Part shown: positions 1 through 64,000 of the stretch, one piece after another
Layout: each line of letters begins with the position of its first letter
Position numbering within the stretch: the stretch's first letter is position 1
The notes under the pieces: generated by a model
Databases searched by the model: none
Told to the model about the DNA's origin: nothing
Seen by the model: only the letters and a program-made list of their open reading frames with translations
Made by a program: the position numbers and the translations under genes
Source of the DNA: Flectonema sp. DT1601
Taxonomy: Eukaryota
Reading direction: 5' to 3'
Length of the DNA stretch: 64,000 nt
NCBI GenBank assembly: GCA_964019425.1
Contig: OZ025780.1
Coordinates: 1,116,001-1,180,000, forward strand

Positions 1-1314
1 TCTTTTACTTTTGAAGGAGAACCAGTACCTTCAGAAAAGGTATTGGTGAGCACGGGGATTACTGGAGGATGTATTTTAGAATTCGGAGAGAGCGGAGAAA
101 CAGCAGCCATCGCATTGTTGGATTCAAAGTATCCAACGGCTGGGATGGAATTAGTTTATGAAGCATCGCGTAACCCAACTGAAACTATGCATGATGAGTG
201 CTTAGAAGCGTTGGCTGTCTCAGGTAGATTCGAAAAACTGCCTGGTTTCATCCACCTCCTTCTCTACATGAAACGATACACCATAGCTAGGAAAGCTTTC
301 TCGAAGAGGGATGTGAATGAGCCTGTGATATCTTCGGGAGGTAGGGTTTTTTTAGTCAACTACACAAATGACTACTTAAGGTACGCAATCGTATTGGACG
401 ACCCGGAGGCGGTCGATCTCGTACTGGGTGTCGGTTATGACATCCAAAAAGTTTTAAAAAGGACTCCAATCGACTTGTTTGCAATCAAAGAGAAGTCTTT
501 ACTAACTCTTCAGATGCTCGACAGAAGAATACCTGAGCTTTGTGGAACTTACCCACGGTGGTGCAATAGAGTTATGGCTGCGGTGGAGGGAGGTAGAGAG
601 GAGAAAATCAACTACACTCTGAGTACGTACAGCGGCAACACTCCTCTCTTTGCTACTGAATCTCTTGTAAGAAAAGTATCTTTCATTGTATTGTTGTCGT
701 GCGTTTCTACACACGAAAAATTTGCATCAAAATTATTTTATTGTGAATTACTGACAGAGGATAATCACCTCACTCTGTTTGAGTTTGTGGATATAAAGAA
801 GTGTTCCTCTGGAAATGTTAAAAAAGTAGCAAAACAACACATCGAAAGCAATCATTACCGAGTAGCTAAGAAGATCATGACAGCAGCTGGACTGGACAAG
901 TGTCAGTCATTCTTCATGGATGTTTTGTTAATAATGTCACAGACTTCCGTTGATATCGCCGAGTGGATTGGGTTGTTTGAAATCGAATTGATGACTGGAA
1001 AGGATATCGACGACGAGGCTGAAAAACGAGGAGTTGATCATCCTCTGATCAAAGCAGCCAGTCAAGGTCAGCTGTCGATAGTTAAATGGTTGTTAGATCT
1101 ATCACCTTCGTGTAATGTTAATGTTCGTAGCGGAGGTAAGATCACAGCACTAATTGCTGCCTCACGTCAGCACGCTCCTGTTGTTAAATTTCTGTTGGAG
1201 CGAAATGCAGATCCAAATCTTAAAACGGAATCTGGTAACACGGCTCTCAGCGCCGCAACGTTCGTCATGAACGTTGAGATCTGTTCTCTTCTTTCTTCAG
1301 TTGATGCCAAGTAG
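1..1314 (+). CDS. Protein with C-terminal ankyrin repeats (5'-partial; frame is open from base 1)
   Basis: Ankyrin motifs HPLIKAASQGQLSIVKWLL, GKITALIAAS...VVKFLLERNADPNLK and GNTALSAA. No stop in frame 1 between bases 1 and 43. Confidence 0.8.
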   Translation, partial: SFTFEGEPVPSEKVLVSTGITGGCILEFGESGETAAIALLDSKYPTAGMELVYEASRNPTETMHDECLEALAVSGRFEKLPGFIHLLLYMKRYTIARKAFSKRDVNEPVISSGGRVFLVNYTNDYLRYAIVLDDPEAVDLVLGVGYDIQKVLKRTPIDLFAIKEKSLLTLQMLDRRIPELCGTYPRWCNRVMAAVEGGREEKINYTLSTYSGNTPLFATESLVRKVSFIVLLSCVSTHEKFASKLFYCELLTEDNHLTLFEFVDIKKCSSGNVKKVAKQHIESNHYRVAKKIMTAAGLDKCQSFFMDVLLIMSQTSVDIAEWIGLFEIELMTGKDIDDEAEKRGVDHPLIKAASQGQLSIVKWLLDLSPSCNVNVRSGGKITALIAASRQHAPVVKFLLERNADPNLKTESGNTALSAATFVMNVEICSLLSSVDAK

Positions 1315-2080
1315 TACTGGTGTCGAAGACTTTTTGGATTCATTTTTTTTTTTTTTTTTTTTTTTTTTTTGCACTTTCTTGCGGTATAGGTCACATCTTT
1401 ATTTTGAAAATTGAAACCTCGATGAAGACGCTACGAGGAACTAAAGTGTTCACGTGATGCGGTTTACTTTTTATTTAGCATACTAATACAACATAAGGAT
1501 CACTGAGTACCTTCTCACCTTCACTCAAAATAATAATAATAATCCTTTTTATTTTTTTAGTGTCCCTTCAGGTTGGTTTGTCTCTCTAACCTTCACTAAT
1601 TAACCTGGGTCTTGTTGTTATAAATTGTGTATTTTTTTTTTTTTTTTTTTGTTTGCAACTTACTTTGCAACAGAAGTTAAGCTGAACATGAATTGAGTTT
1701 TCTTTTCAATTAATTATTATTATTATTATTTTTTTTTTTTTTTTGTATCCGTAGTCGGAAAAAGAAGAATTCAGATTGAAAAAGACCGTTATTTCTTAGG
1801 ATTCTGTCTGCGTTCAAACAAAATATAATTATCAAATCTGAATAAGGTTTTTAGACTATAGACACTCAGTTTGTCAGAGCTTGAGAACATGGGGCTTCCC
1901 ATTGTTGGGGGAGCCATTCTTCGGTTCGTATCACACAAGCAAACAAACAAACAAAAAAAAAAAAATACTGTGTTGGCTTTTTAAGGTAGTTTCTTACATT
2001 TAATAAATATAACAAATTCGACAACGTAATCTCCTCTTTTACTACAACGCCAGGGTCAAGATCAGGGTAGGGGTGGCATT

Positions 2081-3730
2081 ATGTTGAATATCTACAGCGC
2101 TCGCCACCGGAGCCTGTTTCTAGTTGGGGCTCTTTTTTTGTTGGTCTTCTTCTTTTGGAACGTACTCGCTACGGAAGATCGGGCAAAGACAAAAAAGGGA
2201 TCGGACTTGAACAGAAGAAAGAAGCTTCACAGCATGGCTGTTGGTATCAAAGAGTTGGCAGAAGATGTACAGAAATTGAGTGAAAATCGCAATAAAGTTA
2301 TTGTTCACGATGACCCCGATAGTAATAATAATAATAATAACAATAACGACAACAACAACAAGAAAGTTTCCTCCGAAAAGGGTTCCGACGATGACACGTT
2401 CACTGCTGATGCTGATGGTGGCTACGTAGTGTCTTTGGAAAGAGCTCTTGCTGTTCACAAAAAGAAATCTTCTGCTGATGTCGATGAGTCGTGTGAGAGT
2501 ACAAAAGACTTTCAGGTATGTCGCTGACGATGGTTTATTTTTAGTTTGTTTTTTTATTTGACATCAATCGAAACATAACCAAAACAGTCTTCCAAACTTT
2601 TCCACGACTTTGTAGCTCCACGAAAGGGTGGCTGGGTCCCACCTGGTTCAGAAAACGATAAAGATGAAAACGGTCACTGTGACCCTTTCAACTTTAATCC
2701 AACAACTGAGGAAAAAGAGAAGTGTGTTAAGTACCTTGAAAACAAGTCGAATTGGAAGTATTTACGACCAATGAATTCCGTCTTGTCAGAAGCGAGGACT
2801 ATAAAATTTATGATCCAATACTACGATCCGCAAGTCAAGGCTATCGTAAAGATGCCTCAATTTAAATTTATTGTCGAACCCTACAGTGAGTTCGCTTCGT
2901 ATGTTGCGGACAACTTGCTTGGCATCCATCGAGTTCCCGCCACCGCTTGGGTACCAATTCAACTGAGTTGGTTCAGAGCGAGTATGAGTGTAATTATGCC
3001 AGATGTTTATGTTCAGTGGGTCGAGTGTTTTATTTTTAGGAGAAAGGAGCTGAAGGGTTCAATCAAAAAGTGGGAGTCAACCCCAGGCGAGTTATCGCTT
3101 CATGTTAGCATCCAGCTGTGGATGAAAGGAGTGAAAGAGTTATCGAAGACTTCTGTAAAACTACCTCACAAGTTACTTGATAAGTTATTTCATCCTGGTG
3201 AACCTCTCAAGGAGTTGTCTTCTATGGAGAAGTGGGCTATCACTGAGACGAGTGACTTGCAAGTTTTCGATCACATAATTGGAAATAACGACAGAACACT
3301 TCACAAAAATGCTTTTGCAGTAGGAAATTGTGATAAACCACTTTGGGTGTGCAGTGGATCTGATACTTCAAAGTATCCCCGAATGGTATTTCTTGATCAA
3401 GGGTCTTCTTTCTATTCCTCAGGTAAGAAACCAACTCGTGTTTCTGTCTTTGATCAAGGTTCTAAAGTCTGCCAAATACGCCGCCGAACATTTACAGCAA
3501 TCAACTCCTTGAAGGGAACGGTTTTCACTGAGAAGGCGAAGGAACTAATTCCTTCGAAGGGGTTTTGGAATCACTGGCAACCATGGCAACTAGAGGGTGG
3601 GCAAGCTAGGCTTAATTCTCTTGTTGAGCATTTTGAAAAGTGTTTGGAAAAGTTTAGAGATGATATTTACCTGCAGGAAGTTGAGGACGAGACCAACTCA
3701 GGGAGTGAAGACGCTTCTGAGGCAAACTGA
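2081..3730 (+). CDS. Golgi/secretory-pathway kinase of the Fam20C/four-jointed/FAM198-like family; join(2081..2515,2588..3730)
   Basis: N-terminal type II membrane anchor. A 72-nt intron (GTATGT at 2516 ... AAAACAG at 2587, phase 0) joins the two ORFs in frame. Motifs EFASYVADNLLGIHRVPAT, DLQVFDHIIGNNDR and VFLDQG match this kinase family. Confidence 0.8.
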
Positions 3731-4671
3731 ATTCCTACATAAGTTGTCAAGTGAAGGCAACATGGAACTTCTTAGTAAACTTACACTGTCAGGTTGTGCA
3801 GTTTATTATTATTCAGTTGCTTAATAGAATTAATATAAGCTTCGCACCTTGTGAGTCTTTCACTTATATTCATCTTCTGTCAGGTCATTACTAAATTCGA
3901 ACCTTGTCTGGTGCAGATAAACATCCACTCACTCGAAGGCTCTCATAATGTCCTTTGAGATTATAAACGTTTTTAATTTTAACAGCAGCTTTAATATAGT
4001 CAGGTCAGCGACTGTGAAATAGCAAAAATGTTTTTGTGTTCGTAAAGGGTTTTCTGATTTCTGAGTAGCAGCACCGAGTCCTATGAAAGTGATTCTTTAA
4101 CCCTATTTTTGTTCTTCACCCCTCAAGAAAGGGATTATTGTTAGAGATTTCTTTCATAGACAATACACTACTGATTTGTTCTCTCTTCCCCAGAAGGCAG
4201 TACTCATATGCAATCACTCATTATAACTTAGCCATGTTAACAGGAGCGCGAAGACTTATAAAGTTCAAAATGAAGCTCTACATGGTGAAGTGAAGAACCT
4301 ACAAGACATTATTCTTCGTAAAACACAAGAAAGTGATGACACATTCACTGAGAACACACAACAGGCAAAGTTATTATGTAAAACAACAACTGAAGGATAA
4401 AAATTATCAACGGAAAACGCTGCACTACAAAATGATGTTTGCGACCATATAGTTATCCAACCCCCACGTGGTATTTGAATCATGCGAATTACAAAATTAT
4501 TTTTATCTAAATGAGGGCCTCGATCTGTCCTTCCAGGTCTGGGATTAGTATTTATCATTGTGCTTGTATCTTTTGTATTTTATTTTCTTAACACATATGT
4601 GTGTTCTTTGCAAGCGTAGCAACTTCCTGTCACTTTATTGTCTATCAGTTCTTGTGGAGCAAAAATAAAAA

Positions 4672-4902
4672 ATGATTTGTCCGCTGTTGGTTGCCTTGCT
4701 GTGGATCACATCACTAGCGAATGCGATGACTCCGACGGTTGCCCCTGTAACTGAAAAGGGAGTGCGGATTGCTGAAACTCAAGATCCTGCTTATGAAGCA
4801 GAGATAGCCACCCTATCGACAGGAGATGTTGTGGTTGTGTGGTTCGATTCCGCCCTGTTCCAAGAGCAGAAGATTCAAAATCATAGGCACGAACAGCCTT
4901 AA
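4672..4902 (+). CDS. Short signal-peptide ORF, probably a truncated secreted-protein gene next to the retroelement cluster
   Basis: Hydrophobic signal peptide MICPLLVALLWITSLANA, an A-rich ATG context like the real genes here, and an IATLSTGDVVVVW repeat-like segment. The ORF ends early. Confidence 0.35.
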   Translation: MICPLLVALLWITSLANAMTPTVAPVTEKGVRIAETQDPAYEAEIATLSTGDVVVVWFDSALFQEQKIQNHRHEQP

Positions 4903-5053
4903 GGCCAGTGACCATTGTTGATTGTTAGGTGACCTTTTTCTTGATGCAGAAGACAATGTGGAAAGGAGAGGGAGCAGGAATGGTTGTGTAGCAGTCTCTT
5001 ACTGTCTTATGATGGCTGACTGATAACATCCCGGGTTTACGGGGAACCGCTCG

Positions 5054-5363
5054 GCATTCTCAGTGAAGTACTGTTGAAAGGAAAAGTAATAAAAGAGAGT
5101 CTGATAAAAACAATCACACATATTAACCACGTAACAAGATACTAACATCATAAGGCTCATGTCGTCCAAGCTTTCCCATTTTCTCAGCTGAAGAAATTGA
5201 TGGTGAGAAAGACAAATGGGACCAACTTAAATCAATGAAAAGGTAAATATTATAAGTCAGTGCTGGGCATTCTCAGTGAAGTACTGTTGAAAGGAAAGTC
5301 ATAAAAGAGTCTGATAAAAACAATCACAAGCCACATGTCATCTAAGCTTTCCCATTTTCTCAG
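5054..5363. repeat. Imperfect direct repeat (about 5054-5188 and 5267-5363)
   Basis: GCATTCTCAGTGAAGTACTGTTGAAAGGAAA...GTCTGATAAAAACAATCACA and AAGCTTTCCCATTTTCTCAGC each occur twice. Confidence 0.8.
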
Positions 5364-5544
5364 CCCAGGAAGAAAGTTGGAACCAAAATTTGCTTGACAC
5401 CCAAAGCTTGTGCCATGCGACAACAAACTATTCTGGGTAGGCAATTCCCAAGTTCTTCTGCATGAAACTTCCCTATTCTTTCATTAATAACCGGTCAAGG
5501 CTGAAGCATTGAGGTGTCAGTGTCTCTCGAACAGGGATCAGGTT

Positions 5545-8500
5545 AACCTTCGTATCATCATCGAGGGAACAGCAAATCAGCGCGCACAACAGCAAAGTTA
5601 CAACCAGAACCCATGGAAAAAGAGCCAGATGAAAAAAGTAGATCATCTGTTTGCCAAACCATCACAGCACCGGCACAGAAGAAGTTACGGGCAACAACGA
5701 GGCGGCCGTCTTAGACACTCGCCGCTGTCCAACTTCCACCATCGAAGCGAAAACGTGCAACACCGAAACAAGCGAAACTTCGATGGTATTGACTGGAAGT
5801 TATATGAGAAGAGCTGCAATAGGCAAAGGTTGTCTTTCATAAGAAAAAACCTCTCTCATCGTAAAATCCGCGGAAAACAACCAGGACTTCGAACTTGCGG
5901 TGTAATCTATGCACTGTTTAGACGCTCCGACGGCAAAGTAATATACGTCGGCCAGGCAGCTAACTCAGCACTGGAGCGAGCGCAGTCCCACTGGTACCAG
6001 GCAAAGAAGTGGTCACGTGACAGAAGGCAGAACGAAAATCGTCTGATGCAATACCTGTCGCAGGAAAGGCTACCTCCACTAACAATCCCACTCGAGAAAA
6101 TCCCAAGCAATCATTACCACAATGCTTCGGACTTCTACAGAGCTGCTGCCCCTCGAGAGCAGCATTATATTAATAGTTTTGGAAAACTTCTAAATGTGAG
6201 AGGTTATTACTCACCAAAGCTAAGCTCTCAACGATCGAGAAAACACCAAAACCGCCCGCCACGCCCTGTTCGCCAACAGCAGATGCCATCTTTCAAGTCA
6301 CAGAATGTATACGAGCAGAACAGGTTTTATTTCAGTGAAGTTAACGATGATGGCGAGGACTTTGAATTATTCCAACAATCAAAACCAACCGCAACAATTA
6401 CATTAGAAAATGGTGTGTCATTTGAAGTTGAGACTTCCTACAAATGGTTGCCATCGAAGCTCAACTTTTTATTTGCTATGCCTGAAGACGAATTTTCGAA
6501 CTACGACTTTACTCGTTGGCAAACAAATACAACTACAAAGGTACTTCAATTCCTTCGTTCTAATTTCCACCAAGAACGTTACACAGCCCGTGTAAAGTAC
6601 CTCGAGAGCTGCTTTATGGAAAAATTGAACCCAGCAACACTACGCCGTCAAAAACAAAAAGGAAGCAAACAGCTACTGGCTTAAACTGAACGTCAGCCAC
6701 AAGGCCTTAGATAGATTGAATCTAGGAGCAATTCTACACAGTGACGAAGTTAAGGCAGTCTGTCCAAATTTAAAAACCTTAAGCAGAACTAGAATCTGTC
6801 ACAAACTGGGTACAACTGTAGGAGATATTGTATTAAACGCCACTTCTGTTGGGAATGGATGCGATGAACCCCTCTGTTCACCATGTCCCTGTTGTACTCT
6901 CGTTCCAGGAAGTATTAAATTCGATGGCCACGCCTGCGGTCTAGCAGTAAATCTTCCCGTATCTGCCGAATTACGAGTTTGCACGAGGACAGAAATTCAG
7001 AGTTCCAAAGCACCCCGCTGCAACAATGGGCTCGCTCGAAAGCGACATAGCAGTTTACGTAGATAAAGCTTACAGAAACACCACTGACGATATTAAACTT
7101 CGCTTCAAAAACGTAATTCTTAAGCATCTCCACACCAAACTAAGCCGAGACCTTTCATTCCTTGACTCCCCGCTGTCAAACAAGGCTCTCAAAGAACTTT
7201 CTTCACTACAAAATTCGATGGTTCTCTTAAAAGTAGACAAAGGACAACATGATATTGGTTTCATCTGTAAATCCTTCTACCTGAGTCTCCTCAGCAAACA
7301 ATTAGGAGGTCCAGCCTATCAACAATTGAAAGCAACAGAGGAAATCACTCTAGCCTTCTTAGCTGAGAATAATAAAATCTTAGGAAACAAGCATGCAGAT
7401 AGACTACCACATCTCTACGGCATGATTAAATTGCACAAGTCAGCTATTGGGATGAGATGGATTTCGGGAGCCTCTTCACTCACAGGAACGGAGAAGCAGC
7501 GTCAATTAGACAAGGAGCACAAAACGGCACCCGCAACAGCCACAACACACGCCCATCTGCATCTATCAAGTATTCTTAAAAATGTGATGGCTCTACTAAA
7601 AGAAAAAGATATGAATTCAAAATACAAACGTTATTGGATAGTCGAATCTGATAAAGACATAGCTGCTGATATTAAATTAAACGCAACTCGACTAAAAGGC
7701 CTATCTCCCAAGACACACGACTTCACTACGATGTATACACGACTACCCCACCAGGAGATCAAAGATAAAGTGAATGAAGCAATTAAAGAAGCATTCGAAT
7801 TCAAGAATATTATGCGACTCGAATCTAATGACCCTGCGACCTACCGTGCTTTATCACAGTTGGAATGTAGAGCGCTTTTGTGTGGATAATTCTCTAATTT
7901 CAATGGGAGGAAAACTATGGAGACAAGTAGTTGGCATTCCCATGGGCGGCAACGCAAGTAGCGATATAGCTAATCTCTACTGTTACAGAATCGAATCTAA
8001 ATTTATGGATGACCTTGTAACAAAAGGAGAGTTAGATTTAGCACGCAAACACGACTACTCTTGCCGGTACATAGACGATTTCCTTACATGGAACTGCAAC
8101 CCACCACCAGCAGAATTATACTCCATGAACTACACCGAGACCTCTAATGGTATTGATGATGTTTCATACATTGGAATTAGAATCCGAATCGAAACCACCA
8201 GATCAAACAACAGGTGGATACGTCTAAGCGTTAACGACAAGGCGCGTGGTTGGCATATCATACCAACAAGATTCACCCACCAGCACTCAGCTGCTCAAGA
8301 ATCGATGGGTACTGGTATCTTCACCACCATGCTCCTACGAGCACTCAGAATCTGTAATAATCAGGCAGATCTTCTACAAGAGCTCGAGTTCGTAACATAC
8401 AGACTACTCAACCGAGGATACAAGTTTAAGAACCTCGCAGTAGCTTGTCACAGCTTTATCAACTTATATATTGACGATGGCAATGTTGCAGCTGCAATTC

Positions 8501-9465
8501 GAAGACGACTAAATATTACTTCCGAAAAGTTTAATCATGGTATCCCTGTAAGCGACGAAAAAGATACCATTAATCATAAAAGTTCCACACTTCACACCTT
8601 AGACAAACGATTCCCAATACAATCACATCAATCTTCAGGGGAAGGTCTAATCGGAGGTGAGTGTGGATGGGCATCGCTGAATTTTGTTGCAGACCATCTT
8701 TATCTTGACCGAATTAATTTCAGCTATTTGCAAGAACTACAACAAACATTCTACGAAGAACATCAAAAAGTAGAACCTGGCAGCAACGAGCAAAAACCAT
8801 CCCCGGATGGCTGGTTCTCTTTAACCGTTCTGGGGGTAGCAAGTAAACATAAACTCAACAGGGAAATCCACCAATATGTTTTTGTTGCAGACCATCTTTA
8901 TCTTGACCGAATTAATTTCAGCTATTTGCAAGAACTACAACAAACATTCTACGAAGAACATCAAAAAGTAGAACCTGGCAGCAACGAGCAAAAACCATCC
9001 CCGGATGGCTGGTTCTCTTTAACCGTTCTGGGGGTAGCAAGTAAACATAAACTCAACAGGGAAATCCACCAATATGTAGATCCCAGTTCTATGGACTACC
9101 CAACAATAGCCGCCGCATTCATTTTAAACAAAGCTGGTGCTAGAATGTCACACTACATGGTGGCCCTTGTCTCCTTTGATTCCATTATTGTTAGAGACAT
9201 TCTCAAAGGAGCGACAGACCGACGATTATCATTCGACCATTTTGACAGACATTTTAAACGCCCAGAATATTGTTTTCACATGATTTTAAAAAAGACTCTG
9301 CAGGATAATAATAATGATAACGACTGTACCATGGCACCCTCGAATGAAGGAATTCTACTCCTCACCAACACTAAGGAAAAGCGCAAGAAAGACGACTACA
9401 GCTCCGATGAAGGAGAACTCGCACTCGTAATAAAACGAACAGATGTAGAAGAGATAGAACGCTGA
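5545..9465 (+). pseudogene. Frameshifted EN-RT-protease polyprotein ORF of PLE family A (pieces 5509-6684, 6716-7066, 7026-7889, 7774-9465)
   Basis: Successive overlapping ORFs align colinearly with family B. The breaks are small indels or short deletions, some in homopolymer runs. Confidence 0.85.
8683..9078 (+). repeat. In-frame 198-bp tandem duplication (66 aa) inside the protease-like domain
   Basis: FVADHLY...EIHQYV occurs twice with essentially identical DNA (8683-8880, 8881-9078). Family B has one copy. Confidence 0.95.
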
Positions 9466-9511
9466 TCAAAAGCAAATATATGCTAGCCCGTCCTGGCGAG
9501 CTCCGATGGAC
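9463..9511 (+). ncRNA. Conserved cis-acting junction/pseudoknot RNA starting at the PLE stop codon (family A)
   Basis: Hairpins AGCA/TGCT and GCC/GGC. Loop GTCC is complementary to downstream GGAC, and family B has ATCC/GGAT (compensatory change). Confidence 0.6.
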
Positions 9512-9578
9512 ATTAAGAAATCAGTTCTTTTGAAATAGACCAATTGATGGATCCGATTTATTATTTAACTGGAATGAA

Positions 9579-9644
9579 GTCCTTAGAACTTACTGATGAA
9601 GGCCTAAGAGGGACAAGTAGTATAAGATTAAGGCCTGAAACTAC
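9579..9644 (+). ncRNA. Hammerhead ribozyme, non-circularly permuted (family A)
   Basis: CTGATGA at 9593-9599 and GAAA at 9637-9640. Stem II AGGCCT/AGGCCT (9600-9605/9631-9636), stem III GTAGT/ACTAC (9617-9621/9640-9644), stem I CTTA/TAAG (9589-9592/9623-9626). Predicted GUA cleavage after 9622. Confidence 0.85.
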
Positions 9645-9757
9645 GTATTCCACAGTGTATTATGGAACAGCAGAACAATGTGTTTTTATAACTTTTCTTT
9701 TTTATATTTTATTTTAGTGCACTTTTTTATAACAAACTCATATTCTAACTACTAGCC

Positions 9758-12700
9758 ATGCCGCTAGAAAAGATTCCGGATTGCAATTACAACAACGCAG
9801 CGGATTTCTACAGAGCTGCCGCACCACGTGAACAGTATTATATTAATTCCTTTAAAAGTCTATTAAATACGCGTGGCTATTATGCACCAAAATTGAGTAC
9901 GAACAGAAATCGCACAAGAAACAACCGCCAACCTCCACCTGTAAGGCAACAACATCTTGCTACAGAAAACTTCTACAACTTCAACGAAGTAGCAGATGAC
10001 GGTTACAATGTGAGAAGCACGTCCTCCAATACACTGCAACCAACAACAATAACACTAGAAACAGGTGTTTCTTTTCAAGTCGCAACGGATAAAAAATGGA
10101 TCCCGTCAAAGCTTAACTATCTGTTTAAGCTTACTGACAAAGAATTCGTTGAATACGACTTCTCGCGTTGGCAGGCACGCTCCACTACAAAAGTCTTGCA
10201 GTTTCTTAGAAGTAACTTTTTTCAAGAACATTACTGCCCGCGTAAAACAGCTGGAGCATTGTTTCATGCAAAGACTAAATCCTGCCAATCTCAGAAGGGA
10301 AAACAAGAAGAAGGATTCGGACACTTACTGGTTGAACTGAATCTTGGCCACAAAGCTTTAGATCGTATTGGTCTTGGCGCTGTTCTTAGATGTGATGAAG
10401 TTAAAGCAACCTGTTCGAACACGCATCTGTAACAAACTTGGAACAACAGTTGGTGATATCGTCTTAAATGCATCTTCAACAAGCATCAATTCAGACTCCC
10501 CGACTCAATCTACTTGCAATTGCAGTATTCAAGAACTGAATAGTCTAAAATACAACGACCATTCTTGCGGACTCGCTATTGATTTACCAGTCTCAGAAGA
10601 ACTAAGGGACTTCTTCGCACGAGGTCAGAAATTTAGAGTCCCAGTGCACCCATCAGCTGCATTAGAATCACTTGAAAATGATATTACTGAATATATAACT
10701 CACGCATACAAGAACGTTGGCGATAACTTTAAATCGATCTTTAAAAACACAATTCTTAAACAATTGCAGCTTAAATTAAGTAAAGACTTAAGCTTTCTTG
10801 ACTCACCATTATCAAATAAAGCATGGGCTGAACTTCAGAATCTTCAATCTCAGTTTGTATTTCTTAAAGTTGACAAAGGACAGCACGATATTGGTTACAT
10901 GTGTAAATTAAATTATTTGCGTTTACTTCGAGAGCAGCTACAAAGTGATTCTTATGAACGCATCACATCAGACGAACCAACTCTACTAGCCAACCTCAAG
11001 AACATGAACATTTCAATCAATGCCCGCCACTCTGATCGACTCCCACACCTATATGGAATGATTAAATTACACAAATCAGCTATCGGGATGAGATGGATTA
11101 CTGGTGTCTCATCCTTCACGGGTATAGCGGAACAACGACAATACGATAAGGATCATAATCTTGCACCTGCTACAGCAACAACATATGCGCACCAACATCT
11201 CTCTAGTATCCTTAAAAATGCGATGACTATATTAAAAGAGAAAGATATGCATTCACGGTTCAAACGATACTGGATTGTGGAATCAGATGATGAAGTCTCT
11301 AGTTCGATTAAACAGAATTTGATGGTTTTGAAAAAATTATCCCCTAAGACTTTTGATTTTACGCCTACCACACAACGCTATTAAAACTAAAGTAAGTGAA
11401 GCACTGCAAGAAGCCTTTAGTTTCAAAAATATCTTACGTCTTGAATCGAGTGACCCTACACGATTCCCTTCTCTTGCGCTTGCAGAATGTCAAAAATTAC
11501 TTGAATTCTTTATTGACCCCTCCTTTATTGCATTAAGAGGTTATATTTGGAGACAAACAATAGGCATCCCAATGGGTGGCAACGCCAGTAGCGATATAGC
11601 AAATCTCTACTGCTATAGAGTTGAATCCGCATATATCGATTCTTTAATTGAAGCAAAAAATCTAGACTTAGCTCGGCAACATGACCACTCGTGTAGATAC
11701 ATCGACGACTTCCTCACCTGGAGTTGCGACCCTCCACCAGCAAGTCTATACTCAATGGATTACACTGATACTTCGAATAATATTGATGATGTCTCTTATA
11801 TAGGAATTCGTATCCGAATAGAGATCACTAATAATAAACGATGGATTCGTTTAAGTGTTAACGACAAAGCCAGGGGTTGGCATATTACGCCAACAAGGTT
11901 TACCCATCAGCATTCCGCAGCTCAAGAATCAATGGGTTCAGGTACGACCATGATCTTACGAGCTTTAAAAATCTGCAACAACCAGGCAGATTTTTTACAG
12001 GAACTTGAAGCGGTAACTTATAGATTACTCAACCGGGGCTATAAATCTGACAATATCAGAGCAGCATGCCTCCGCTTCATTAGCTCTCACATTGATGATG
12101 GTAATACAGCAGCTGCAATGCGTCGACGTATCAACCTTACTTTTGAGAAGTTTAGTCACAAAGTCCCATTAAGCATCGAAAAGGATACAATTAACCATAC
12201 GGGCTCTACAAGCCATTCCTTGGATAAACGATTTCCACCATCCCTACATCAAACATCAGGAGAAGGTCTTCTCGGTGGAGAATGCGGATGGGCAGCGCTC
12301 AACTTCATTGCAGATCATTTATATATCGATAGAATTAACTTCAGTTTTCTGCAAAACTACCAACAGCGATTTTATGAAGAATCTCTTAAGTAGAACCGAA
12401 CAACTCAGAGCATAAACCATCACCAGATGGCTGGTTCTCGCTACAAGTACTTAACATGGCTTGCATGACTAAATTCAACAGGAGAATTGAGTACTTCGTT
12501 AACCCTGCAGATTTCGATTATCCTGAAGCAGCCGCAGCACTTATTCTGCATAAAGCGAAAACAAGGATGATTCACTTTATTGTTGCGCTAGTCTCATTTG
12601 AGTCCATGGTCATCCGAGACATTCTTAAAGGCACAAAAGATTTAAGACTCCCTTTCGACCATTTTGACAAGATGTACCAAATTACAGAATATAGTTTCCA

Positions 12701-12866
12701 TATGATACCATTAAAAGCTCAGACTGATATGGATGTTACAATGACACCTGCGAATATAGGACCTTTGATGGTATGCGAGGATAAAGTAAAACGGAAATTG
12801 GATGACGACTCATCCGTTAACTCGACTGTAATAGTGAAACGACCAGACGTCAAAAATTCAAATTGA
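9758..12866 (+). pseudogene. Frameshifted polyprotein ORF of PLE family B (pieces 9758-10432, 10065-10340, 10368-11384, 11353-12393, 12456-12866)
   Basis: Colinear with the family A protein. Contains small indels, e.g. CTTAAGTAGAA at about 12388 versus AAAGTAGAA in family A. Confidence 0.85.
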
Positions 12867-12916
12867 GCAAAAGCAAATAAACATTGCTAGCCCTATCCTG
12901 GCGAGCTCCGATGGAT
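12864..12916 (+). ncRNA. Conserved cis-acting junction/pseudoknot RNA at the stop codon (family B)
   Basis: GAGC/GCTC closing stem, AGCAA/TTGCT hairpin, GCC/GGC hairpin, and loop ATCC complementary to downstream GGAT. Confidence 0.6.
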
Positions 12917-12955
12917 TTTTATCTTTGAACGATAACAACTTCAACATAGAATGAA

Positions 12956-13023
12956 GTCCCTTAGAACTTACTGATGAAGGCCTAAAAAGGGACAAGTAGT
13001 ATAAGATTAAGGCCTGAAACTAC
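12956..13023 (+). ncRNA. Hammerhead ribozyme, non-circularly permuted (family B)
   Basis: CTGATGA at 12971-12977, AGGCCT at 12978-12983 and 13010-13015, GTAGTA at 12996-13001, TAAG at 13002-13005, GAAACTAC at 13016-13023. Extra helix GTCCCTT/AAGGGAC. Confidence 0.85.
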
Positions 13024-13135
13024 ATATTCTATTACCCTTTGATGTTAGGAAACTGCAGAAATGAATACTTTTCTTTTAATGATCTCTACTTTTCTTATTC
13101 TCACTTTTCTGTTCTAAAATTAATGATACTAACTA

Positions 13136-14809
13136 CCTAAGAGACAAGTAGTATAAGATTAAGGCCTGAAACTACGTATTCTACAGTGTATTATGGAACA
13201 GCAGGGCAATGTGTTTTTATAACTTTTCTTTTTTATATTTTATTTTAGTGCACTTTTTTATAATAAACTCATATTCTAACTTCAGTAACTACCATGTGGG
13301 GCTCGCTTAGGGTCTACTAGTGGAGGTTGCCAAGCTGCTTCTAGGAAGCAGCATATGACGGGGTATTTCGGTTCTTCGTAACCACTTTCCCTGCAAGGTG
13401 CATTCTACCTAAAGACTCCACCAAGCTAACATATGGCGAGGAGGAGCATGACTGACCATTTCAGTCATTTTCTGCATTAACATAATATTATGTTAATGCG
13501 AATTATTTTGATATTTATTTTTCTTTTATATCCCCATTTTTATTTTCCTAGAAACGCAATTTTGATTATTACTTTTATTTACATCTTTTGCCGCGGTAAG
13601 GTAATGTGAAACGGGCCCTGCTCATCTCTCTATTTTACTCCTTTAAAACTATTTTCCTTTTCTTTCTAAATTAATCTCTCCTCTCTACAGCGCTTTTTAA
13701 AGTCCTGCCTTTAAGGGACTTCCTTCTCAGGAAAATCACGCCACGCGCAGGAAAATCACACCGGCAAGACTCTACGTGTTTTAGTGGAACAGCGAAGCGG
13801 TAAACAGCTACCGTTTAATGCAATTAATACAGCAATTCGCAGCATGGGTGCGGGGAACCTTCGCATCATCGAGGGAACAGCAAATCAGCGCGCACAACAG
13901 CAAGGTTACAACCAGAACCCATGGAAAAAGAGCCAGATGAAAAAAGTAGATCATCTGTTTGCCAAACCATCACAGCACCGGCACAGAAGAAGTTACGGGC
14001 AACAACAAGGCGGCCTTAGACACTCGCCGCTGCCCAACTTCCACCATCGAAGCGAAAACGTGCAACACCGAAACAAGCGAAACTTCGATGGTATTGACTG
14101 GAAGTTATATGAGAAGAGCTGCAATAGGCTGGAAAGGATGCCATTTATAAGAACTCTCATCGTAAAATCTGCGGGAAACAACCAGGACTTCGAACTTGCG
14201 GTGTAATCTATGCACTGTTTAGACGCTCCGACGGCAAAGTAATATACGTCGGCCAGACGGCTATTCAGCACTGGGGCGGGCGCAGTCCCACTGGTACCAG
14301 GCAAAGAAAGTGGTCACGTGACAGAAGGCAGAACGAAAATCGTCTGATGCAATACCTGTCACAGGAAAGGCCTCCACTAACAATCCCACTCGAGAAAATC
14401 CCAAGCAATCATTACCACAATGCTTCGGGCTTCTACAGGGCTGCTGCCCCTCGAGGGCTTTGGAAAACTTCTAAATGTGAGAGGTTATTACTCACCAAAA
14501 CTAAGCTCTCAACGATCGAGAAAACACCAAAACCGCCCGCCACGCCCTGTACGCCAACAACAGATGCCATCTTTCAAGTCACAGAATGTATACGAGCAGA
14601 ACAGGTTTTATTTCAGTGAAGTTAACTGATGATGGCGAGGACTCTGAATTATTCCAACAATCGAAACCAACCGCAACAATTACATTAGAAAATGGTGTGT
14701 CCTTTGAAGTTGAGACTACCTACAAATGGTTGCCATCGAAGCTCAACTTTTTATTTGCTATGCCTGAAGACGAGTTTTCGAACTACGACTTTACTCGTTG
14801 GCAAACAAA
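13136..14809 (+). mobile_element. PLE family A copy 3: partial pseudo-LTR (13136-13281), structured leader, then GIY-YIG region; 3'-truncated
   Basis: 13136-13281 repeats the family A 3' tail (about 9603-9750) but lacks CTGATGA. About 13855-14809 is nearly identical to 5545-6528 with indels. Confidence 0.9.
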
Positions 14810-14858
14810 TTTGCGGGTTTGCGGGTTTGCGAGTTTGCGGATTTGCGGGTTTGCGGAC
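14810..14858. repeat. (TTTGCGGG)n 8-bp tandem array, about 6 units
   Basis: TTTGCGGG TTTGCGGG TTTGCGAG TTTGCGGA TTTGCGGG TTTGCGGA, directly at the break of PLE copy 3. Confidence 0.9.
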
Positions 14859-15835
14859 TTGACGTGAATACTCTCTCTTCTCAATAAGATGTTTGGTTTC
14901 GTATTTCTATGACTTCTGTTAACAATAAGACTGTGACACGAACCTGATCCAATCCGAATAGCAAAGGCAGTCAGTTGTGTTCCTGACCGACTAACAGAAA
15001 TATCAACACTCGACAGTAACGAGTATTCCAAACACAGCGATCGAATCACAAAATGAGCGACGTTGGAAATGTTTTCATCAATTGGCTGAGTTAAGATACG
15101 TGCTGGTATAGTACAGGGTGAAGTACGACACCTTCTTTTATAACAAAACGGGATATGCTTTGCGTCTCACATCCATGGTACTGGAAGCTCCAACAATTCC
15201 TCATCTCTGTTAAAGATTCTTTCAAAACAGAGCAAGTGATTTGGAATTATTTTACTCAAAAAAAAACCTTAAGGGAATCTATGCAACTAAAGCTGACTTT
15301 ATTTGATATTCTTCCATGTAATACAAGAAGTGACTCGGTAGAGTCTTCAGAAGAACTCGATAACGCCATCAGTGAATCTAATTGCGCACTTAAATCTTTT
15401 AACTTATCGACAATAACGGGAATAACATTAAGAAGGACACCGTTTGTTAAGGACTCGATGGTTGACGTAATATCAGATTCCTGTCTGTTTATTATCAAAA
15501 CGAACTATCAATTCGTGTTCTGAAACTGAATCAACACAGACAGAGTAACTCGCACAGCTGTCTGTCAGTAGAGAACACATTGGAACAGCCAGATAGCTCT
15601 CGTCATTGTACAAGTTTCTTTTTAAAATTACATTTCTAATGTGATCTTTTTCACCGAGAGCACCTCGATAACTTCAATACCACCCACGTTGAGTGACACT
15701 ATACGATTCCAAAAGTGATACTTTTCTTCGACACTGACATAGAAAGCACCAGATCACTTTTATAATTTCCATTCCATTCACAACAACTGCTTTTAACACA
15801 AGCGGGGATCACCATTTGCATGCTACGTATGATAT

Positions 15836-15862
15836 GTTTGCGGGTTTGCGGGTTTGCGGATT
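15836..15862. repeat. (TTTGCGGG)n array, 3 units
   Basis: GTTTGCGGGTTTGCGGGTTTGCGGA, in the same orientation as the 14810 array. Confidence 0.85.
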
Positions 15863-15933
15863 TTAATACTTGGGTATCCCTAAAAACATAGTCGGTTAAT
15901 TGTTCGTATGAATTCGTACAATTCCCCTGAACA

Positions 15934-16077
15934 CTTTATGGCTAACTTCCACGTTCAGCCAGTAAGTGTCTGAATCCTTCTTCTTGTTCTCACTTTTTGA
16001 GATTGGCTGCATTCAATCTTTGCATCAAACAATGCTCCAGTTGTTTTACGCGCCTGGCGTAATGTTTTTCAAGAAGT
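15934..16077 (-). mobile_element. Inverted fragment of a further PLE subfamily related to family B
   Basis: The reverse complement aligns to about 10215-10356 (RVKQLEHC.MQRLN.ANL...ENKKKDSDTYWL) with many substitutions. Confidence 0.8.
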
Positions 16078-16903
16078 CGGGTTCATTAATAACTCCCAGT
16101 GTCAATGGGAAAAGTCGATACTTTCTTTTTCCTATCAATTTGTATAATGGTTCAGTAGATTTCCCCTGAACTGAGCGATTGCTCTAATGTTGTTTTTCTC
16201 GACCCACGCAGTTATAGAAGTTTGACCAACATAACGGATGTGTCTTTTCTTACACAATTAACCATAAATTACTTTTGTATATTCTTGTGGTTGTGCTTCC
16301 GTGGCTTTCACCTCGTTAATGACAGCCATGTGATTGATTGTTGATAATAATAATAATAAAACTGAATACATATGAACTACATCACTATCTGTTCATCATC
16401 GTATGGTGTGAAGTCCCTGGGGAGTTCCTTGTATTAGTAATTACTTTGAGAGTAATAAGATACTTAATCAGGCTCAATGTAACAACACTACGGGAAACTA
16501 AAGTCATAGCAGGGAAAGGCAGAAACGTCAATCAAAAAAGGTTTTACAAAAGAGAAGATTTCTGCGCTTCGTTTTCCATCACTGCTTGCACCTGAGAAGG
16601 AAATATGACAAGAGAATAAAACATTACCTAAACAAGCTGAGATCAACACAAAGAAGTATCTACACTGTAGATGGGTGCAGATTACTTCCGCGTGCACAGG
16701 GATTGGGCCGGGTTTCGATTCGACCAGACACTGGCGGGGAGGCGGGTGGGAAATACCAAATAGGGTTGGGAATCTGATGAGAATATGACCCAGTAAAGGG
16801 AATAAGAATATTGCAATGTAATTAAACATTCAATTTTAATTAACAAACACTTATTAAGAGTGTGTGAGCGAACACACACTAAAAACAACATTTATGATTT
16901 CTA

Positions 16904-18076
16904 TTATTTCAAGTTCCTTATGCTCGTATGCAGTTTGTTTCTGTCAATGGATGAACAACCTTCTAGGAAATTACTTCCAACGGATTCCACATTCACGAGG
17001 GTTAAATCCAAGGAAGTAAGTGATGAACATTTTTTTAGAAAAGAGTTCCCCACAGTTGAAAGATTGCTGAGACTTGATAAATCCAGAGATGTGAGGGATG
17101 AACAATTATTTAGAAAATAGTCTCCAACAGTTGAAAGATTGCTGAGACTTGATAAGTCCAGAGATGTGAGGGATGAACAATCACATAGAAAAGAGTCTCC
17201 AACAGTTGAAAGATTGCTGAGACTTGATAAGTCCAGAGATGTGAGGGATAAACGACCTAGAAAAGAGTACCCCACAGTTGAAAGATTGCTGAGACTTGAT
17301 AAGTCCAGAGATGTGAGGGATGAACAATCACATAGAAAAGAGTGCCCCACAGTTGAAAGATTGCTGAGACTTGATAAGTCCAGAGATGTGAGGGATGAAC
17401 AATAACTTAGAAAAGAGTTTCCAACAGCTGAAATATTGCTGAGACTTGATAAGTCTAGAGATGTGAGGGAAGAACAAGAAAATAGAAAAAGGTTTCCAAC
17501 AACTGAAACATTGCTGAGACTTGATAAGTCTACGGATGACAGTGAATTGCAATTTTTGAGGAAATCATTACCAACAGATGTGACGTATTGAAGACCAGAC
17601 AGACTGACCCTTATAACCTTATGAAATGAAGATAAGAAATCATCCGAAACGGTCGTGACTGAGGGTTCAGAGTTGCTGAATGAGATGTTCGTAACATCAT
17701 CCGAGAACCACTCACTGTTACTAAACTGAAGACAGCCATCCACAGCGAATGTGGGAGTATCAAGGCACAAAAACCCGTCTTGATCTCGTTCTCCTCGTAG
17801 GAATGCCTTCGCTCTCTTTGCAGAATCTGTGAACCATTCCAATCCAAACAAGCGCACCACCGATGCATCCAACAGAGAGCCGTCCTCCACTCCGTACGAC
17901 ACCAGTCGACTACCTGCTCGAAGCCGCGATCCTGCGAGAGAGAGTTCAAGAAAGTCAGCATCAGTACCCCACTCATCAGCTGCAACCTGCAATGCATCCT
18001 TCACGAGCGACTCTCCAGAAGCTGTGAAAACAACGTCAGGAAATCCAGCGTCTGGGAACGTAACCGAAAGTTGCAT
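16904..18076 (-). CDS. Ubiquitin-like N-terminal domain plus 25-aa leucine-rich repeats (BspA-like LRR)
   Basis: Likely start MQLSVTF at 18076, Ubl-like segment LELSLAGSRLRAGSRLVSYGVEDGS, and repeats SSLTSLDLSSLSNLSTVGxSFL. Confidence 0.85.
   Translation of the reverse strand: MQLSVTFPDAGFPDVVFTASGESLVKDALQVAADEWGTDADFLELSLAGSRLRAGSRLVSYGVEDGSLLDASVVRLFGLEWFTDSAKRAKAFLRGERDQDGFLCLDTPTFAVDGCLQFSNSEWFSDDVTNISFSNSEPSVTTVSDDFLSSFHKVIRVSLSGLQYVTSVGNDFLKNCNSLSSVDLSSLSNVSVVGNLFLFSCSSLTSLDLSSLSNISAVGNSFLSYCSSLTSLDLSSLSNLSTVGHSFLCDCSSLTSLDLSSLSNLSTVGYSFLGRLSLTSLDLSSLSNLSTVGDSFLCDCSSLTSLDLSSLSNLSTVGDYFLNNCSSLTSLDLSSLSNLSTVGNSFLKKCSSLTSLDLTLVNVESVGSNFLEGCSSIDRNKLHTSIRNLK
17000..17580 (-). repeat. 75-bp coding tandem repeat (LRR units; one unit is 72 bp)
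   Basis: GCTGAGACTTGATAA recurs at 17066, 17141, 17216, 17288, 17363, 17438 and 17513. Confidence 0.9.
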
Positions 18077-19356
18077 TTTAACTCGCCTGAGTAACCTACG
18101 AAATGTGATGATGAATGGCTTGGAGTATGATGAGATTAATAAATGTTTAAAACATATTTCTTCAAACAAACTTCTTTTTTTAGTCCAACCTACATCCATG
18201 ATGTTTAACAAACAACCTGTTATATAACAAAAATACGAGTTTCTCATCTCTTAATAAGTAGAATTGTCGCACATATCGATAAACCTGTTGCGAATGATTT
18301 ATAAAATATTTCCAAACGTAACAACAGATAACCCAAGCCACTATCCAATCACCCACTATAACCTAGCCGTCGTTTTCATGCTAGCATATTAATACAACAA
18401 GAATTACAAATTTTATTCAGAAAAACAACAATAACTTTGCGCGAGCGAATGCGAGCCTGGATTGGTATCTCTAGGGGTTTGGAAGTTGGTAAGAAGAAAG
18501 AAGTTTTTAGAGAACTTGATAGCAGCGGTGGGGATAGAGGCACGCACAGGGCAGCGTCAGGATGCCTCAGGAGGTGTTTTCATAATGCTCTGTGAGGAGC
18601 TTCGTGCTGCAGGAAGAAAGGTAAAGGCAACTGAATACCTCCCCGAGGGAAAGGGAAGTGTGGAAAGCTTCTGTGAAAGGCCCGCGGCGCGAGAGCAGGG
18701 CCACGTACCCCGGCCCCCGCCGCCCGGGTACGGCGAGCGTTAGCTGGGGCTGATGCTGATCTCTGGTACGACTGCCATCCTTCCACATAAATTATGTGTT
18801 CCCTGTTGAATGTTGAAAGTGTTTATCACAAATGCCAAACTAACAATAGTGTTACAAAACCAGACAATTAAAGTCGACTGGTTCCCAAACTAAGAAAGCA
18901 AATGGAGAGAGAGAACGCCACAAAGCAGCCGCTAAAGAGTAGTACAACCCGAGATAAATATCTCAAAGCATTCCGAATGCCAGCAAGGGTTGATAGTGAC
19001 GATGATAAAACCTCATATATGAAAAACTCCGGGGATCGGAATTGTCCAAAATATCATCTTAAAACAAGGGCACTTTTTGCAACATACAATAAAAAACAAG
19101 AAATAAATACATGGATTCCAACTTCCTTTATATCACAAATAAAGTAAACACCGCCTTTGAGGTGTTACACCGAAAGGTGACTTCCGATGCTCTTACCAGC
19201 AGACAAGTGAAGTTGATAATCCCACATTGAAAAATAAAAATAGTTAAATGTCGACATTCTTTTTTTAGCCGCGTGAAATCATCTTTTGAACAAGTTTTAT
19301 ATGCTTTGTGTGAATACAAAAAAAAACTTGCATTATTATAATTTTACCTTTCCAAT

Positions 19357-20067
19357 CTAGACCTCGTCAGGTGAGGTGCCCTTGGTCTTTTTGTTGTGCT
19401 TTTCATCCATCGCATCCTCATCGGAATCTGTCTTGCAGCAGAAGCAGTAAACCAAAACAACGACGATAACAACAAAGGCAACACATCCGATCACTATGCC
19501 CGCTATTGCCCCTCCAGACAACTCGTCGTCGTCGTTGCCGTTATCTTCGACGGCGGAAACAGTGACTGCAACTGAGCTTTCATCAAGGGACAATTGGATA
19601 CCTGACCGAACAAAGTTGGTAAATAAAGAAGTTATCGAATTCTTGAAGTCCGTGACAACGTCAGCCGGTGATTTAGAGGTATCACCGCTCAGCTTGATAG
19701 TGTAAGTGTCAGCAGCAAGGGTTTTCGCTTTTCTAGTTGCTGTCCTTGCCGCCTCACAAGTCATGCACGTGCCAGACGACGGGCAGATCTGATTACAGGT
19801 GACATTGTTTGAACCGATTGCAGCTGCCGTTGTGCCGATAATCAAATTCAACTGCCCTACAATGGTCGCTAATTCTCCTGTTGTATCAAATGAAACAAGA
19901 CTCCTTCTGACTGGACCAGACACACCTGATCCTGATGAGGATGAGGAATCGCTGCCTGTGTTCAAAGCATGAACCACATTGAGTCTCTTGCTCCCAACAA
20001 CTTCTGCGAAGACACCAGCAGGTGCGCAAACCGCCAACGTCAACATCATGACTGCAGCAATCTTCAT
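19357..20067 (-). CDS. Type I membrane/surface protein of unknown function
   Basis: Signal peptide MKIAAVMMLTLAVCA, Cys cluster, LSGGAIAGIVIG transmembrane helix, then CFCC (likely palmitoylation). Confidence 0.8.
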   Translation of the reverse strand: MKIAAVMMLTLAVCAPAGVFAEVVGSKRLNVVHALNTGSDSSSSSGSGVSGPVRRSLVSFDTTGELATIVGQLNLIIGTTAAAIGSNNVTCNQICPSSGTCMTCEAARTATRKAKTLAADTYTIKLSGDTSKSPADVVTDFKNSITSLFTNFVRSGIQLSLDESSVAVTVSAVEDNGNDDDELSGGAIAGIVIGCVAFVVIVVVLVYCFCCKTDSDEDAMDEKHNKKTKGTSPDEV

Positions 20068-20622
20068 TTTTCGATTGGTTTTTGTGTTAAAGTTAACTTT
20101 CGGGGGAAACGTAAAGAGAGATTCAAAAAACATAAAATTGAACCTGATGACCATTATCACTCAACCTTCTAACTGATAACCCTCATCTATCAAACTCAAG
20201 CATGGCCGCGCGAGAGCGCTGCTCTTTTTCGTGGCGTGTTCTTGAGGTGGAAACTGGTATATTAGCAAACTGCGCATACAGGGACACACCAAGACTCACC
20301 TCTTCTCATTGTAAAAAAAATTATTTGAAGGTGCATTTCACAGGCCTCAAAATTGGACCCCCAGTTACACGGTCCACACTTTTTGAGTTTATTCATTCCT
20401 TTGCCGAAATCAGTCAAATCGAGGTTTTTTCGGCCCCGAAATCACATTTTTGGGCCTCATTATTCTAGATAGTAAGCTGGTAAAAAAATAAAAAACTGAT
20501 TACACCAAACAATTACTTTGCTTTCTAAAACAAATCTACTTAAACTTATTTTCTACACACTTCTACTAAGAAGTACTTTCAATACAGGCAAGTTATTTTG
20601 ACAAAAGTTTGAAGTTCAAAGA

Positions 20623-21915
20623 CTATCGATATGACACTGCAACAGGGTATTTAGAGGGTGGTATATTGTGTTGAAAATCATTCAACGGGTTCTCTCTCAC
20701 CGATTGAATCTCGCGAATGGAGTGCCCGGGAGGTCCTTGTGGTCGTCCGGCATCCGGACGGTGATCTATGACATCCCAGTCAGGGTCTTGGTAGTATTCG
20801 GGCTTCTTTGGTTGTGGATCATCTTCTGTCGGAAGGTGCTCGGTTGAATTTGCTTTTAAAACGATGAGATAAATACAGGCCGCAGTTAGTGCAGCAGCTA
20901 GCAAGGAAAGGACAACTATCATCCAATCAGGAACATCATCATCATCTGTGGCTGTAGTTGTTGTGTCCATTGGTGTAGTTGCGTCCACTGGTGTAACAGC
21001 CCCAACTGTTGCACCTCCACCACCTGTTGTTGCTGGTGGAGTAGTGACGGTACCTCCAGCACTCCTCGTACACGTTGTGCTTATCAAAGAAAAATATTGC
21101 TGAGTCGTTCCTGAAGTAACAGTCGTACACTGTCTGGTTGATACCAAATCGAATGCCAACACAGTTGGCTCATATCGCAAAGCTGCAATGCTTCCGAATA
21201 CGGCAGTGCATGCAGCATAAGTGTTATACAGCACCCTGGTAACGTATATCTTCCCTCCACCAGTATCACAATAAGCAGCACCATATCTCGGAGATGCACT
21301 GACAGAGGGGGTTTCCGTGACAGCTCGACAAAGACCATCAGCATTGGGAAATTGCATCGTACTTGACCGGACAAAGCAGGTTTGATCTGGGCTTTGACCA
21401 ATCGTAACAACACCAGCAGGTTGAAGTACTCCACCAGTTGAGGTTCCTGGACTAGTTCCCGACCCCGGTGGAGTTGGAGTAGTTAAAATTGGGGTGCCCG
21501 TTGGAGTTGCTGTCGGTGTAAACGGTGTCGGTGTTGGTGGCGCTGCTGTAATCGCCGAATTTAATGTTGGAGTAGAATCAGCCCTTCCGGGATGTGAAAT
21601 GTCGGTGGTCCTACTGGGCACAGCACCTACTGTCCAAGCACACAAAGGATCTCCCAACTCTTGTCCATTGCTGTATCCATCTCCGTCAGAGTCAGATTCA
21701 CACAAAATTCTCGTCCATGTTCTTCCCTGACTATCAAATAATGTGCCAAACTGGTTTCTCGTCCCTCCACCTGCTGACAATTCATGACCTACTCCTGGCC
21801 ACGCAACGCCCCTATATATTACATTTGCACCATTCGGTATTTGAGCCTGGTAGATCTGCCTGCCACTAACAATTGTTGCTCCAAGCAATGTAGCAATCAG
21901 TAACACTCGATCCAT
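20623..21915 (-). CDS. Temptin-like domain type I membrane protein with Pro/Thr-rich stalk
   Basis: Signal peptide, temptin motifs IPNG, WPGVGH, GGGTRNQFG and CESDSDGDGYSNGQELGDPLCAW, and a C-terminal TM helix. Confidence 0.85.
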   Translation of the reverse strand: MDRVLLIATLLGATIVSGRQIYQAQIPNGANVIYRGVAWPGVGHELSAGGGTRNQFGTLFDSQGRTWTRILCESDSDGDGYSNGQELGDPLCAWTVGAVPSRTTDISHPGRADSTPTLNSAITAAPPTPTPFTPTATPTGTPILTTPTPPGSGTSPGTSTGGVLQPAGVVTIGQSPDQTCFVRSSTMQFPNADGLCRAVTETPSVSASPRYGAAYCDTGGGKIYVTRVLYNTYAACTAVFGSIAALRYEPTVLAFDLVSTRQCTTVTSGTTQQYFSLISTTCTRSAGGTVTTPPATTGGGGATVGAVTPVDATTPMDTTTTATDDDDVPDWMIVVLSLLAAALTAACIYLIVLKANSTEHLPTEDDPQPKKPEYYQDPDWDVIDHRPDAGRPQGPPGHSIREIQSVRENPLNDFQHNIPPSKYPVAVSYR

Positions 21916-22233
21916 GATGCAAGCTGTTAGGAATGACTACAATAAATTAACCTAAAAGAAAGAAAAAAAACTCAGTTCGTACGTCGAAGTATATTACTGA
22001 CGGGAGAAAAAGTTATAAAAAGAACAACATTGTTCAAAGTTACCTCTGAAGCACTCGGTCGAAGAAGACTAGATAAACGTCGGTACGTGTAACCAACAAA
22101 ATAATACGACAAGTGTAAAGGTGAATCAGTGAAGTTGCACAGTGACAGGGCGGCTGCTTACTTGACGGGTCACGTTGTTTATGATAACAGCGGTGTAACT
22201 ACAATTCGCGAGGAATTTTGAGTACGCAGAACT

Positions 22234-22644
22234 CTACTTTGCATGTTTATTGTGCCACTTGCTGTCCGATGCACCATTAAGAGCGCCCTTTCTCCAGTTC
22301 ATATCTCTCCAGGGAAGCATTTCACCATGTTTCCAGAATCTGCCCCCGTCGGGGCGTTGGTGGGAGTAAGCGTGAACCTTGTAGAGCAAGGGATGGATTT
22401 TTTTGCCGTATGTGCGCTGGCTTGCAAGCAACCCCCGACTGAGAGAGTCTGATGACGCTTCACTACTTGTAGCAGCGGCGGTTGCGAGACTGCTGTCCTT
22501 TCCCATAATTGGAGTTAACAAAGATTCCATGAACGATCCACTTGATTGCCGCGCGCTCCTCACCTCCAGACCCGTTGCTCTCGAAATTTCGTTTCCCGCA
22601 TCCCTTCCCATTGTTGGGGTCAGCACCTGCGTCATCAGTCCCAT
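22234..22644 (-). CDS. Hypothetical 136-aa protein with an internal LTP(T/I)MG(R/K)D repeat
   Basis: On the same strand as the gene cluster, coding-like composition, duplicated motif. No family recognised. Confidence 0.45.
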   Translation of the reverse strand: MGLMTQVLTPTMGRDAGNEISRATGLEVRSARQSSGSFMESLLTPIMGKDSSLATAAATSSEASSDSLSRGLLASQRTYGKKIHPLLYKVHAYSHQRPDGGRFWKHGEMLPWRDMNWRKGALNGASDSKWHNKHAK

Positions 22645-22675
22645 CTTGTGCTGACCCTAAGAGATAAAATATTTA

Positions 22676-22823
22676 CCCATTAAGTACGGGGGGTCCACTA
22701 CAGTGGTTATTTTGAAATTTTATTTTCGTTAAGGGGGAAACCCCCGGCCTACCCCCTTTCCCCGTTGGCCCTTTTTTCAAAAAAAAGTCAAAAAACCGGT
22801 TTTTACCCCCCGTCCGTAATGGG
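22676..22823. mobile_element. 148-bp MITE with piggyBac-like termini
   Basis: 19-bp TIRs CCCATTAAGTACGGGGGGT and the reverse complement of ACCCCCCGTCCGTAATGGG (17/19 match). CCC...GGG ends, flanked by TTTA (left) and TTAA (right). Confidence 0.7.
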
Positions 22824-23292
22824 TTAATTAAATAAAATCAAATGTTAAATAACATTATTTACCAATTGACCGTTATGTTACTTATGAACTTTATTAATTA
22901 GGAAAGTAGTAAACGAGTGAGAGTGGGCAAGTCCTCCCGCATAAGATGACGGAAGTCTCTCAACTCAATACAGATAGAGAACACTTGTCTCGCGTATTTC
23001 TGAAAAAAAATATGATGCGTACGCTTCGAACAATTAGTTCGCTATGTAACTGTTACTATGAATGTATCAATACGAAAAGAGCGCTTCTATTCCAGATGCC
23101 GCCGAGTACTCTGGAAAGGGCAGCGCGCGGGTATCTGCAGCAGTAATGCCAGGAGGCACTGTCAACTGCCGTCGTATTATTCTCAAATATAAGAAATTGG
23201 TGCACTCTTGCAATTTTTAACTTTTTAGAATGAAAATTGCGTAGAATAGGCACAGTGGCCGTCGTGAAGATTTCTTACAATCCAACCTCCTC

Positions 23293-23709
23293 TCATTCTA
23301 ATACATCACATCGGCAAACAGGACACTTGTGCTCCTTCTTAAACCACTTCTTCAATCCTTCGACTTTAAATTTATGTCCACATTTCTTAATTTTCGCAAT
23401 TTGCTCACCAGGTTTGAACTCATCTTGAGAGATAGGATCCGTTTCTTTAGCATCCTTATTGGTAGCACGATTTTCGATTATTGCGTTTGACCACTCGCGA
23501 GGCTGCACTCCTCTTTTGACGTTGTTCTCATCCAAGGCGAGCATCTGCTCATAAGTCATACCAGAGGAACCTGGTCTGGATGCACTTTGGATAGACATCC
23601 TCATCATCAATTCAGTAATTTCCAACGCTGTTTGTGAACGAAATCTCGGGCCCACTCTTTCCTGAGCGTCACTGAATGACATGTTCTCAAAGTCGTTCAG
23701 CGAAATCAT
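23293..23709 (-). CDS. RING-type E3 ligase-like protein with a degenerate first zinc site
   Basis: MTYEQMLALDE motif typical of RING-H2 E3 ligases, followed by DPISQDEF...CGHKF...KWF...CPVCR. Confidence 0.8.
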   Translation of the reverse strand: MISLNDFENMSFSDAQERVGPRFRSQTALEITELMMRMSIQSASRPGSSGMTYEQMLALDENNVKRGVQPREWSNAIIENRATNKDAKETDPISQDEFKPGEQIAKIKKCGHKFKVEGLKKWFKKEHKCPVCRCDVLE

Positions 23710-23970
23710 TGTTGAAACCTGAGTACCACGAGTCCTGTAGAAAGAGAACTTTTTATTGACTTCAGCATCTTATCGGACACTTTCTTCAGTTTGCTGAAAC
23801 CTTCACTTGTATGTCATTCATGTGATGAATAACTTCATTCAGTTCGGCAACTGCTTCTTCAAGCACATAATGACATGAATAGGAAAATGACTTTGAAAAA
23901 ATGATTTTTGTAGCGTAAGTTGAATTTTACCAGTTTATCCGTCGTTACTCATAATTCGCACACAACGACA

Positions 23971-24675
23971 TTACTCAGATTTCACTAATAGATACGCAGA
24001 GTTGAATCCACCGTGGGAGTGTACTGTTGCAGATTTCGACTTCTTTTTGTCAATACTGTGGGTCTCAACATCCCAGTCAAAGTCAGATTCACCATCAGCA
24101 CCGTGAGCATAGGGCAATATAACATCGGGTGCGTTAATCGTAATGAGGAGAAATGATCCTCCAGGTTTGAGAATTCTATAAATCTCTTTAAAATATGAGA
24201 AAACATTTTTATTGCCGAAGGCTTCGGTAGTGTCATCGCACTGAGACAACAAGGCATCAACTGTTCCCTTGTCAAAAACAAAATCATATGAGCAGTCTGG
24301 TGTGGGGAGGTTGCAACAGTCCATTACTTCCCAGTTAATAGTAACGTTTGCGGCTTGGGTACGTCCTTTTGATTTTTTACGATTCTTCACAGACTTTTGC
24401 ATTTCCTCTATCAACCCAGGACAGATATCAATATTAGTGATGACACACTCAAAGTCTTCCCTCCAATGCCCACTGTAACTATCTGAGAATCCAGAGTTAC
24501 CGCATCCCACATGCAGTACGTTCATTCCTTCCTTTTTGGGAACTAATTCAACTAAATGCTGATAACCTTCGTATTCCATAAACCATTCATACCTGCCATT
24601 GCTGCCCTCTCCTTCTGCATAAAAAGTATCCCAAAACTCTGGATGCGCAGGTGACATCTCAGAGGGTGCCTCCAT
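23971..24675 (-). CDS. Class I SAM-dependent methyltransferase, METTL13/EEF1AKMT4-like
   Basis: FWDTFY...YEWF, VLHVGCGNS, NIDI and YDFVFDKGTVDALL, RILKPGG. Confidence 0.9.
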   Translation of the reverse strand: MEAPSEMSPAHPEFWDTFYAEGEGSNGRYEWFMEYEGYQHLVELVPKKEGMNVLHVGCGNSGFSDSYSGHWREDFECVITNIDICPGLIEEMQKSVKNRKKSKGRTQAANVTINWEVMDCCNLPTPDCSYDFVFDKGTVDALLSQCDDTTEAFGNKNVFSYFKEIYRILKPGGSFLLITINAPDVILPYAHGADGESDFDWDVETHSIDKKKSKSATVHSHGGFNSAYLLVKSE

Positions 24676-24942
24676 TGTGACCTGACCGAAGAATGAATAG
24701 TAACTTTCTTTAACCGCTCGCCCTGTCGGCGGACTCAAACCAAACAATTACAAGCAACTGGTCTACTAAAAACTAAAAGAGTAATCTCCTGCAAAGAGAA
24801 CAAAAGACTAAATCAGCGGATGACAGGTCTGGAAAGACCTGCTGTTGGAAGAATCCCAAAATAAGATGAAGCAAATAATAAGATTGCATAAGAAAGTAAA
24901 CAGATGGGTTCATGAATCCTTTTCTTGACATAATAAGGTCTC

Positions 24943-25389
24943 CTAATGTCTGACTATCGAAGATGAGAGGGGAGGAAGGATAGGCAAGGCAGGAAGGCAC
25001 GAATAGTGTTGCGATTTCCCAGATCCTTCACTTCGCAGTAATTTCTTCGACAACGACGATCGCTTCCTGAAAAGCAACGTTCTGTCTTTTGCCAAGTCAA
25101 TGAGTTCTTGCAGCCTGTCTCTACGAGGTGGCGCAGAAGAATCCCACTGAGGCAACCGCTTCGGATTGATGGCGAGGTTAGGCAGTTTCCGCCGCATATT
25201 ATTATAACGCCTTCCAAATGTCCGCTCTTTCGCGATTATTACTTTGTGCTCTTTTGCAAAAATAGGCCAGCGGTCTTGCTTGCCTAAGTTACCAAGAGCT
25301 TCACAGCGCAGGTATTCAGAATCTGAGTCTGAGTCATCGGCTAAGACCATCAATAGCACGGACCCTGTTAAGAAAGAATTTAAATACAC
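24943..25389 (-). CDS. Hypothetical ORF or exon; gene structure uncertain
   Basis: 148-aa ORF on the cluster strand with coding-like composition. No recognisable domain. Confidence 0.3.
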   Translation of the reverse strand: MYLNSFLTGSVLLMVLADDSDSDSEYLRCEALGNLGKQDRWPIFAKEHKVIIAKERTFGRRYNNMRRKLPNLAINPKRLPQWDSSAPPRRDRLQELIDLAKDRTLLFRKRSSLSKKLLRSEGSGKSQHYSCLPALPILPPLSSSIVRH

Positions 25390-25658
25390 AAAATCAATCC
25401 ATCGAGAGACCAGAACAGAGCAAGAGGATTCTTATGGGAATCTGTTATGAAGAAAATCATTGCAGCTACAAAGCAACCTGTGAGAAAAGAGAACATGTCA
25501 AAGTCACTTACTTGGGTCAACTACGAAATAGATGCTACAAAACGTAACGATAAGTTGCAAGTAGCATAAGACGTGTAAATGTAATTGAGAAAAACTCAAT
25601 TGCTCGGAAGTTAACGTAAGCGTCGAAGAGTAGACAGTGAACTCGCAGTTTAGGTTAA

Positions 25659-28600
25659 CTAAGTCTTCACTGCTCCCCGCATCATCGCTGACGTCGGTCT
25701 CTCTTTAGCAGCGATGTAGTTATATTTCGCCATTGGACTGCTGTGAGGCATTACTTTCAACACCTTCGGGGCTGAGAAAAAGCCTTTTACCCCGAATTCC
25801 GGGGTAGAGGTTGGGTTGAATAATACACGCAAACGTTCTTCTTTGTTGTATGAAGTGAGAGATAGTGTCGGAGTCGCACCCTTAGAAAACAACTCGTGAA
25901 TTCGAGCTGCTCCTACAGCTTTCCTTGATGACAACGAAGGCTCGGAAGAATGTTGTGATGGCGTTTCAAGTTGTTTGTATTGCTTTGATGGTGTTGGTTC
26001 GTCTGAGCGAATATCGTCATCAGCGTTGGTTTTATATGGCAGACCATCAATTGTAATACAATTACTTCCCTCATTAGGTGGAGGTATAATAGCTTCCATC
26101 GAATGCTTGCTTTTGAAGTGGTTGAGGACTGCCTTCCGCTGTTTTCTCAAACTGACCATTTTACTGGCAGCAGCACTACACCTTCCGAATAGGTATTCAG
26201 AGGACCGTATTGGTCCGTCATTAACTACTGTGACATCAGTTAGATCTGATCCTGGGATGCGGTGATCTGGAATATAATCTATATTAGAAATTCGAAGAGT
26301 CTGCGGTCTTGATGCCGGGGCAGAGGCCGGCCTGATTTTGTGTATGTGTGTGGTCGGCTCATTAACAACTTGCTTACTAATTTCCTCTTCGCTGTGACGT
26401 TTGCTGGCGGCATATTCCAAAAGCGCAAATATACGAGCCTCAATTAATTCCCAATCAGTAGGAAGTGGGGGTCCCTTCTCGTTATTTCTTTGTGTGAGAG
26501 TACCCCAAATACCGCGACCAACTGATCTCCAAGAAGCCACAGTGGTGGGGTCGAATACAGATCGAAAGACTTCAGCAGTAACCTCTTCATCAGAACACTC
26601 GTCGTATTCACAGTTAGTTGAAGATTGTCGTCCTATTGCACTTGTGACTTCAGAACTAAACATCTTATAAATCACTTCCTCATTCCCCTTCATTATTCCT
26701 TCTTTTATTGATTCTCTCACGTTCCCTCCATCTGGAATCACTCTTTTTATTTTATTGGAAGTTCTTACTGCGATGTCTATCTTTTTAAAGCTTTTCGGAG
26801 ACTGCCCTAACAAAGGAAATGAATCGAACTTCCCACCCACTTCATCGATTGCTTGTGCGTTGATTTCGGGGGAAGCTGTATTGTTTAAAAGCCTTTTCTA
26901 AGAAATGATTGAGTTCATAATTTCAATAAATTAGGAGATTGAGACATACCAAATGATAACGGGTCGACTGTGGACTGCGTCACAACTGCGGTTCTTGGAG
27001 AGAGTTTTGGTACCTCCCTTCTCAACAGGCTGTCTGTGCGAGTAAGGGGACTGTGTTCAGGAGAGAGTGGAGGGGAATCTGTATTTGTAGGAGACTCATT
27101 TAACGTAGAAACTGGATTTCTAATTGCTCTCCCAATCCTGGAAGTAATACGCGGTTCTTGCATTGTTGATTTCTTATTTTCCTTCATAACTTCAGTCTGT
27201 ACTGAGACTTGCTTCATTATCAGCTCATCAGTTTTTGTACCAACGTCTACAACATCCCTGCCATTCGATACCAAGACATCTGGTTTCCTAAGTGGAGTGA
27301 TTGCTATATTTATATGAACATTATCCAGAGCCAGCTGAATACGCTTCAGAATAGTTGCTGAATTTCGGAGTAAATTTCGAGAACAAGTTGCTCTCTGTAC
27401 GTCAGTGGCAGAAGAACTCGCTAGAATTAAAGAAGCTTTTTCTATTTCTCTTGTGAAACTGTTCACTTCTGCTACACAATTCAGTAGCGTCGTATTGTGA
27501 ACACTGTTTTTTTTTTTGTTGTAATTTTCGCAAGTCGAATACGTGACGAAACTGTGCCAAAATACAAATTCAAAAAAGACAAAACGTATTCAGCTTAAAT
27601 ACTCCGGAAGTGTAATTACAAACCGTTTCTGAGTGAGATCCTTATGAAGAGCTTCACGATCTTCCTTAAAACGAATATCTGAAGATTGCAGCTCATCTGT
27701 GACAGAGGATAATTGTTTCTTACAAGCTGTGAGGTTGGTAGTGAGAGAGGTTATATTTTCTCCGTACGTTTCATTCTGTTCCATTAGTCGCTCACATTCG
27801 GAACGCCAATCAAAACTGGGTCTGTGTGACATCATCAGAAGTGTTTCACTGGAGTCAATTTCTTGTGTGATAGGCAAGTCTGTAACATCACCAGCACCGT
27901 TAGACTTCTGTGATGTACCTTTGTACATCATTAGCTGAAACTTGTGTTTTAATTTAAAAGATTCCATCTCCTGTACAAGAATCCCCTTCTCGTCCTGAAG
28001 GGTGCGAAGTGATTTCTCTAGCTTCTCAATGTCGTCGTTCTTTTCGCGGATTCGCGTCTCCACAACTGCTTCGTGGGCAGCCATGTTCGCAGAATTCTTC
28101 GCTCGGATCTCCGCTATGGAAGTTTTTAATTCCGACAGAGCCCGAGATTGCTTGTCAATAGTGTTCTGCAAAGAATTATTCTTACAATCAGCTTCTACCA
28201 ACTGGGTGGTTAGAGATGTAATTTTATTCTCGAGAGACGATTGCTGCTCTGAATAAAGAGCCTCAGTTTTTTGTAGAATACTATTGTGCTGTTCAGTGAG
28301 GGCACTAACTGCTATTCTTAACGATTCTTCTCCATTCTCTCTGAGCTGGACCAATTCATTTGCATGAGCAGTCTGGGAGTTGCATAACTTCTGCTCCAGA
28401 GAAGCTATTTCCTTGTCCACAATAGACTTTTCAGCAGCACGAGTCGATCGTTCTAAGTCAAGTAAGGACAGCAAACGATCTTTCTCGCGCTGATGTTCTT
28501 GTCGTAATATTTCAGCCAATCTCTCTAATTCTCCGTGACTGCCCTCCTCGTCAGACATCGTGTATTCCGCAACTTTTAGTATATCTAAGAACGAAAAATC

Positions 28601-28975
28601 TGGAGTTTGCAGCGTGTGGTCAATCACGCCATTATTCTGAAGAAGGTGAACTTGTTCTCTAAGAGTTAGGATCTCATTGTAGAGCGTGTGTCGAATATAA
28701 CCCAAAAGATCATTCTTAGTGCGAAGTTTCCCCCGCAGAATATTCTCCGTGAGATCTCGTTTGTTGCGATCTTTTTCGAGTTGTACAACAAGTTGCTCAG
28801 AATCTCCAATCTGTTTTCGCATATTCATCACCATCGGGTGACCAGAGAGTATTCCAACTGCATCTAAACTTTCATCCGTTTTTATCCTACACAAACAACT
28901 TTTACAGAGTCCTGTTCCTCCAACAGAACCACTCCGTCGGAGAGATACCATCGAGGCTGGCTGCCGGAAACTCAT
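25659..28975 (-). CDS. Large coiled-coil protein; complement(join(25659..26875,26950..27503,27624..28975))
   Basis: Two GT-AG introns (27504-27623 phase 2; 26876-26949 phase 1) join three ORFs in frame. Heptad-rich N-terminal half. Confidence 0.75.
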
Positions 28976-31900
28976 TTTAGTGAAGGCATTCTGAGTTATG
29001 AAGTTAATTATATTTTTTATACGAAAGATGTTCTGAATATCACATTCAACCAAACACTGTCTTAGTAGAATTGTCCTTCTGATAAAAATAATAATAATGA
29101 GTGTTTGCTTCTACTTTCCTCTATCAGTGTTTGCACAGCGATCGAACGAGACAAAAGACAAACAGTTACGTACACTTATTTTTGATTTTTTTTTTTTTTT
29201 TTGTTTATTTTGATTGAAAAGGAAAGCGAAGAAGGATGAGTAAAGAACGTGGGATCAAATAGGAGAATCGTAGAGGCGTCACACGATGCCTACATTGGAA
29301 CAAAATTTCGCTTCAATAGCAATTCCAAGACAGAATACGAAATTGTCACGAAATCGGTTTAGCTTCAAAAAAGACAGCAATCACAAAAACAGCCAGAGTG
29401 ACTCTCCAAAGCTAGTAAACCTCGGGAAGAAAGAATACCGACCAAATCGAAAAAAAAAAGAAAAAAATAATCGCTAGTCTTGCTTGAATAATGCTAATTC
29501 TCGAAAGATGATAAAGAGAGGTTCTCAAAGGTGTTTAAGAAAGAAAGCTTTCTTAGTAAGAACCACATGATTAAAGGAAGTCGTTCTGCTAGAAACAAAT
29601 TTGCGGAAGTGGGTTCGCCAGCTCTTAAAAAGCTAACCAACTGCTAAGACGCAAATTATATGAGAAACCTAATAAGTAAGTTAAGAGGGACTACAATATT
29701 AATGACAACGATATCACACCCATCTATTTATTATGATTAATAAAGACAAACATAATGTAGGTAACCCTCATAGTAAAAGAAAATGAACTCAAAATAAGAT
29801 TTTTTTAATTCAACAGAAACGGAAGCAAGGTTAAGTTTCATTGCCACCACTACATCCGGTGGGTTCATATCCTCGAATTCAAAAGTGTTGGAAACGAGAA
29901 ATCAAGAGAGGCCAGCCTTCTTGCGTAACTGAAAATAAGAACACAAGTTTTGTTATGAATTAGTGCATTAAATCAAGATATAAAAAAGAAATATTTTCAA
30001 AAGAATGGGAGTATATCCCCCTCGTTTGGGTACAGTTGCAAGCGGATGTGTCTTCCGTACTTCTTCGTATGCCGTGTACTGGCCAGTGTTCCATTAACTA
30101 CTGTTGAATACGTAGTACCGGACTTGATCTTGGCTTCATTCTAATTCGATATACTTAATCCAATGTTGCGGAATAGCTGGATTGTTGAATTCTTAATGAA
30201 GCAGGTCTTATTTGCAAGTATTGCACATTTCAGAGGAACACAACCAACGGTGTCAACAAAAAAGATAGTTTTGACAACGTACTTCGCACACAAATAAAAG
30301 ATCGGAGCTAGTTGGTTCGGTGACAGCATCGGACCGAATCAATCCCAGAGAAAGATGAGAAAGATTAAAAACTAACTTGCCCCAGCAAGTAATTACAAAT
30401 TACCGTATTCGTAGATTAAACAAAATCGCAATACAAGAGGAGGTTCGCTTTCCCCTTTTCTTTTCTCTTTTCGGGACTTGAGGTGAATCGCAGTGCCATA
30501 TTACCAGGCAGGCTTCCGAATCACAAAGGACAAGATGAATAATACACCACACCTTCAATCATATTAGGGGAATGGAGAAGAATAAACGCATCCAGTCATG
30601 AACTTCAAAAAAGAAAAAGTCGCCTTATTGCTGCCATTCTTTTTGATAACGTTCTCCCTCAGTTTTATTTTTATACAGAATTAAATGAACAGCGATAACA
30701 ACAACAACAAAAAGTAATAATAATAATAATAATAATAATATGACCAAATAAAGCCAAAGTAGATCAACATGATGCACAAGATCGTGACAAGACTCAGAAT
30801 AAAAACTTTTGATCACTTGGGCTGGCAATGGGCACGTCGCATGCGAATGCGCAGTTACTATGAAACTAAGAACTATTTATGTTAAAAATAGACAAAAAAA
30901 AAAAACTGGAAAATGGATATGTTTGATACAATCCGGTCTCTCACCACCGAGAAATCGGCGAGACGAAGAAAGATTTTACAAATATCGTATTTTACAGGAG
31001 GGTTGTTAAACAAGAGCTTCACGTGATTGATAAAAGAGAGATGATGTAAAAAAAAAAAAAAAATAAAATAAAAAAGACAAAATGAGAAGTAGTTGGCGCG
31101 ACTGCTAACACAACTTCCAAAACAAAAAGGAAAAGGTTTTATAACATTGCAGAGATCATATCAACGCACCAGCACTTTCTTAGTGCCACCAAACTGAGAG
31201 TTGCTACCACTAGAATTACTGCAGAACAGAATTACTAGACAGCAAGGAAAGTAGACTTTCTTGATTAAATTATAGTTGACAAACAATGTAAGACCAACCA
31301 GTGAAAAAGTGCGCGAGTCAAAGTTAGTATAAGTTGTTCTTAACTTCGCTGAGATTGTATCATCCGCACAGTCATACTGGTAAGAATCGAAGGATGCCAT
31401 CACTAGCATAGCTGCAGAACAGAACTACTAGCGAATTGTGGCCATCATAAAAGCGATCAGGAAGTTTAAGACTAAATCTGAATAATTACTTTCAATCGGA
31501 TTGACAGTAAAGGGAAGATATCCAATGCACCTCAATATGGAAAGGTCAGGTCGCATGTATACAGACTTGTCGAGTCGGTAATAGGAGAAGGTCTTCCTGA
31601 AAAATTCGCTTTGGTTGTTTGCTTGTTTATTAAAGCAGCCGAGGTAATTTTGAACCCATAGATGCCTAATTCGGACTCTCATTGAAAGAATCCTATTAGT
31701 GAGAGGCGTTGTTGTTTTGCGCCGGGTGGTACTTTAGATCCGCAGCTGTCCCTCTAGTCTATAACACCACTAAACCAATAGGTTAAAAAGATGAATAGTC
31801 CGAGGGCTGCATGTTTAAAAAAATGTAATATGTGCGGCATTACAATAAAGTAACTTAAGTTGTAAAAGACAATACTCTTTCCTTAACAGCACCAATTATC

Positions 31901-33115
31901 TAATTTAAGAAACCAATGCAACAGGTGATAATGTTATGTTTTATACATCACTCTAAGAGTATACAACGGAAGTCAGCAGAGTTGATTTTGGAGCGATATC
32001 TAGGTCGATGTACCTCAGTCTGCTGCGACGACTTATTTGCGTTGAAAGTCAGGAACTGGGATAAAATGATGTGGAAAGAATGTTAAAACTTGTTAAAAGT
32101 TAATTCTTATAAGGCCACAGTACGTGTTGCTGTATACAAAGTATGCTTGAGAACGACAACACCTCATCGACTAAGGATCTGAGACCCGAGTGCCGAGAGT
32201 GATTTGTTTGTTTTAAGAAAAATGAAAAAAACTACAACACTCGTTGAATAACCAACACAATTCTTCTTTAGTTTGTTTGCATGAGTCGCAAACTTGTACA
32301 CACTCTGTTTGTTTTAAATGCCCATCCAAACCCATCCTTTAGAGAAAGGAAACTTTAAAAAAAAAAAAAAACATCACAAAAAAACCAAAACAAAACGAAA
32401 CTGAGGAAAGGTTCAGACGAAAACATTCGAGCACTACCATGAAACTGTCGAGTGCTGCTGTCTTAATTAAGAAGACAGGAAAAAAAAAACTTTTAGAGGC
32501 TGTACGGTTTTCTAAATCACAAGTATCAACACAAAATAACAAACAGGTTTCATAATTTTACCCAACGAATTAATGGGGATGCCTGGAAAATAAATAAAAC
32601 ATCGCCCGCTTCAGAATTACTTTTTAATCCAAAGTGTTAAAGATTCCGCTATTCCGTTCATTTCTCCCTCAGAATACAAAACAAAATAAAAACAAAAACA
32701 ACAATTAGGGTAGTGAATGTAAGTGCCCCACCGTAATAAAAGCAGCAAGTTGAAGGGAGTCAAAATCAACATGAAATAAAAATTGTTTGAGGGGATGATA
32801 ATTCTTTTCATTGACAACAAAAGGTTTTTGGCAAATTATGAAAACTGCAACGTTTGCCCCAAAAATAGGAATTGCGATCCAAAGAAACCTTTTGAGGTTT
32901 TGTTGAGTATTTTATTTATTTATCGAAGTCAGGGAAGTCAAAGAGAAGCTCACGGCACCAGTCATTTGATACCACAACCGTGAGACTCTCGACCACCGCA
33001 TACAGGAGGGAGAACACTCCGCTGTTGGGTTGTTCTCTCGCCCGAATACAAGTAAATTATTTCTAATTTATTTTTAACAAGTGTGACGCAATAGAGAAGT
33101 ATTTGATTACCAACA

Positions 33116-33490
33116 TAGTTAGTTAGAATATGAGTTTATTATAAAAAAGAAAAATTATAAAAACACATTAGTTCTGCTGTTAGTTAGTTAGTATCATTAA
33201 TTTTAGAACAGAAAAGTGAGAATAAGAAAAGTATTCATTTCCACAGTTTCCTAACATCAAAGGGTAATAGAATATGTAGTTTCAGGAGCCTTAATCTTAT
33301 ACTACTTGTCCCATTTTAGGCCTTCATTCTGCTGTTAGTTAGTATCATTAATTTTAGAACAGAAAAGTGAGAATAAGAAAAGTAGAGATCAATAAAAGAA
33401 AAGTATTCATTTCCACAGTTTCCTAACATCAAAGGGTAATAGAATATGTAGTTTCAGGCCTTAATCTTATACTACTTGTCCCTTTTTAGT
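33116..33490 (-). mobile_element. Nested stack of three PLE 3'-end fragments (family A 33116-33181; family B 33182-33326 and 33337-33490)
   Basis: Reverse complement of the family A and B 3' tails, including partial ribozyme (GGGACAAGTAGTATAAGATTAAGG...TGAAACTAC) and (CTAA)n ends. TTCTGCTGTT is duplicated at 33172-33181 and 33327-33336. Confidence 0.9.
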
Positions 33491-35921
33491 TAATTAGTTA
33501 TATAATCCAACATAGCGATCTTATTTCTTTCTTTTCATAATAACAAGTGAGTAACGGTTTCAAAACAAATATGTGTGAGAGTAGCACCAAACAAAGTATC
33601 ATCGTGTGGGGGGTAAATTGATACGGACCGTATTATCAATTCACAAAGTGGGGGGTGGGGGGACAAAAACAATTAAAGAACAAGAAAACCTGAAAAATCT
33701 TTTTTTCCAACCGTTTTTTTGCGCATACATATAGAAAAAGAAAAAAACGGCAGCAGCTTTACCCGAGAAACAGGTCACGTTTCTTTTTCGAAGGACCTAT
33801 ACATCTCTTGGGTAGCTCGCGCATTTTCAACAGGTTGGAAAATTAAAGCAGCAGATAGTTTTATTTCAGGAGCTCATGAATTGTTAGTATTAGTTACCTC
33901 TGTATTAATCCCATGCAACAAAGAAGAGTCGAACAGCTCGAAGGGGTTCGAGTCACTTCTCAAAATGAGAGGGTCAACGCCGCATCACCCGAATTTTAAT
34001 GTCGCACAGATTTATCCCTAACATCACTTCTCAGAATGTTAGTTATGATAAGGTTCTCAAATAGAACTTTATTTATTTATTTATTTTGGTACGAATCGCG
34101 AAGAATGAGGTAAAGAAAAAGAAAAAAAGGTAACTTGATACTACAATAAGGGAGGTGATAGTTTGAGCATATTTATAATGATATTAACTATAATGTTAAT
34201 TAATGAAGACCGGGGAGGTGATAGTTTGACAAATGCAGAAACAGTAATAAACCTTATAATACTATTTATTTATTTATTTACGAAGCCTAGGAGCCAAAAC
34301 CAGGAAAAGCTCACAGGGCAACAGTTATATCGCTACCAGCAACTGTGAGACGCTCACAGACAATAAGAGACGTAGAATAACCTGGAACAAATGACTACCT
34401 AAACCCACCGCCCGCGCGAGCAGACAGTGTAAGAGACGGCTGATAACGCTACTAAAATAAGTAATAAGGTTAAACTGAAAAAATGACAGAAAATTAAGCT
34501 GCACTTTAGAATAGTAGACAATGTACTACAGTCGTACATAACTAAAATAGTATCCAGAAATCGTTGTTGAGTCCGGTAGTTTGGGGACCACGTACCACAA
34601 GTTGAGCGCCCCATGCTTTGCAGTTCGACAACGGGATGTGGATTTCTTTCTTTTCTTGTTTTCGGTATTCATATTTTTTTAAAAAAAACTAAGTTGAAGA
34701 CGGGGGATACGTTGATACTATGTTCGAGGTCTTACCGAAAATAAAACTAAAGAACGAACCGTTTCTAAGCTGTCAGAGGCAGCATAGGCGGGGTAATAGT
34801 TTGATAATATAAAAAAAGAAGAAGAAGTAGTGCAGTACAACAACATCGTTGTTACTACGAACATGGAAAGAGTATACTTTCTTTCTGCTTACGTACGATG
34901 ACCCAATTCATTCTACTGGAGGTGGGACTCGATTTGTAGTTTTTTCAATCAAATCAAGACAACGTACGCAAAACATTAATTACTAAAACAGCTGCTCTAG
35001 CGAATAAGAACAAATTACTATCTTAATAATAATATGTGCGAACCTGTTCTCATTATGTGAGAGGAAGAGTTGCACACGACAAGACACCAACAGTTTTCAA
35101 TATTGGAACATTATATTTGAAGCAGTAAAGGAAACAGTACGTGACACTCTGACAGTGCAGCTGATTGAAAACCACCACTTGCGCTGAAAGCGAACTTTTA
35201 CCGCTACCGAAGGGAACACCCTACAGAAGTCGAATAATGCAAAACATAAAACTAACTCGTGAGAGAGCTCCTTACACCGCCCTTACGGGAAGTACAAGAA
35301 AAACTCGGGAAAGATAATATCGCACTCGCCTGCCAGTGCGATAAGAATCCTTATCAAAAAAAAAATGAAAATAATTACTTTTTAAGGAATAGTGGTATAG
35401 TGGTATATAGGGAAACGAAATAGTATTAGAAGTGACAGTTTTTATATCTTCACATTATTATGTTCTTCTTTATAATTGAAGAACACAAAAAAAATATGCG
35501 AAGTGATTGCAAAGTCGAAGTGACTGTTTTGAAATAGCTGAGCGGGAGTGATAAAATAATAGTGACGGGTAATCAGATAAACTCATTGAAAATAAAAATA
35601 AAAAAGGAATCAGCACACAGTATTATTAAAGCTAATGAGCTTTGTCGTGTTTATGTAAGTAGACTTTGAATTTCGGAATAGATTTTTTTTTGTTTGCACA
35701 AAATTTGTTTTACAGAAGACAGAGAACATAACGTTGCTGCATTTCTTTTTTATCAAAAAAAAGAAGAAAAAGAACAAAAAAATAAAATAAAAAACACTGC
35801 TGCTACTCATGTTCAAAAGCTCTTCTGAAAAAACTAATTATATTGTCTCGGCCAACTCGTGCTGAGGAAATAAAAAAGTTTATCGACTGACCGTCATCAG
35901 TTGTTGATTGGGTTAAATAAG

Positions 35922-35952
<31 letters not shown>

Positions 35953-36416
35953 CATTTTGTAAAGGAAGTTTACATTAAATGTGAAGTATGAGATCGCACG
36001 GAATCCTCTCTACACTCTGAATTCTTAAAGAAAAATATCTCATTAAATATAAGTCGTACATAGGCATAGGTTTTCATGTATCAATCAATTCGTATTCAAA
36101 TTGAAATTCTTATATCCAACAAATAACAGTTTTCAAACATAACTCGGAAAGTGTGTGAGAGAATCACGAAAAAAAAAAAACAGATCAACGGCAAGATTGA
36201 AGTGCTGCCGTATTGCTGACTTTCACAGACTGAAGCTTACGCCTCAAGGCAGAAAGAAAAGCGAAAGAAAACAACGTAATTAAGAATCATAAACATCATA
36301 AACGCAAGACTGAATCAACATAAAAGAAAAGAAACAAACGTCAGAATTAACATAATAGATGGGTGCAGTCATTTGTTTCAAATGGTTACTGCAGTGAGCG
36401 GTTACAGTAATCAGAT

Positions 36417-38969
36417 TTATGTCATTTCACGTTCTACAATGTCTCCGACCAGTCTTGAGAACGGGATTCCCCTAATTGACATGATACTATTACTTAGTAA
36501 TAGTCCATTGGTACGCATTGCTGCCACAACTCTTTTGATAACGGAATCTGTTTCAGCCATTTTATCCAACACTGAGTAATCCCTGTCACTGAAAGCATCT
36601 TTATATAATTGACACCACTCAGTTGGAATCTCTCCATCATAGAAGTTCCAAACACCTGACACCTGACTGAAGGTGGAAAGGTTAAACTCAAAGATAGTAT
36701 CATTCTTATTGCCCCAAGTGGTTGATTTGTCTGCCCAGATTTCTACTGGGCGAGTGTGCATTTGCATGGTGGTGTCAGTAGCTGCGCAGGAATCGCCCGT
36801 CAGTAAACAGAACGTATTAATCGAAGCAGCACCTTCCGCAAGTGTTTTACTCTTTTCAACTGGCGAACCAATAACTGTAAAGAATCTTTGTTTTGTTGTT
36901 CCTAAACTTCCATGAAGAATTCGATCTGATGCGAGTCCGATAGTTGTGTTTTCTTCCCAAGAGGATCCATTAATTGACCGATAAACATTTGATACAAACT
37001 TAGCTGATTGAGCAACATGTGCTGGGCATTGTTTACCAGCATTCCAAACAGCTACAAGTGTGCTGCTGCAAATGGAGCTGATTTGCCCTTCGGTCCGCTC
37101 AACCGCTTCAATTACTGCTGTTGTTATCTCACTTGCACTATCTACTACTGAGGCGCAAGAACGGAGAAGATCAAAATTGATACTGACGGTAGCTACTGTA
37201 GCTGTGATGACAGTCAGTTTATTTTTCATTATTCCCCTATTAGGTGCAGCCATGCTTCGTACAGATCCATTCCCGTCTGACCCTCCCCCGAGGGAATCAC
37301 GGTGCTGCCGACTTCCGTCCTTCCTCCTCGCGCGTATCGTTCGGAGGACTTCCGACCGCCGCTTCTGAAGAGAACTCGGGAGGATGATTTGTAACGATAC
37401 CTCACCGACACCTTTCAATTCAGCTTTGCCGATATTATGACGACTAGGATTTCCCAAGTCAGTCCATTGGATTGTTGTCATCGTCGCTGCAACATCGTCA
37501 GCGATTGCAATGCCACCTCCAGCTGATGCAGACTCAATTCGAGAAGCCTTGTTAATAGTTGGTCCCATGTAGTCAGTTCTACCAGTTGTTGGGTTTACTT
37601 CTAATTTAGTAGTCCCGCTGTGAATTCCCATTCGAACTCGCAATCCCCTCCACCCAACAGCTGAGTTCTCTTTGCACAGTGGGTGTGCCATAATTCCTAC
37701 TGGCCAAGTAATTGCGTACAATTTTTCTTGAGCCATAAGACAAAATTTTATTCCCTCCGCAACTGTGTCGAATGCGACCATGAAAGCATCCCCGATAGTC
37801 TTTACTTCGTAACCATTAGTCTGTTGAATGCATTCTCTCATAACATTATTGTGAAGGTCCATTGCTTCTCTCATTGCGGAAGTACATTTCTCCCAAATAT
37901 CAGTCGATGATTGAATGTCAGTGAATACCATCGTTACAGTATCGGTATCAAGACCTGGTGGGCGGCTTCTGAAATGGATGGGACGCAGGGTTTCTACGGT
38001 CTTTGGCATCATTTCAGTGCCGGAATCACAAGAGCGAAAGGCGTCGTCATCAGTAAATATCGCATCAGGTAAGTATGGTCGGTACATTCGAAGGTTGTTG
38101 AGAAGGCCTCGAAATGCAACTCGTAAATCGTCTTCACCATCTCCGACTAAAAGATTTGCAGTTTCGAGATCGAAACGGACAAGCGCTGCTGCGACATCTT
38201 TGGCCATATCAGCTGAAGCCTGAGCGTTTGCTTTCTGAGCCTGAGTATCCATGGCGAACTTCCGAGTTAGAAAGAAGTCAAGTGCAATGGCAGCAATTCG
38301 AATAGACATAACAAAACCAAACCAACCCGTCCCTCTCGAATTCGTAGGAGTCTCAGTACTCCAGTCCTTTGGAATAGAATCATAGACTCCCAGTCCAATC
38401 CCTTCTTCAGCAGACTTAAATGCCAAGTAAATCAAAACAATTATAGCATTGATGTTAATTGTTTTCTTTCTGCAACCTGCCAACAGTAACAGGTCAGTGA
38501 TTACGATAATTGCAACCCATTGATCTTTGAGACCGAAATCGAAAAAGTCAGCTGCAAAGCAAAACAAGTATCCAAATATTAAAATTGTTGCTTCTGCAAG
38601 CCAGTAGGGTAGTCTCTTTGTGACAAGCATGTAAATGAATGTGAATACGACAATCAATGTTCGGCAGACAGTGCTCACTGCTATTGCGTGATCACCGTTG
38701 TTATAATTTAGAAAAGCGAACATTGGCTGTGTTATAATCATCATTATCGATGTAGGAAATATTAACCACTTTCTCATTTTCTCGTTATCATCATCTTCCT
38801 TTCTTAGTACTTTTTCCATAATCTTTCCGAAAAGAGTTTCCACCAGTTTATCGAAACATGAAGGCTCTTCTTCATTGCCTGAGAGGGCAGCTTCACTTGC
38901 AGCCATCTTCTCAGCGCTTTCCATATCAATACTCGACATGTTCATAATGTAACTGTCACGGCGATTCAT
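36417..38969 (-). CDS. Multi-pass membrane class III adenylate cyclase with a degenerate second cyclase domain
   Basis: About 5-6 TM helices, then FTDIQSST, YEVKTIGDAFM, RVRMGIH and DYMGPTINKASRIES (K/D pair typical of ATP specificity). The C-terminal cyclase-like half lacks the catalytic Asp residues. Confidence 0.9.
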   Translation of the reverse strand: MNRRDSYIMNMSSIDMESAEKMAASEAALSGNEEEPSCFDKLVETLFGKIMEKVLRKEDDDNEKMRKWLIFPTSIMMIITQPMFAFLNYNNGDHAIAVSTVCRTLIVVFTFIYMLVTKRLPYWLAEATILIFGYLFCFAADFFDFGLKDQWVAIIVITDLLLLAGCRKKTININAIIVLIYLAFKSAEEGIGLGVYDSIPKDWSTETPTNSRGTGWFGFVMSIRIAAIALDFFLTRKFAMDTQAQKANAQASADMAKDVAAALVRFDLETANLLVGDGEDDLRVAFRGLLNNLRMYRPYLPDAIFTDDDAFRSCDSGTEMMPKTVETLRPIHFRSRPPGLDTDTVTMVFTDIQSSTDIWEKCTSAMREAMDLHNNVMRECIQQTNGYEVKTIGDAFMVAFDTVAEGIKFCLMAQEKLYAITWPVGIMAHPLCKENSAVGWRGLRVRMGIHSGTTKLEVNPTTGRTDYMGPTINKASRIESASAGGGIAIADDVAATMTTIQWTDLGNPSRHNIGKAELKGVGEVSLQIILPSSLQKRRSEVLRTIRARRKDGSRQHRDSLGGGSDGNGSVRSMAAPNRGIMKNKLTVITATVATVSINFDLLRSCASVVDSASEITTAVIEAVERTEGQISSICSSTLVAVWNAGKQCPAHVAQSAKFVSNVYRSINGSSWEENTTIGLASDRILHGSLGTTKQRFFTVIGSPVEKSKTLAEGAASINTFCLLTGDSCAATDTTMQMHTRPVEIWADKSTTWGNKNDTIFEFNLSTFSQVSGVWNFYDGEIPTEWCQLYKDAFSDRDYSVLDKMAETDSVIKRVVAAMRTNGLLLSNSIMSIRGIPFSRLVGDIVEREMT

Positions 38970-39884
38970 TTTAAGTATCTGGTGGTTAGAATGGAAATGA
39001 TATTTAAGTAATAAAATAATAACATCAATTAATTGCCACCTTACTTTGGGGAAAAGGGAGGTTACCAAAGTTGAGCACTTACCAAATAGCCGATAAAGGG
39101 GGAACAAAATACTAAGCGCTTCAGGCTTCTTTTCCGGCACCCGAGTGCCATGTTGCACAACGTACTTTATTTTGTTTGTGCATAATATACATAATATACA
39201 AAATACGAATAAAGGAATAGGTTAAGTTTCGTCACAATTCCCTTTCTACTGAAATAAAAAAAATGATGTAAAAGTGATGTCAATCACAAACACGATAACA
39301 ATGAGAGATTACAAACAACGAAAGCAGATGCCGATTGTTACGCAACATCTGCTCTGTGTAAATAGATGGAAAGAAGAAGCTAAAAAGCCTTTCAAAAATG
39401 TGTTGATAGGATGAGTTATTCCTTCAAGGAAAGGGGGACGAACTATTAGGAAAATATTATGCAATCTCATTGGAAACTATTAGAGATGAAATAGCTACTT
39501 ATTAAACTGCATCTATTTTACTTCAATGTGTTGTTTTATTTTATAATAAATATTGTCGAGATAGATAGATCCATTTCCTCTTCAGTCGTGCATTAGGTTA
39601 TAATAGTGGCCTGGAGTGTGTTGCCTCTTTACAGGACATGTTATCGAAGAAAAAAACATAAATCCAGGCGGATGATGACATCACACAAGAAGGTCAAAGA
39701 CATATACAGAACAGCAATGAGAGATGCGGATTAAAAAATAACAAGGGGAGCAGATACGAAACACTTGCTCTGTGTAAATAGATTTCAGTGGATGGGTTAA
39801 ACTAATACAACAATGTCATACAAACTCATCGGGAACTCACGCAAGCATCTCATAGCACAGAAAGATAACATAAATATGATGAAT

Positions 39885-42425
39885 TCAATTACTCAGATCA
39901 ACTGCCTCAAAGACTCTCTGTTTACAAGCTTGACGCCAGTGACTGTAAACATTATCGCCAGTGAACGCATCGAGCTTGTTCAGGAGCTCATTGGCTTTAT
40001 TAAAGTTGCGGGACACAATTTTGTGAACAAACTCATTCCACTTCGCGAACTTACTTTCCGCCTCCAGTTGATACATCCATTCCTCTTCCGAAATCTTTCG
40101 CAACGCCTTCGCTTCGAATACCAGTTGCGACCGCTCAAATAACTTTCGAAACAACACTAACACCGCAGCACGAGAATCTGCAACCATGTTGGAATGCTCA
40201 GCACACGCGTTGTCAATCAACCCATCGTAGCCCTCTGCAGTGCACAGCTTCTCCAGCGAAGAAGCAAGCGGAACAACCGCAGATAAGATTGAAAATTTCT
40301 TCATCCCAACAATCCCAATGTTCCCCACCTTCGAGTCTCCAGAAGCCACCCCAAACGACAACTGCAACTTCGATGCCGCCTTCGCCATCAGACCAGCCTT
40401 TACCGCACTGCCCTGGTGCCCGTTGTTGTTGCGATTCGCATTGAAGTACGCCATCAACCTGTCCCCAGTAAACGCATCACACACTCCCCTGTTGCTGCTC
40501 ACCGCCGCAGTCAGGCATTCGATGAGGGAACAGTGCAGTTCGATTGTCGCTGTGGGACATTCCTTTCGGTTGTGCCAACCAATACTGTTGAACATAATTA
40601 TAGTCACACACTTCTTCTTCAATCTCATTTCCATAGCCTGCTGGTGAGCTACTTGTTGAGGCGTAGATCTTGACAAACTGCTGACCGTCGTATCTTCACT
40701 GCTTTGGTGATTCGTGTCGCTGTCTTCCGACTGCAACAGCACACTCTGCGGCATGTAATTCTTGTACTCAATCAGGTTCCGCACCATCTGCCTGAATGAA
40801 TTCTGCATCTCCTTTACTTCACTCAAACTGCTCAGAGGTACTGTCAGGTTTACGTCGTCTGTTGCCATCACGGCAACGGCCGCCATGTCATCCCTCAATA
40901 CGATCAACGGTGAGATTATTATATTCGTAAACACAACTGACAACGCCAACAGTATCACCACACACCCAGCAGTCACAACGTACATGATCATATAATTATG
41001 TGCACGTTTGTCATCCGTATCCTTTTTGTCCTTCTCAATGTTGATGTTAATCATATCTGCTGCCGTATCCATCACTGACATTACACTCTCTCGAGGAACC
41101 AACAGCACAATGTACCAGTGAACATTCGAAATTTTCACAGAAGTAACTCGAACCCAATAGAGAATAGATGTGCTGGTATCTGTCCAATTGAGAACTATCT
41201 CGGGAGCTAAGTTATCAGCGTAGTCGTAGTACGCACCGCCAGTACCGTCCTCTGACATTTCGAACATGTATCTACCGTGCCTTGCTATGGGTGAAATCTC
41301 TCCCGCGATCTCACCGTCTGTGGTGTGGTCTACGATGGGAAACGGCGCTGCACGAACAATATTTCTGCCATCCTTCAGTCTTCTTCTGAAAACATAATAT
41401 GGCATTCCCACATTACAACCTGCCACAATATTCACAACTTTGGTAAAAGGATTTCTCTCAACTGCATATAAAATAGAATCACTAGGAAGTGATACTTCTT
41501 TCATTACGTTACTAATGCTACTCGTCGAGGTGGATGAAGTTATCATTCCAACCCGCTTGTCTTGTTTGGGGAAAAAATTTTGCTGTTCGGGATGTACTAC
41601 CGAAGTGCAGACCTGCACTTCTACGTGTGTACCTCCAGAAACAAGCTCAGAATAGTAAGTGGGACCAGGTTCGTATAAAGCAGTTTTAGGATTAGAACTT
41701 TGCATATTGTAGAAACATGGATTTACTAGTTGATGTGCATTTGCCTTCCTCAAAAGAAGATAGTTTGCAAAGCATTTTCCATTTAAATGACAAGGTTTAG
41801 GTATTAAGCGACCCGTATCAATAAAGACCTCTCCGTGATAATACATTGGTTGATAATTAATATAACCATTAGGAAAGGTTTGACGAGATTCAGCTGTATA
41901 ATAAATATAGGAACCGTTTTCATAATTACCTGTGACGGAATACAATATCTCACCTCCCCAAGCACCACCGAAAGCTTCACGAAATGTCTTGCCATTGGGA
42001 GTCGTGTTGAGTGCGACGAATCCAAGAGAGTGTGGGCCATACAGTTCAACAGATTGTTTGTATTTTGAGAATAACACATTCCTGAGAACGGTATCGATAA
42101 AAACAGGATTTGATACCTCATCCGGGTGATAGAGTTTTAAAAACGACGCCACACCCTGCGACAACATAGTCGGAACTCCTAATATTCCGAGCATCTTCGT
42201 CTTCAAGTCTATCAGAATTGAGAGCAGTAATCGAGCAGTCACCTCCTTCACATTCACACTACTACTTTTCATGCACTGCGAGATACCGCGGTCTCCTGTC
42301 TCTCGGGCAGCATCAGTTGCCGTGTTCCCTGTCGAGATTGAGATCCCCCCCAGAATCAGACTCGTTGCAAATATCATCGACACCGCCAGTGCCAAGATCA
42401 GTGATTGAATACCAAGCTCAGCCAT
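39885..42425 (-). CDS. Receptor-like protein: TM, extracellular sensor domain, TM, HAMP-like linker, degenerate class III cyclase domain
   Basis: Two TM helices, HAMP-like IISPLIVL...SSLSEVKEMQNSF, EYKNYMPQSVL linker and FTGDRLMAYFN. First metal-binding Asp absent (IMFN). Confidence 0.8.
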   Translation of the reverse strand: MAELGIQSLILALAVSMIFATSLILGGISISTGNTATDAARETGDRGISQCMKSSSVNVKEVTARLLLSILIDLKTKMLGILGVPTMLSQGVASFLKLYHPDEVSNPVFIDTVLRNVLFSKYKQSVELYGPHSLGFVALNTTPNGKTFREAFGGAWGGEILYSVTGNYENGSYIYYTAESRQTFPNGYINYQPMYYHGEVFIDTGRLIPKPCHLNGKCFANYLLLRKANAHQLVNPCFYNMQSSNPKTALYEPGPTYYSELVSGGTHVEVQVCTSVVHPEQQNFFPKQDKRVGMITSSTSTSSISNVMKEVSLPSDSILYAVERNPFTKVVNIVAGCNVGMPYYVFRRRLKDGRNIVRAAPFPIVDHTTDGEIAGEISPIARHGRYMFEMSEDGTGGAYYDYADNLAPEIVLNWTDTSTSILYWVRVTSVKISNVHWYIVLLVPRESVMSVMDTAADMININIEKDKKDTDDKRAHNYMIMYVVTAGCVVILLALSVVFTNIIISPLIVLRDDMAAVAVMATDDVNLTVPLSSLSEVKEMQNSFRQMVRNLIEYKNYMPQSVLLQSEDSDTNHQSSEDTTVSSLSRSTPQQVAHQQAMEMRLKKKCVTIIMFNSIGWHNRKECPTATIELHCSLIECLTAAVSSNRGVCDAFTGDRLMAYFNANRNNNGHQGSAVKAGLMAKAASKLQLSFGVASGDSKVGNIGIVGMKKFSILSAVVPLASSLEKLCTAEGYDGLIDNACAEHSNMVADSRAAVLVLFRKLFERSQLVFEAKALRKISEEEWMYQLEAESKFAKWNEFVHKIVSRNFNKANELLNKLDAFTGDNVYSHWRQACKQRVFEAVDLSN

Positions 42426-42674
42426 CGTGTTATCCTAACAATTCTGGTGAAGTAATTTATGATGCCTCACTCTATTTATAATGTCAAATTAAGTGCACCA
42501 TACTCACCTGCGAGAAGGAGTTGATATTAAAGTAGTAAATGAAAACTGTCAATTAATAAAACAACGTAGTCGGTAGCAAGTTTCTTGCTTAGTTTGACTC
42601 AAATCCCGGCTTTGAGATAATAAAACTAAGCAAGATAATATACACTACTAAAAGGTAAGTTATTCCTGCTAAAA

Positions 42675-44534
42675 CTAAATGTTGTAAGGATCAGCTTTTG
42701 TTTGATATCCCTCTTCAATCTTAGTTAGTTTCTCTTTAACTTGTGCCATCAGATCACCTTCCGACAACGGAGAAAATTCCTCTTCAAAGTCTAACCAGGA
42801 GAAGCCGAGTAAAGAATTCACATTCAACGTTTGCAGAGACATGATTGTTCGCATGCCGCAGGTTTCGAAATCATCAGGACCAAGTATAGTTAAAAACAGT
42901 GGATATAAGAAAGCAGCGAGTGTGATAATTAAATAAGTAGCAGGACCACCCATATCTTGAACAGAGTTAACAGTATTATAAAGTGCTTGACTAATATTAG
43001 AGCGATGAATAATGATATCCGTATTTACAAACTGACACCAATTAAGCAAGTAGCGACAAACTGCTACAAGGCCTTCATAAGGAAGTTGTTTGCTCAGAGT
43101 TTTACTTTGAAGTAAGACAGCTTCGCAAACAGCAGCAAGAGTCCAATGCTTTGGACCCAACGAGCGAGCTGCGAACAATAAAACAGCGATAAAATGTATT
43201 CCATCAAACTGATCAGCATGATCACAACAAGTTGCAACTAATCGACAAATCCAGGATTCTTTAATAACATCAACAGAGGGTTCGTTGTTGTTGTTTTCTT
43301 GAAATGTTTGTTTGCATAATTTACAGGTCCACAGGCACTCCAGATGCGGCTTTCCACAGATCTTCGCCTTCGGTGCTACAAATCCACAGCAGGATGAATC
43401 CGGGCAGGAAATCAACCTCGATTTGTCTTCAGATGAACAAACTACACACTTGCACTCAAACCGTTTCTGTGGCGCCAACTCCTGCCTTCGTATTACTGCA
43501 GAGTATGAATGTGTGTAAGCAACAGTCAATTCTTCTCCAGGAACAATATCGCGAATGGCTCTGAAGATAGCGAATGAACGACCTTCTCTAATATCATATC
43601 TAACATTAGGTCCACAACTGTGATTGAGTAGACTACCAAATTGAAAGATACCTCTGTGAGTATGATCTTCTTCATTAGAAAAGTCCCAGGCGTTCACTTC
43701 AAGCACTTCATTTAGACGATCGTAAAACTCACGCGGAGGAGCGCTGGAACTTTCGTCAGCTGTGGAATGTGTCCTTCCATGAGACTGAAGGAATCCAACC
43801 CACTTGAAGTTCTCTTCATTCTGACAGAGAGCAACACCCAATTCATCTTCACTTCCCTGAATCCATTTTTCCATTGGCTCCTCTGTCCAGAGGAGTGTTC
43901 CTCTCGGGATTGTTGTTGCGCTATTGTTGACTAACCCTCTTCCTTTACCTTCAATACTGATGATGGAAATTTTATATTCCGTTTCGAAATTTACTTTTTC
44001 CAAATTAGGAGGATCGATCACTAAAGAGTCGATACCTCCTTCAATAACAAAAGTCTTCTTATCAATTAATATTGAACGACCAGGAGGGGGACTTGGTTTG
44101 TCCTTTACAGAGTTGTTCTTTGTTGCCTCAGCTTCCAGCAGATACAAAAGTGCTCTTCTCTCGGTCGGTGGAACCATTCGCCTCTCCTCGGGGAGTAAGA
44201 ACGAAGCTTCCCTTTCGTTAAATGAAACATCACCGATGCGAAGAGACATAATAATTGAGGTGTCAGTTTGAGGCTCTAATCGCATTGCCATGACTCTGTT
44301 CTTGCCGTGTATTATTATAATCATTTCTTTTTTATAAAAAACACATTCACTTACAGTAAAGACACCCATGAAGTCACGAAGTGATTTCTCACCTGCGCAG
44401 CAACAAACTCTCTTGCTGGTAACGACAAGTTCACATCTCTCAGTGTGCAATCCCTTCCTTGATATCAGAGTTCCATAAATATCTGAAGTGGTAATGTTTT
44501 CTTCATTTTCTAACCAGGTTACCTTGTTAGGCAT
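42675..44534 (-). CDS. SET-domain (SMYD-like) lysine methyltransferase
   Basis: GKGRGLV, LLNHSCGPN, GEELTVAY and post-SET CKCVVC. Confidence 0.9.
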   Translation of the reverse strand: MPNKVTWLENEENITTSDIYGTLISRKGLHTERCELVVTSKRVCCCAGEKSLRDFMGVFTVSECVFYKKEMIIIIHGKNRVMAMRLEPQTDTSIIMSLRIGDVSFNEREASFLLPEERRMVPPTERRALLYLLEAEATKNNSVKDKPSPPPGRSILIDKKTFVIEGGIDSLVIDPPNLEKVNFETEYKISIISIEGKGRGLVNNSATTIPRGTLLWTEEPMEKWIQGSEDELGVALCQNEENFKWVGFLQSHGRTHSTADESSSAPPREFYDRLNEVLEVNAWDFSNEEDHTHRGIFQFGSLLNHSCGPNVRYDIREGRSFAIFRAIRDIVPGEELTVAYTHSYSAVIRRQELAPQKRFECKCVVCSSEDKSRLISCPDSSCCGFVAPKAKICGKPHLECLWTCKLCKQTFQENNNNEPSVDVIKESWICRLVATCCDHADQFDGIHFIAVLLFAARSLGPKHWTLAAVCEAVLLQSKTLSKQLPYEGLVAVCRYLLNWCQFVNTDIIIHRSNISQALYNTVNSVQDMGGPATYLIITLAAFLYPLFLTILGPDDFETCGMRTIMSLQTLNVNSLLGFSWLDFEEEFSPLSEGDLMAQVKEKLTKIEEGYQTKADPYNI

Positions 44535-44868
44535 TTGTTGTAGGTTTGTCTGTTAGAGTAATTGTAATGCCACCCCACTGTTAACTCAAGTCAGTGTGCA
44601 ACACACTATGTATTTTCAACTATAACCCACCACGTCCACATTATTGCTCTCCTGTAGTATATAATTTATTAAATAGCATCTGTACCACTTTAAAGAATAG
44701 TTTATTCATTCCTACTGAAGTACAGAATAGCAGGGTAGTTGAATTTCGACGAGGGGATAGAACTCGCTTGAAAAAAAGCGGGAGTTACGCTAAGGAGGAT
44801 AGAGAACTCAGCGCCTGGTATCAGGATTTCATAAAGTAACATTTTAAAGGTTTGCTCAACTTCTAACA

Positions 44869-45750
44869 TTATTGATTTAATTCTTTTTTTATAATGTCTT
44901 GACAGAATGCGAATGGATCATCGTTTGTCGACTTGTGTCTCACCTGAAGTTCTACCTTCTTCGTTGGGGAGGCAACCGTCGAAGGAACAAAGGGAGCAGT
45001 GCATTCAGAAGACGGAGAAGCAAAAAGCTCTTCCAGCAAGCAATGTTCATCTCTGCTGTCGCGTTGTTGTGGTAAACATTGTTTGTCATCTCGAGCAGCA
45101 ATCTCAGAAGTAAATAACAAATTCTTTTTTTCTACATTCGCTGTGACTCGCTGCTCAGAATCTTTTGGAAAAAGCTCGCAGTGGTGATCTTGGAAACATG
45201 CAAATAATGTGTCATTTGGAACGCCTCTCTGCTCGGATTGCGGCTGCTGGGGTTTTATAACCTCCTTTTGTACTTGAGGAGCGAGGACCTCTCGTTTGCT
45301 TTTTTCAGCAGCCTCTAAAGCCTGATAACCTCCAGGGTAGTACCATAACTTGCGGTCGTATTTGTCGCGAGCAATTTTGTCCAACTGAGGAATTGAAAGG
45401 GGTGCCGGTACAGGACCACCGAAGACTACTCTGGCTCTCGTGTTGCCCATCGACTTCATAGCAGCTATCTCATCGGGACACCAAATATAAGTTCCCATAC
45501 AGGATTTTACCTTTGAAATATGAGCTCCTAAACCTCTGTGTATCTGAGAACAATTTGTACACATAAATACTCCGAGTGTTACACTTGCCCATCCATTTTG
45601 TGATTCACCGCACTCAGCACACAATCTGTTTCCGTTAGTCTGTCGGAGCTGATTTATTTCCCGAAGTAGTGCCTTTTCTTTTTTCATTATTTTTGCTTTA
45701 TCATACGACTTCCCCAGCTTACTAATTATTTGTTCATTTTGTGGAGCCAT
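44869..45750 (-). CDS. ArfGAP domain protein
   Basis: NRLCAECG...WASVTLGVFMCTNCSQIHRGLGAHISKVKS...MGN...KY. Confidence 0.95.
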   Translation of the reverse strand: MAPQNEQIISKLGKSYDKAKIMKKEKALLREINQLRQTNGNRLCAECGESQNGWASVTLGVFMCTNCSQIHRGLGAHISKVKSCMGTYIWCPDEIAAMKSMGNTRARVVFGGPVPAPLSIPQLDKIARDKYDRKLWYYPGGYQALEAAEKSKREVLAPQVQKEVIKPQQPQSEQRGVPNDTLFACFQDHHCELFPKDSEQRVTANVEKKNLLFTSEIAARDDKQCLPQQRDSRDEHCLLEELFASPSSECTAPFVPSTVASPTKKVELQVRHKSTNDDPFAFCQDIIKKELNQ

Positions 45751-45852
45751 TTTTTTTTATTTTTCGTGTGGAAACTGTAAGAAGAAGACTTTGTAAACCT
45801 TTCTAACCAATGTACTGCTGAAAAGATTATTTATATACAAAACAATCTCTTA

Positions 45853-46986
45853 TTATAGTTTCGTACCTGGGATGGCCATGAGTAATCTGTTGTTCAGGAC
45901 TTCCTTTGCTTCCAATTTCAAGTTATACTGTATGGTAGGTGATAGAAGTCTGAGTTTTTGAGTGTGTGATGGTTTGGGTTTGCCTTTTCTTTCATTATTT
46001 TTAAACTCACTTTCAGTCTGAATGTAGGAAATGTTGTTGTGGTCTAGCTTCGCTGCATAAATTGATTCTTTTACATAAGGCATCTTTTGGAAACTACCTC
46101 CGTGATATTGTTGATTAAGTACTCTAGCTCTACCAATAAACCCACGGCATATTATAAAAGCTTCACGAGATCCGCTCTGTACGGCAGGCGGTCGAGAGAC
46201 GTCGACGTGTTCAAAGTAAAGTTGTAAAGATCTGACGATCTCTCCAGAACTACGCGACTGAAACACTTTCGTAACAAACCATCCTCCTTCTTTAAGAACT
46301 TTAATAGAAAAAGACTTCGCCAATTCAACGAGGTGGTTCTGAATGTCCTTTTCAGCCTGAGCAGTTGCACCCGTTTCAGGAGCCATGTCAGACATCACGC
46401 CGTCAACAGCGGCTGGGGGGAGTGGTCGTTTTCTTGCAGCTTCACCTACTTGTTCAGTAACTTCTTTTACAGCATTTGATTTGCGTCCTTGAAAATATAA
46501 ACCCATATCACCAGTCTTTAGAGGAGTGTATTTACTTCCGAGATAACTAATTTGATAACGATCTGATTCAGATGGAGTCATACCACGACCTGAGTAGAGA
46601 CTTTTACCAGCTTCGTGAATCATATCAAGTAATTCGTATTGAAGATCATTTTCTGTAAAGTCACCCTGCACTATCTCAGCTCCATCAACAGGTGCAACTG
46701 GAAGCAAGTCAATTCCGATTAAGTGTTTTCCGCGCTTAGGAAGTTTCATTCTCTCTGAAGCGACTTGCAACCATGAGCCAGGACAGCAACCCAAATCAAC
46801 AACACAATTTGTGTTCTCCGTGAACAGTTTGAACCTTTCGTCCATTTGCATTAATTTGTAAGCACTTCGTGCTCGGTATCCTTCTAAGCGCGCTTTTGCC
46901 GTGTATTTTTCATTCATTCTATTCGTAATCCACGACTGACACCAACGACCCTGCCTTGATCTACAACAATGTGAGACCAGAAACAT
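45853..46986 (-). CDS. FtsJ/RlmE-family rRNA 2'-O-methyltransferase, probably mitochondrial MRM2-like
   Basis: YRARSAYKL, VVDLGCCPGSW, SDMAP, KVF and SREAF (K-D-K-E tetrad). Confidence 0.9.
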   Translation of the reverse strand: MFLVSHCCRSRQGRWCQSWITNRMNEKYTAKARLEGYRARSAYKLMQMDERFKLFTENTNCVVDLGCCPGSWLQVASERMKLPKRGKHLIGIDLLPVAPVDGAEIVQGDFTENDLQYELLDMIHEAGKSLYSGRGMTPSESDRYQISYLGSKYTPLKTGDMGLYFQGRKSNAVKEVTEQVGEAARKRPLPPAAVDGVMSDMAPETGATAQAEKDIQNHLVELAKSFSIKVLKEGGWFVTKVFQSRSSGEIVRSLQLYFEHVDVSRPPAVQSGSREAFIICRGFIGRARVLNQQYHGGSFQKMPYVKESIYAAKLDHNNISYIQTESEFKNNERKGKPKPSHTQKLRLLSPTIQYNLKLEAKEVLNNRLLMAIPGTKL

Positions 46987-47411
46987 TTTGATAATAACTG
47001 TTAAGAAGTAAGTAATGCCTTGTTTCTAAATTAGCTTCACAATATCTGTCTTGTCTGTTTGTTAACTCTTAACCTAACCATTCGCAGGTACATATTTAGT
47101 CGTGATTGTTTATTTAATTTCGTTTACCTCTTTATCTGACTCGTCAGCTAGAGTGACACAACAGTGCAGATTTCTGAATTGTGAGTCAGATAAGGAGAAG
47201 AATGCGTGTCTAGATGTGACCAACACAAAGAAGGATGGAAAAGAAAGCCTACACCAGTAGGCTGCAATACCCGCCATTTATTGTTAGTCAATCTGACTAA
47301 TATGGAACAGTAAATAACTCAACTATGAACGAAATCGTTAATCAGATTCCTCATTCACCAGATGAAGCTGTCTCTTATAAATAATACACAGCAGTACTGC
47401 TGGCCTGGGTT

Positions 47412-48127
47412 CTACCCTGAATCAACTACAAAATCTGCTTCCCCAGCTGTTGTTCTTATTAACAAGGAGTTGATGTAGTCTGAACCTGTAGCTCGCTCTT
47501 CAGCAACACTGCGGGGAATGTTCCATGCAGCCTGTAGTTTTGAGGAGGTTAATAGTAATGAACAAGATTAATAATATTCTTAAGATTACAATCACAAACC
47601 ATGTGTCTTGCGATAAGGCGTTCCGTCGCAACTGTTTGATCACACCGTAGGAAGATAGATTTATCGAATTGAGAGCAGACTCGTTCCCACCTGTCAATAT
47701 CTTTAAAAAGGAGATAGTTTCCCTCTACTATTATAATTTGAGCAGAAGCAGGGATGGTCGTACCTGTGGGATCGGGATCCCCAACCGAGTGGTCAAATGA
47801 TGGAAAAGACACGTCGGTCTTTGATGTTTTTACTTCCGTCAGTTTGGCATAAAACGCCTCCGCATCAAACGTCCAATGAGCTCCTCGCCTTCTAATAGCC
47901 TCCTCCGGATTTCTCATTTTACGAAGTTTTTCTTTTGTTATGTGATAGCCATCCATTGGTAGTGCCATGCAAAACCCTTCACCCAGTATGTTATTTATTT
48001 CACTCTGCATTCTCCCAGCAGTTGTCGTTTTCCCGCTCCCTGGGACACCACAGACTGCAACAACAATCCGCTTGTTAGAATCGCGTCGCTCCTCCACTAC
48101 CTTTTTTATTACTTCACTCAAATCCAT
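47412..48127 (-). CDS. P-loop kinase of the uridine/pantothenate kinase-like (YFH7/YggC) family; complement(join(47412..47531,47600..48127))
   Basis: GVPGSGKTT, PMDGYH, RRGAHWTFD and IVEGNYLL. A 68-nt phase-0 intron restores the C-terminus. Confidence 0.9.
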
Positions 48128-48322
48128 CAGAGTGGTGTCTGTATGAAGTAAGTAAAGTATTGATATGAAAACACTAAGAGATTAATATAAACTTATGGTT
48201 TTTGAAACCAAGAAATACGTGTCCTGTGAGAAGAAATGGACATAATTAACGATTGTATAAATAGTTTAACTTCCATATAAATGAGAGATGTGTCAACGTT
48301 GGTTGATTGTAAAGAAGGTAAT

Positions 48323-48937
48323 TCACTCAAGAGAGGTTAGAGGAATGTTTAGTTTTACTTCGCAGCCTGTTCCCCTGTGAGAAATGTGAATATTATCAGC
48401 TTCGCATGGGGGGTTTGTATTTTTATATTTCACAACATGAAATCCTGGAAGCGCATAGTCTTCAGGCGTATCGTCTAAGTATTGCACTCTAATCCCAACT
48501 CCAATGTTTATTAATGGAAGAGGAGGGAGAGCTGATGAACTTCTATTGAAGTCAGCCAACATCTTTTTAATGATCGCAGGTACTTCATTCTTTGTAACTG
48601 ACTTACGAGGGATACTCGAAGATATTTCATAGCATTCAATCATCTCCCACATGTCAACTTCTCCATCAGCTCTGTAGATGCAGAGTTGAATATTTCCTAT
48701 TTTACAATCCTTTAAAGCTGGTATCACTCCTATTTCAATTAAGTCAATGATGTACTTCCCAGCTGAGTCATCTTCGTTTAGTAGCGGAACCATTACTCCG
48801 TCGACTCTACCAATTCGAAAACTAGAGTCGGGAAGTGCCTTTCTTATGAAGAGTAAACATGATATACTCAACCTGACACATACTCTTGACATTCTTCCTT
48901 CTTCTACTTTACTCAGAAGTTGGGATACGACTTGCAT
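48323..48937 (-). CDS. Stand-alone HORMA-domain protein (Hop1/HORMAD-like)
   Basis: ISCLLFIRKALPDSSF, IEIGVIPAL, IECYEI, LPPLP and YLDDTPEDYALPGF match the Hop1-type HORMA pattern. Confidence 0.75.
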   Translation of the reverse strand: MQVVSQLLSKVEEGRMSRVCVRLSISCLLFIRKALPDSSFRIGRVDGVMVPLLNEDDSAGKYIIDLIEIGVIPALKDCKIGNIQLCIYRADGEVDMWEMIECYEISSSIPRKSVTKNEVPAIIKKMLADFNRSSSALPPLPLINIGVGIRVQYLDDTPEDYALPGFHVVKYKNTNPPCEADNIHISHRGTGCEVKLNIPLTSLE

Positions 48938-49378
48938 ATTGTGCTGTTAGTAACAGAGAAAGACGTTGACATGGGGGTGTTAAAGTATTCGTTTTCTAGA
49001 GATGTTATTTATTTCAGAACAGACCCATCTTGTTTTATACCTTCGGAAGAGATGATAATAAAAAACTACAACACGAGAAAAGTCGTAAAAAGGAGGGTGG
49101 CGATAAAAGTATCGAAATGTTTTAAAGTGAACCTTCTCACTAACAAAGGATTTCTCGCCGCAAGCTTTAAATATTGTTAGTTTAAATCATCACGTTCATG
49201 GAGAGAGCACTTTTGGAGTCTGGTGCTTATTTTTATTTTCTTTATTTCAAAATACGATGCGCTTTGCTATTTTGAAGCAGAAGAAATTCGCTTGACACTT
49301 ATTGTGTTCCCTATATCCCATTAAAATAATATGTCTTCTATCTGACATTCATCGTCCGTAGATAGGAAAGAAATCCGG

Positions 49379-49425
<47 letters not shown>

Positions 49426-49628
49426 TGACCGTTTTCGTAAAAAAAAGTTTACGTTAGTGACGCCTACGTTGTGTCACACAACGATGGCAAAGAGTTAACT
49501 TGTTCCACCGCTGGTGTTTTTTTTTGGTACAGTTTGTATACCAAATAAAGGCTTCCTTTGTAGTATTATAGTTTCTTTTTTATTAAATTTAATTCTCTTA
49601 ATTGTTAGAGGGAAAGACATTAAATAAA

Positions 49629-51845
49629 CTAATGACAGGTGGCGTCAGGCATAGTAATTGACAGCTTACTTGACTTAAAGGTACATTTTACACTGATTGG
49701 AGTCATAGAGTCGAATGGCTTTAAGAATAAGATTTCAATATTCTCACCAGACTGACCAATTAGTTCAACAGTAACTGATGTCTTCTCAACAATGAATGAG
49801 GTGAACCTTCTACTGGATACGGAAACCCACTTGGAAACCTCTCCCATTACAACCCAACCATTATACAAGACTGGTGCTGCTGTCCACATGTTGAAATCCC
49901 ACTTATCAGTTTTTGGAAGCACAATCGGGTTCGAATCGTCAAATTTCTTAACCACATTGGTACTATTGCTCTCCCAAACGACAAACTCAGGGACTGCACC
50001 AGCGCAGAGCTCTGATCTTGTCATTTCATAAGGAGATGACTCAGCTGCGAGAAGGTAGAAAGTTTTGATTCCCGAAACCGTTGAGTCTGTTGACCAAACA
50101 GAACCAGTTGGACCATTCTGGTTTTGACCACTCATGGAATAGAACACAGAGTCCATAAGAGTTGCTGGAGTATCAGGAGCCAGTAACGATCCTGAAGTAC
50201 TGCAAGACTTCATTACGAGAGGGACATCAGTGAAACCGATTTCATCTGATGGAGCAACAGGACCAGTTGAGAGAGTTGATACTACAGAGTGAAGTCTGTT
50301 AAACCTTTCTGTTTTGTCATGATATCTTGATAACCCTTTCTCTCTGTCTGTGGTCCAAAAGTTATCTTTTGTGGCCTTCAATGCGAGTGCGTCACCAAAG
50401 AGACCCGTCACACCCAACGGTCTCCAGTTATCCTCTCCTGGCTGATAGTCTTCTGAAGCACGTGCTTGGGTTACTTGTTGAATTTCAACGGACTGCATAA
50501 TGTGTCTCGGCCAAGACATACAATATTGAATTGTGATACCGTGCTTGGCTGCTCCTTTTCCCATTTGCATAAGCCAATCTCTTGCTAGTGTTGGGCTCTC
50601 AAGGGTACAGTTCAGGTATTCGTATTCATTGAAGAGCCAGTCTTGTTCGTAAGTGTGTAGTCCCCATTTGGTAGCATTTCCAATTAGGTCATCCCAAAAT
50701 CTTTGATCATCTGGAATACTGTGAGGTCCTTCGATAATAAAATTATAATCACCTCCATTCTGCTTCGCGTAGTCGGTATCGCCTGCCCAGTATCTGTTGT
50801 GAGCGACAATTGGCCAATGGGTAGCAGCAGTTACGTTGGCGATACCGTCTGGAAAGATGTCTGGCATGGCAGTCCAATTCTTTACAGCACCTCCTTGACT
50901 CTTGAAGTACCACCAGCTATCCATGAGCCAATATTTGTATGGAAGACTAACCTTGTCAGAATAAGCTTTGATGTCCTTAATGGTTTCCTGATAGTTCTTT
51001 CCTTCCTCAGTGTTGTAGTAGTACCAAGCTCCGTTATCTGTTGAGTATCCCAAGGTGTTTACAGAGAGGTCTTTTTCGTACGTCTCGCGGGTTTTTCCGT
51101 ACTTTTGCAACAACTTAGCACCCCATTCATACATAGCTGTCTTTGGACTACCAGAGTTAGTGTACGACATGATAGTATCAAGTTCATAACCAGCTGGTAC
51201 GTTAGTAATATCACCCATCAGACCATAACCAACAACTGATGAATTAAATGTCAACTGCTGTGAGTGTGACATAAAGTTAGAAGCCGATGAGATCACAACT
51301 GAGTTATCCTTTTCTTTATTAAACAATACTAACGGACCACTGTTTTTAGCACCACCCTGAAGACCACTAACATCAGAAGTGCTACCAATTTGATAAGTAC
51401 ATCCAAGCATCGCTCCCTTATATTGAAGGTAACCCTTGTAAGGTCCATCCTTAATAAGGAAGGACGGGTACTGACTGGAAATCGAATCAGCGCTTGTCTT
51501 GCTACGAGGAACGTTCGTGTAATTCAGTCCAGTTGGGAATCTCTGTCTGAAAATATAAGTCAGTTTGTCGCTGTACTGCAATACGCTGGTTTCAAAATCA
51601 ACAGGAGACCACCTTTTAGTTATCATTGTGTAGAGTCCGATAGCATCACTTCCACTTGAAGTAGTTGTTGAATTCACTTTTAAAGTACCATCTTCAGCGC
51701 AGTACTTCTTTGAGGAACTTGTGACACAGATGTCTCCCATATCCAGGTCGTAGTTTTTCAAAGCCGAGTGCGATTCCAATCGATCTCCGAAAGTCATACC
51801 TGACGTCAACCAACATCCTGCCAATGCCACTCCTGATCGCAGCAT
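49629..51845 (-). CDS. Secreted glycoside-hydrolase-like protein (GH36/clan GH-D-like barrel), paralog 1
   Basis: N-terminal signal-like segment and motifs WLMDSWWY, AHNRYW, YEQDWL, QYCM, RASEDY and GPVAPSD. Confidence 0.7.
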   Translation of the reverse strand: MLRSGVALAGCWLTSGMTFGDRLESHSALKNYDLDMGDICVTSSSKKYCAEDGTLKVNSTTTSSGSDAIGLYTMITKRWSPVDFETSVLQYSDKLTYIFRQRFPTGLNYTNVPRSKTSADSISSQYPSFLIKDGPYKGYLQYKGAMLGCTYQIGSTSDVSGLQGGAKNSGPLVLFNKEKDNSVVISSASNFMSHSQQLTFNSSVVGYGLMGDITNVPAGYELDTIMSYTNSGSPKTAMYEWGAKLLQKYGKTRETYEKDLSVNTLGYSTDNGAWYYYNTEEGKNYQETIKDIKAYSDKVSLPYKYWLMDSWWYFKSQGGAVKNWTAMPDIFPDGIANVTAATHWPIVAHNRYWAGDTDYAKQNGGDYNFIIEGPHSIPDDQRFWDDLIGNATKWGLHTYEQDWLFNEYEYLNCTLESPTLARDWLMQMGKGAAKHGITIQYCMSWPRHIMQSVEIQQVTQARASEDYQPGEDNWRPLGVTGLFGDALALKATKDNFWTTDREKGLSRYHDKTERFNRLHSVVSTLSTGPVAPSDEIGFTDVPLVMKSCSTSGSLLAPDTPATLMDSVFYSMSGQNQNGPTGSVWSTDSTVSGIKTFYLLAAESSPYEMTRSELCAGAVPEFVVWESNSTNVVKKFDDSNPIVLPKTDKWDFNMWTAAPVLYNGWVVMGEVSKWVSVSSRRFTSFIVEKTSVTVELIGQSGENIEILFLKPFDSMTPISVKCTFKSSKLSITMPDATCH

Positions 51846-51907
51846 TTTGTTTTTATTATCCTGAATGAGGAGGTAGAATAACACAAAGTAATCGATTCCA
51901 ATAATTA

Positions 51908-52132
51908 TTATTTATCCTCGTATTGTCTAACAAGGAGCGAATAGTATTTATCTACAGCTGAGTCATCTTCGTTTAGTAGCGGAACCATTACTCCGTCGAC
52001 TCTACCAATTCGAAAACTAGAGTCGGGAAGTGCCTTTCTTATGAAGAGTAAACATGATATACTCAACCTGACACATACTCTTGACATTCTTCCTTCTTCT
52101 ACTTTACTCAGAAGTTGGGATACGACTTGCAT
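51908..52132 (-). pseudogene. Truncated duplicate of the HORMA gene (first ~59 codons)
   Basis: Identical to 48760-48937 up to the duplication junction, then unrelated sequence and a stop. Confidence 0.85.
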
Positions 52133-53080
52133 ATTGTGCTGTTAGTAACAGAGAAAGACGTTGACATGGGGGTGTTAAAGTATTCGTTTTCTAGAGATGT
52201 TATTTATTTCAGAACAGACCCATCTTGTTTTATACCTTCGGAAGAGATGATAATAAAAAACTACAACACGAGAAAAGTCGTAAAAAGGAGAGTGGTAAAT
52301 GTTTTAAAGTGAACCTTCTCACTAACAAAGGATTTCTCGCCGCAAGCTTTAAATATTGTTAGTTTAAATCATCACGTTCATGGAGAGAGCACTTTTGGAG
52401 TCTGGTGCTTATTTTTATTTTCTTTATTTCAAAATGCTATTTTCAAGCAGAAGAAATTCGCTTGAGACTTATTGTGTCCCAATAGTGAAATAATTTATGT
52501 CTTCTATCTGAAGATTCATCGTTCGTAGATAGGAAAAAAATCCGAAAAGAAAAAAAAAAATAAATAAATAAATATAATTGAGCCTTTGATCTTGTTCAGT
52601 AATTCCTGAGGGTGAAGTATAATGGGGGTTAAAGAATCACTTGAATAGGGCTTGGCGCTGCTAGTCGGAAATCAGAAACACCCTGTACGAACACGCACAA
52701 AACGGTTTTGCTTTTTCGCAGTCGCTGAGACCGATTTAACCTAAAAGTAAGAAGTTGGTTTGGACTAGTTTCAGCGACGCAACCAGAGAAAAGGAAAAGG
52801 GAGAAAAACACGGAGGGGAAAACGGAGAACGGAATTGTGAACTGTGATCTACCGGGTCAATCATATTTCCAACCATACAAAAAAGTGTGGATGCAAAAAA
52901 AAAAAAAGCTTACGTTAGTGACTTTCACACAACGATGGCAAAGAGTTAACTTGTTCCACCGCTGGTGTTTTTTTTTGGTACAGTTTGTATACCAAATAAA
53001 GGCTTCCTTTGTAGTATTATAGCTTCTTTTTTTATTAAATTTAATTATCTCAATAGTTAGAGGGAAAGACATTAAATAAA

Positions 53081-55297
53081 CTAATGACAGGTGGCGTCAG
53101 GCATAGTAATTGACAGCTTACTTGACTTAAAGGTACATTTTACACTGATTGGAGTCATAGAGTCGAATGGCTTTAAGAATAAGATTTCAATATTCTCACC
53201 AGACTGACCAATTAGTTCAACAGTAACTGATGTCTTCTCAACAATGAATGAGGTGAACCTTCTACTGGATACGGAAACCCACTTGGAAACCTCTCCCATT
53301 ACAACCCAACCATTATACAAGACTGGTGCTGCTGTCCACATGTTGAAATCCCACTTATCAGTTTTTGGAAGCACAATCGGGTTCGAATCGTCAAATTTCT
53401 TAACCACATTGGTACTATTGCTCTCCCAAACGACAAACTCAGGTACTGCACCAGCGCACAGCTCTGATCTTGTCATTTCATAAGGAGATGACTCAGCTGC
53501 AAGAAGGTAGAAAGTTTTGATTCCCGAAACCGTTGAGTCTGTTGACCAAACAGAACCAGTTGGACCATTCTGGTTTTGACCACTCATGGAATAGAACACA
53601 GAGTCCATAAGAGTTGCTGGAGTATCAGGAGCCAGTAACGATCCTGAAGTACTGCAAGACTTCATTACGAGAGGGACATCAGTGAAACCGATTTCATCTG
53701 ATGGAGCAACAGGACCAGTTGAGAGAGTTGATACTACAGCGTGAAGTCTGTTAAACCTTTCTGTTTTGTCATGATTTATTGATGACCCTTTCTCTCTGTC
53801 TGTGGTCCAAAAGTTATCTTTTGTGGCCTTCAATGCGAGTGCGTCACCAAAGAGACCCGTCACACCCAATGGTCTCCAGTTATCCTCTCCTGGCTGATAG
53901 TCTTCTGAAGCACGTGCTTGGGTTACTTGTTGAATTTCAACGGACTGCATAATGTGTCTCGGCCAAGACATACAATATTGAATTGTGATACCGTGCTTGG
54001 CTGCTCCTCTTCCCATTTGCATAAGCCAATCTCTTGCTAGTGTTGGGCTCTCAAGGGTACAGTTCAGGGCTTCGTATTCATTGAAGAGCCAGTCTTGTTC
54101 GTAAGTGTGTAGTCCCCATTTGGTAGCATTTCCAATTAGGTCATCCCAAAATCTTTGATCATCTGGAATACTGTGAGGTCCTTCGATAATAAAATTATAA
54201 TCACCTCCATTCTGCTTCGCGTAGTCGGTATCGCCTGCCCAGTATCTGTTGTGAGCGACAATTGGCCAATGGGTAGCAGCAGTTACGTTGGCGATACCGT
54301 CTGGAAAGATGTCTGGCATGGCAGTCCAATTTTTTACAGCACCTCCTTGACTCTTGAAGTACCACCAGCTGTCCATGAGCCAATACTTGTATGGAAGACC
54401 AACCTTGTCAGAATAAGCTTTGATGTCCTTAATGGTTTCCTGATAGTTCTTTCCTTCCTCAGTGTTGTAGTAGTACCAAGCTCCGTGATCTGTTGAGTAT
54501 CCCAAGGTGTTTACAGAGAGGTCATTTTCGTACGTCTCGCGGGTTTTTCCGTACTTTTGCAACAACTTAGCACCCCATTCATACATAGCTGTCTTTGGAC
54601 TACCAGAGTTAGTGTACGACATGATAGTATCAAGTTCATAACCAGCTGGTACGTTAGTAATATCACCCATCAGACCATAACCAACAACTGATGAATTAAA
54701 TGTCAACTGCTGTGAGTGTGACATAAAGTTAGAAGCCGATGAGATCACAACTGAGTTATCCTTTTCTTTATTAAACAATACTAACGGACCACTGTTTTTA
54801 GCACCACCCTGAAGACCACTAACATCAGAAGTGCTACCAATTTGATAAGTACATCCAAGCATCGCTCCCTTATATTGAAGGTAACCCTTGTAAGGTCCAT
54901 CCTTAATAAGGAAGGACGGGTACTGACTGGAAATCGAATCAGCGCTTGTCTTGCTACGAGGAACGTTCGTGTAATTCAGTCCAGTTGGGAATCTCTGTCT
55001 GAAAATATAAGTCAGTTTGTCGCTGTACTGCAATACGCTGGTTTCAAAATCAACAGGAGACCACCTTTTAGTTATCATTGTGTAGAGTCCGATAGCATCA
55101 CTTCCACTTGAAGTAGTTGTTGAATTCACTTTTAAAGTACCATCTTCAGCGCAGTACTTCTTTGAGGAACTTGTGACACAGATGTCTCCCATATCCAGGT
55201 CGTAGTTTTTCAAAGCCGAGTGCGATTCCAATCGATCTCCGAAAGTCATACCTGACGTCAACCAACATCCTGCCAATGCCACTCCTGATCGCAGCAT
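53081..55297 (-). CDS. Secreted glycoside-hydrolase-like protein, paralog 2
   Basis: Same motifs as paralog 1, differing at about 9 amino acids. Confidence 0.7.
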   Translation of the reverse strand: MLRSGVALAGCWLTSGMTFGDRLESHSALKNYDLDMGDICVTSSSKKYCAEDGTLKVNSTTTSSGSDAIGLYTMITKRWSPVDFETSVLQYSDKLTYIFRQRFPTGLNYTNVPRSKTSADSISSQYPSFLIKDGPYKGYLQYKGAMLGCTYQIGSTSDVSGLQGGAKNSGPLVLFNKEKDNSVVISSASNFMSHSQQLTFNSSVVGYGLMGDITNVPAGYELDTIMSYTNSGSPKTAMYEWGAKLLQKYGKTRETYENDLSVNTLGYSTDHGAWYYYNTEEGKNYQETIKDIKAYSDKVGLPYKYWLMDSWWYFKSQGGAVKNWTAMPDIFPDGIANVTAATHWPIVAHNRYWAGDTDYAKQNGGDYNFIIEGPHSIPDDQRFWDDLIGNATKWGLHTYEQDWLFNEYEALNCTLESPTLARDWLMQMGRGAAKHGITIQYCMSWPRHIMQSVEIQQVTQARASEDYQPGEDNWRPLGVTGLFGDALALKATKDNFWTTDREKGSSINHDKTERFNRLHAVVSTLSTGPVAPSDEIGFTDVPLVMKSCSTSGSLLAPDTPATLMDSVFYSMSGQNQNGPTGSVWSTDSTVSGIKTFYLLAAESSPYEMTRSELCAGAVPEFVVWESNSTNVVKKFDDSNPIVLPKTDKWDFNMWTAAPVLYNGWVVMGEVSKWVSVSSRRFTSFIVEKTSVTVELIGQSGENIEILFLKPFDSMTPISVKCTFKSSKLSITMPDATCH

Positions 55298-56191
55298 TTT
55301 GTTTTTATTATCCTGAATGAGGAGGTAGAATAACACAAAGTAATCGATTCCAATAATTATTATTTATTCTCGTATTGTCTAACAAGGAGCGAATAGTATT
55401 CATCTACGTTCGTGCGGTAGCTGTCAGAAAAAAAAGATTTTCTCCTGGAAAGCAAGGTTTTTACAACAAATAAAAGTGAAGTTGTGGACGCACAGAGACA
55501 CATGTTGATCACAACAGCAAGAACTTGGCTAGCTGGGGAACGAGATAACAGACAGTATCTTAAATCACTTTATAACAGCAGAGGCAAACAACTACAGGCT
55601 GGCACGTCAAGAATCGGAGATTGCGATGTACCGCAGATGACTTCCGACGATGCTTCGATTCCAGAGTCGATTGTGGCTGACTGAACGTTAATAAAAAACA
55701 CCAGTAGCGGTTAACAATAGTACACAGATGGCAAGTGTTTAGAATCATTATCGCTTGTGCCCCTTTGTGGCGCACTTCTGGGAGCAAACAATCTCTGTTG
55801 CTGCAACGCAGCATAGCAACTGTCAGCCTCTTTTTTTGCAACTTTTCAGAGAGTCTAAAATACACTCAGCTGATGATTGAAACTAAAAGCCTACCCGACT
55901 CGGTATCACACACACGGCACAACTCACTGGCGCGCTTCAAAGCGCATGCACAGCTGAGACACAATAACTACCAAAACAGAATCAAAAATGGTTTTCGAGC
56001 AGCAACTGGAGAAGTTGAAAGGATAACAAATTCTCCCTTTCGTTTTTTTTTTTTTTTTTTTTTTTTTCCCTTCTTGTCTTCAAAATACAAACAGTTTTCT
56101 GAAATATGAAAAGACTCGACTCTGACAATGATAATACATAAGGATCCACTATCAGAAGTCTTTAATATAATTGTTTTATAATTTAAAATGT

Positions 56192-57304
56192 TCAGCCACC
56201 AATTTTTATCATTGGTCTGTTGAACTGAAGTGAGTTTTCAACGAGAGTCTTCACTGAATCAGATCCTCCATGTCGTTCTTGTTTAGTCAGAACAATGTCG
56301 GAGATTCGTTCAACAACCTCTTGGTCGGTGGAACCGTTTCGGAGAAGCTGTTTTATACATTTTTTTTTTGTATAAAATAATTTTTTTTTTTTAGATTTTT
56401 CACAAAAAAAAGTAAATCATACCTGAGTAAGCGAACGGTCATTGCTGTCAAAAAGACAGACCTTGAGTTGACCATCAGCGAGGAGGCGAAGGCGGTTGCA
56501 GGTACCACAGAACTGTGTTGTCATGGTAGTTATAAACCCAACAGAACCAGCCCAACCTGGTGCAGAAAACTTCTTTGAAACATCTCCGACCTTCCCAGGA
56601 AGGGGTGAGAGCTGACACGATAGACCTTTTTCAATGGAATCGAAGGTCTCCATCCACGGGACTAGTAAATCCTCACTCCACTCATTACCACCAAATGGCA
56701 TGTATTCAATGAAACGAACTTCAATTGGAAACTTAGCTGCCATTTCTGCAAAATTTGCAACTTCTTCATCGTTGACACCTCTCATCACAACACAGTTTAT
56801 CTTAGTGTGCATTCCACAGTCAATAGAGTCGTGAATAGCCTGAAGAACTCTTTTATGACCAGGTCTGCGAGTTATAATTTCAAACTTGTAATCAATTAAA
56901 GTATCAAGAGAGATATTTATATTAGTTATGTGACTGTCTTTTAGTATTGGAAGCTTTCTTGACAAGTTAATTCCGTTTGTTGTAATGCAAAGTTTCTCAA
57001 GTCCGATTTCTCGAAGCTTTCCAAGCTGGATGGCAATGAACTCGAAGTCGGGTCTAATTAAAGGTTCCCCTCCAGTGAGCCTTATCTTTTTAACTCCCAT
57101 GTTGGTAAATATTTTTGCTAATCGCAGCATTTCATCTGTATTCATAAGTTCTTCTTTTGGAGTCAGGTCGATCCCATTTTTAGGCATGCAATACTGACAT
57201 CTCAGATTACACCTCTCCGTTACACTTATTCGTAAATAATCATGAAAACGGTTAAACGAGTCAGTCAGCCATCTTCTTTGAATAACTCCATGGCGCAGTG
57301 CCAT
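56192..57304 (-). CDS. moaA: GTP 3',8-cyclase (molybdenum cofactor biosynthesis); complement(join(56192..56347,56423..57304))
   Basis: YLRISVTERCNLRCQYC radical-SAM motif, RLTGGEP and CGTCNRLR...KVCLF. A 75-nt intron restores the C-terminal RPMIKIGG motif. Confidence 0.95.
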
Positions 57305-58690
57305 GCGTATGGGGAGGGGCTGATTTGTAAAAGTAATAAGTTTTACATAAACTAATTATACAAAAAAAAAAAAAAAAAAAAAACTTGGGGAAGAAAAAAC
57401 TGGTCGAATATGCAAAGGGGGGTAACCACGCAAACAGAAACCTGATAAGACACTGGGGCTATAAATTTATGCAACATTCTTTCCATGCTGGGGTGTAAAT
57501 TGTATCAAAAACAAGAAAGAAAAAAAAAAAGAAGAAGCAAAAAAAGGAAAAAGAGCAATCAATTTTCTTCACAACGACGAATATTAAATTTAAGATAAAT
57601 TATGCGACAACAACAACAGCCGCTCAATAAGTTGAATATTTCAATCAGATGAAGACAATCAGAAAACTTGGAGTGTGGATAGCAGATTGCACGAAAAGGA
57701 ACTTTCGAGACAAAAGAAATAAAAACACGCACAACGGTATAAAAAAACCGTTCTCCATAGAAGAAGGCCTACAGCAAGGATTTAATAGCCACCTCTTATC
57801 AAAGTGCATTTTCAACCGCCGAAGGAGAGAGCTAAAAATATACCAGAAAAAAAAAAAAATAGAGAAAATCAGTTTTCCACATGAAGTGTAATAAAGAACA
57901 AGTTTTAATTTTGCCAAACGGATAAAAATGAATTGAACGGATTGACAACGCAGTAAAACTTAATATGACGTACAAAACAAGTTTGTCGGAAGTGTATCGG
58001 AGATTGGAGAATAGATCCTCCCTTCTTTTTCTTTTTCTTTTTTTTTTGTTGAAGATGTTAGGTCAAAATCTAGCCCACAGGACGGGCTGACAGTAATTCG
58101 GCAAACAACCGCAAAGAATCACAAGCGTGATGAGCATCAAAAAAAAAACATCAATCAAAACCTTAAAATACTCGAGACAAGTAAAAAAGGTTAAAACTGA
58201 ATAGTAGGAGAGAGAAGTAACTTAATACTGTAATTAAACATAAAGCAACTTGAAACTGGCTAAAAACTAAAATGGGGTTTTGTCAACCACTTGCTATGTT
58301 AGAAAACCAACAGTTGGTATCGATAAAAATAATAGTTTTGACAAAAGTTCGATCATTGTCGTATTTATAATAATGATTTTGGTGGTATTTCAATGTTTCC
58401 TACTTAGTTAGCAAATATAAATATTCTTCGGAAACATCAAATAAAAGAATGAAAAAAAAGAATCGGCAAACTTCACTTTTTAACTTTTTTACTTACACTT
58501 TTGTTTTGTTCGTGCGTAACCGTACAAAATCCTAATAAAGGAATAGGTTAGTTACGCTGCCATAATTCTCTTTCTACTGAACAACTGAACAATGGGTTTG
58601 TGGGTACAAAAAAAATCTTTTTTCGTAAGACGTTTTTTTAAGCAATCACCTCTCACACGTCCGAAGACGATTTGATTATGTGCAACAATT

Positions 58691-60997
58691 TTAAGATAAT
58701 ATATTATCGAAGGTTGCGGTACTTGAATGACTCTGATGCCTTGTAATCGGATATTCTCTACGATTTGACATCCGTCTTGTCCCAGGTTGACGTCTTGAGC
58801 CTGCTGATAATTCACTCAAAGCGTCTAATGAACAAACTGGGTCGATATCTGCCAGCCTGTTAGGTGGAATGGATTTCCTTTTTTCACCAAAAGAAAATTC
58901 ACTTTTCTCTCTCCGACTATCACTTTCTGTAAAGTGTTCTGAATTAAATCCCGAGTTCTCATCATTTACTTTGCTGTACACTGGAAGTCCTTTTCTCCCC
59001 TCAAGTCGGGAAATCTCAGTTCCCTCTTTCCTCTGAGGAGAGGCATCCTTGCAATAAGAACGCAACTCGTCCAGGATAGTTGCATCAGATAATCGAAGCT
59101 GCATACCAACAGATGTTTCTTCACCTGGTTCACTTCGAAAAGTGAGTCTCTTTCCTTCATGTCGATATGGTCTGGTTTCACTTTCTTCTTTCATTTGTAA
59201 TCGTAAGTCACTTTGAGAAGCTTCTGATCCTATTAAAGAACTAAAATTACTGATATCACTTGCCTGTCTTCTTCTTCTTCCGTAAGATCTTTCGTCATCT
59301 TCCTTCAGAGAGAATTGACGGTGTTGAGAATTCCTTTTTAAAGGTCTTTCCATAGCCAGCTCACTCTCTGATGCTTTACTAGACAGTTCACTGACCACAC
59401 TGTGTTCTACTACGAATGTGAAGCTGTCAAATTCGCTGAATGTCCTCACAAATGATTGTCTGTCTCCTGGAGTTGACATTTTGTGGCAATATTCATAATG
59501 AGAACTTTCATCATAATCAGGTTTTTGTGAACTATCATAATTAGAAGTCTTTACTGAGTAACCAGCCCACTTTAGAAGCTTATGAACGTCAGTACATTGG
59601 GTTGGTTTTCTCATTACATTATCCATTCCGAATTGAAGGCAGAGATCACTTAATTCTACTGTTGAAGTAGTGAGTCCAACAATTGGAGTTCCGCAATTCA
59701 TTGATCGAAGTCTTGCACATGCTTGGAACCCAGATATCTTATGACTGTATATTGGTATTGTTATAAGATTAAACTTCTCTTGTTGACTCACGTCAGAGAG
59801 AGCTAATTCCATATCTCTGTAACACATAATCTCAAGAGGCATATTACCGCTCTCAGCTATAGTACCTATTTGACTTATGAGTGTCTTTCTTGAGCCGAAG
59901 TGAGGTTCGCACAGGAGGATTCGAAACCTTTCACCGTCCTGACCGTTTGAGTTTCTAGAATAGTCTGAAGGGTAAAACATAATTGAGCGACACTTTTTAT
60001 TTAGTTGTTTGTTATCTTCTCTACTCATAGTGAAGAACTCTGTATCAGTTGAAGACAGGGATTCTGTATCAGAACACCTTGGCTCAATTACTCTAGACGG
60101 GAAATCACCTCCAACAATCCACGCTGAGCCTGCAAACTCTTCCAACGTTAATCTACACAATACATCATAACAAAGTAGTTGTTTTAGTACTGTCGTACAG
60201 CTAGGAGAGAGAGAATCTTGAAGCTTTAGTTGGAAAGGTTCTTGCATTTCACAATAAAATTGCATCTCTGTGGGTTTACCAAGTCCCCAAGGATATCGTC
60301 CTGTGAGGGCTAAATGAAGAGAGATTCCAATAGCCCAGGTATCCGCATCTTTTGCAGAGAATTTTCTTCCCGATGAAGACTCCGGTGGTAGGAATAATTG
60401 AGTGGCTTCAGTGGTACTGCGAGTTGTGTCATTTTCAGTTTTTAAAACGAGAGCAGAACTGAAGTCGCATACTTTCAGTTTAGTATGTGTTTCATCAGAC
60501 CAGATAATGTTTTCAGGTTTTATATCTCTGTGGACTATGTCTTCTGAGTGCATATAAAGAATTGCAGAACAGATTTGAGAGAATGCTTCCCTTGCTGCTG
60601 CTTCTGTCATTATATTATCAAGTAAATATCCTTCAGGTGAGACTCGACACATAACTCCACCAGATAAGTACTCCATTACAATATAAAACATTCCAAACCC
60701 TTCGCTGTCAAGGACATCATAACATGTGGGAATATGAGGATGAGATTGTAACTTCCGAAGTACTTTAACTTCTTTCTTGTTGCCGGGTTTTCGTTCAACT
60801 TCTTTCAAGGCGTATTTAATTCCGTCTTTTATGGCGCAGTAGACCATTCCTCTTCTTCCTCCTCCTATTTCAGCGAGTATGACGTATTCATTGACTCTAA
60901 TAAGATCGCCTCGTACACTTATAACAACTATTAGTTTATCATCATCGCATACAACACATTCTCGTGGTTGTTTATCGACGGATGAGGCACATCCCAT
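58691..60997 (-). CDS. Acylation-motif Ser/Thr kinase (CAMKK-like) fused to a pseudo-receiver (REC-like) domain
   Basis: MGCASS start, then YALK, HRDIKPEN, DFS and DTWAIG. REC-like FRILLCE...SGFQACARLR...PIVGLT...GMDNVMRKP follows. Confidence 0.85.
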   Translation of the reverse strand: MGCASSVDKQPRECVVCDDDKLIVVISVRGDLIRVNEYVILAEIGGGRRGMVYCAIKDGIKYALKEVERKPGNKKEVKVLRKLQSHPHIPTCYDVLDSEGFGMFYIVMEYLSGGVMCRVSPEGYLLDNIMTEAAAREAFSQICSAILYMHSEDIVHRDIKPENIIWSDETHTKLKVCDFSSALVLKTENDTTRSTTEATQLFLPPESSSGRKFSAKDADTWAIGISLHLALTGRYPWGLGKPTEMQFYCEMQEPFQLKLQDSLSPSCTTVLKQLLCYDVLCRLTLEEFAGSAWIVGGDFPSRVIEPRCSDTESLSSTDTEFFTMSREDNKQLNKKCRSIMFYPSDYSRNSNGQDGERFRILLCEPHFGSRKTLISQIGTIAESGNMPLEIMCYRDMELALSDVSQQEKFNLITIPIYSHKISGFQACARLRSMNCGTPIVGLTTSTVELSDLCLQFGMDNVMRKPTQCTDVHKLLKWAGYSVKTSNYDSSQKPDYDESSHYEYCHKMSTPGDRQSFVRTFSEFDSFTFVVEHSVVSELSSKASESELAMERPLKRNSQHRQFSLKEDDERSYGRRRRQASDISNFSSLIGSEASQSDLRLQMKEESETRPYRHEGKRLTFRSEPGEETSVGMQLRLSDATILDELRSYCKDASPQRKEGTEISRLEGRKGLPVYSKVNDENSGFNSEHFTESDSRREKSEFSFGEKRKSIPPNRLADIDPVCSLDALSELSAGSRRQPGTRRMSNRREYPITRHQSHSSTATFDNILS

Positions 60998-61255
60998 TTC
61001 GCATCCCTTTCTGTTTAGAGATATTAATAAGTTAGTCAGATTGTATACAAATATTTTTGACAAAAAAAATTACCTGTCAGCTGTAGCTCTCTTTGTTGTT
61101 GTTAATACTGGCATAATGAGAAAGGGTTATGGCATCTTTTGTTTAAGAAAAGAAAGAACTCAACAAAAAAAAAGAACATACGAGATACAATACATTATCA
61201 ATATAATTAAGAAGAACAAAAGGAACTAAAACAAGTACAATAGGCAAGTGTGGAA

Positions 61256-63817
61256 TTAAAATGGTTTTCGTCTTCTACTTCTTGGCGGTGATGAATTGCC
61301 AGGAGGAGGTACCCAAGGGGAATTGTGACGATAATACCCAACCGAAGTTGTCGTTTGTCTCATTGATGGCGATCTACTAGTCATTCTACTCATAGCAGCA
61401 GAACTCATCGCAACTGACTGTTGTCTTCGAGGAGGAGAACCACTAACAGAAGCAACAGGTGATGGCAATGATTTGAAAAACCTTGACGGAGAAGTAGAAA
61501 CAGTCTCAGAAGCACTAACCAATCGATCAACAGACTTAATGTGATCGACTGGGATCGTTATTCCTCTTTTTGGATGAACTCCAGGGAAGGTTAGAATTGC
61601 TTCAAACTTTAATTCTAACGATCTAATAACAGGTCTAGTCTGTCCATTAACAACATAACGAACACCTCTATTGTTCATCGAGAGACTTATTGAGTTTCCT
61701 GTTGTAGGATCTTGAAACTGAATGCCACCTTCTGGTGTGGCTTCCTCGACAACTTCGTTAGTTCGTGCTCGCCATCGTTGTAATTTCCCAAAGTACTTCT
61801 GCAACATCATCTCAGAAGTCTTATCGCCTACAGCAATAGCAGCCCTCTCTCTCGCGGTTATATATTTCTGTTTTTGCTTCGTCAAAATGCGAATAGCGCT
61901 GTAGTTGTATATTACTTTATAAAACACTCGTAGAGTAGAATGATTAGTTTTAATCTGAAGGATTGAGGCCTTCTTGGAAAGGGACGCAAGTCGAGTCTTC
62001 CACAACTTCCATCTGAAAAAGTATTTTAAAAATAATTTTGAATCAGCGAGTGCTGACCTACCAATAGTAGTTTCGTAAGCAGTTATGATTTCTGTCGAAG
62101 GTGATGTTTGAGCATGTTGGTACTGAGGGGTAATTGAACTTACAGATGTTGCGGCATTTCTGTGAAACATTTCAGATAAAGAACTAACTGATGTATCCAT
62201 ATCAATACCAGTCACGTGTTTTACTTCCAATGGAAGAATTAACTCGCTCGATGAGGTTTGCATTTCTCGTTTTTCTACTTCATTACTATCAGACGTGTCT
62301 GTTGCTAACTTTAATTCACTTGATGAGGTTTGCATATCTTTATTCTGAGGATGTAATGAACTGATTGAAGTAGAAACATCATTAGTACTCATCTTTCTCA
62401 GTTCAGGTAAGAGATCTGATAAAGAGGTCTGCATGTCCTCCTGCTGTGGGAGTAACGAGCTAACTGAAGTACTCGCATTTCTATTTATAAGTTGTGAGAA
62501 GGAAGTTACCGAAGTTTGCATGTCAACACTAATTGGTTGCGGTTGCGTTTGTTGTTGAGTTTCGAGTAGCGCTCTCCCTCCATCGACTTCTGAAATCTCA
62601 AACTGCAACTCTCTTTGAATTTTTTGAAAATCTCCTTCAATTTGAATGACTTCCGGAGTTCTAACTAAAGAGCTAATCGATGCTCTACCTTGAGTAGTAT
62701 TAGCTGACGCACTCTCCTGAACTGAGTGACTGATGAGGTCAACTCCAACATCCGTCTGTTTGTAGTAATTTAATTTATCAATTATTGATTGCTGTCCTGC
62801 AGTCTGTTGATGATCTACTCCAATTGGAGTGTCAACAACAGCAGCCATCGCAAATGATCCAGGACCAGGAACATTCTTATCAGTCATTAGTGTTTCAACA
62901 GAATCATTCATGTTGTGAAGAACTGAAGGACCGACAGTCTGTTTATTATTTCCAACAAAACATCGAAGTCTGCAATAATACTGTCGTAGAACATCCTTAC
63001 ATAAATGTCTTTGTATTATGTGAGAGACTCTTTTAATACGAACTCGTTGACTATTTGTCATTTGACTTATCGTCTTCTCTAATTCACGCAGTCTGTTAGA
63101 ACTTAATTGACGTAATGATGCTTCCTTACCAGTCACTCGTTTAGACAAACAAAAACATCTCAAAAGAGTATAAGACTCCCTCAGGGTCGACATCTGACCA
63201 CTTTTATAAAGAGCACTTGAACACCTCGATGAGATCATTCTCGAAGGCCTTGACACTAGAGAATGAGAATTTAACTTCCCCTGAAGGTCAATCAGTTGTC
63301 GATATGTCTTCTTATCCTTGTTCTTACGATGTAGTAATTGCCAGTTAGAGAATGATGTGCGTACAATGTGTTTATTTTGTGAAGTATATTCCCGTAAACA
63401 TTTAAACCGATATCGCAATAAGAACATTTCAGCCTGTCGTTGTAGTAGTTTTAGTGATTGGTGTCGATGGTGAGCATTCGATAAAGACTGCAGACGGAAC
63501 TTTTTACTCTCAAGTCCAGTCAGTTTCATATGTGATAGAAGTTCTAGTCGTAGTAACCGAACTCTGTCTTCTGATTGGTTTAGTTTGGTTTCACTTAATT
63601 TCAACTCCGCTCTTACTTTTCGAGTTTCAGTATTAGCTTCTCTGACTGCTGCGACACAATCCCTACCAAGTTTCTCAGCCCACTGCCATCCACCTTTTTC
63701 CATGACATCTGTCACTGTGTCACTTCTCTTTTCAAGCTTCGACATTGTTGCTTTGTACCCCGGCCATGGCTCTTTGTCATCTTTTTTATAGAAGTGTTCG
63801 GGATGGGTAAATACCAT
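61256..63817 (-). CDS. Hypothetical large coiled-coil protein with internal (D/E)MQTS repeats
   Basis: 853-aa ORF on the cluster strand with repeated MQTSxS and NASTSVSS units. No catalytic family recognised. Confidence 0.7.
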   Translation of the reverse strand: MVFTHPEHFYKKDDKEPWPGYKATMSKLEKRSDTVTDVMEKGGWQWAEKLGRDCVAAVREANTETRKVRAELKLSETKLNQSEDRVRLLRLELLSHMKLTGLESKKFRLQSLSNAHHRHQSLKLLQRQAEMFLLRYRFKCLREYTSQNKHIVRTSFSNWQLLHRKNKDKKTYRQLIDLQGKLNSHSLVSRPSRMISSRCSSALYKSGQMSTLRESYTLLRCFCLSKRVTGKEASLRQLSSNRLRELEKTISQMTNSQRVRIKRVSHIIQRHLCKDVLRQYYCRLRCFVGNNKQTVGPSVLHNMNDSVETLMTDKNVPGPGSFAMAAVVDTPIGVDHQQTAGQQSIIDKLNYYKQTDVGVDLISHSVQESASANTTQGRASISSLVRTPEVIQIEGDFQKIQRELQFEISEVDGGRALLETQQQTQPQPISVDMQTSVTSFSQLINRNASTSVSSLLPQQEDMQTSLSDLLPELRKMSTNDVSTSISSLHPQNKDMQTSSSELKLATDTSDSNEVEKREMQTSSSELILPLEVKHVTGIDMDTSVSSLSEMFHRNAATSVSSITPQYQHAQTSPSTEIITAYETTIGRSALADSKLFLKYFFRWKLWKTRLASLSKKASILQIKTNHSTLRVFYKVIYNYSAIRILTKQKQKYITARERAAIAVGDKTSEMMLQKYFGKLQRWRARTNEVVEEATPEGGIQFQDPTTGNSISLSMNNRGVRYVVNGQTRPVIRSLELKFEAILTFPGVHPKRGITIPVDHIKSVDRLVSASETVSTSPSRFFKSLPSPVASVSGSPPRRQQSVAMSSAAMSRMTSRSPSMRQTTTSVGYYRHNSPWVPPPGNSSPPRSRRRKPF

Positions 63818-64000
63818 TCTCCAATACTTTCATCACTGTTATGAAGTAAATATAATATCAAATTTCAATAGTGGTAGTACTCGCAATCATCATGTTGCTA
63901 ATGAAGAAGTGATGTGTTGATTTATTTCAAATAGTACACAGTTTTTTTACAAATCAAAAATAATTGATAACAATAAATCCCTCAGATAACAAACACAATT

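Follow-up and report, generated by a model that had tools for sequence, protein, structure and literature searches.

In the Chara braunii elements Chlamys-1_cBra and Chlamys-4_cBra, weak homology to Josephin has been described for a motif at the C-terminus (Craig et al. 2021, PMC8557442, section 9 and supplement rows 38 and 41). Published precedent for a Josephin-like domain among Penelope-like elements (PLEs) thus exists, if only as a weak motif, contrary to the initial annotation of the locus studied here, which held that none was known in this group. Dualen/RandI non-LTR elements also carry Josephin (Kojima and Fujiwara 2005, as cited in PMC8557442). Among DNA transposons, the VTD domains of Helitrons are active deubiquitinases in vitro that co-occur or alternate with OTU domains, and the report on them, as far as available to us, proposes that Helitron deubiquitinases prevent proteasomal degradation (Erven et al. 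2022, PMC9741609). What the present analysis adds is a single reverse transcriptase (RT) clade in which four families of ubiquitin- or SUMO-removing proteases are found at the same position.

Element copies in the window

The window, that is, the whole stretch of DNA analysed, comprises 64,000 nt from Flectonema sp. DT1601 (GCA_964019425.1, contig OZ025780.1, positions 1,116,001-1,180,000, forward strand). As read from the sequence, copies A and B listed below are two dead Chlamys-type Penelope-like retrotransposon copies.

5545..9750, + strand: element copy A (family A), 5'-truncated, with three frameshifts near 6650, 6977 and 7878
5899..6200, + strand: N-terminal GIY-YIG endonuclease of copy A (Pfam PF01541, E 0.004, below cut-off; CCHH motif not seen by eye)
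6884..6895, + strand: CxC linker motif of copy A, as defined in section 9 of PMC8557442
7236..8530, + strand: reverse transcriptase of copy A (DKG at 7236, GIPMGG at 7933, YIDD at 8068, thumb)
8602..9297, + strand: predicted Josephin-like protease domain of copy A (Cys 8662, His 9151, Asp 9196), split by the 198-nt duplication
8682..9077, + strand: exact in-frame 198-nt tandem duplication in copy A
9752..13135, + strand: element copy B (family B), directly behind copy A, with its 5' truncation within the endonuclease and several frameshifts
12223..12719, + strand: predicted Josephin-like protease domain of copy B (Cys 12283, His 12573, Asp 12618)
13136..13281, + strand: family-A 3'-end repeat, 96% identical to 9603-9750, a pseudo-LTR-like partial tandem
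13687..14810, + strand: copy C, a 5' fragment of family A with N-terminus and endonuclease, without RT or protease domain
15929..16075, - strand: small inverted family-B linker fragment
33120..33498, - strand: two more short 3'-end fragments, without an intact CUGAUGA core

Copies A and B share the order N-terminal GIY-YIG, CxC, DKG, RT and then a domain of ~170 residues (in copy B, CxC is at 10515 and DK(G) at 10872), and copy A, copy B, the 13136-13281 repeat and copy C form a tandem series, a Chlamys trait. An intact relative of 1367 aa, P0005, is 98-99% identical to copy A, with the duplication excluded; it matches PF01541 at residues 241-290 (E 0.007, below cut-off), with the RT downstream in the same ORF. 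Read by eye, its endonuclease has neither the CCHH nor the CX2-5CxxC finger, as in Chlamys and unlike Naiad. Copy A has an insertion in the RT fingers at about 7467-7545 (by eye), and that of P0005 fits the range of about 20-40 aa given for Chlamys in section 9 of PMC8557442 (also by eye). The Chlamys assignment is one of architecture and motifs set against published descriptions, since the RT trees contain searched relatives only.

The 198-bp duplication of the initial annotation was found to be an exact tandem of two units, 8682-8879 and 8880-9077. It is absent from all seven retrieved proteins in which the domain is complete, the intact P0005 included, and is either a recent event or an assembly artefact. 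The protease domain of copy B is interrupted by a stop and a frameshift at 12388-12390.

Families A and B had been taken for diverged families whose C-terminal domain is under selection, and both points stand. Synonymous sites are saturated in the coding domains (pS 0.74-0.82), and over 151 codons the protease domain is 66% identical, with pN 0.22 and pS 0.78. These values are similar to those of the RT (pN/pS 0.26/0.78 and 0.15/0.74), while the tail is less constrained (0.36/0.65). The codon comparison thus indicates that the protease domain evolves under purifying selection, and the whole domain is present in intact copies such as P0005.

The 3' untranslated regions (UTRs) of both copies hold a candidate ribozyme:

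9570..9652, + strand: candidate type-CSG non-circularly permuted hammerhead in the copy A 3' UTR (core 9593, predicted cleavage base 9622, GAAA 9637)
12946..13032, + strand: candidate type-CSG hammerhead in the copy B 3' UTR (core 12971, predicted cleavage base 13001, GAAA 13016)

At these two loci in 64 kb, CUGAnGA, the cleavage triplet and GAAA follow one another in C-S-G order, and the stems measure 4, 6 and 5 bp. The descriptor, written after the motif was seen, gave no match in 30 Markov controls. Stems I-III are identical between the two whole copies, and the outer helix shows one two-sided change, which is not above shuffles (263/500). Such a 3' type-CSG motif may explain the reported absence of hammerheads from this PLE clade.

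The domain behind the reverse transcriptase

The initial annotation had proposed a Penelope-like endonuclease-RT element with a Josephin-like Cys-His-Asp domain, and motifs, alignment, profiles and a fold model all support this. Its motif positions (Cys 8662 and 12283, His 9151 and 12573, Asp 9196) were right, and the Asp of copy B at 12618 can be added. In a 21-row alignment, the catalytic Cys is present in all 20 rows with a letter, as is the Asn next after it (20/20); His occupies its column in 18 of 19 rows and Asp in 15 of 18, and the His is followed by an aromatic residue in 18 of 18 (Tyr in copy A, Phe in copy B). An aromatic gatekeeper behind the catalytic His is described as a Josephin trait in the accessible part of a recent preprint (10.1101/2024.07.24.604956). 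The triad of the window domain is collinear with that of Pfam-positive Josephin relatives, in Josephin order and spacing. In Josephin domains a Gln shortly upstream of the Cys serves as the oxyanion residue. The equation of the 'HQ' motif with the Josephin HEKQ is not supported: its Gln lies at -11 from the Cys, versus -5 in ataxin-3, and P0039, the nearest outside relative, has Thr in place of the Gln before the Cys.

Neither the window domain nor the intact copy matched Pfam Josephin (PF02099) at E up to 10; we therefore call the domain Josephin-like and do not assign it to PF02099. A profile built from RT relatives (18 Josephin-like domains, the window family left out) scored 17.1 bits against it (best of 2000 shuffles, 6.5). 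In profile-profile comparison the two agreed with 87.7% probability (E 3.4e-6), collinear from Cys through Asp, versus 0.2% for a USP-profile control; the 18-domain profile also matches two USP domains around their His, with a similar E-value. Against PDB sequences, joint profiles were led by ataxin-3/Josephin chains (the top 4 of 8 in one search and 5 of 5 in another), and a family-only search found no match.

From the window family alone, structure prediction gave no usable fold (pLDDT 37.9). The usable AlphaFold model leans toward the Josephin fold because of the Josephin-like relatives in its alignment. Its top Foldseek match, and the sole one at E<=0.001, was the ataxin-3-like protein with ubiquitin (3O65, E 7.3e-4), with a TM-score of only 0.55; the top 21 also include ataxin-3, JOSD2 and bacterial Josephins. 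The fold check suggested with the initial annotation thus came out for Josephin as the top match, but in a model guided by Josephin-like rows and with C39 peptidases nearly level, at ranks 2, 4, 5 and 6 (E 1e-3 to 3e-3, close behind 3O65). On balance, the window domain very probably has a Josephin-like papain fold.

The C39 matches are what a self-processing protease would predict, one that cuts the polyprotein in C39/C58 papain-fold style, e.g., to free the RT-endonuclease from the tail. Language-model look-alikes, which include C39, C58 and Gln-amidase clusters, point the same way, all scoring <0.9 and serving as leads only. The sequence profiles, however, favour Josephin, and many relatives have no such domain; we regard self-processing as improbable. 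A ubiquitin clippase that cuts irreversibly inside the ubiquitin tail, as some bacterial Josephin-like enzymes do according to the same preprint in the part available (10.1101/2024.07.24.604956), or a drift to another small modifier, would fit the divergence of the family beyond a Pfam match and the bacterial PcJOS and BpJOS at ranks 7, 12 and 21. Yet a human Josephin outranks these, and we give this reading very little credence.

Deconjugases in one C-terminal slot and their proposed role

The C-terminal slot was scanned with Pfam in 13 RT relatives first and then in 52 of 148 new matches; the 96 left out mostly end shortly after the RT. The 13 relatives yielded six Josephin matches (four above cut-off) and two of USP. 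Among the further 52 there were 11 of Josephin (seven above cut-off), eight of USP (seven above), two of OTU (both below) and one of Ulp1 (above); further protease families were absent at E<=0.01, and 30 relatives had no protease match at all. With so many relatives lacking any such domain, it is an accessory module, dispensable across the clade. In the RT tree the window family and 10 USP carriers fall together in a starred set (95/96), and the main Josephin clade lies apart from it; AU tests rejected neither a single clade of the window family and the main Josephin group (p 0.149) nor one of the USP carriers (p 0.117). We found no earlier report in the literature searched of Josephin, USP, OTU and Ulp1 alternating in one PLE slot.

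Every family that Pfam found in the slot is a ubiquitin or ubiquitin-like deconjugase, which favours deubiquitination over self-processing; of the two mechanisms offered initially, polyprotein processing thus appears weaker than ubiquitin removal. The window domain is probably a ubiquitin or ubiquitin-like isopeptidase. Captured cargo, retained for folding or binding only and without useful catalysis, would agree with the many relatives that do without the domain and with the USP-like P0059, whose catalytic Cys and His are apparently missing (by eye). Against it, the triad is whole in A and B despite synonymous saturation and near-invariant in the alignment, and we consider it the least probable reading of all.

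Recruiting one activity repeatedly from different families is a typical mark of a countered host defence, and four deconjugase families in one slot suggest that these elements likely depend on reversing ubiquitination by the host. A single protein with endonuclease and RT would end in the predicted Josephin-like cysteine protease, likely working as a deubiquitinase; this would strip ubiquitin off the protein of the element itself or off its RNA-protein particle, which may then escape degradation long enough for integration. Catalysis, ubiquitin as substrate and the own particle as target are what we infer. That the window holds dead Chlamys-type elements whose predicted deubiquitinase guarded their own protein or particle is, as a whole, the account we lean towards by a little; whether self-protection against degradation is the main job is an even call.

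An active deubiquitinase could also be brought by the RT-endonuclease to host proteins that act in silencing or are present where the element integrates, with ubiquitinated histones, repair factors or ribosomes stalled on the element's long mRNA as candidate substrates. The domain is indeed fused to an integrating protein, one OTU-bearing relative also matches a PHD-finger in Pfam, another relative carries Ulp1, a SUMO-protease family, and a preprint, in its accessible part, connects the Josephin and OTU domains found in the ORF2 proteins of non-LTR elements with the relief of stalled ribosomes (10.64898/2026.06.17.732966). The window family itself, however, has no chromatin-reader domain in Pfam, and we think host targets unlikely.

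A broader reading strikes us as evenly balanced: Chlamys-type elements would maintain, downstream of the RT, an exchangeable module against ubiquitin, repeatedly refilled from Josephin, USP, OTU and Ulp1 and marking a widespread ubiquitin/SUMO-based restriction of retroelement particles in protists, the window family would have swapped USP for Josephin, and a functional permuted hammerhead of type CSG would lie at the element's end. The slot pattern makes ubiquitin-dependent turnover testable as a restriction of retroelement particles, and the clade offers Josephin and USP domains for assay that are small, natural and divergent.

Comparison with known systems

The candidate hammerheads share with published type-CSG ribozymes, as far as these are described in the text available, the order of core, cleavage site and GAAA, stems I-III and an extra helix linking stems I and II. 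The two natural examples reported there come from no known organism's genome (Eckert et al. 2023, PMC10085705), whereas the window candidates sit in a retroelement 3' UTR.

The window domain shares with ataxin-3, ATXN3L, JOSD2 (3O65, 2DOS, 6PGV), PcJOS and BpJOS the Cys helix, helical insertion, G-aromatic motif, His-aromatic strand and an acidic or amide third residue. Unlike them, it falls below Pfam detection, has another Gln spacing and Asp in the third position, and is fused to an RT.

Among transposons, Helitrons resemble the Chlamys-type relatives in joining a transposon protein to deubiquitinase domains of differing classes, beside or replacing each other; on the published description available they are, however, DNA transposons with two such classes, against four families, USP included, here. 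Dualen/RandI likewise combine a retroelement polyprotein with a Josephin-like protease, for which disruption of protein degradation has been proposed in the accessible literature, yet they have another RT class and other endonucleases. In the Haematococcus non-LTR examples, as given in the accessible part of the preprint, Josephin is N-terminal, whereas in the window family it is C-terminal, behind the RT (10.64898/2026.06.17.732966).

The closest systems are the Chara Chlamys elements which, in the consulted parts of PMC8557442, have in common with the window family a single ORF with an N-terminal GIY-YIG without CCHH, CxC, DK(G), the insertion in the fingers, RT and, at the C-terminus, a Josephin-like motif. 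Compared by description, their ORFs are longer (about 1800 aa) and hold a second C/H-rich motif, whereas the window family has 1367 aa and a short acidic-basic tail. USP/UCH, OTU and Ulp1 are not mentioned in the main text and supplement of that paper, as available. Its text on Chara, in the parts consulted, speaks of 'weak homology' alone, without tests of triad, fold or selection.

The retroelement series, its post-RT domain and the host

The window carries a head-to-tail series of retroelement pieces at 5545-14810 on the + strand, all of them broken by frameshifts, which belong to two families (A and B) of degenerate Chlamys-type Penelope-like elements:

5545-9750, + strand, copy A, frameshifted
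9752-13135, + strand, copy B, frameshifted
13136-13281, + strand, repeat of the copy A 3' end, within the frameshifted series
13687-14810, + strand, copy C, a 5' fragment of family A, frameshifted

At 5049-5364, immediately upstream of the truncated 5' end of copy A, lie short repeats of local extent, 70 and 37 nt long. Family A forms a 24-member cluster in the protein collection. Its intact protein P0005, an ORF of 1367 aa, shares 98-99% identity with copy A once the duplication described below is set aside. P0005 begins with a basic N-terminus, followed in order by GIY-YIG (a sub-threshold Pfam match, E 0.007), CxC, DKG, an insertion in the fingers, RT, thumb, the Josephin-like domain and a short tail. 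By eye, its endonuclease has no CCHH finger; an N-terminal GIY-YIG without CCHH, CxC, DKG, the insertion in the fingers and RT are the features given for Chlamys elements in excerpts of Craig et al. 2021 (PMC8557442).

The initial annotation read the ~170-aa domain behind the RT (Cys at 8662 and 12283, His at 9151 and 12573, Asp at 9196) as a Josephin-like cysteine protease; its motif coordinates all hold, the Asp of copy B lies at 12618, and the 198-nt duplication that it mentions, located in copy A, is exact. Seven fetched proteins (P0001, P0002, P0005, P0007, P0010, P0016 and P0017) have the whole domain, all without the duplication. Every triad residue (Cys, His, Asp) is retained in 9/9 proteins covering its position (11 fetched proteins reach any triad position), which says little because the fetched family-A proteins are near-copies. 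The comparison of family A with family B says more about conservation: despite saturation at synonymous sites, the domain retains 66% identity over 151 codons (pN 0.22, pS 0.78), falling inside the range of the RT (pN/pS 0.26/0.78 and 0.15/0.74) and exceeding the 47% identity of the tail (0.36/0.65). In P0002, a predicted protein of 633 aa, an unrelated repeated helical N-terminus is joined to the RT-thumb end and to a complete Josephin-like domain that keeps its triad; either a host gene has captured this stretch or the gene call is chimeric.

The host is eukaryotic, its genes have few introns, and its gene content looks euglenozoan. Two membrane proteins (36417-39221 and 39885-42434, both - strand) resemble receptor adenylate cyclases by eye, which would presumably fit such a host. 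The window also contains seven 75-nt tandem repeats (16928-17620, + strand), spanned on the - strand by a 448-aa leucine-rich-repeat ORF (16904-18250), and a near-identical tandem duplication (48760-55407; 98.6% over 2.5 kb) of a 760-aa gene resembling, by eye, a secreted glycoside hydrolase.

The Josephin-like reading

Direct searches did not identify the domain. Pfam Josephin gave no match at E up to 10 to the copies in the window or to P0005, PDB sequence searches with the family alone gave no useful match, and AlphaFold failed on a four-row alignment (pLDDT 37.9). An RT-only search returned 13 proteins; behind the RT, 6 of them match Pfam Josephin (4 exceeding the cut-off) and 2 match USP/UCH. 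A bridging profile of 18 Josephin-like domains from RT relatives, none of them from the window's family, scored that family's domain at 17.1 bits, the best of 2000 shuffles reaching 6.5; the same profile also matches the His region in two USP domains (E about 1e-3). Profile-profile comparison, with a match spanning Cys to Asp, gave 87.7% (E 3.4e-6), against 0.2% for a USP control. Among the rows of a 21-row alignment that have a letter at the position, Cys is kept in 20/20, Asn(+6) in 20/20, His in 18/19, the aromatic(+1) in 18/18 and Asp in 15/18; the spacing of the oxyanion Gln differs from that in ataxin-3.

Joint profiles pull ataxin-3, ATXN3L and JOSD2 out of the PDB. AlphaFold on the 21-row alignment, whose Josephin-like relatives bias the model, gave a helix-helix-helix plus beta-sheet domain (pLDDT about 55-85), for which Foldseek placed the ATXN3L-ubiquitin complex 3O65 first (E 7.3e-4, TM 0.55 by target), followed by C39 peptidases (E 1e-3 to 3e-3), with other Josephins at ranks 7-21. 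The feature is real and the Josephin-like reading probably right; the domain is filed as Josephin-like, not as a member of PF02099.

Deconjugase families in one slot

Several protease families occupy the same slot in relatives. A profile built over the RT and the region C-terminal to it gave 6252 hits at E<=0.001 among 1.84 billion representatives; the best 150 of 6252 were taken, 148 of them new, and 52 of these, picked for a long post-RT extension or a Josephin-profile match, were scanned with Pfam (E<=0.01). Josephin was found in 11 (7 above cut-off), USP/UCH in 8 (7 above cut-off), OTU in 2 (both below cut-off) and Ulp1/C48 in 1 (above cut-off), counts that are not unbiased frequencies because Josephin rows and a single USP row were part of the query; OTU and Ulp1 rows were absent from it. 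The remaining 30 had no Pfam protease match, and no protease family beyond these four appeared among the 52. Behind the RT, P0073 has OTU with DnaJ, P0139 OTU with PHD, and P0074 Ulp1; P0050 shows, by eye, a possible second Ulp1-like domain. A pattern search made the USP Cys boxes visible in 7/9 USP domains, and P0059 has, by eye, seemingly lost its catalytic residues.

Josephin, USP, OTU and Ulp1 are all ubiquitin or ubiquitin-like deconjugase families, and Ulp1-like domains occur in other transposons. A need for self-processing would not be expected to draw on such enzymes alone, which argues that the domain probably removes ubiquitin. The simplest target would be the large protein or the particle of the element itself, where stripping ubiquitin might delay proteasomal or autophagic clearance until target-primed integration. 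The main rival has the predicted deubiquitinase act on the host side instead, either where the element inserts or at ribosomes that have stalled; a self-processing protease, a ubiquitin-clipping enzyme and inert cargo are each less probable than this.

In RT trees, the window's family (P0005 with P0039, its nearest outside relative) sits among USP carriers. A careful tree of 35 rows left out 13/48 (two long branches, nine short or without protease match, two near-duplicate Josephin rows); labels of P0047 and P0050 are by eye or weak match, and those of P0038 and P0059 by our own profiles. The pair joins 10 USP carriers and one non-carrier in a starred set (95/96), separate from the main Josephin clade, and the starred branches require at least three changes for the Josephin rows. 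AU tests on a 46-row quick tree rejected neither grouping of the pair with the main Josephin clade (p 0.149) nor USP carriers held together (p 0.117), so that the trees do not show the order of gains and swaps.

A candidate ribozyme and comparison with known elements

Both 3' UTRs contain a nearly invariant motif of ~85 nt with differing flanks:

9570-9652, copy A 3' UTR, candidate type-CSG non-circularly permuted hammerhead
12946-13032, copy B 3' UTR, candidate type-CSG non-circularly permuted hammerhead

A second short motif, nearly identical between families with differing flanks, lies just past the stop codon (9466-9512 and 12867-12915). In the candidate the core comes first, then the cleavage site, then GAAA. 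Its three stems measure 4, 6 and 5 bp; a further helix of 4-5 bp bridges the distal sides of stems I and II, and the outer helix carries a single two-sided change. A descriptor (>=4 bp per stem), composed after the motif had been seen, found exactly these two loci when run over the 64 kb in both orientations, and 0 in 30 Markov controls. Between the two copies the core stems show no covariation, pair counts are not above shuffles, and the minimum-energy fold gives nested helices alone (z -1.4 and -3.2). The motif reads as a candidate ribozyme of type CSG, a term confined, in the literature searched, to Eckert et al. 2023 (PMC10085705), who in the excerpted text found two natural examples. Excerpts of Craig et al. 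(PMC8557442) describe split 'half cores' fitting no descriptor.

As an accessory of Chlamys elements, the Josephin-like domain is already known. The initial annotation knew of none in Penelope-like elements, a novelty claim that fails because excerpts of Craig et al. 2021 (PMC8557442) report that Chlamys-1 and -4 of Chara carry a Josephin-like motif C-terminally, citing Dualen elements alongside it. Its main text has no occurrence of Ulp1, OTU or peptidase, and its supplement, as excerpted, none of Ulp1, OTU, peptidase or UCH; excerpts of PMC11167929 held no relevant passage. Mostly title-level searches outside the subscription literature found no USP, OTU or Ulp1 domain in Penelope-like elements. 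Transposon deubiquitinases are already known, according to excerpts on Helitrons with active VTD and untested OTU deubiquitinase domains (PMC9741609; PMC6431247) and on non-LTR ORF2 proteins with Josephin and OTU domains (preprint 10.64898/2026.06.17.732966). What the present analysis adds is the interchange of four deconjugase families in one slot, together with the permuted ribozyme candidate.

Follow-up and report, generated by a model that had tools for sequence, protein, structure and literature searches.

A probable type-CSG hammerhead ribozyme in the 3' UTR of a Penelope-like element of Flectonema sp. DT1601

Hammerhead ribozymes of types I, II and III present the three blocks of the catalytic core, here called C, S and G, in the circular orders CGS, GSC and SCG. 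The locus described here raises the question of whether a core with its blocks in a different order can be a genuine ribozyme, and what such a ribozyme would do in a Penelope-like element (PLE). An earlier note on the 64,000-nucleotide stretch of DNA analysed here (the window) had read positions 9579-9644 in the order stem I-core-stem II, stem III-GUA-stem I, stem II-GAAA-stem III. Direct reading of the sequence and a pairing descriptor agree with it: the region holds a full hammerhead core in the non-circular order C-S-G. The features of this copy, designated family A, are as follows.

9570-9652, plus strand: complete predicted type-CSG hammerhead, family A, outer helix included (sequence, descriptor and fold)
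9570-9576, plus strand: outer helix P0, 5' strand, pairing with 9646-9652 (7 pairs, mean pair probability 0.89)
9579-9584, plus strand: helix linking stems I and II, 5' strand, pairing with 9609-9614 (6 pairs, one U.G)
9589-9605, plus strand: block C, comprising the stem I 5' strand (9589-9592), CUGAUGA (9593-9599) and the stem II 5' strand (9600-9605) (sequence and descriptor)
9609-9614, plus strand: helix linking stems I and II, 3' strand, pairing with 9579-9584 (descriptor and fold)
9617-9626, plus strand: block S, comprising the stem III 5' strand (9617-9621), H17 (A9622) and the stem I 3' strand (9623-9626) (sequence and descriptor)
9627-9630, plus strand: stem I-stem II linker, 4 nt (descriptor)
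9631-9644, plus strand: block G, comprising the stem II 3' strand (9631-9636), GAA (9637-9639) and the stem III 3' strand (9640-9644) (sequence)
9646-9652, plus strand: outer helix P0, 3' strand, pairing with 9570-9576 (fold)

Stem I (9589-9592 with 9623-9626) has four Watson-Crick pairs, stem II (9600-9605 with 9631-9636) has six pairs and stem III (9617-9621 with 9640-9644) has five, and by the descriptor all 15 of 15 pairs are Watson-Crick. Stem III includes A15.1-U16.1 and C15.2-G16.2. CUGAnGA, GAAA and the UH bases adjoin stems I, II and III as in other hammerhead cores, and the blocks, each uninterrupted, follow one another as C, S and G, the order that makes a hammerhead type CSG. The pair at 10.1-11.1 is A9600-U9636 and not the G-C of the published CSG descriptor, in which G10.1-C11.1 is a search setting and no part of the type-CSG definition. 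From hammerhead geometry, the cut is predicted between 9622 and 9623, 3' of A9622 in a GUA triplet, which is the site that the earlier note had also derived from the core. We have very little doubt that the fold is real, and we consider cleavage at 9622 likely. Overall, we read 9579-9644 as a real and probably active hammerhead of type CSG that differs in its A-U closing pair and its outer helix and sits in a new setting.

In the window, the pairing descriptor, run for all six block orders, gave two matches, the family A copy and 12947-13031, and none in the orders of types I, II and III; CSG was the sole order found, as expected from the claim that the strand order belongs to none of these types. 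The null consisted of 2427 dinucleotide shuffles of the window on both strands (310.7 Mb), in which the relaxed pairing descriptor gave two CSG matches, neither as strong as the family A copy. The bare motif without pairing was not significant, with at least two matches in 23 of 100 shuffles, and the folding z-scores of the region were modest (-0.9 to -1.9). Rfam returned no hammerhead at the gathering score across the window and none at E<=10 in 9400-9800. Rfam models and genome descriptors miss the CSG order, so the anticipated blindness of type I-III descriptors held.

The three stems and the 4-nt linker were correctly drawn in the earlier note, which overlooked the helix linking stems I and II (the I/II helix) and the outer helix 9570-9576:9646-9652. 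The fold likely reaches past 9579-9644 and spans 9570-9652. The minimum-energy fold holds the I/II helix, P0 and stem III, with pair probabilities of 0.78, 0.89 and 0.98, respectively. The I/II helix has six pairs in family A (one U.G) and seven in family B, and in contigs of sequencing runs X1 and X3 a change of U9583 to C turns the wobble U.G into C-G. P0 shows a compensatory change, with G9571-C9651 in family A replaced by A-U in the family B copy at 12947-13031. Singly, both helices are weak: 612 of 3000 random flanks equalled the I/II helix in A and 120 of 3000 in B, and the corresponding counts for P0 were 153 and 40 of 3000. Three features stand against the full model set out below. An A-U in place of G-C at 10.1-11.1 usually slows hammerheads; stem I, of 4 pairs, is worth about -3.8 kcal/mol; and the nested minimum-energy fold closes the loop meant to supply stems I and II (-18.5 versus -11.8 kcal/mol with that nested part open, both values referring to nested folds, with pseudoknots outside the model). 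In addition, a 2-nt insertion in stem II occurs in one B-type contig of run X1 and in the window fragment 33270-33327.

Both matches lie in the tails of Penelope-like elements, whose copies and fragments in the window are listed here.

5545-9750, plus strand: Penelope-like element, family A, likely 5'-truncated, frameshifted (protein motifs; 3' end at about 9750)
9463-9510, plus strand: second conserved 3' UTR motif, unexplained (45 of 52 columns identical to 12864-12915)
9749-13134, plus strand: 5'-truncated Penelope-like element of family B that follows A head to tail (its RT DNA shares 66% identity with that of A)
12947-13031, plus strand: the other full CSG hammerhead, that of family B, with cleavage predicted after 13001 (descriptor; matches the A copy in 79 of 85 columns)
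13136-13281, plus strand: short piece of a family A tail that lacks block C (sequence comparison)
13282-14810, plus strand: likely 5' leader (13282-13845, a status inferred) and ORF start (ATG at about 13846) of another family A copy
33270-33327, minus strand: piece of a family B tail that lacks the core and has 2 nt inserted in the stem II 3' strand (sequence comparison)
33442-33486, minus strand: family B tail fragment without block C (sequence comparison)

The family A ORF encodes, in order, GIY-YIG, CxC, DKG, RT (YIDD) and a C-terminal extension, and stops at 9465. The hammerhead starts about 105 nt past this stop, which, together with the RT motifs, places it in the 3' UTR of a family A PLE, as had been proposed. 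In other copies, seen in contigs of sequencing runs, the family A 3' end falls at 9750/9751. Between families A and B, identity is 59 of 61 over 9585-9644, 61% in the 3' flank, 37% in the 5' flank and 66% in RT DNA; stems I-III are identical, and the outer helix varies. The family B hammerhead belongs to a sister element and therefore reflects shared ancestry and is no independent case. The second conserved motif (9463-9510 / 12864-12915) has small hairpins, and short copies in run X1 start at 9479 and 12861. An HDV-like reading of 9463-9510 was rejected, as the helix order, judged by eye, did not fit and Rfam gave no match.

The window element shows the partial tandem, 5'-truncated copies known from Naiad and Chlamys elements, and in one run X3 contig the B tail is joined directly to 13285. 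The three tail fragments of the window start 17-27 nt ahead of the cut, and in two of these cases the start is a CTAA shared with the adjacent repeat; these starts rule out, for the three, truncated copies that begin at the ribozyme cut. Short TAAC/CTAA repeats mark the element ends and a number of 5' junctions (9740-9750, 13125-13140 and 33110-33340, and also in X1 and X3 contigs), which likely reflects target preference or microhomology. The GIY-YIG domain N-terminal to the RT scored E 0.0016 with Pfam, under the curated cut-off, with its motif visible and RT motifs downstream; by eye, both families carry a CxC motif between endonuclease and RT. The Naiad hallmarks (CCHH in the endonuclease and DKA) were absent from the window element, which has no CxxC inside GIY-YIG and DKG instead of DKA; the Naiad-like loci differ in this respect. 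The layout fits the Naiad/Chlamys group and the endonuclease appears Chlamys-like; the RT trees were built without reference Naiad/Chlamys sequences. Among named proteins, the closest come from Flectonema neradi (56%) and Diplonema papillatum (49-51%); diplonemid relatives were compared as proteins only, with 3' UTRs outside the comparison.

A C-terminal domain with a conserved cysteine motif spans 8620-9330 and about 12290-12866 and recalls a Josephin-like protease. A Chara Chlamys element carries a Josephin-like extension. Neither Pfam nor a PDB sequence search nor a single-sequence fold (pLDDT 35) backed this reading of the domain, and an Atlas search returned only weak papain-type peptidase leads (0.87-0.90). 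ORF A also contains an exact in-frame 198-nt tandem duplication (8682-9077), which may be an assembly artefact. By eye, a possible intron (GT...pyrimidine tract...AG) lies at 13590-13690, within what is likely the family A 5' leader, and 5' leader introns have been described for other PLEs. Elsewhere in the window, a 2.5-kb tandem duplication (49439-51955 / 52900-55407) is 98.6% identical, with a 760-aa reading frame in each half and no Pfam match.

An RT alignment search yielded 43 related loci (37 from metagenomes and 6 contigs in prokaryote bins; 148,956 nt), a set that under-samples distant protists; two protein alignments and one DNA pattern against viral contigs, and phage records, gave no match. 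The six Penelope-like elements found within bacterial genome bins (L038, L039, L040, L041, L042 and L043) are probably misbinned eukaryotic strays. The first descriptor found CSG in L015, L018 and L038; L029 and L041, with one extra U after the core, were then spotted by eye, and the descriptor was widened (one extra base, span 140) and re-run with its own null. In this form it found CSG in 5 of 43 loci (L015, L018, L029, L038 and L041), always on the sense strand and 3' of the ORF. The null gave 16 CSG matches in 282.7 Mb of shuffled loci, 9 of them with an I/II helix of at least 6 pairs, so that about 0.01 matches with CSG order and I/II helix are expected by chance in the 0.3 Mb scanned. 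In an RT tree of 39 loci (4 with fewer than 150 residues were dropped), the five are exactly all members of one starred clade (99/98). A single origin of all CSG-bearing elements was neither rejected nor demonstrated (p-AU 0.118) in a tree with long branches, among them that of the window elements.

Pairs in the five loci and two window copies were listed by core anchoring, because a plain DNA alignment of the seven sequences loses stem register. Stem sequences differ among the five loci with pairing kept, a result partly built into the descriptor. Two features lie outside the descriptor's demands: C15.2-G16.2 is present in 7 of 7 sequences, and so is an I/II helix of 6-14 pairs (7-14 in the 5 related loci, where 0, 0, 23, 26 and 527 of 3000 random flanks were equally good). 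The catalytic bases and the NUH triplet (GUA or GUC) are likewise kept in 7 of 7, with RTs that are 24-28% identical. All five related loci have G-C at 10.1-11.1, versus A-U in the window copy, and their stem I-stem II linker measures 0-4 nt. Stem II is self-complementary in the window copies and not so in 3 of the 5 loci, so the palindrome is no general need.

We also consulted published consensus sequences. Naiad and most Chlamys elements have been reported to be without canonical hammerheads (Craig et al. 2021, PMC8557442), an absence used there to suggest that hammerheads may just parasitise PLEs; the same report lists 8 unexplained "half-core" cases with halves 35-50 nt apart, compared with 37 nt in the window copy. 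In the available supplement of PMC8557442, one six-letter core motif occurs at 81 places, of which 79 were read by eye, with no computation, a procedure that misses motifs lacking C11.1 or broken by a line end. The C-S-G layout, together with the I/II helix, was clear in 7 nematode Naiad consensus sequences, four named from the next header (Naiad-1, -2 and -3_Nbra and Naiad_Hpol) and three from file order (Naiad_Ppac, _Parc and _Asuum). Among the 8 half-core entries, 3 are CSG (Parc, Nbra-3 and Hpol) and 1 has G before C (Ovul), the remaining 4 lying outside this reading. For Chlamys, no CSG-like place was seen by eye among these 79 of 81 motif places, and two likely Physarum Chlamys places resemble type I with a long loop II.

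The earlier note was right that non-circular orders are rarely reported, and the particular order is already known: type CSG was described in 2023 as a non-circular permutation in 5 soil-DNA sequences, 2 of them unique (Eckert et al. 2023, PMC10085705). Both, CSG-1 and CSG-2, were cleaved where predicted during transcription, with rates of 0.004 and 0.026 per min; the discoverers graded the evidence for biological relevance as weaker, and the part of PMC10085705 available to us names no host element. The window copy shares with them the 4-nt linker and the I/II helix, and differs in its stem I of 4 pairs (theirs has 6), GUA triplet, self-complementary stem II, outer helix and retroelement host. 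The published CSG descriptor would miss it because it asks for G10.1-C11.1 (PMC10085705). Type-SGC (HRIMA-1, PMC10085705) has another block order and comes from metatranscriptomes, beside hairpin ribozymes. As in the type I PLE hammerheads (Cervera and de la Pena 2014, PMC4209133), the core sits in the repeated terminal part of the PLE; those have a circular order, a short or missing helix III and, in animals, a dimeric form, whereas the window copy is non-circular with a stable stem III. With Naiad/Chlamys (PMC8557442), the window element shares GIY-YIG before the RT, CxC, partial tandem 5'-truncated copies and microsatellite-like ends, and with Chlamys an endonuclease without the CCHH cysteines; it differs in its DKG and its long branch with diplonemid elements. 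In the literature within reach, which largely excluded subscription papers, nothing was found linking type CSG to retroelements; the term appeared in one paper only, and the available parts of PMC13725137 and of a preprint from 2026 that deals with retrozymes and PLEs do not mention CSG. Thus the block order itself is known, and the retroelement host is new as far as the literature found goes.

The reading that we favour, and consider probable, is that of a C-S-G hammerhead in the 3' UTR of a PLE with an N-terminal endonuclease, which is predicted to fold as a single molecule and to cut itself after A9622, and which likely trims tandem read-through transcripts to unit length. The layout suggests that two hairpins, the I/II helix and stem III, would arise first, held together by the outer helix; the loops of both hairpins would then pair with each other to form stems I and II, building an ordinary core as a double pseudoknot. 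The core would fold as usual and cut 3' of A9622, leaving the cyclic phosphate and 5'-OH that hammerhead cleavage gives. In head-to-tail arrays, cutting would release an RNA consisting of a 5'-OH, the 128-nt tail, leader, ORF and a cyclic phosphate at the next ribozyme, and such unit-length RNA could be circularised. Genomic copies run uncut past the cut site to 9750, so the template for reverse transcription is presumably uncut or re-joined RNA, and cutting is therefore likely slow or regulated. The tandem-processing role is likely by analogy, being borrowed from a hypothesis for PLE hammerheads quoted in PMC8557442. For a different Penelope element, insertion in vitro did not require cleavage, and cleavage itself depended on protein (PMC11167929). 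Monomer action is plausible, and the self-complementary stem II is also compatible with a dimer.

This compatibility leads to an alternative in which the core is real and assembled in trans, from the block-C hairpin of one copy and the S/G hairpin of another, like dimeric Penelope hammerheads. The self-complementary stem II, the identity of stems I-III between A and B, and the dimeric action of metazoan PLE hammerheads (PMC4209133) would all suit it; a nested homodimer has -43.5 versus -37 kcal/mol for two monomers (6.5 lower), and the monomer is a tight fit, needing two closed loops that share 10 pairs. A length rule for monomers (return strand versus stems II and III) also failed (rho 0.39, p 0.45, n=6). 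However, the usual cause of dimerisation is missing, since stem III is stable in cis; of the 5 related loci, 3 have a stem II without self-complementarity; and the computed cofold dimer is a non-catalytic arrangement. Moreover, single-unit CSG-1 and CSG-2 transcripts were cleaved (PMC10085705, in whose available part no concentration series was found), and we consider assembly in trans unlikely. It is also rather improbable that the fold is conserved while the window copy cuts too slowly, or only with the element's protein, and acts chiefly as a signal in RNA structure or protein binding. The A-U at 10.1-11.1, the 4-pair stem I, the competing nested fold, the copies with a 2-nt stem II insertion (33270-33327 and run X1) and the uncut junction in the inserted genomic copies are consistent with such a role, as are other PLE hammerheads whose activity is low or depends on protein (PMC11167929, PMC4209133); but unless cutting is under selection, the retention of catalytic bases and NUH triplet in 7 of 7 sequences with RTs 24-28% identical is difficult to account for.

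The remaining two readings we regard as very improbable. An ordinary type I ribozyme would take as its stem III the short hairpin that follows GAAA, with a long stem II loop, as the two Physarum Chlamys places appear to do in the available supplement (PMC8557442), and 9637-9647 of family A indeed reads GAAAC, three bases, GUA, resembling a minimal type I. This arrangement reduces stem I to 1 pair, G9645 is A in family B, and the descriptor found no type I order in the window; the downstream CTACGTA hairpin, which the earlier note had singled out for checking, yields no type I ribozyme. A chance origin, with short motifs falling together in an AT-rich 3' UTR, could draw on the commonness of the unpaired motif and the modest z-scores, yet the pairing null in shuffles, the A/B conservation and the nematode Naiad consensus sequences (PMC8557442, available part) oppose it, and it is very unlikely since related loci carry the CSG order too.

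Type CSG, once two similar sequences, gains a host and deep stem variation from 2 window copies, 5 metagenomic loci and 7 nematode consensus sequences. That a scrambled ribozyme is conserved in one and the same position is an argument for selection maintaining self-cleavage, and bears on the open question of Naiad/Chlamys elements reported without canonical hammerheads (PMC8557442). A wider proposal, which we hold tentatively and at somewhat less than even odds, is that CSG is a standing, possibly ancestral ribozyme of many PLEs with N-terminal endonucleases, from diplonemid-like protists to nematode Naiads; that the soil CSG RNAs are their tails; that the "missing hammerheads" are scrambled ones; and that the cut unit-length RNA circularises and templates pLTR-ORF-pLTR insertions.

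A different RT clade, of 28 rows, gave 0 CSG matches. In 14 of its 28 rows (12 distinct), CGAAA lies 23-46 nt upstream of CUGAnGA, another rearranged order; these rows (L002, L003, L004, L006, L008-L011, L013, L014, L016, L026, L039 and L040) have it 3' of the ORF. The strict SGC order was found in only one distinct locus, L006 (L039 has an identical RT), behind a Naiad-like ORF. By eye, L043:4900-5045, which the descriptor missed, is CSG-like, with two small hairpins between CUGAUGA and stem II and a Naiad-like ORF upstream. Finally, L007:880-1060 and L026:2670-2800 each contain two CUGAnGA cores about 85-100 nt apart within a single 3' UTR.
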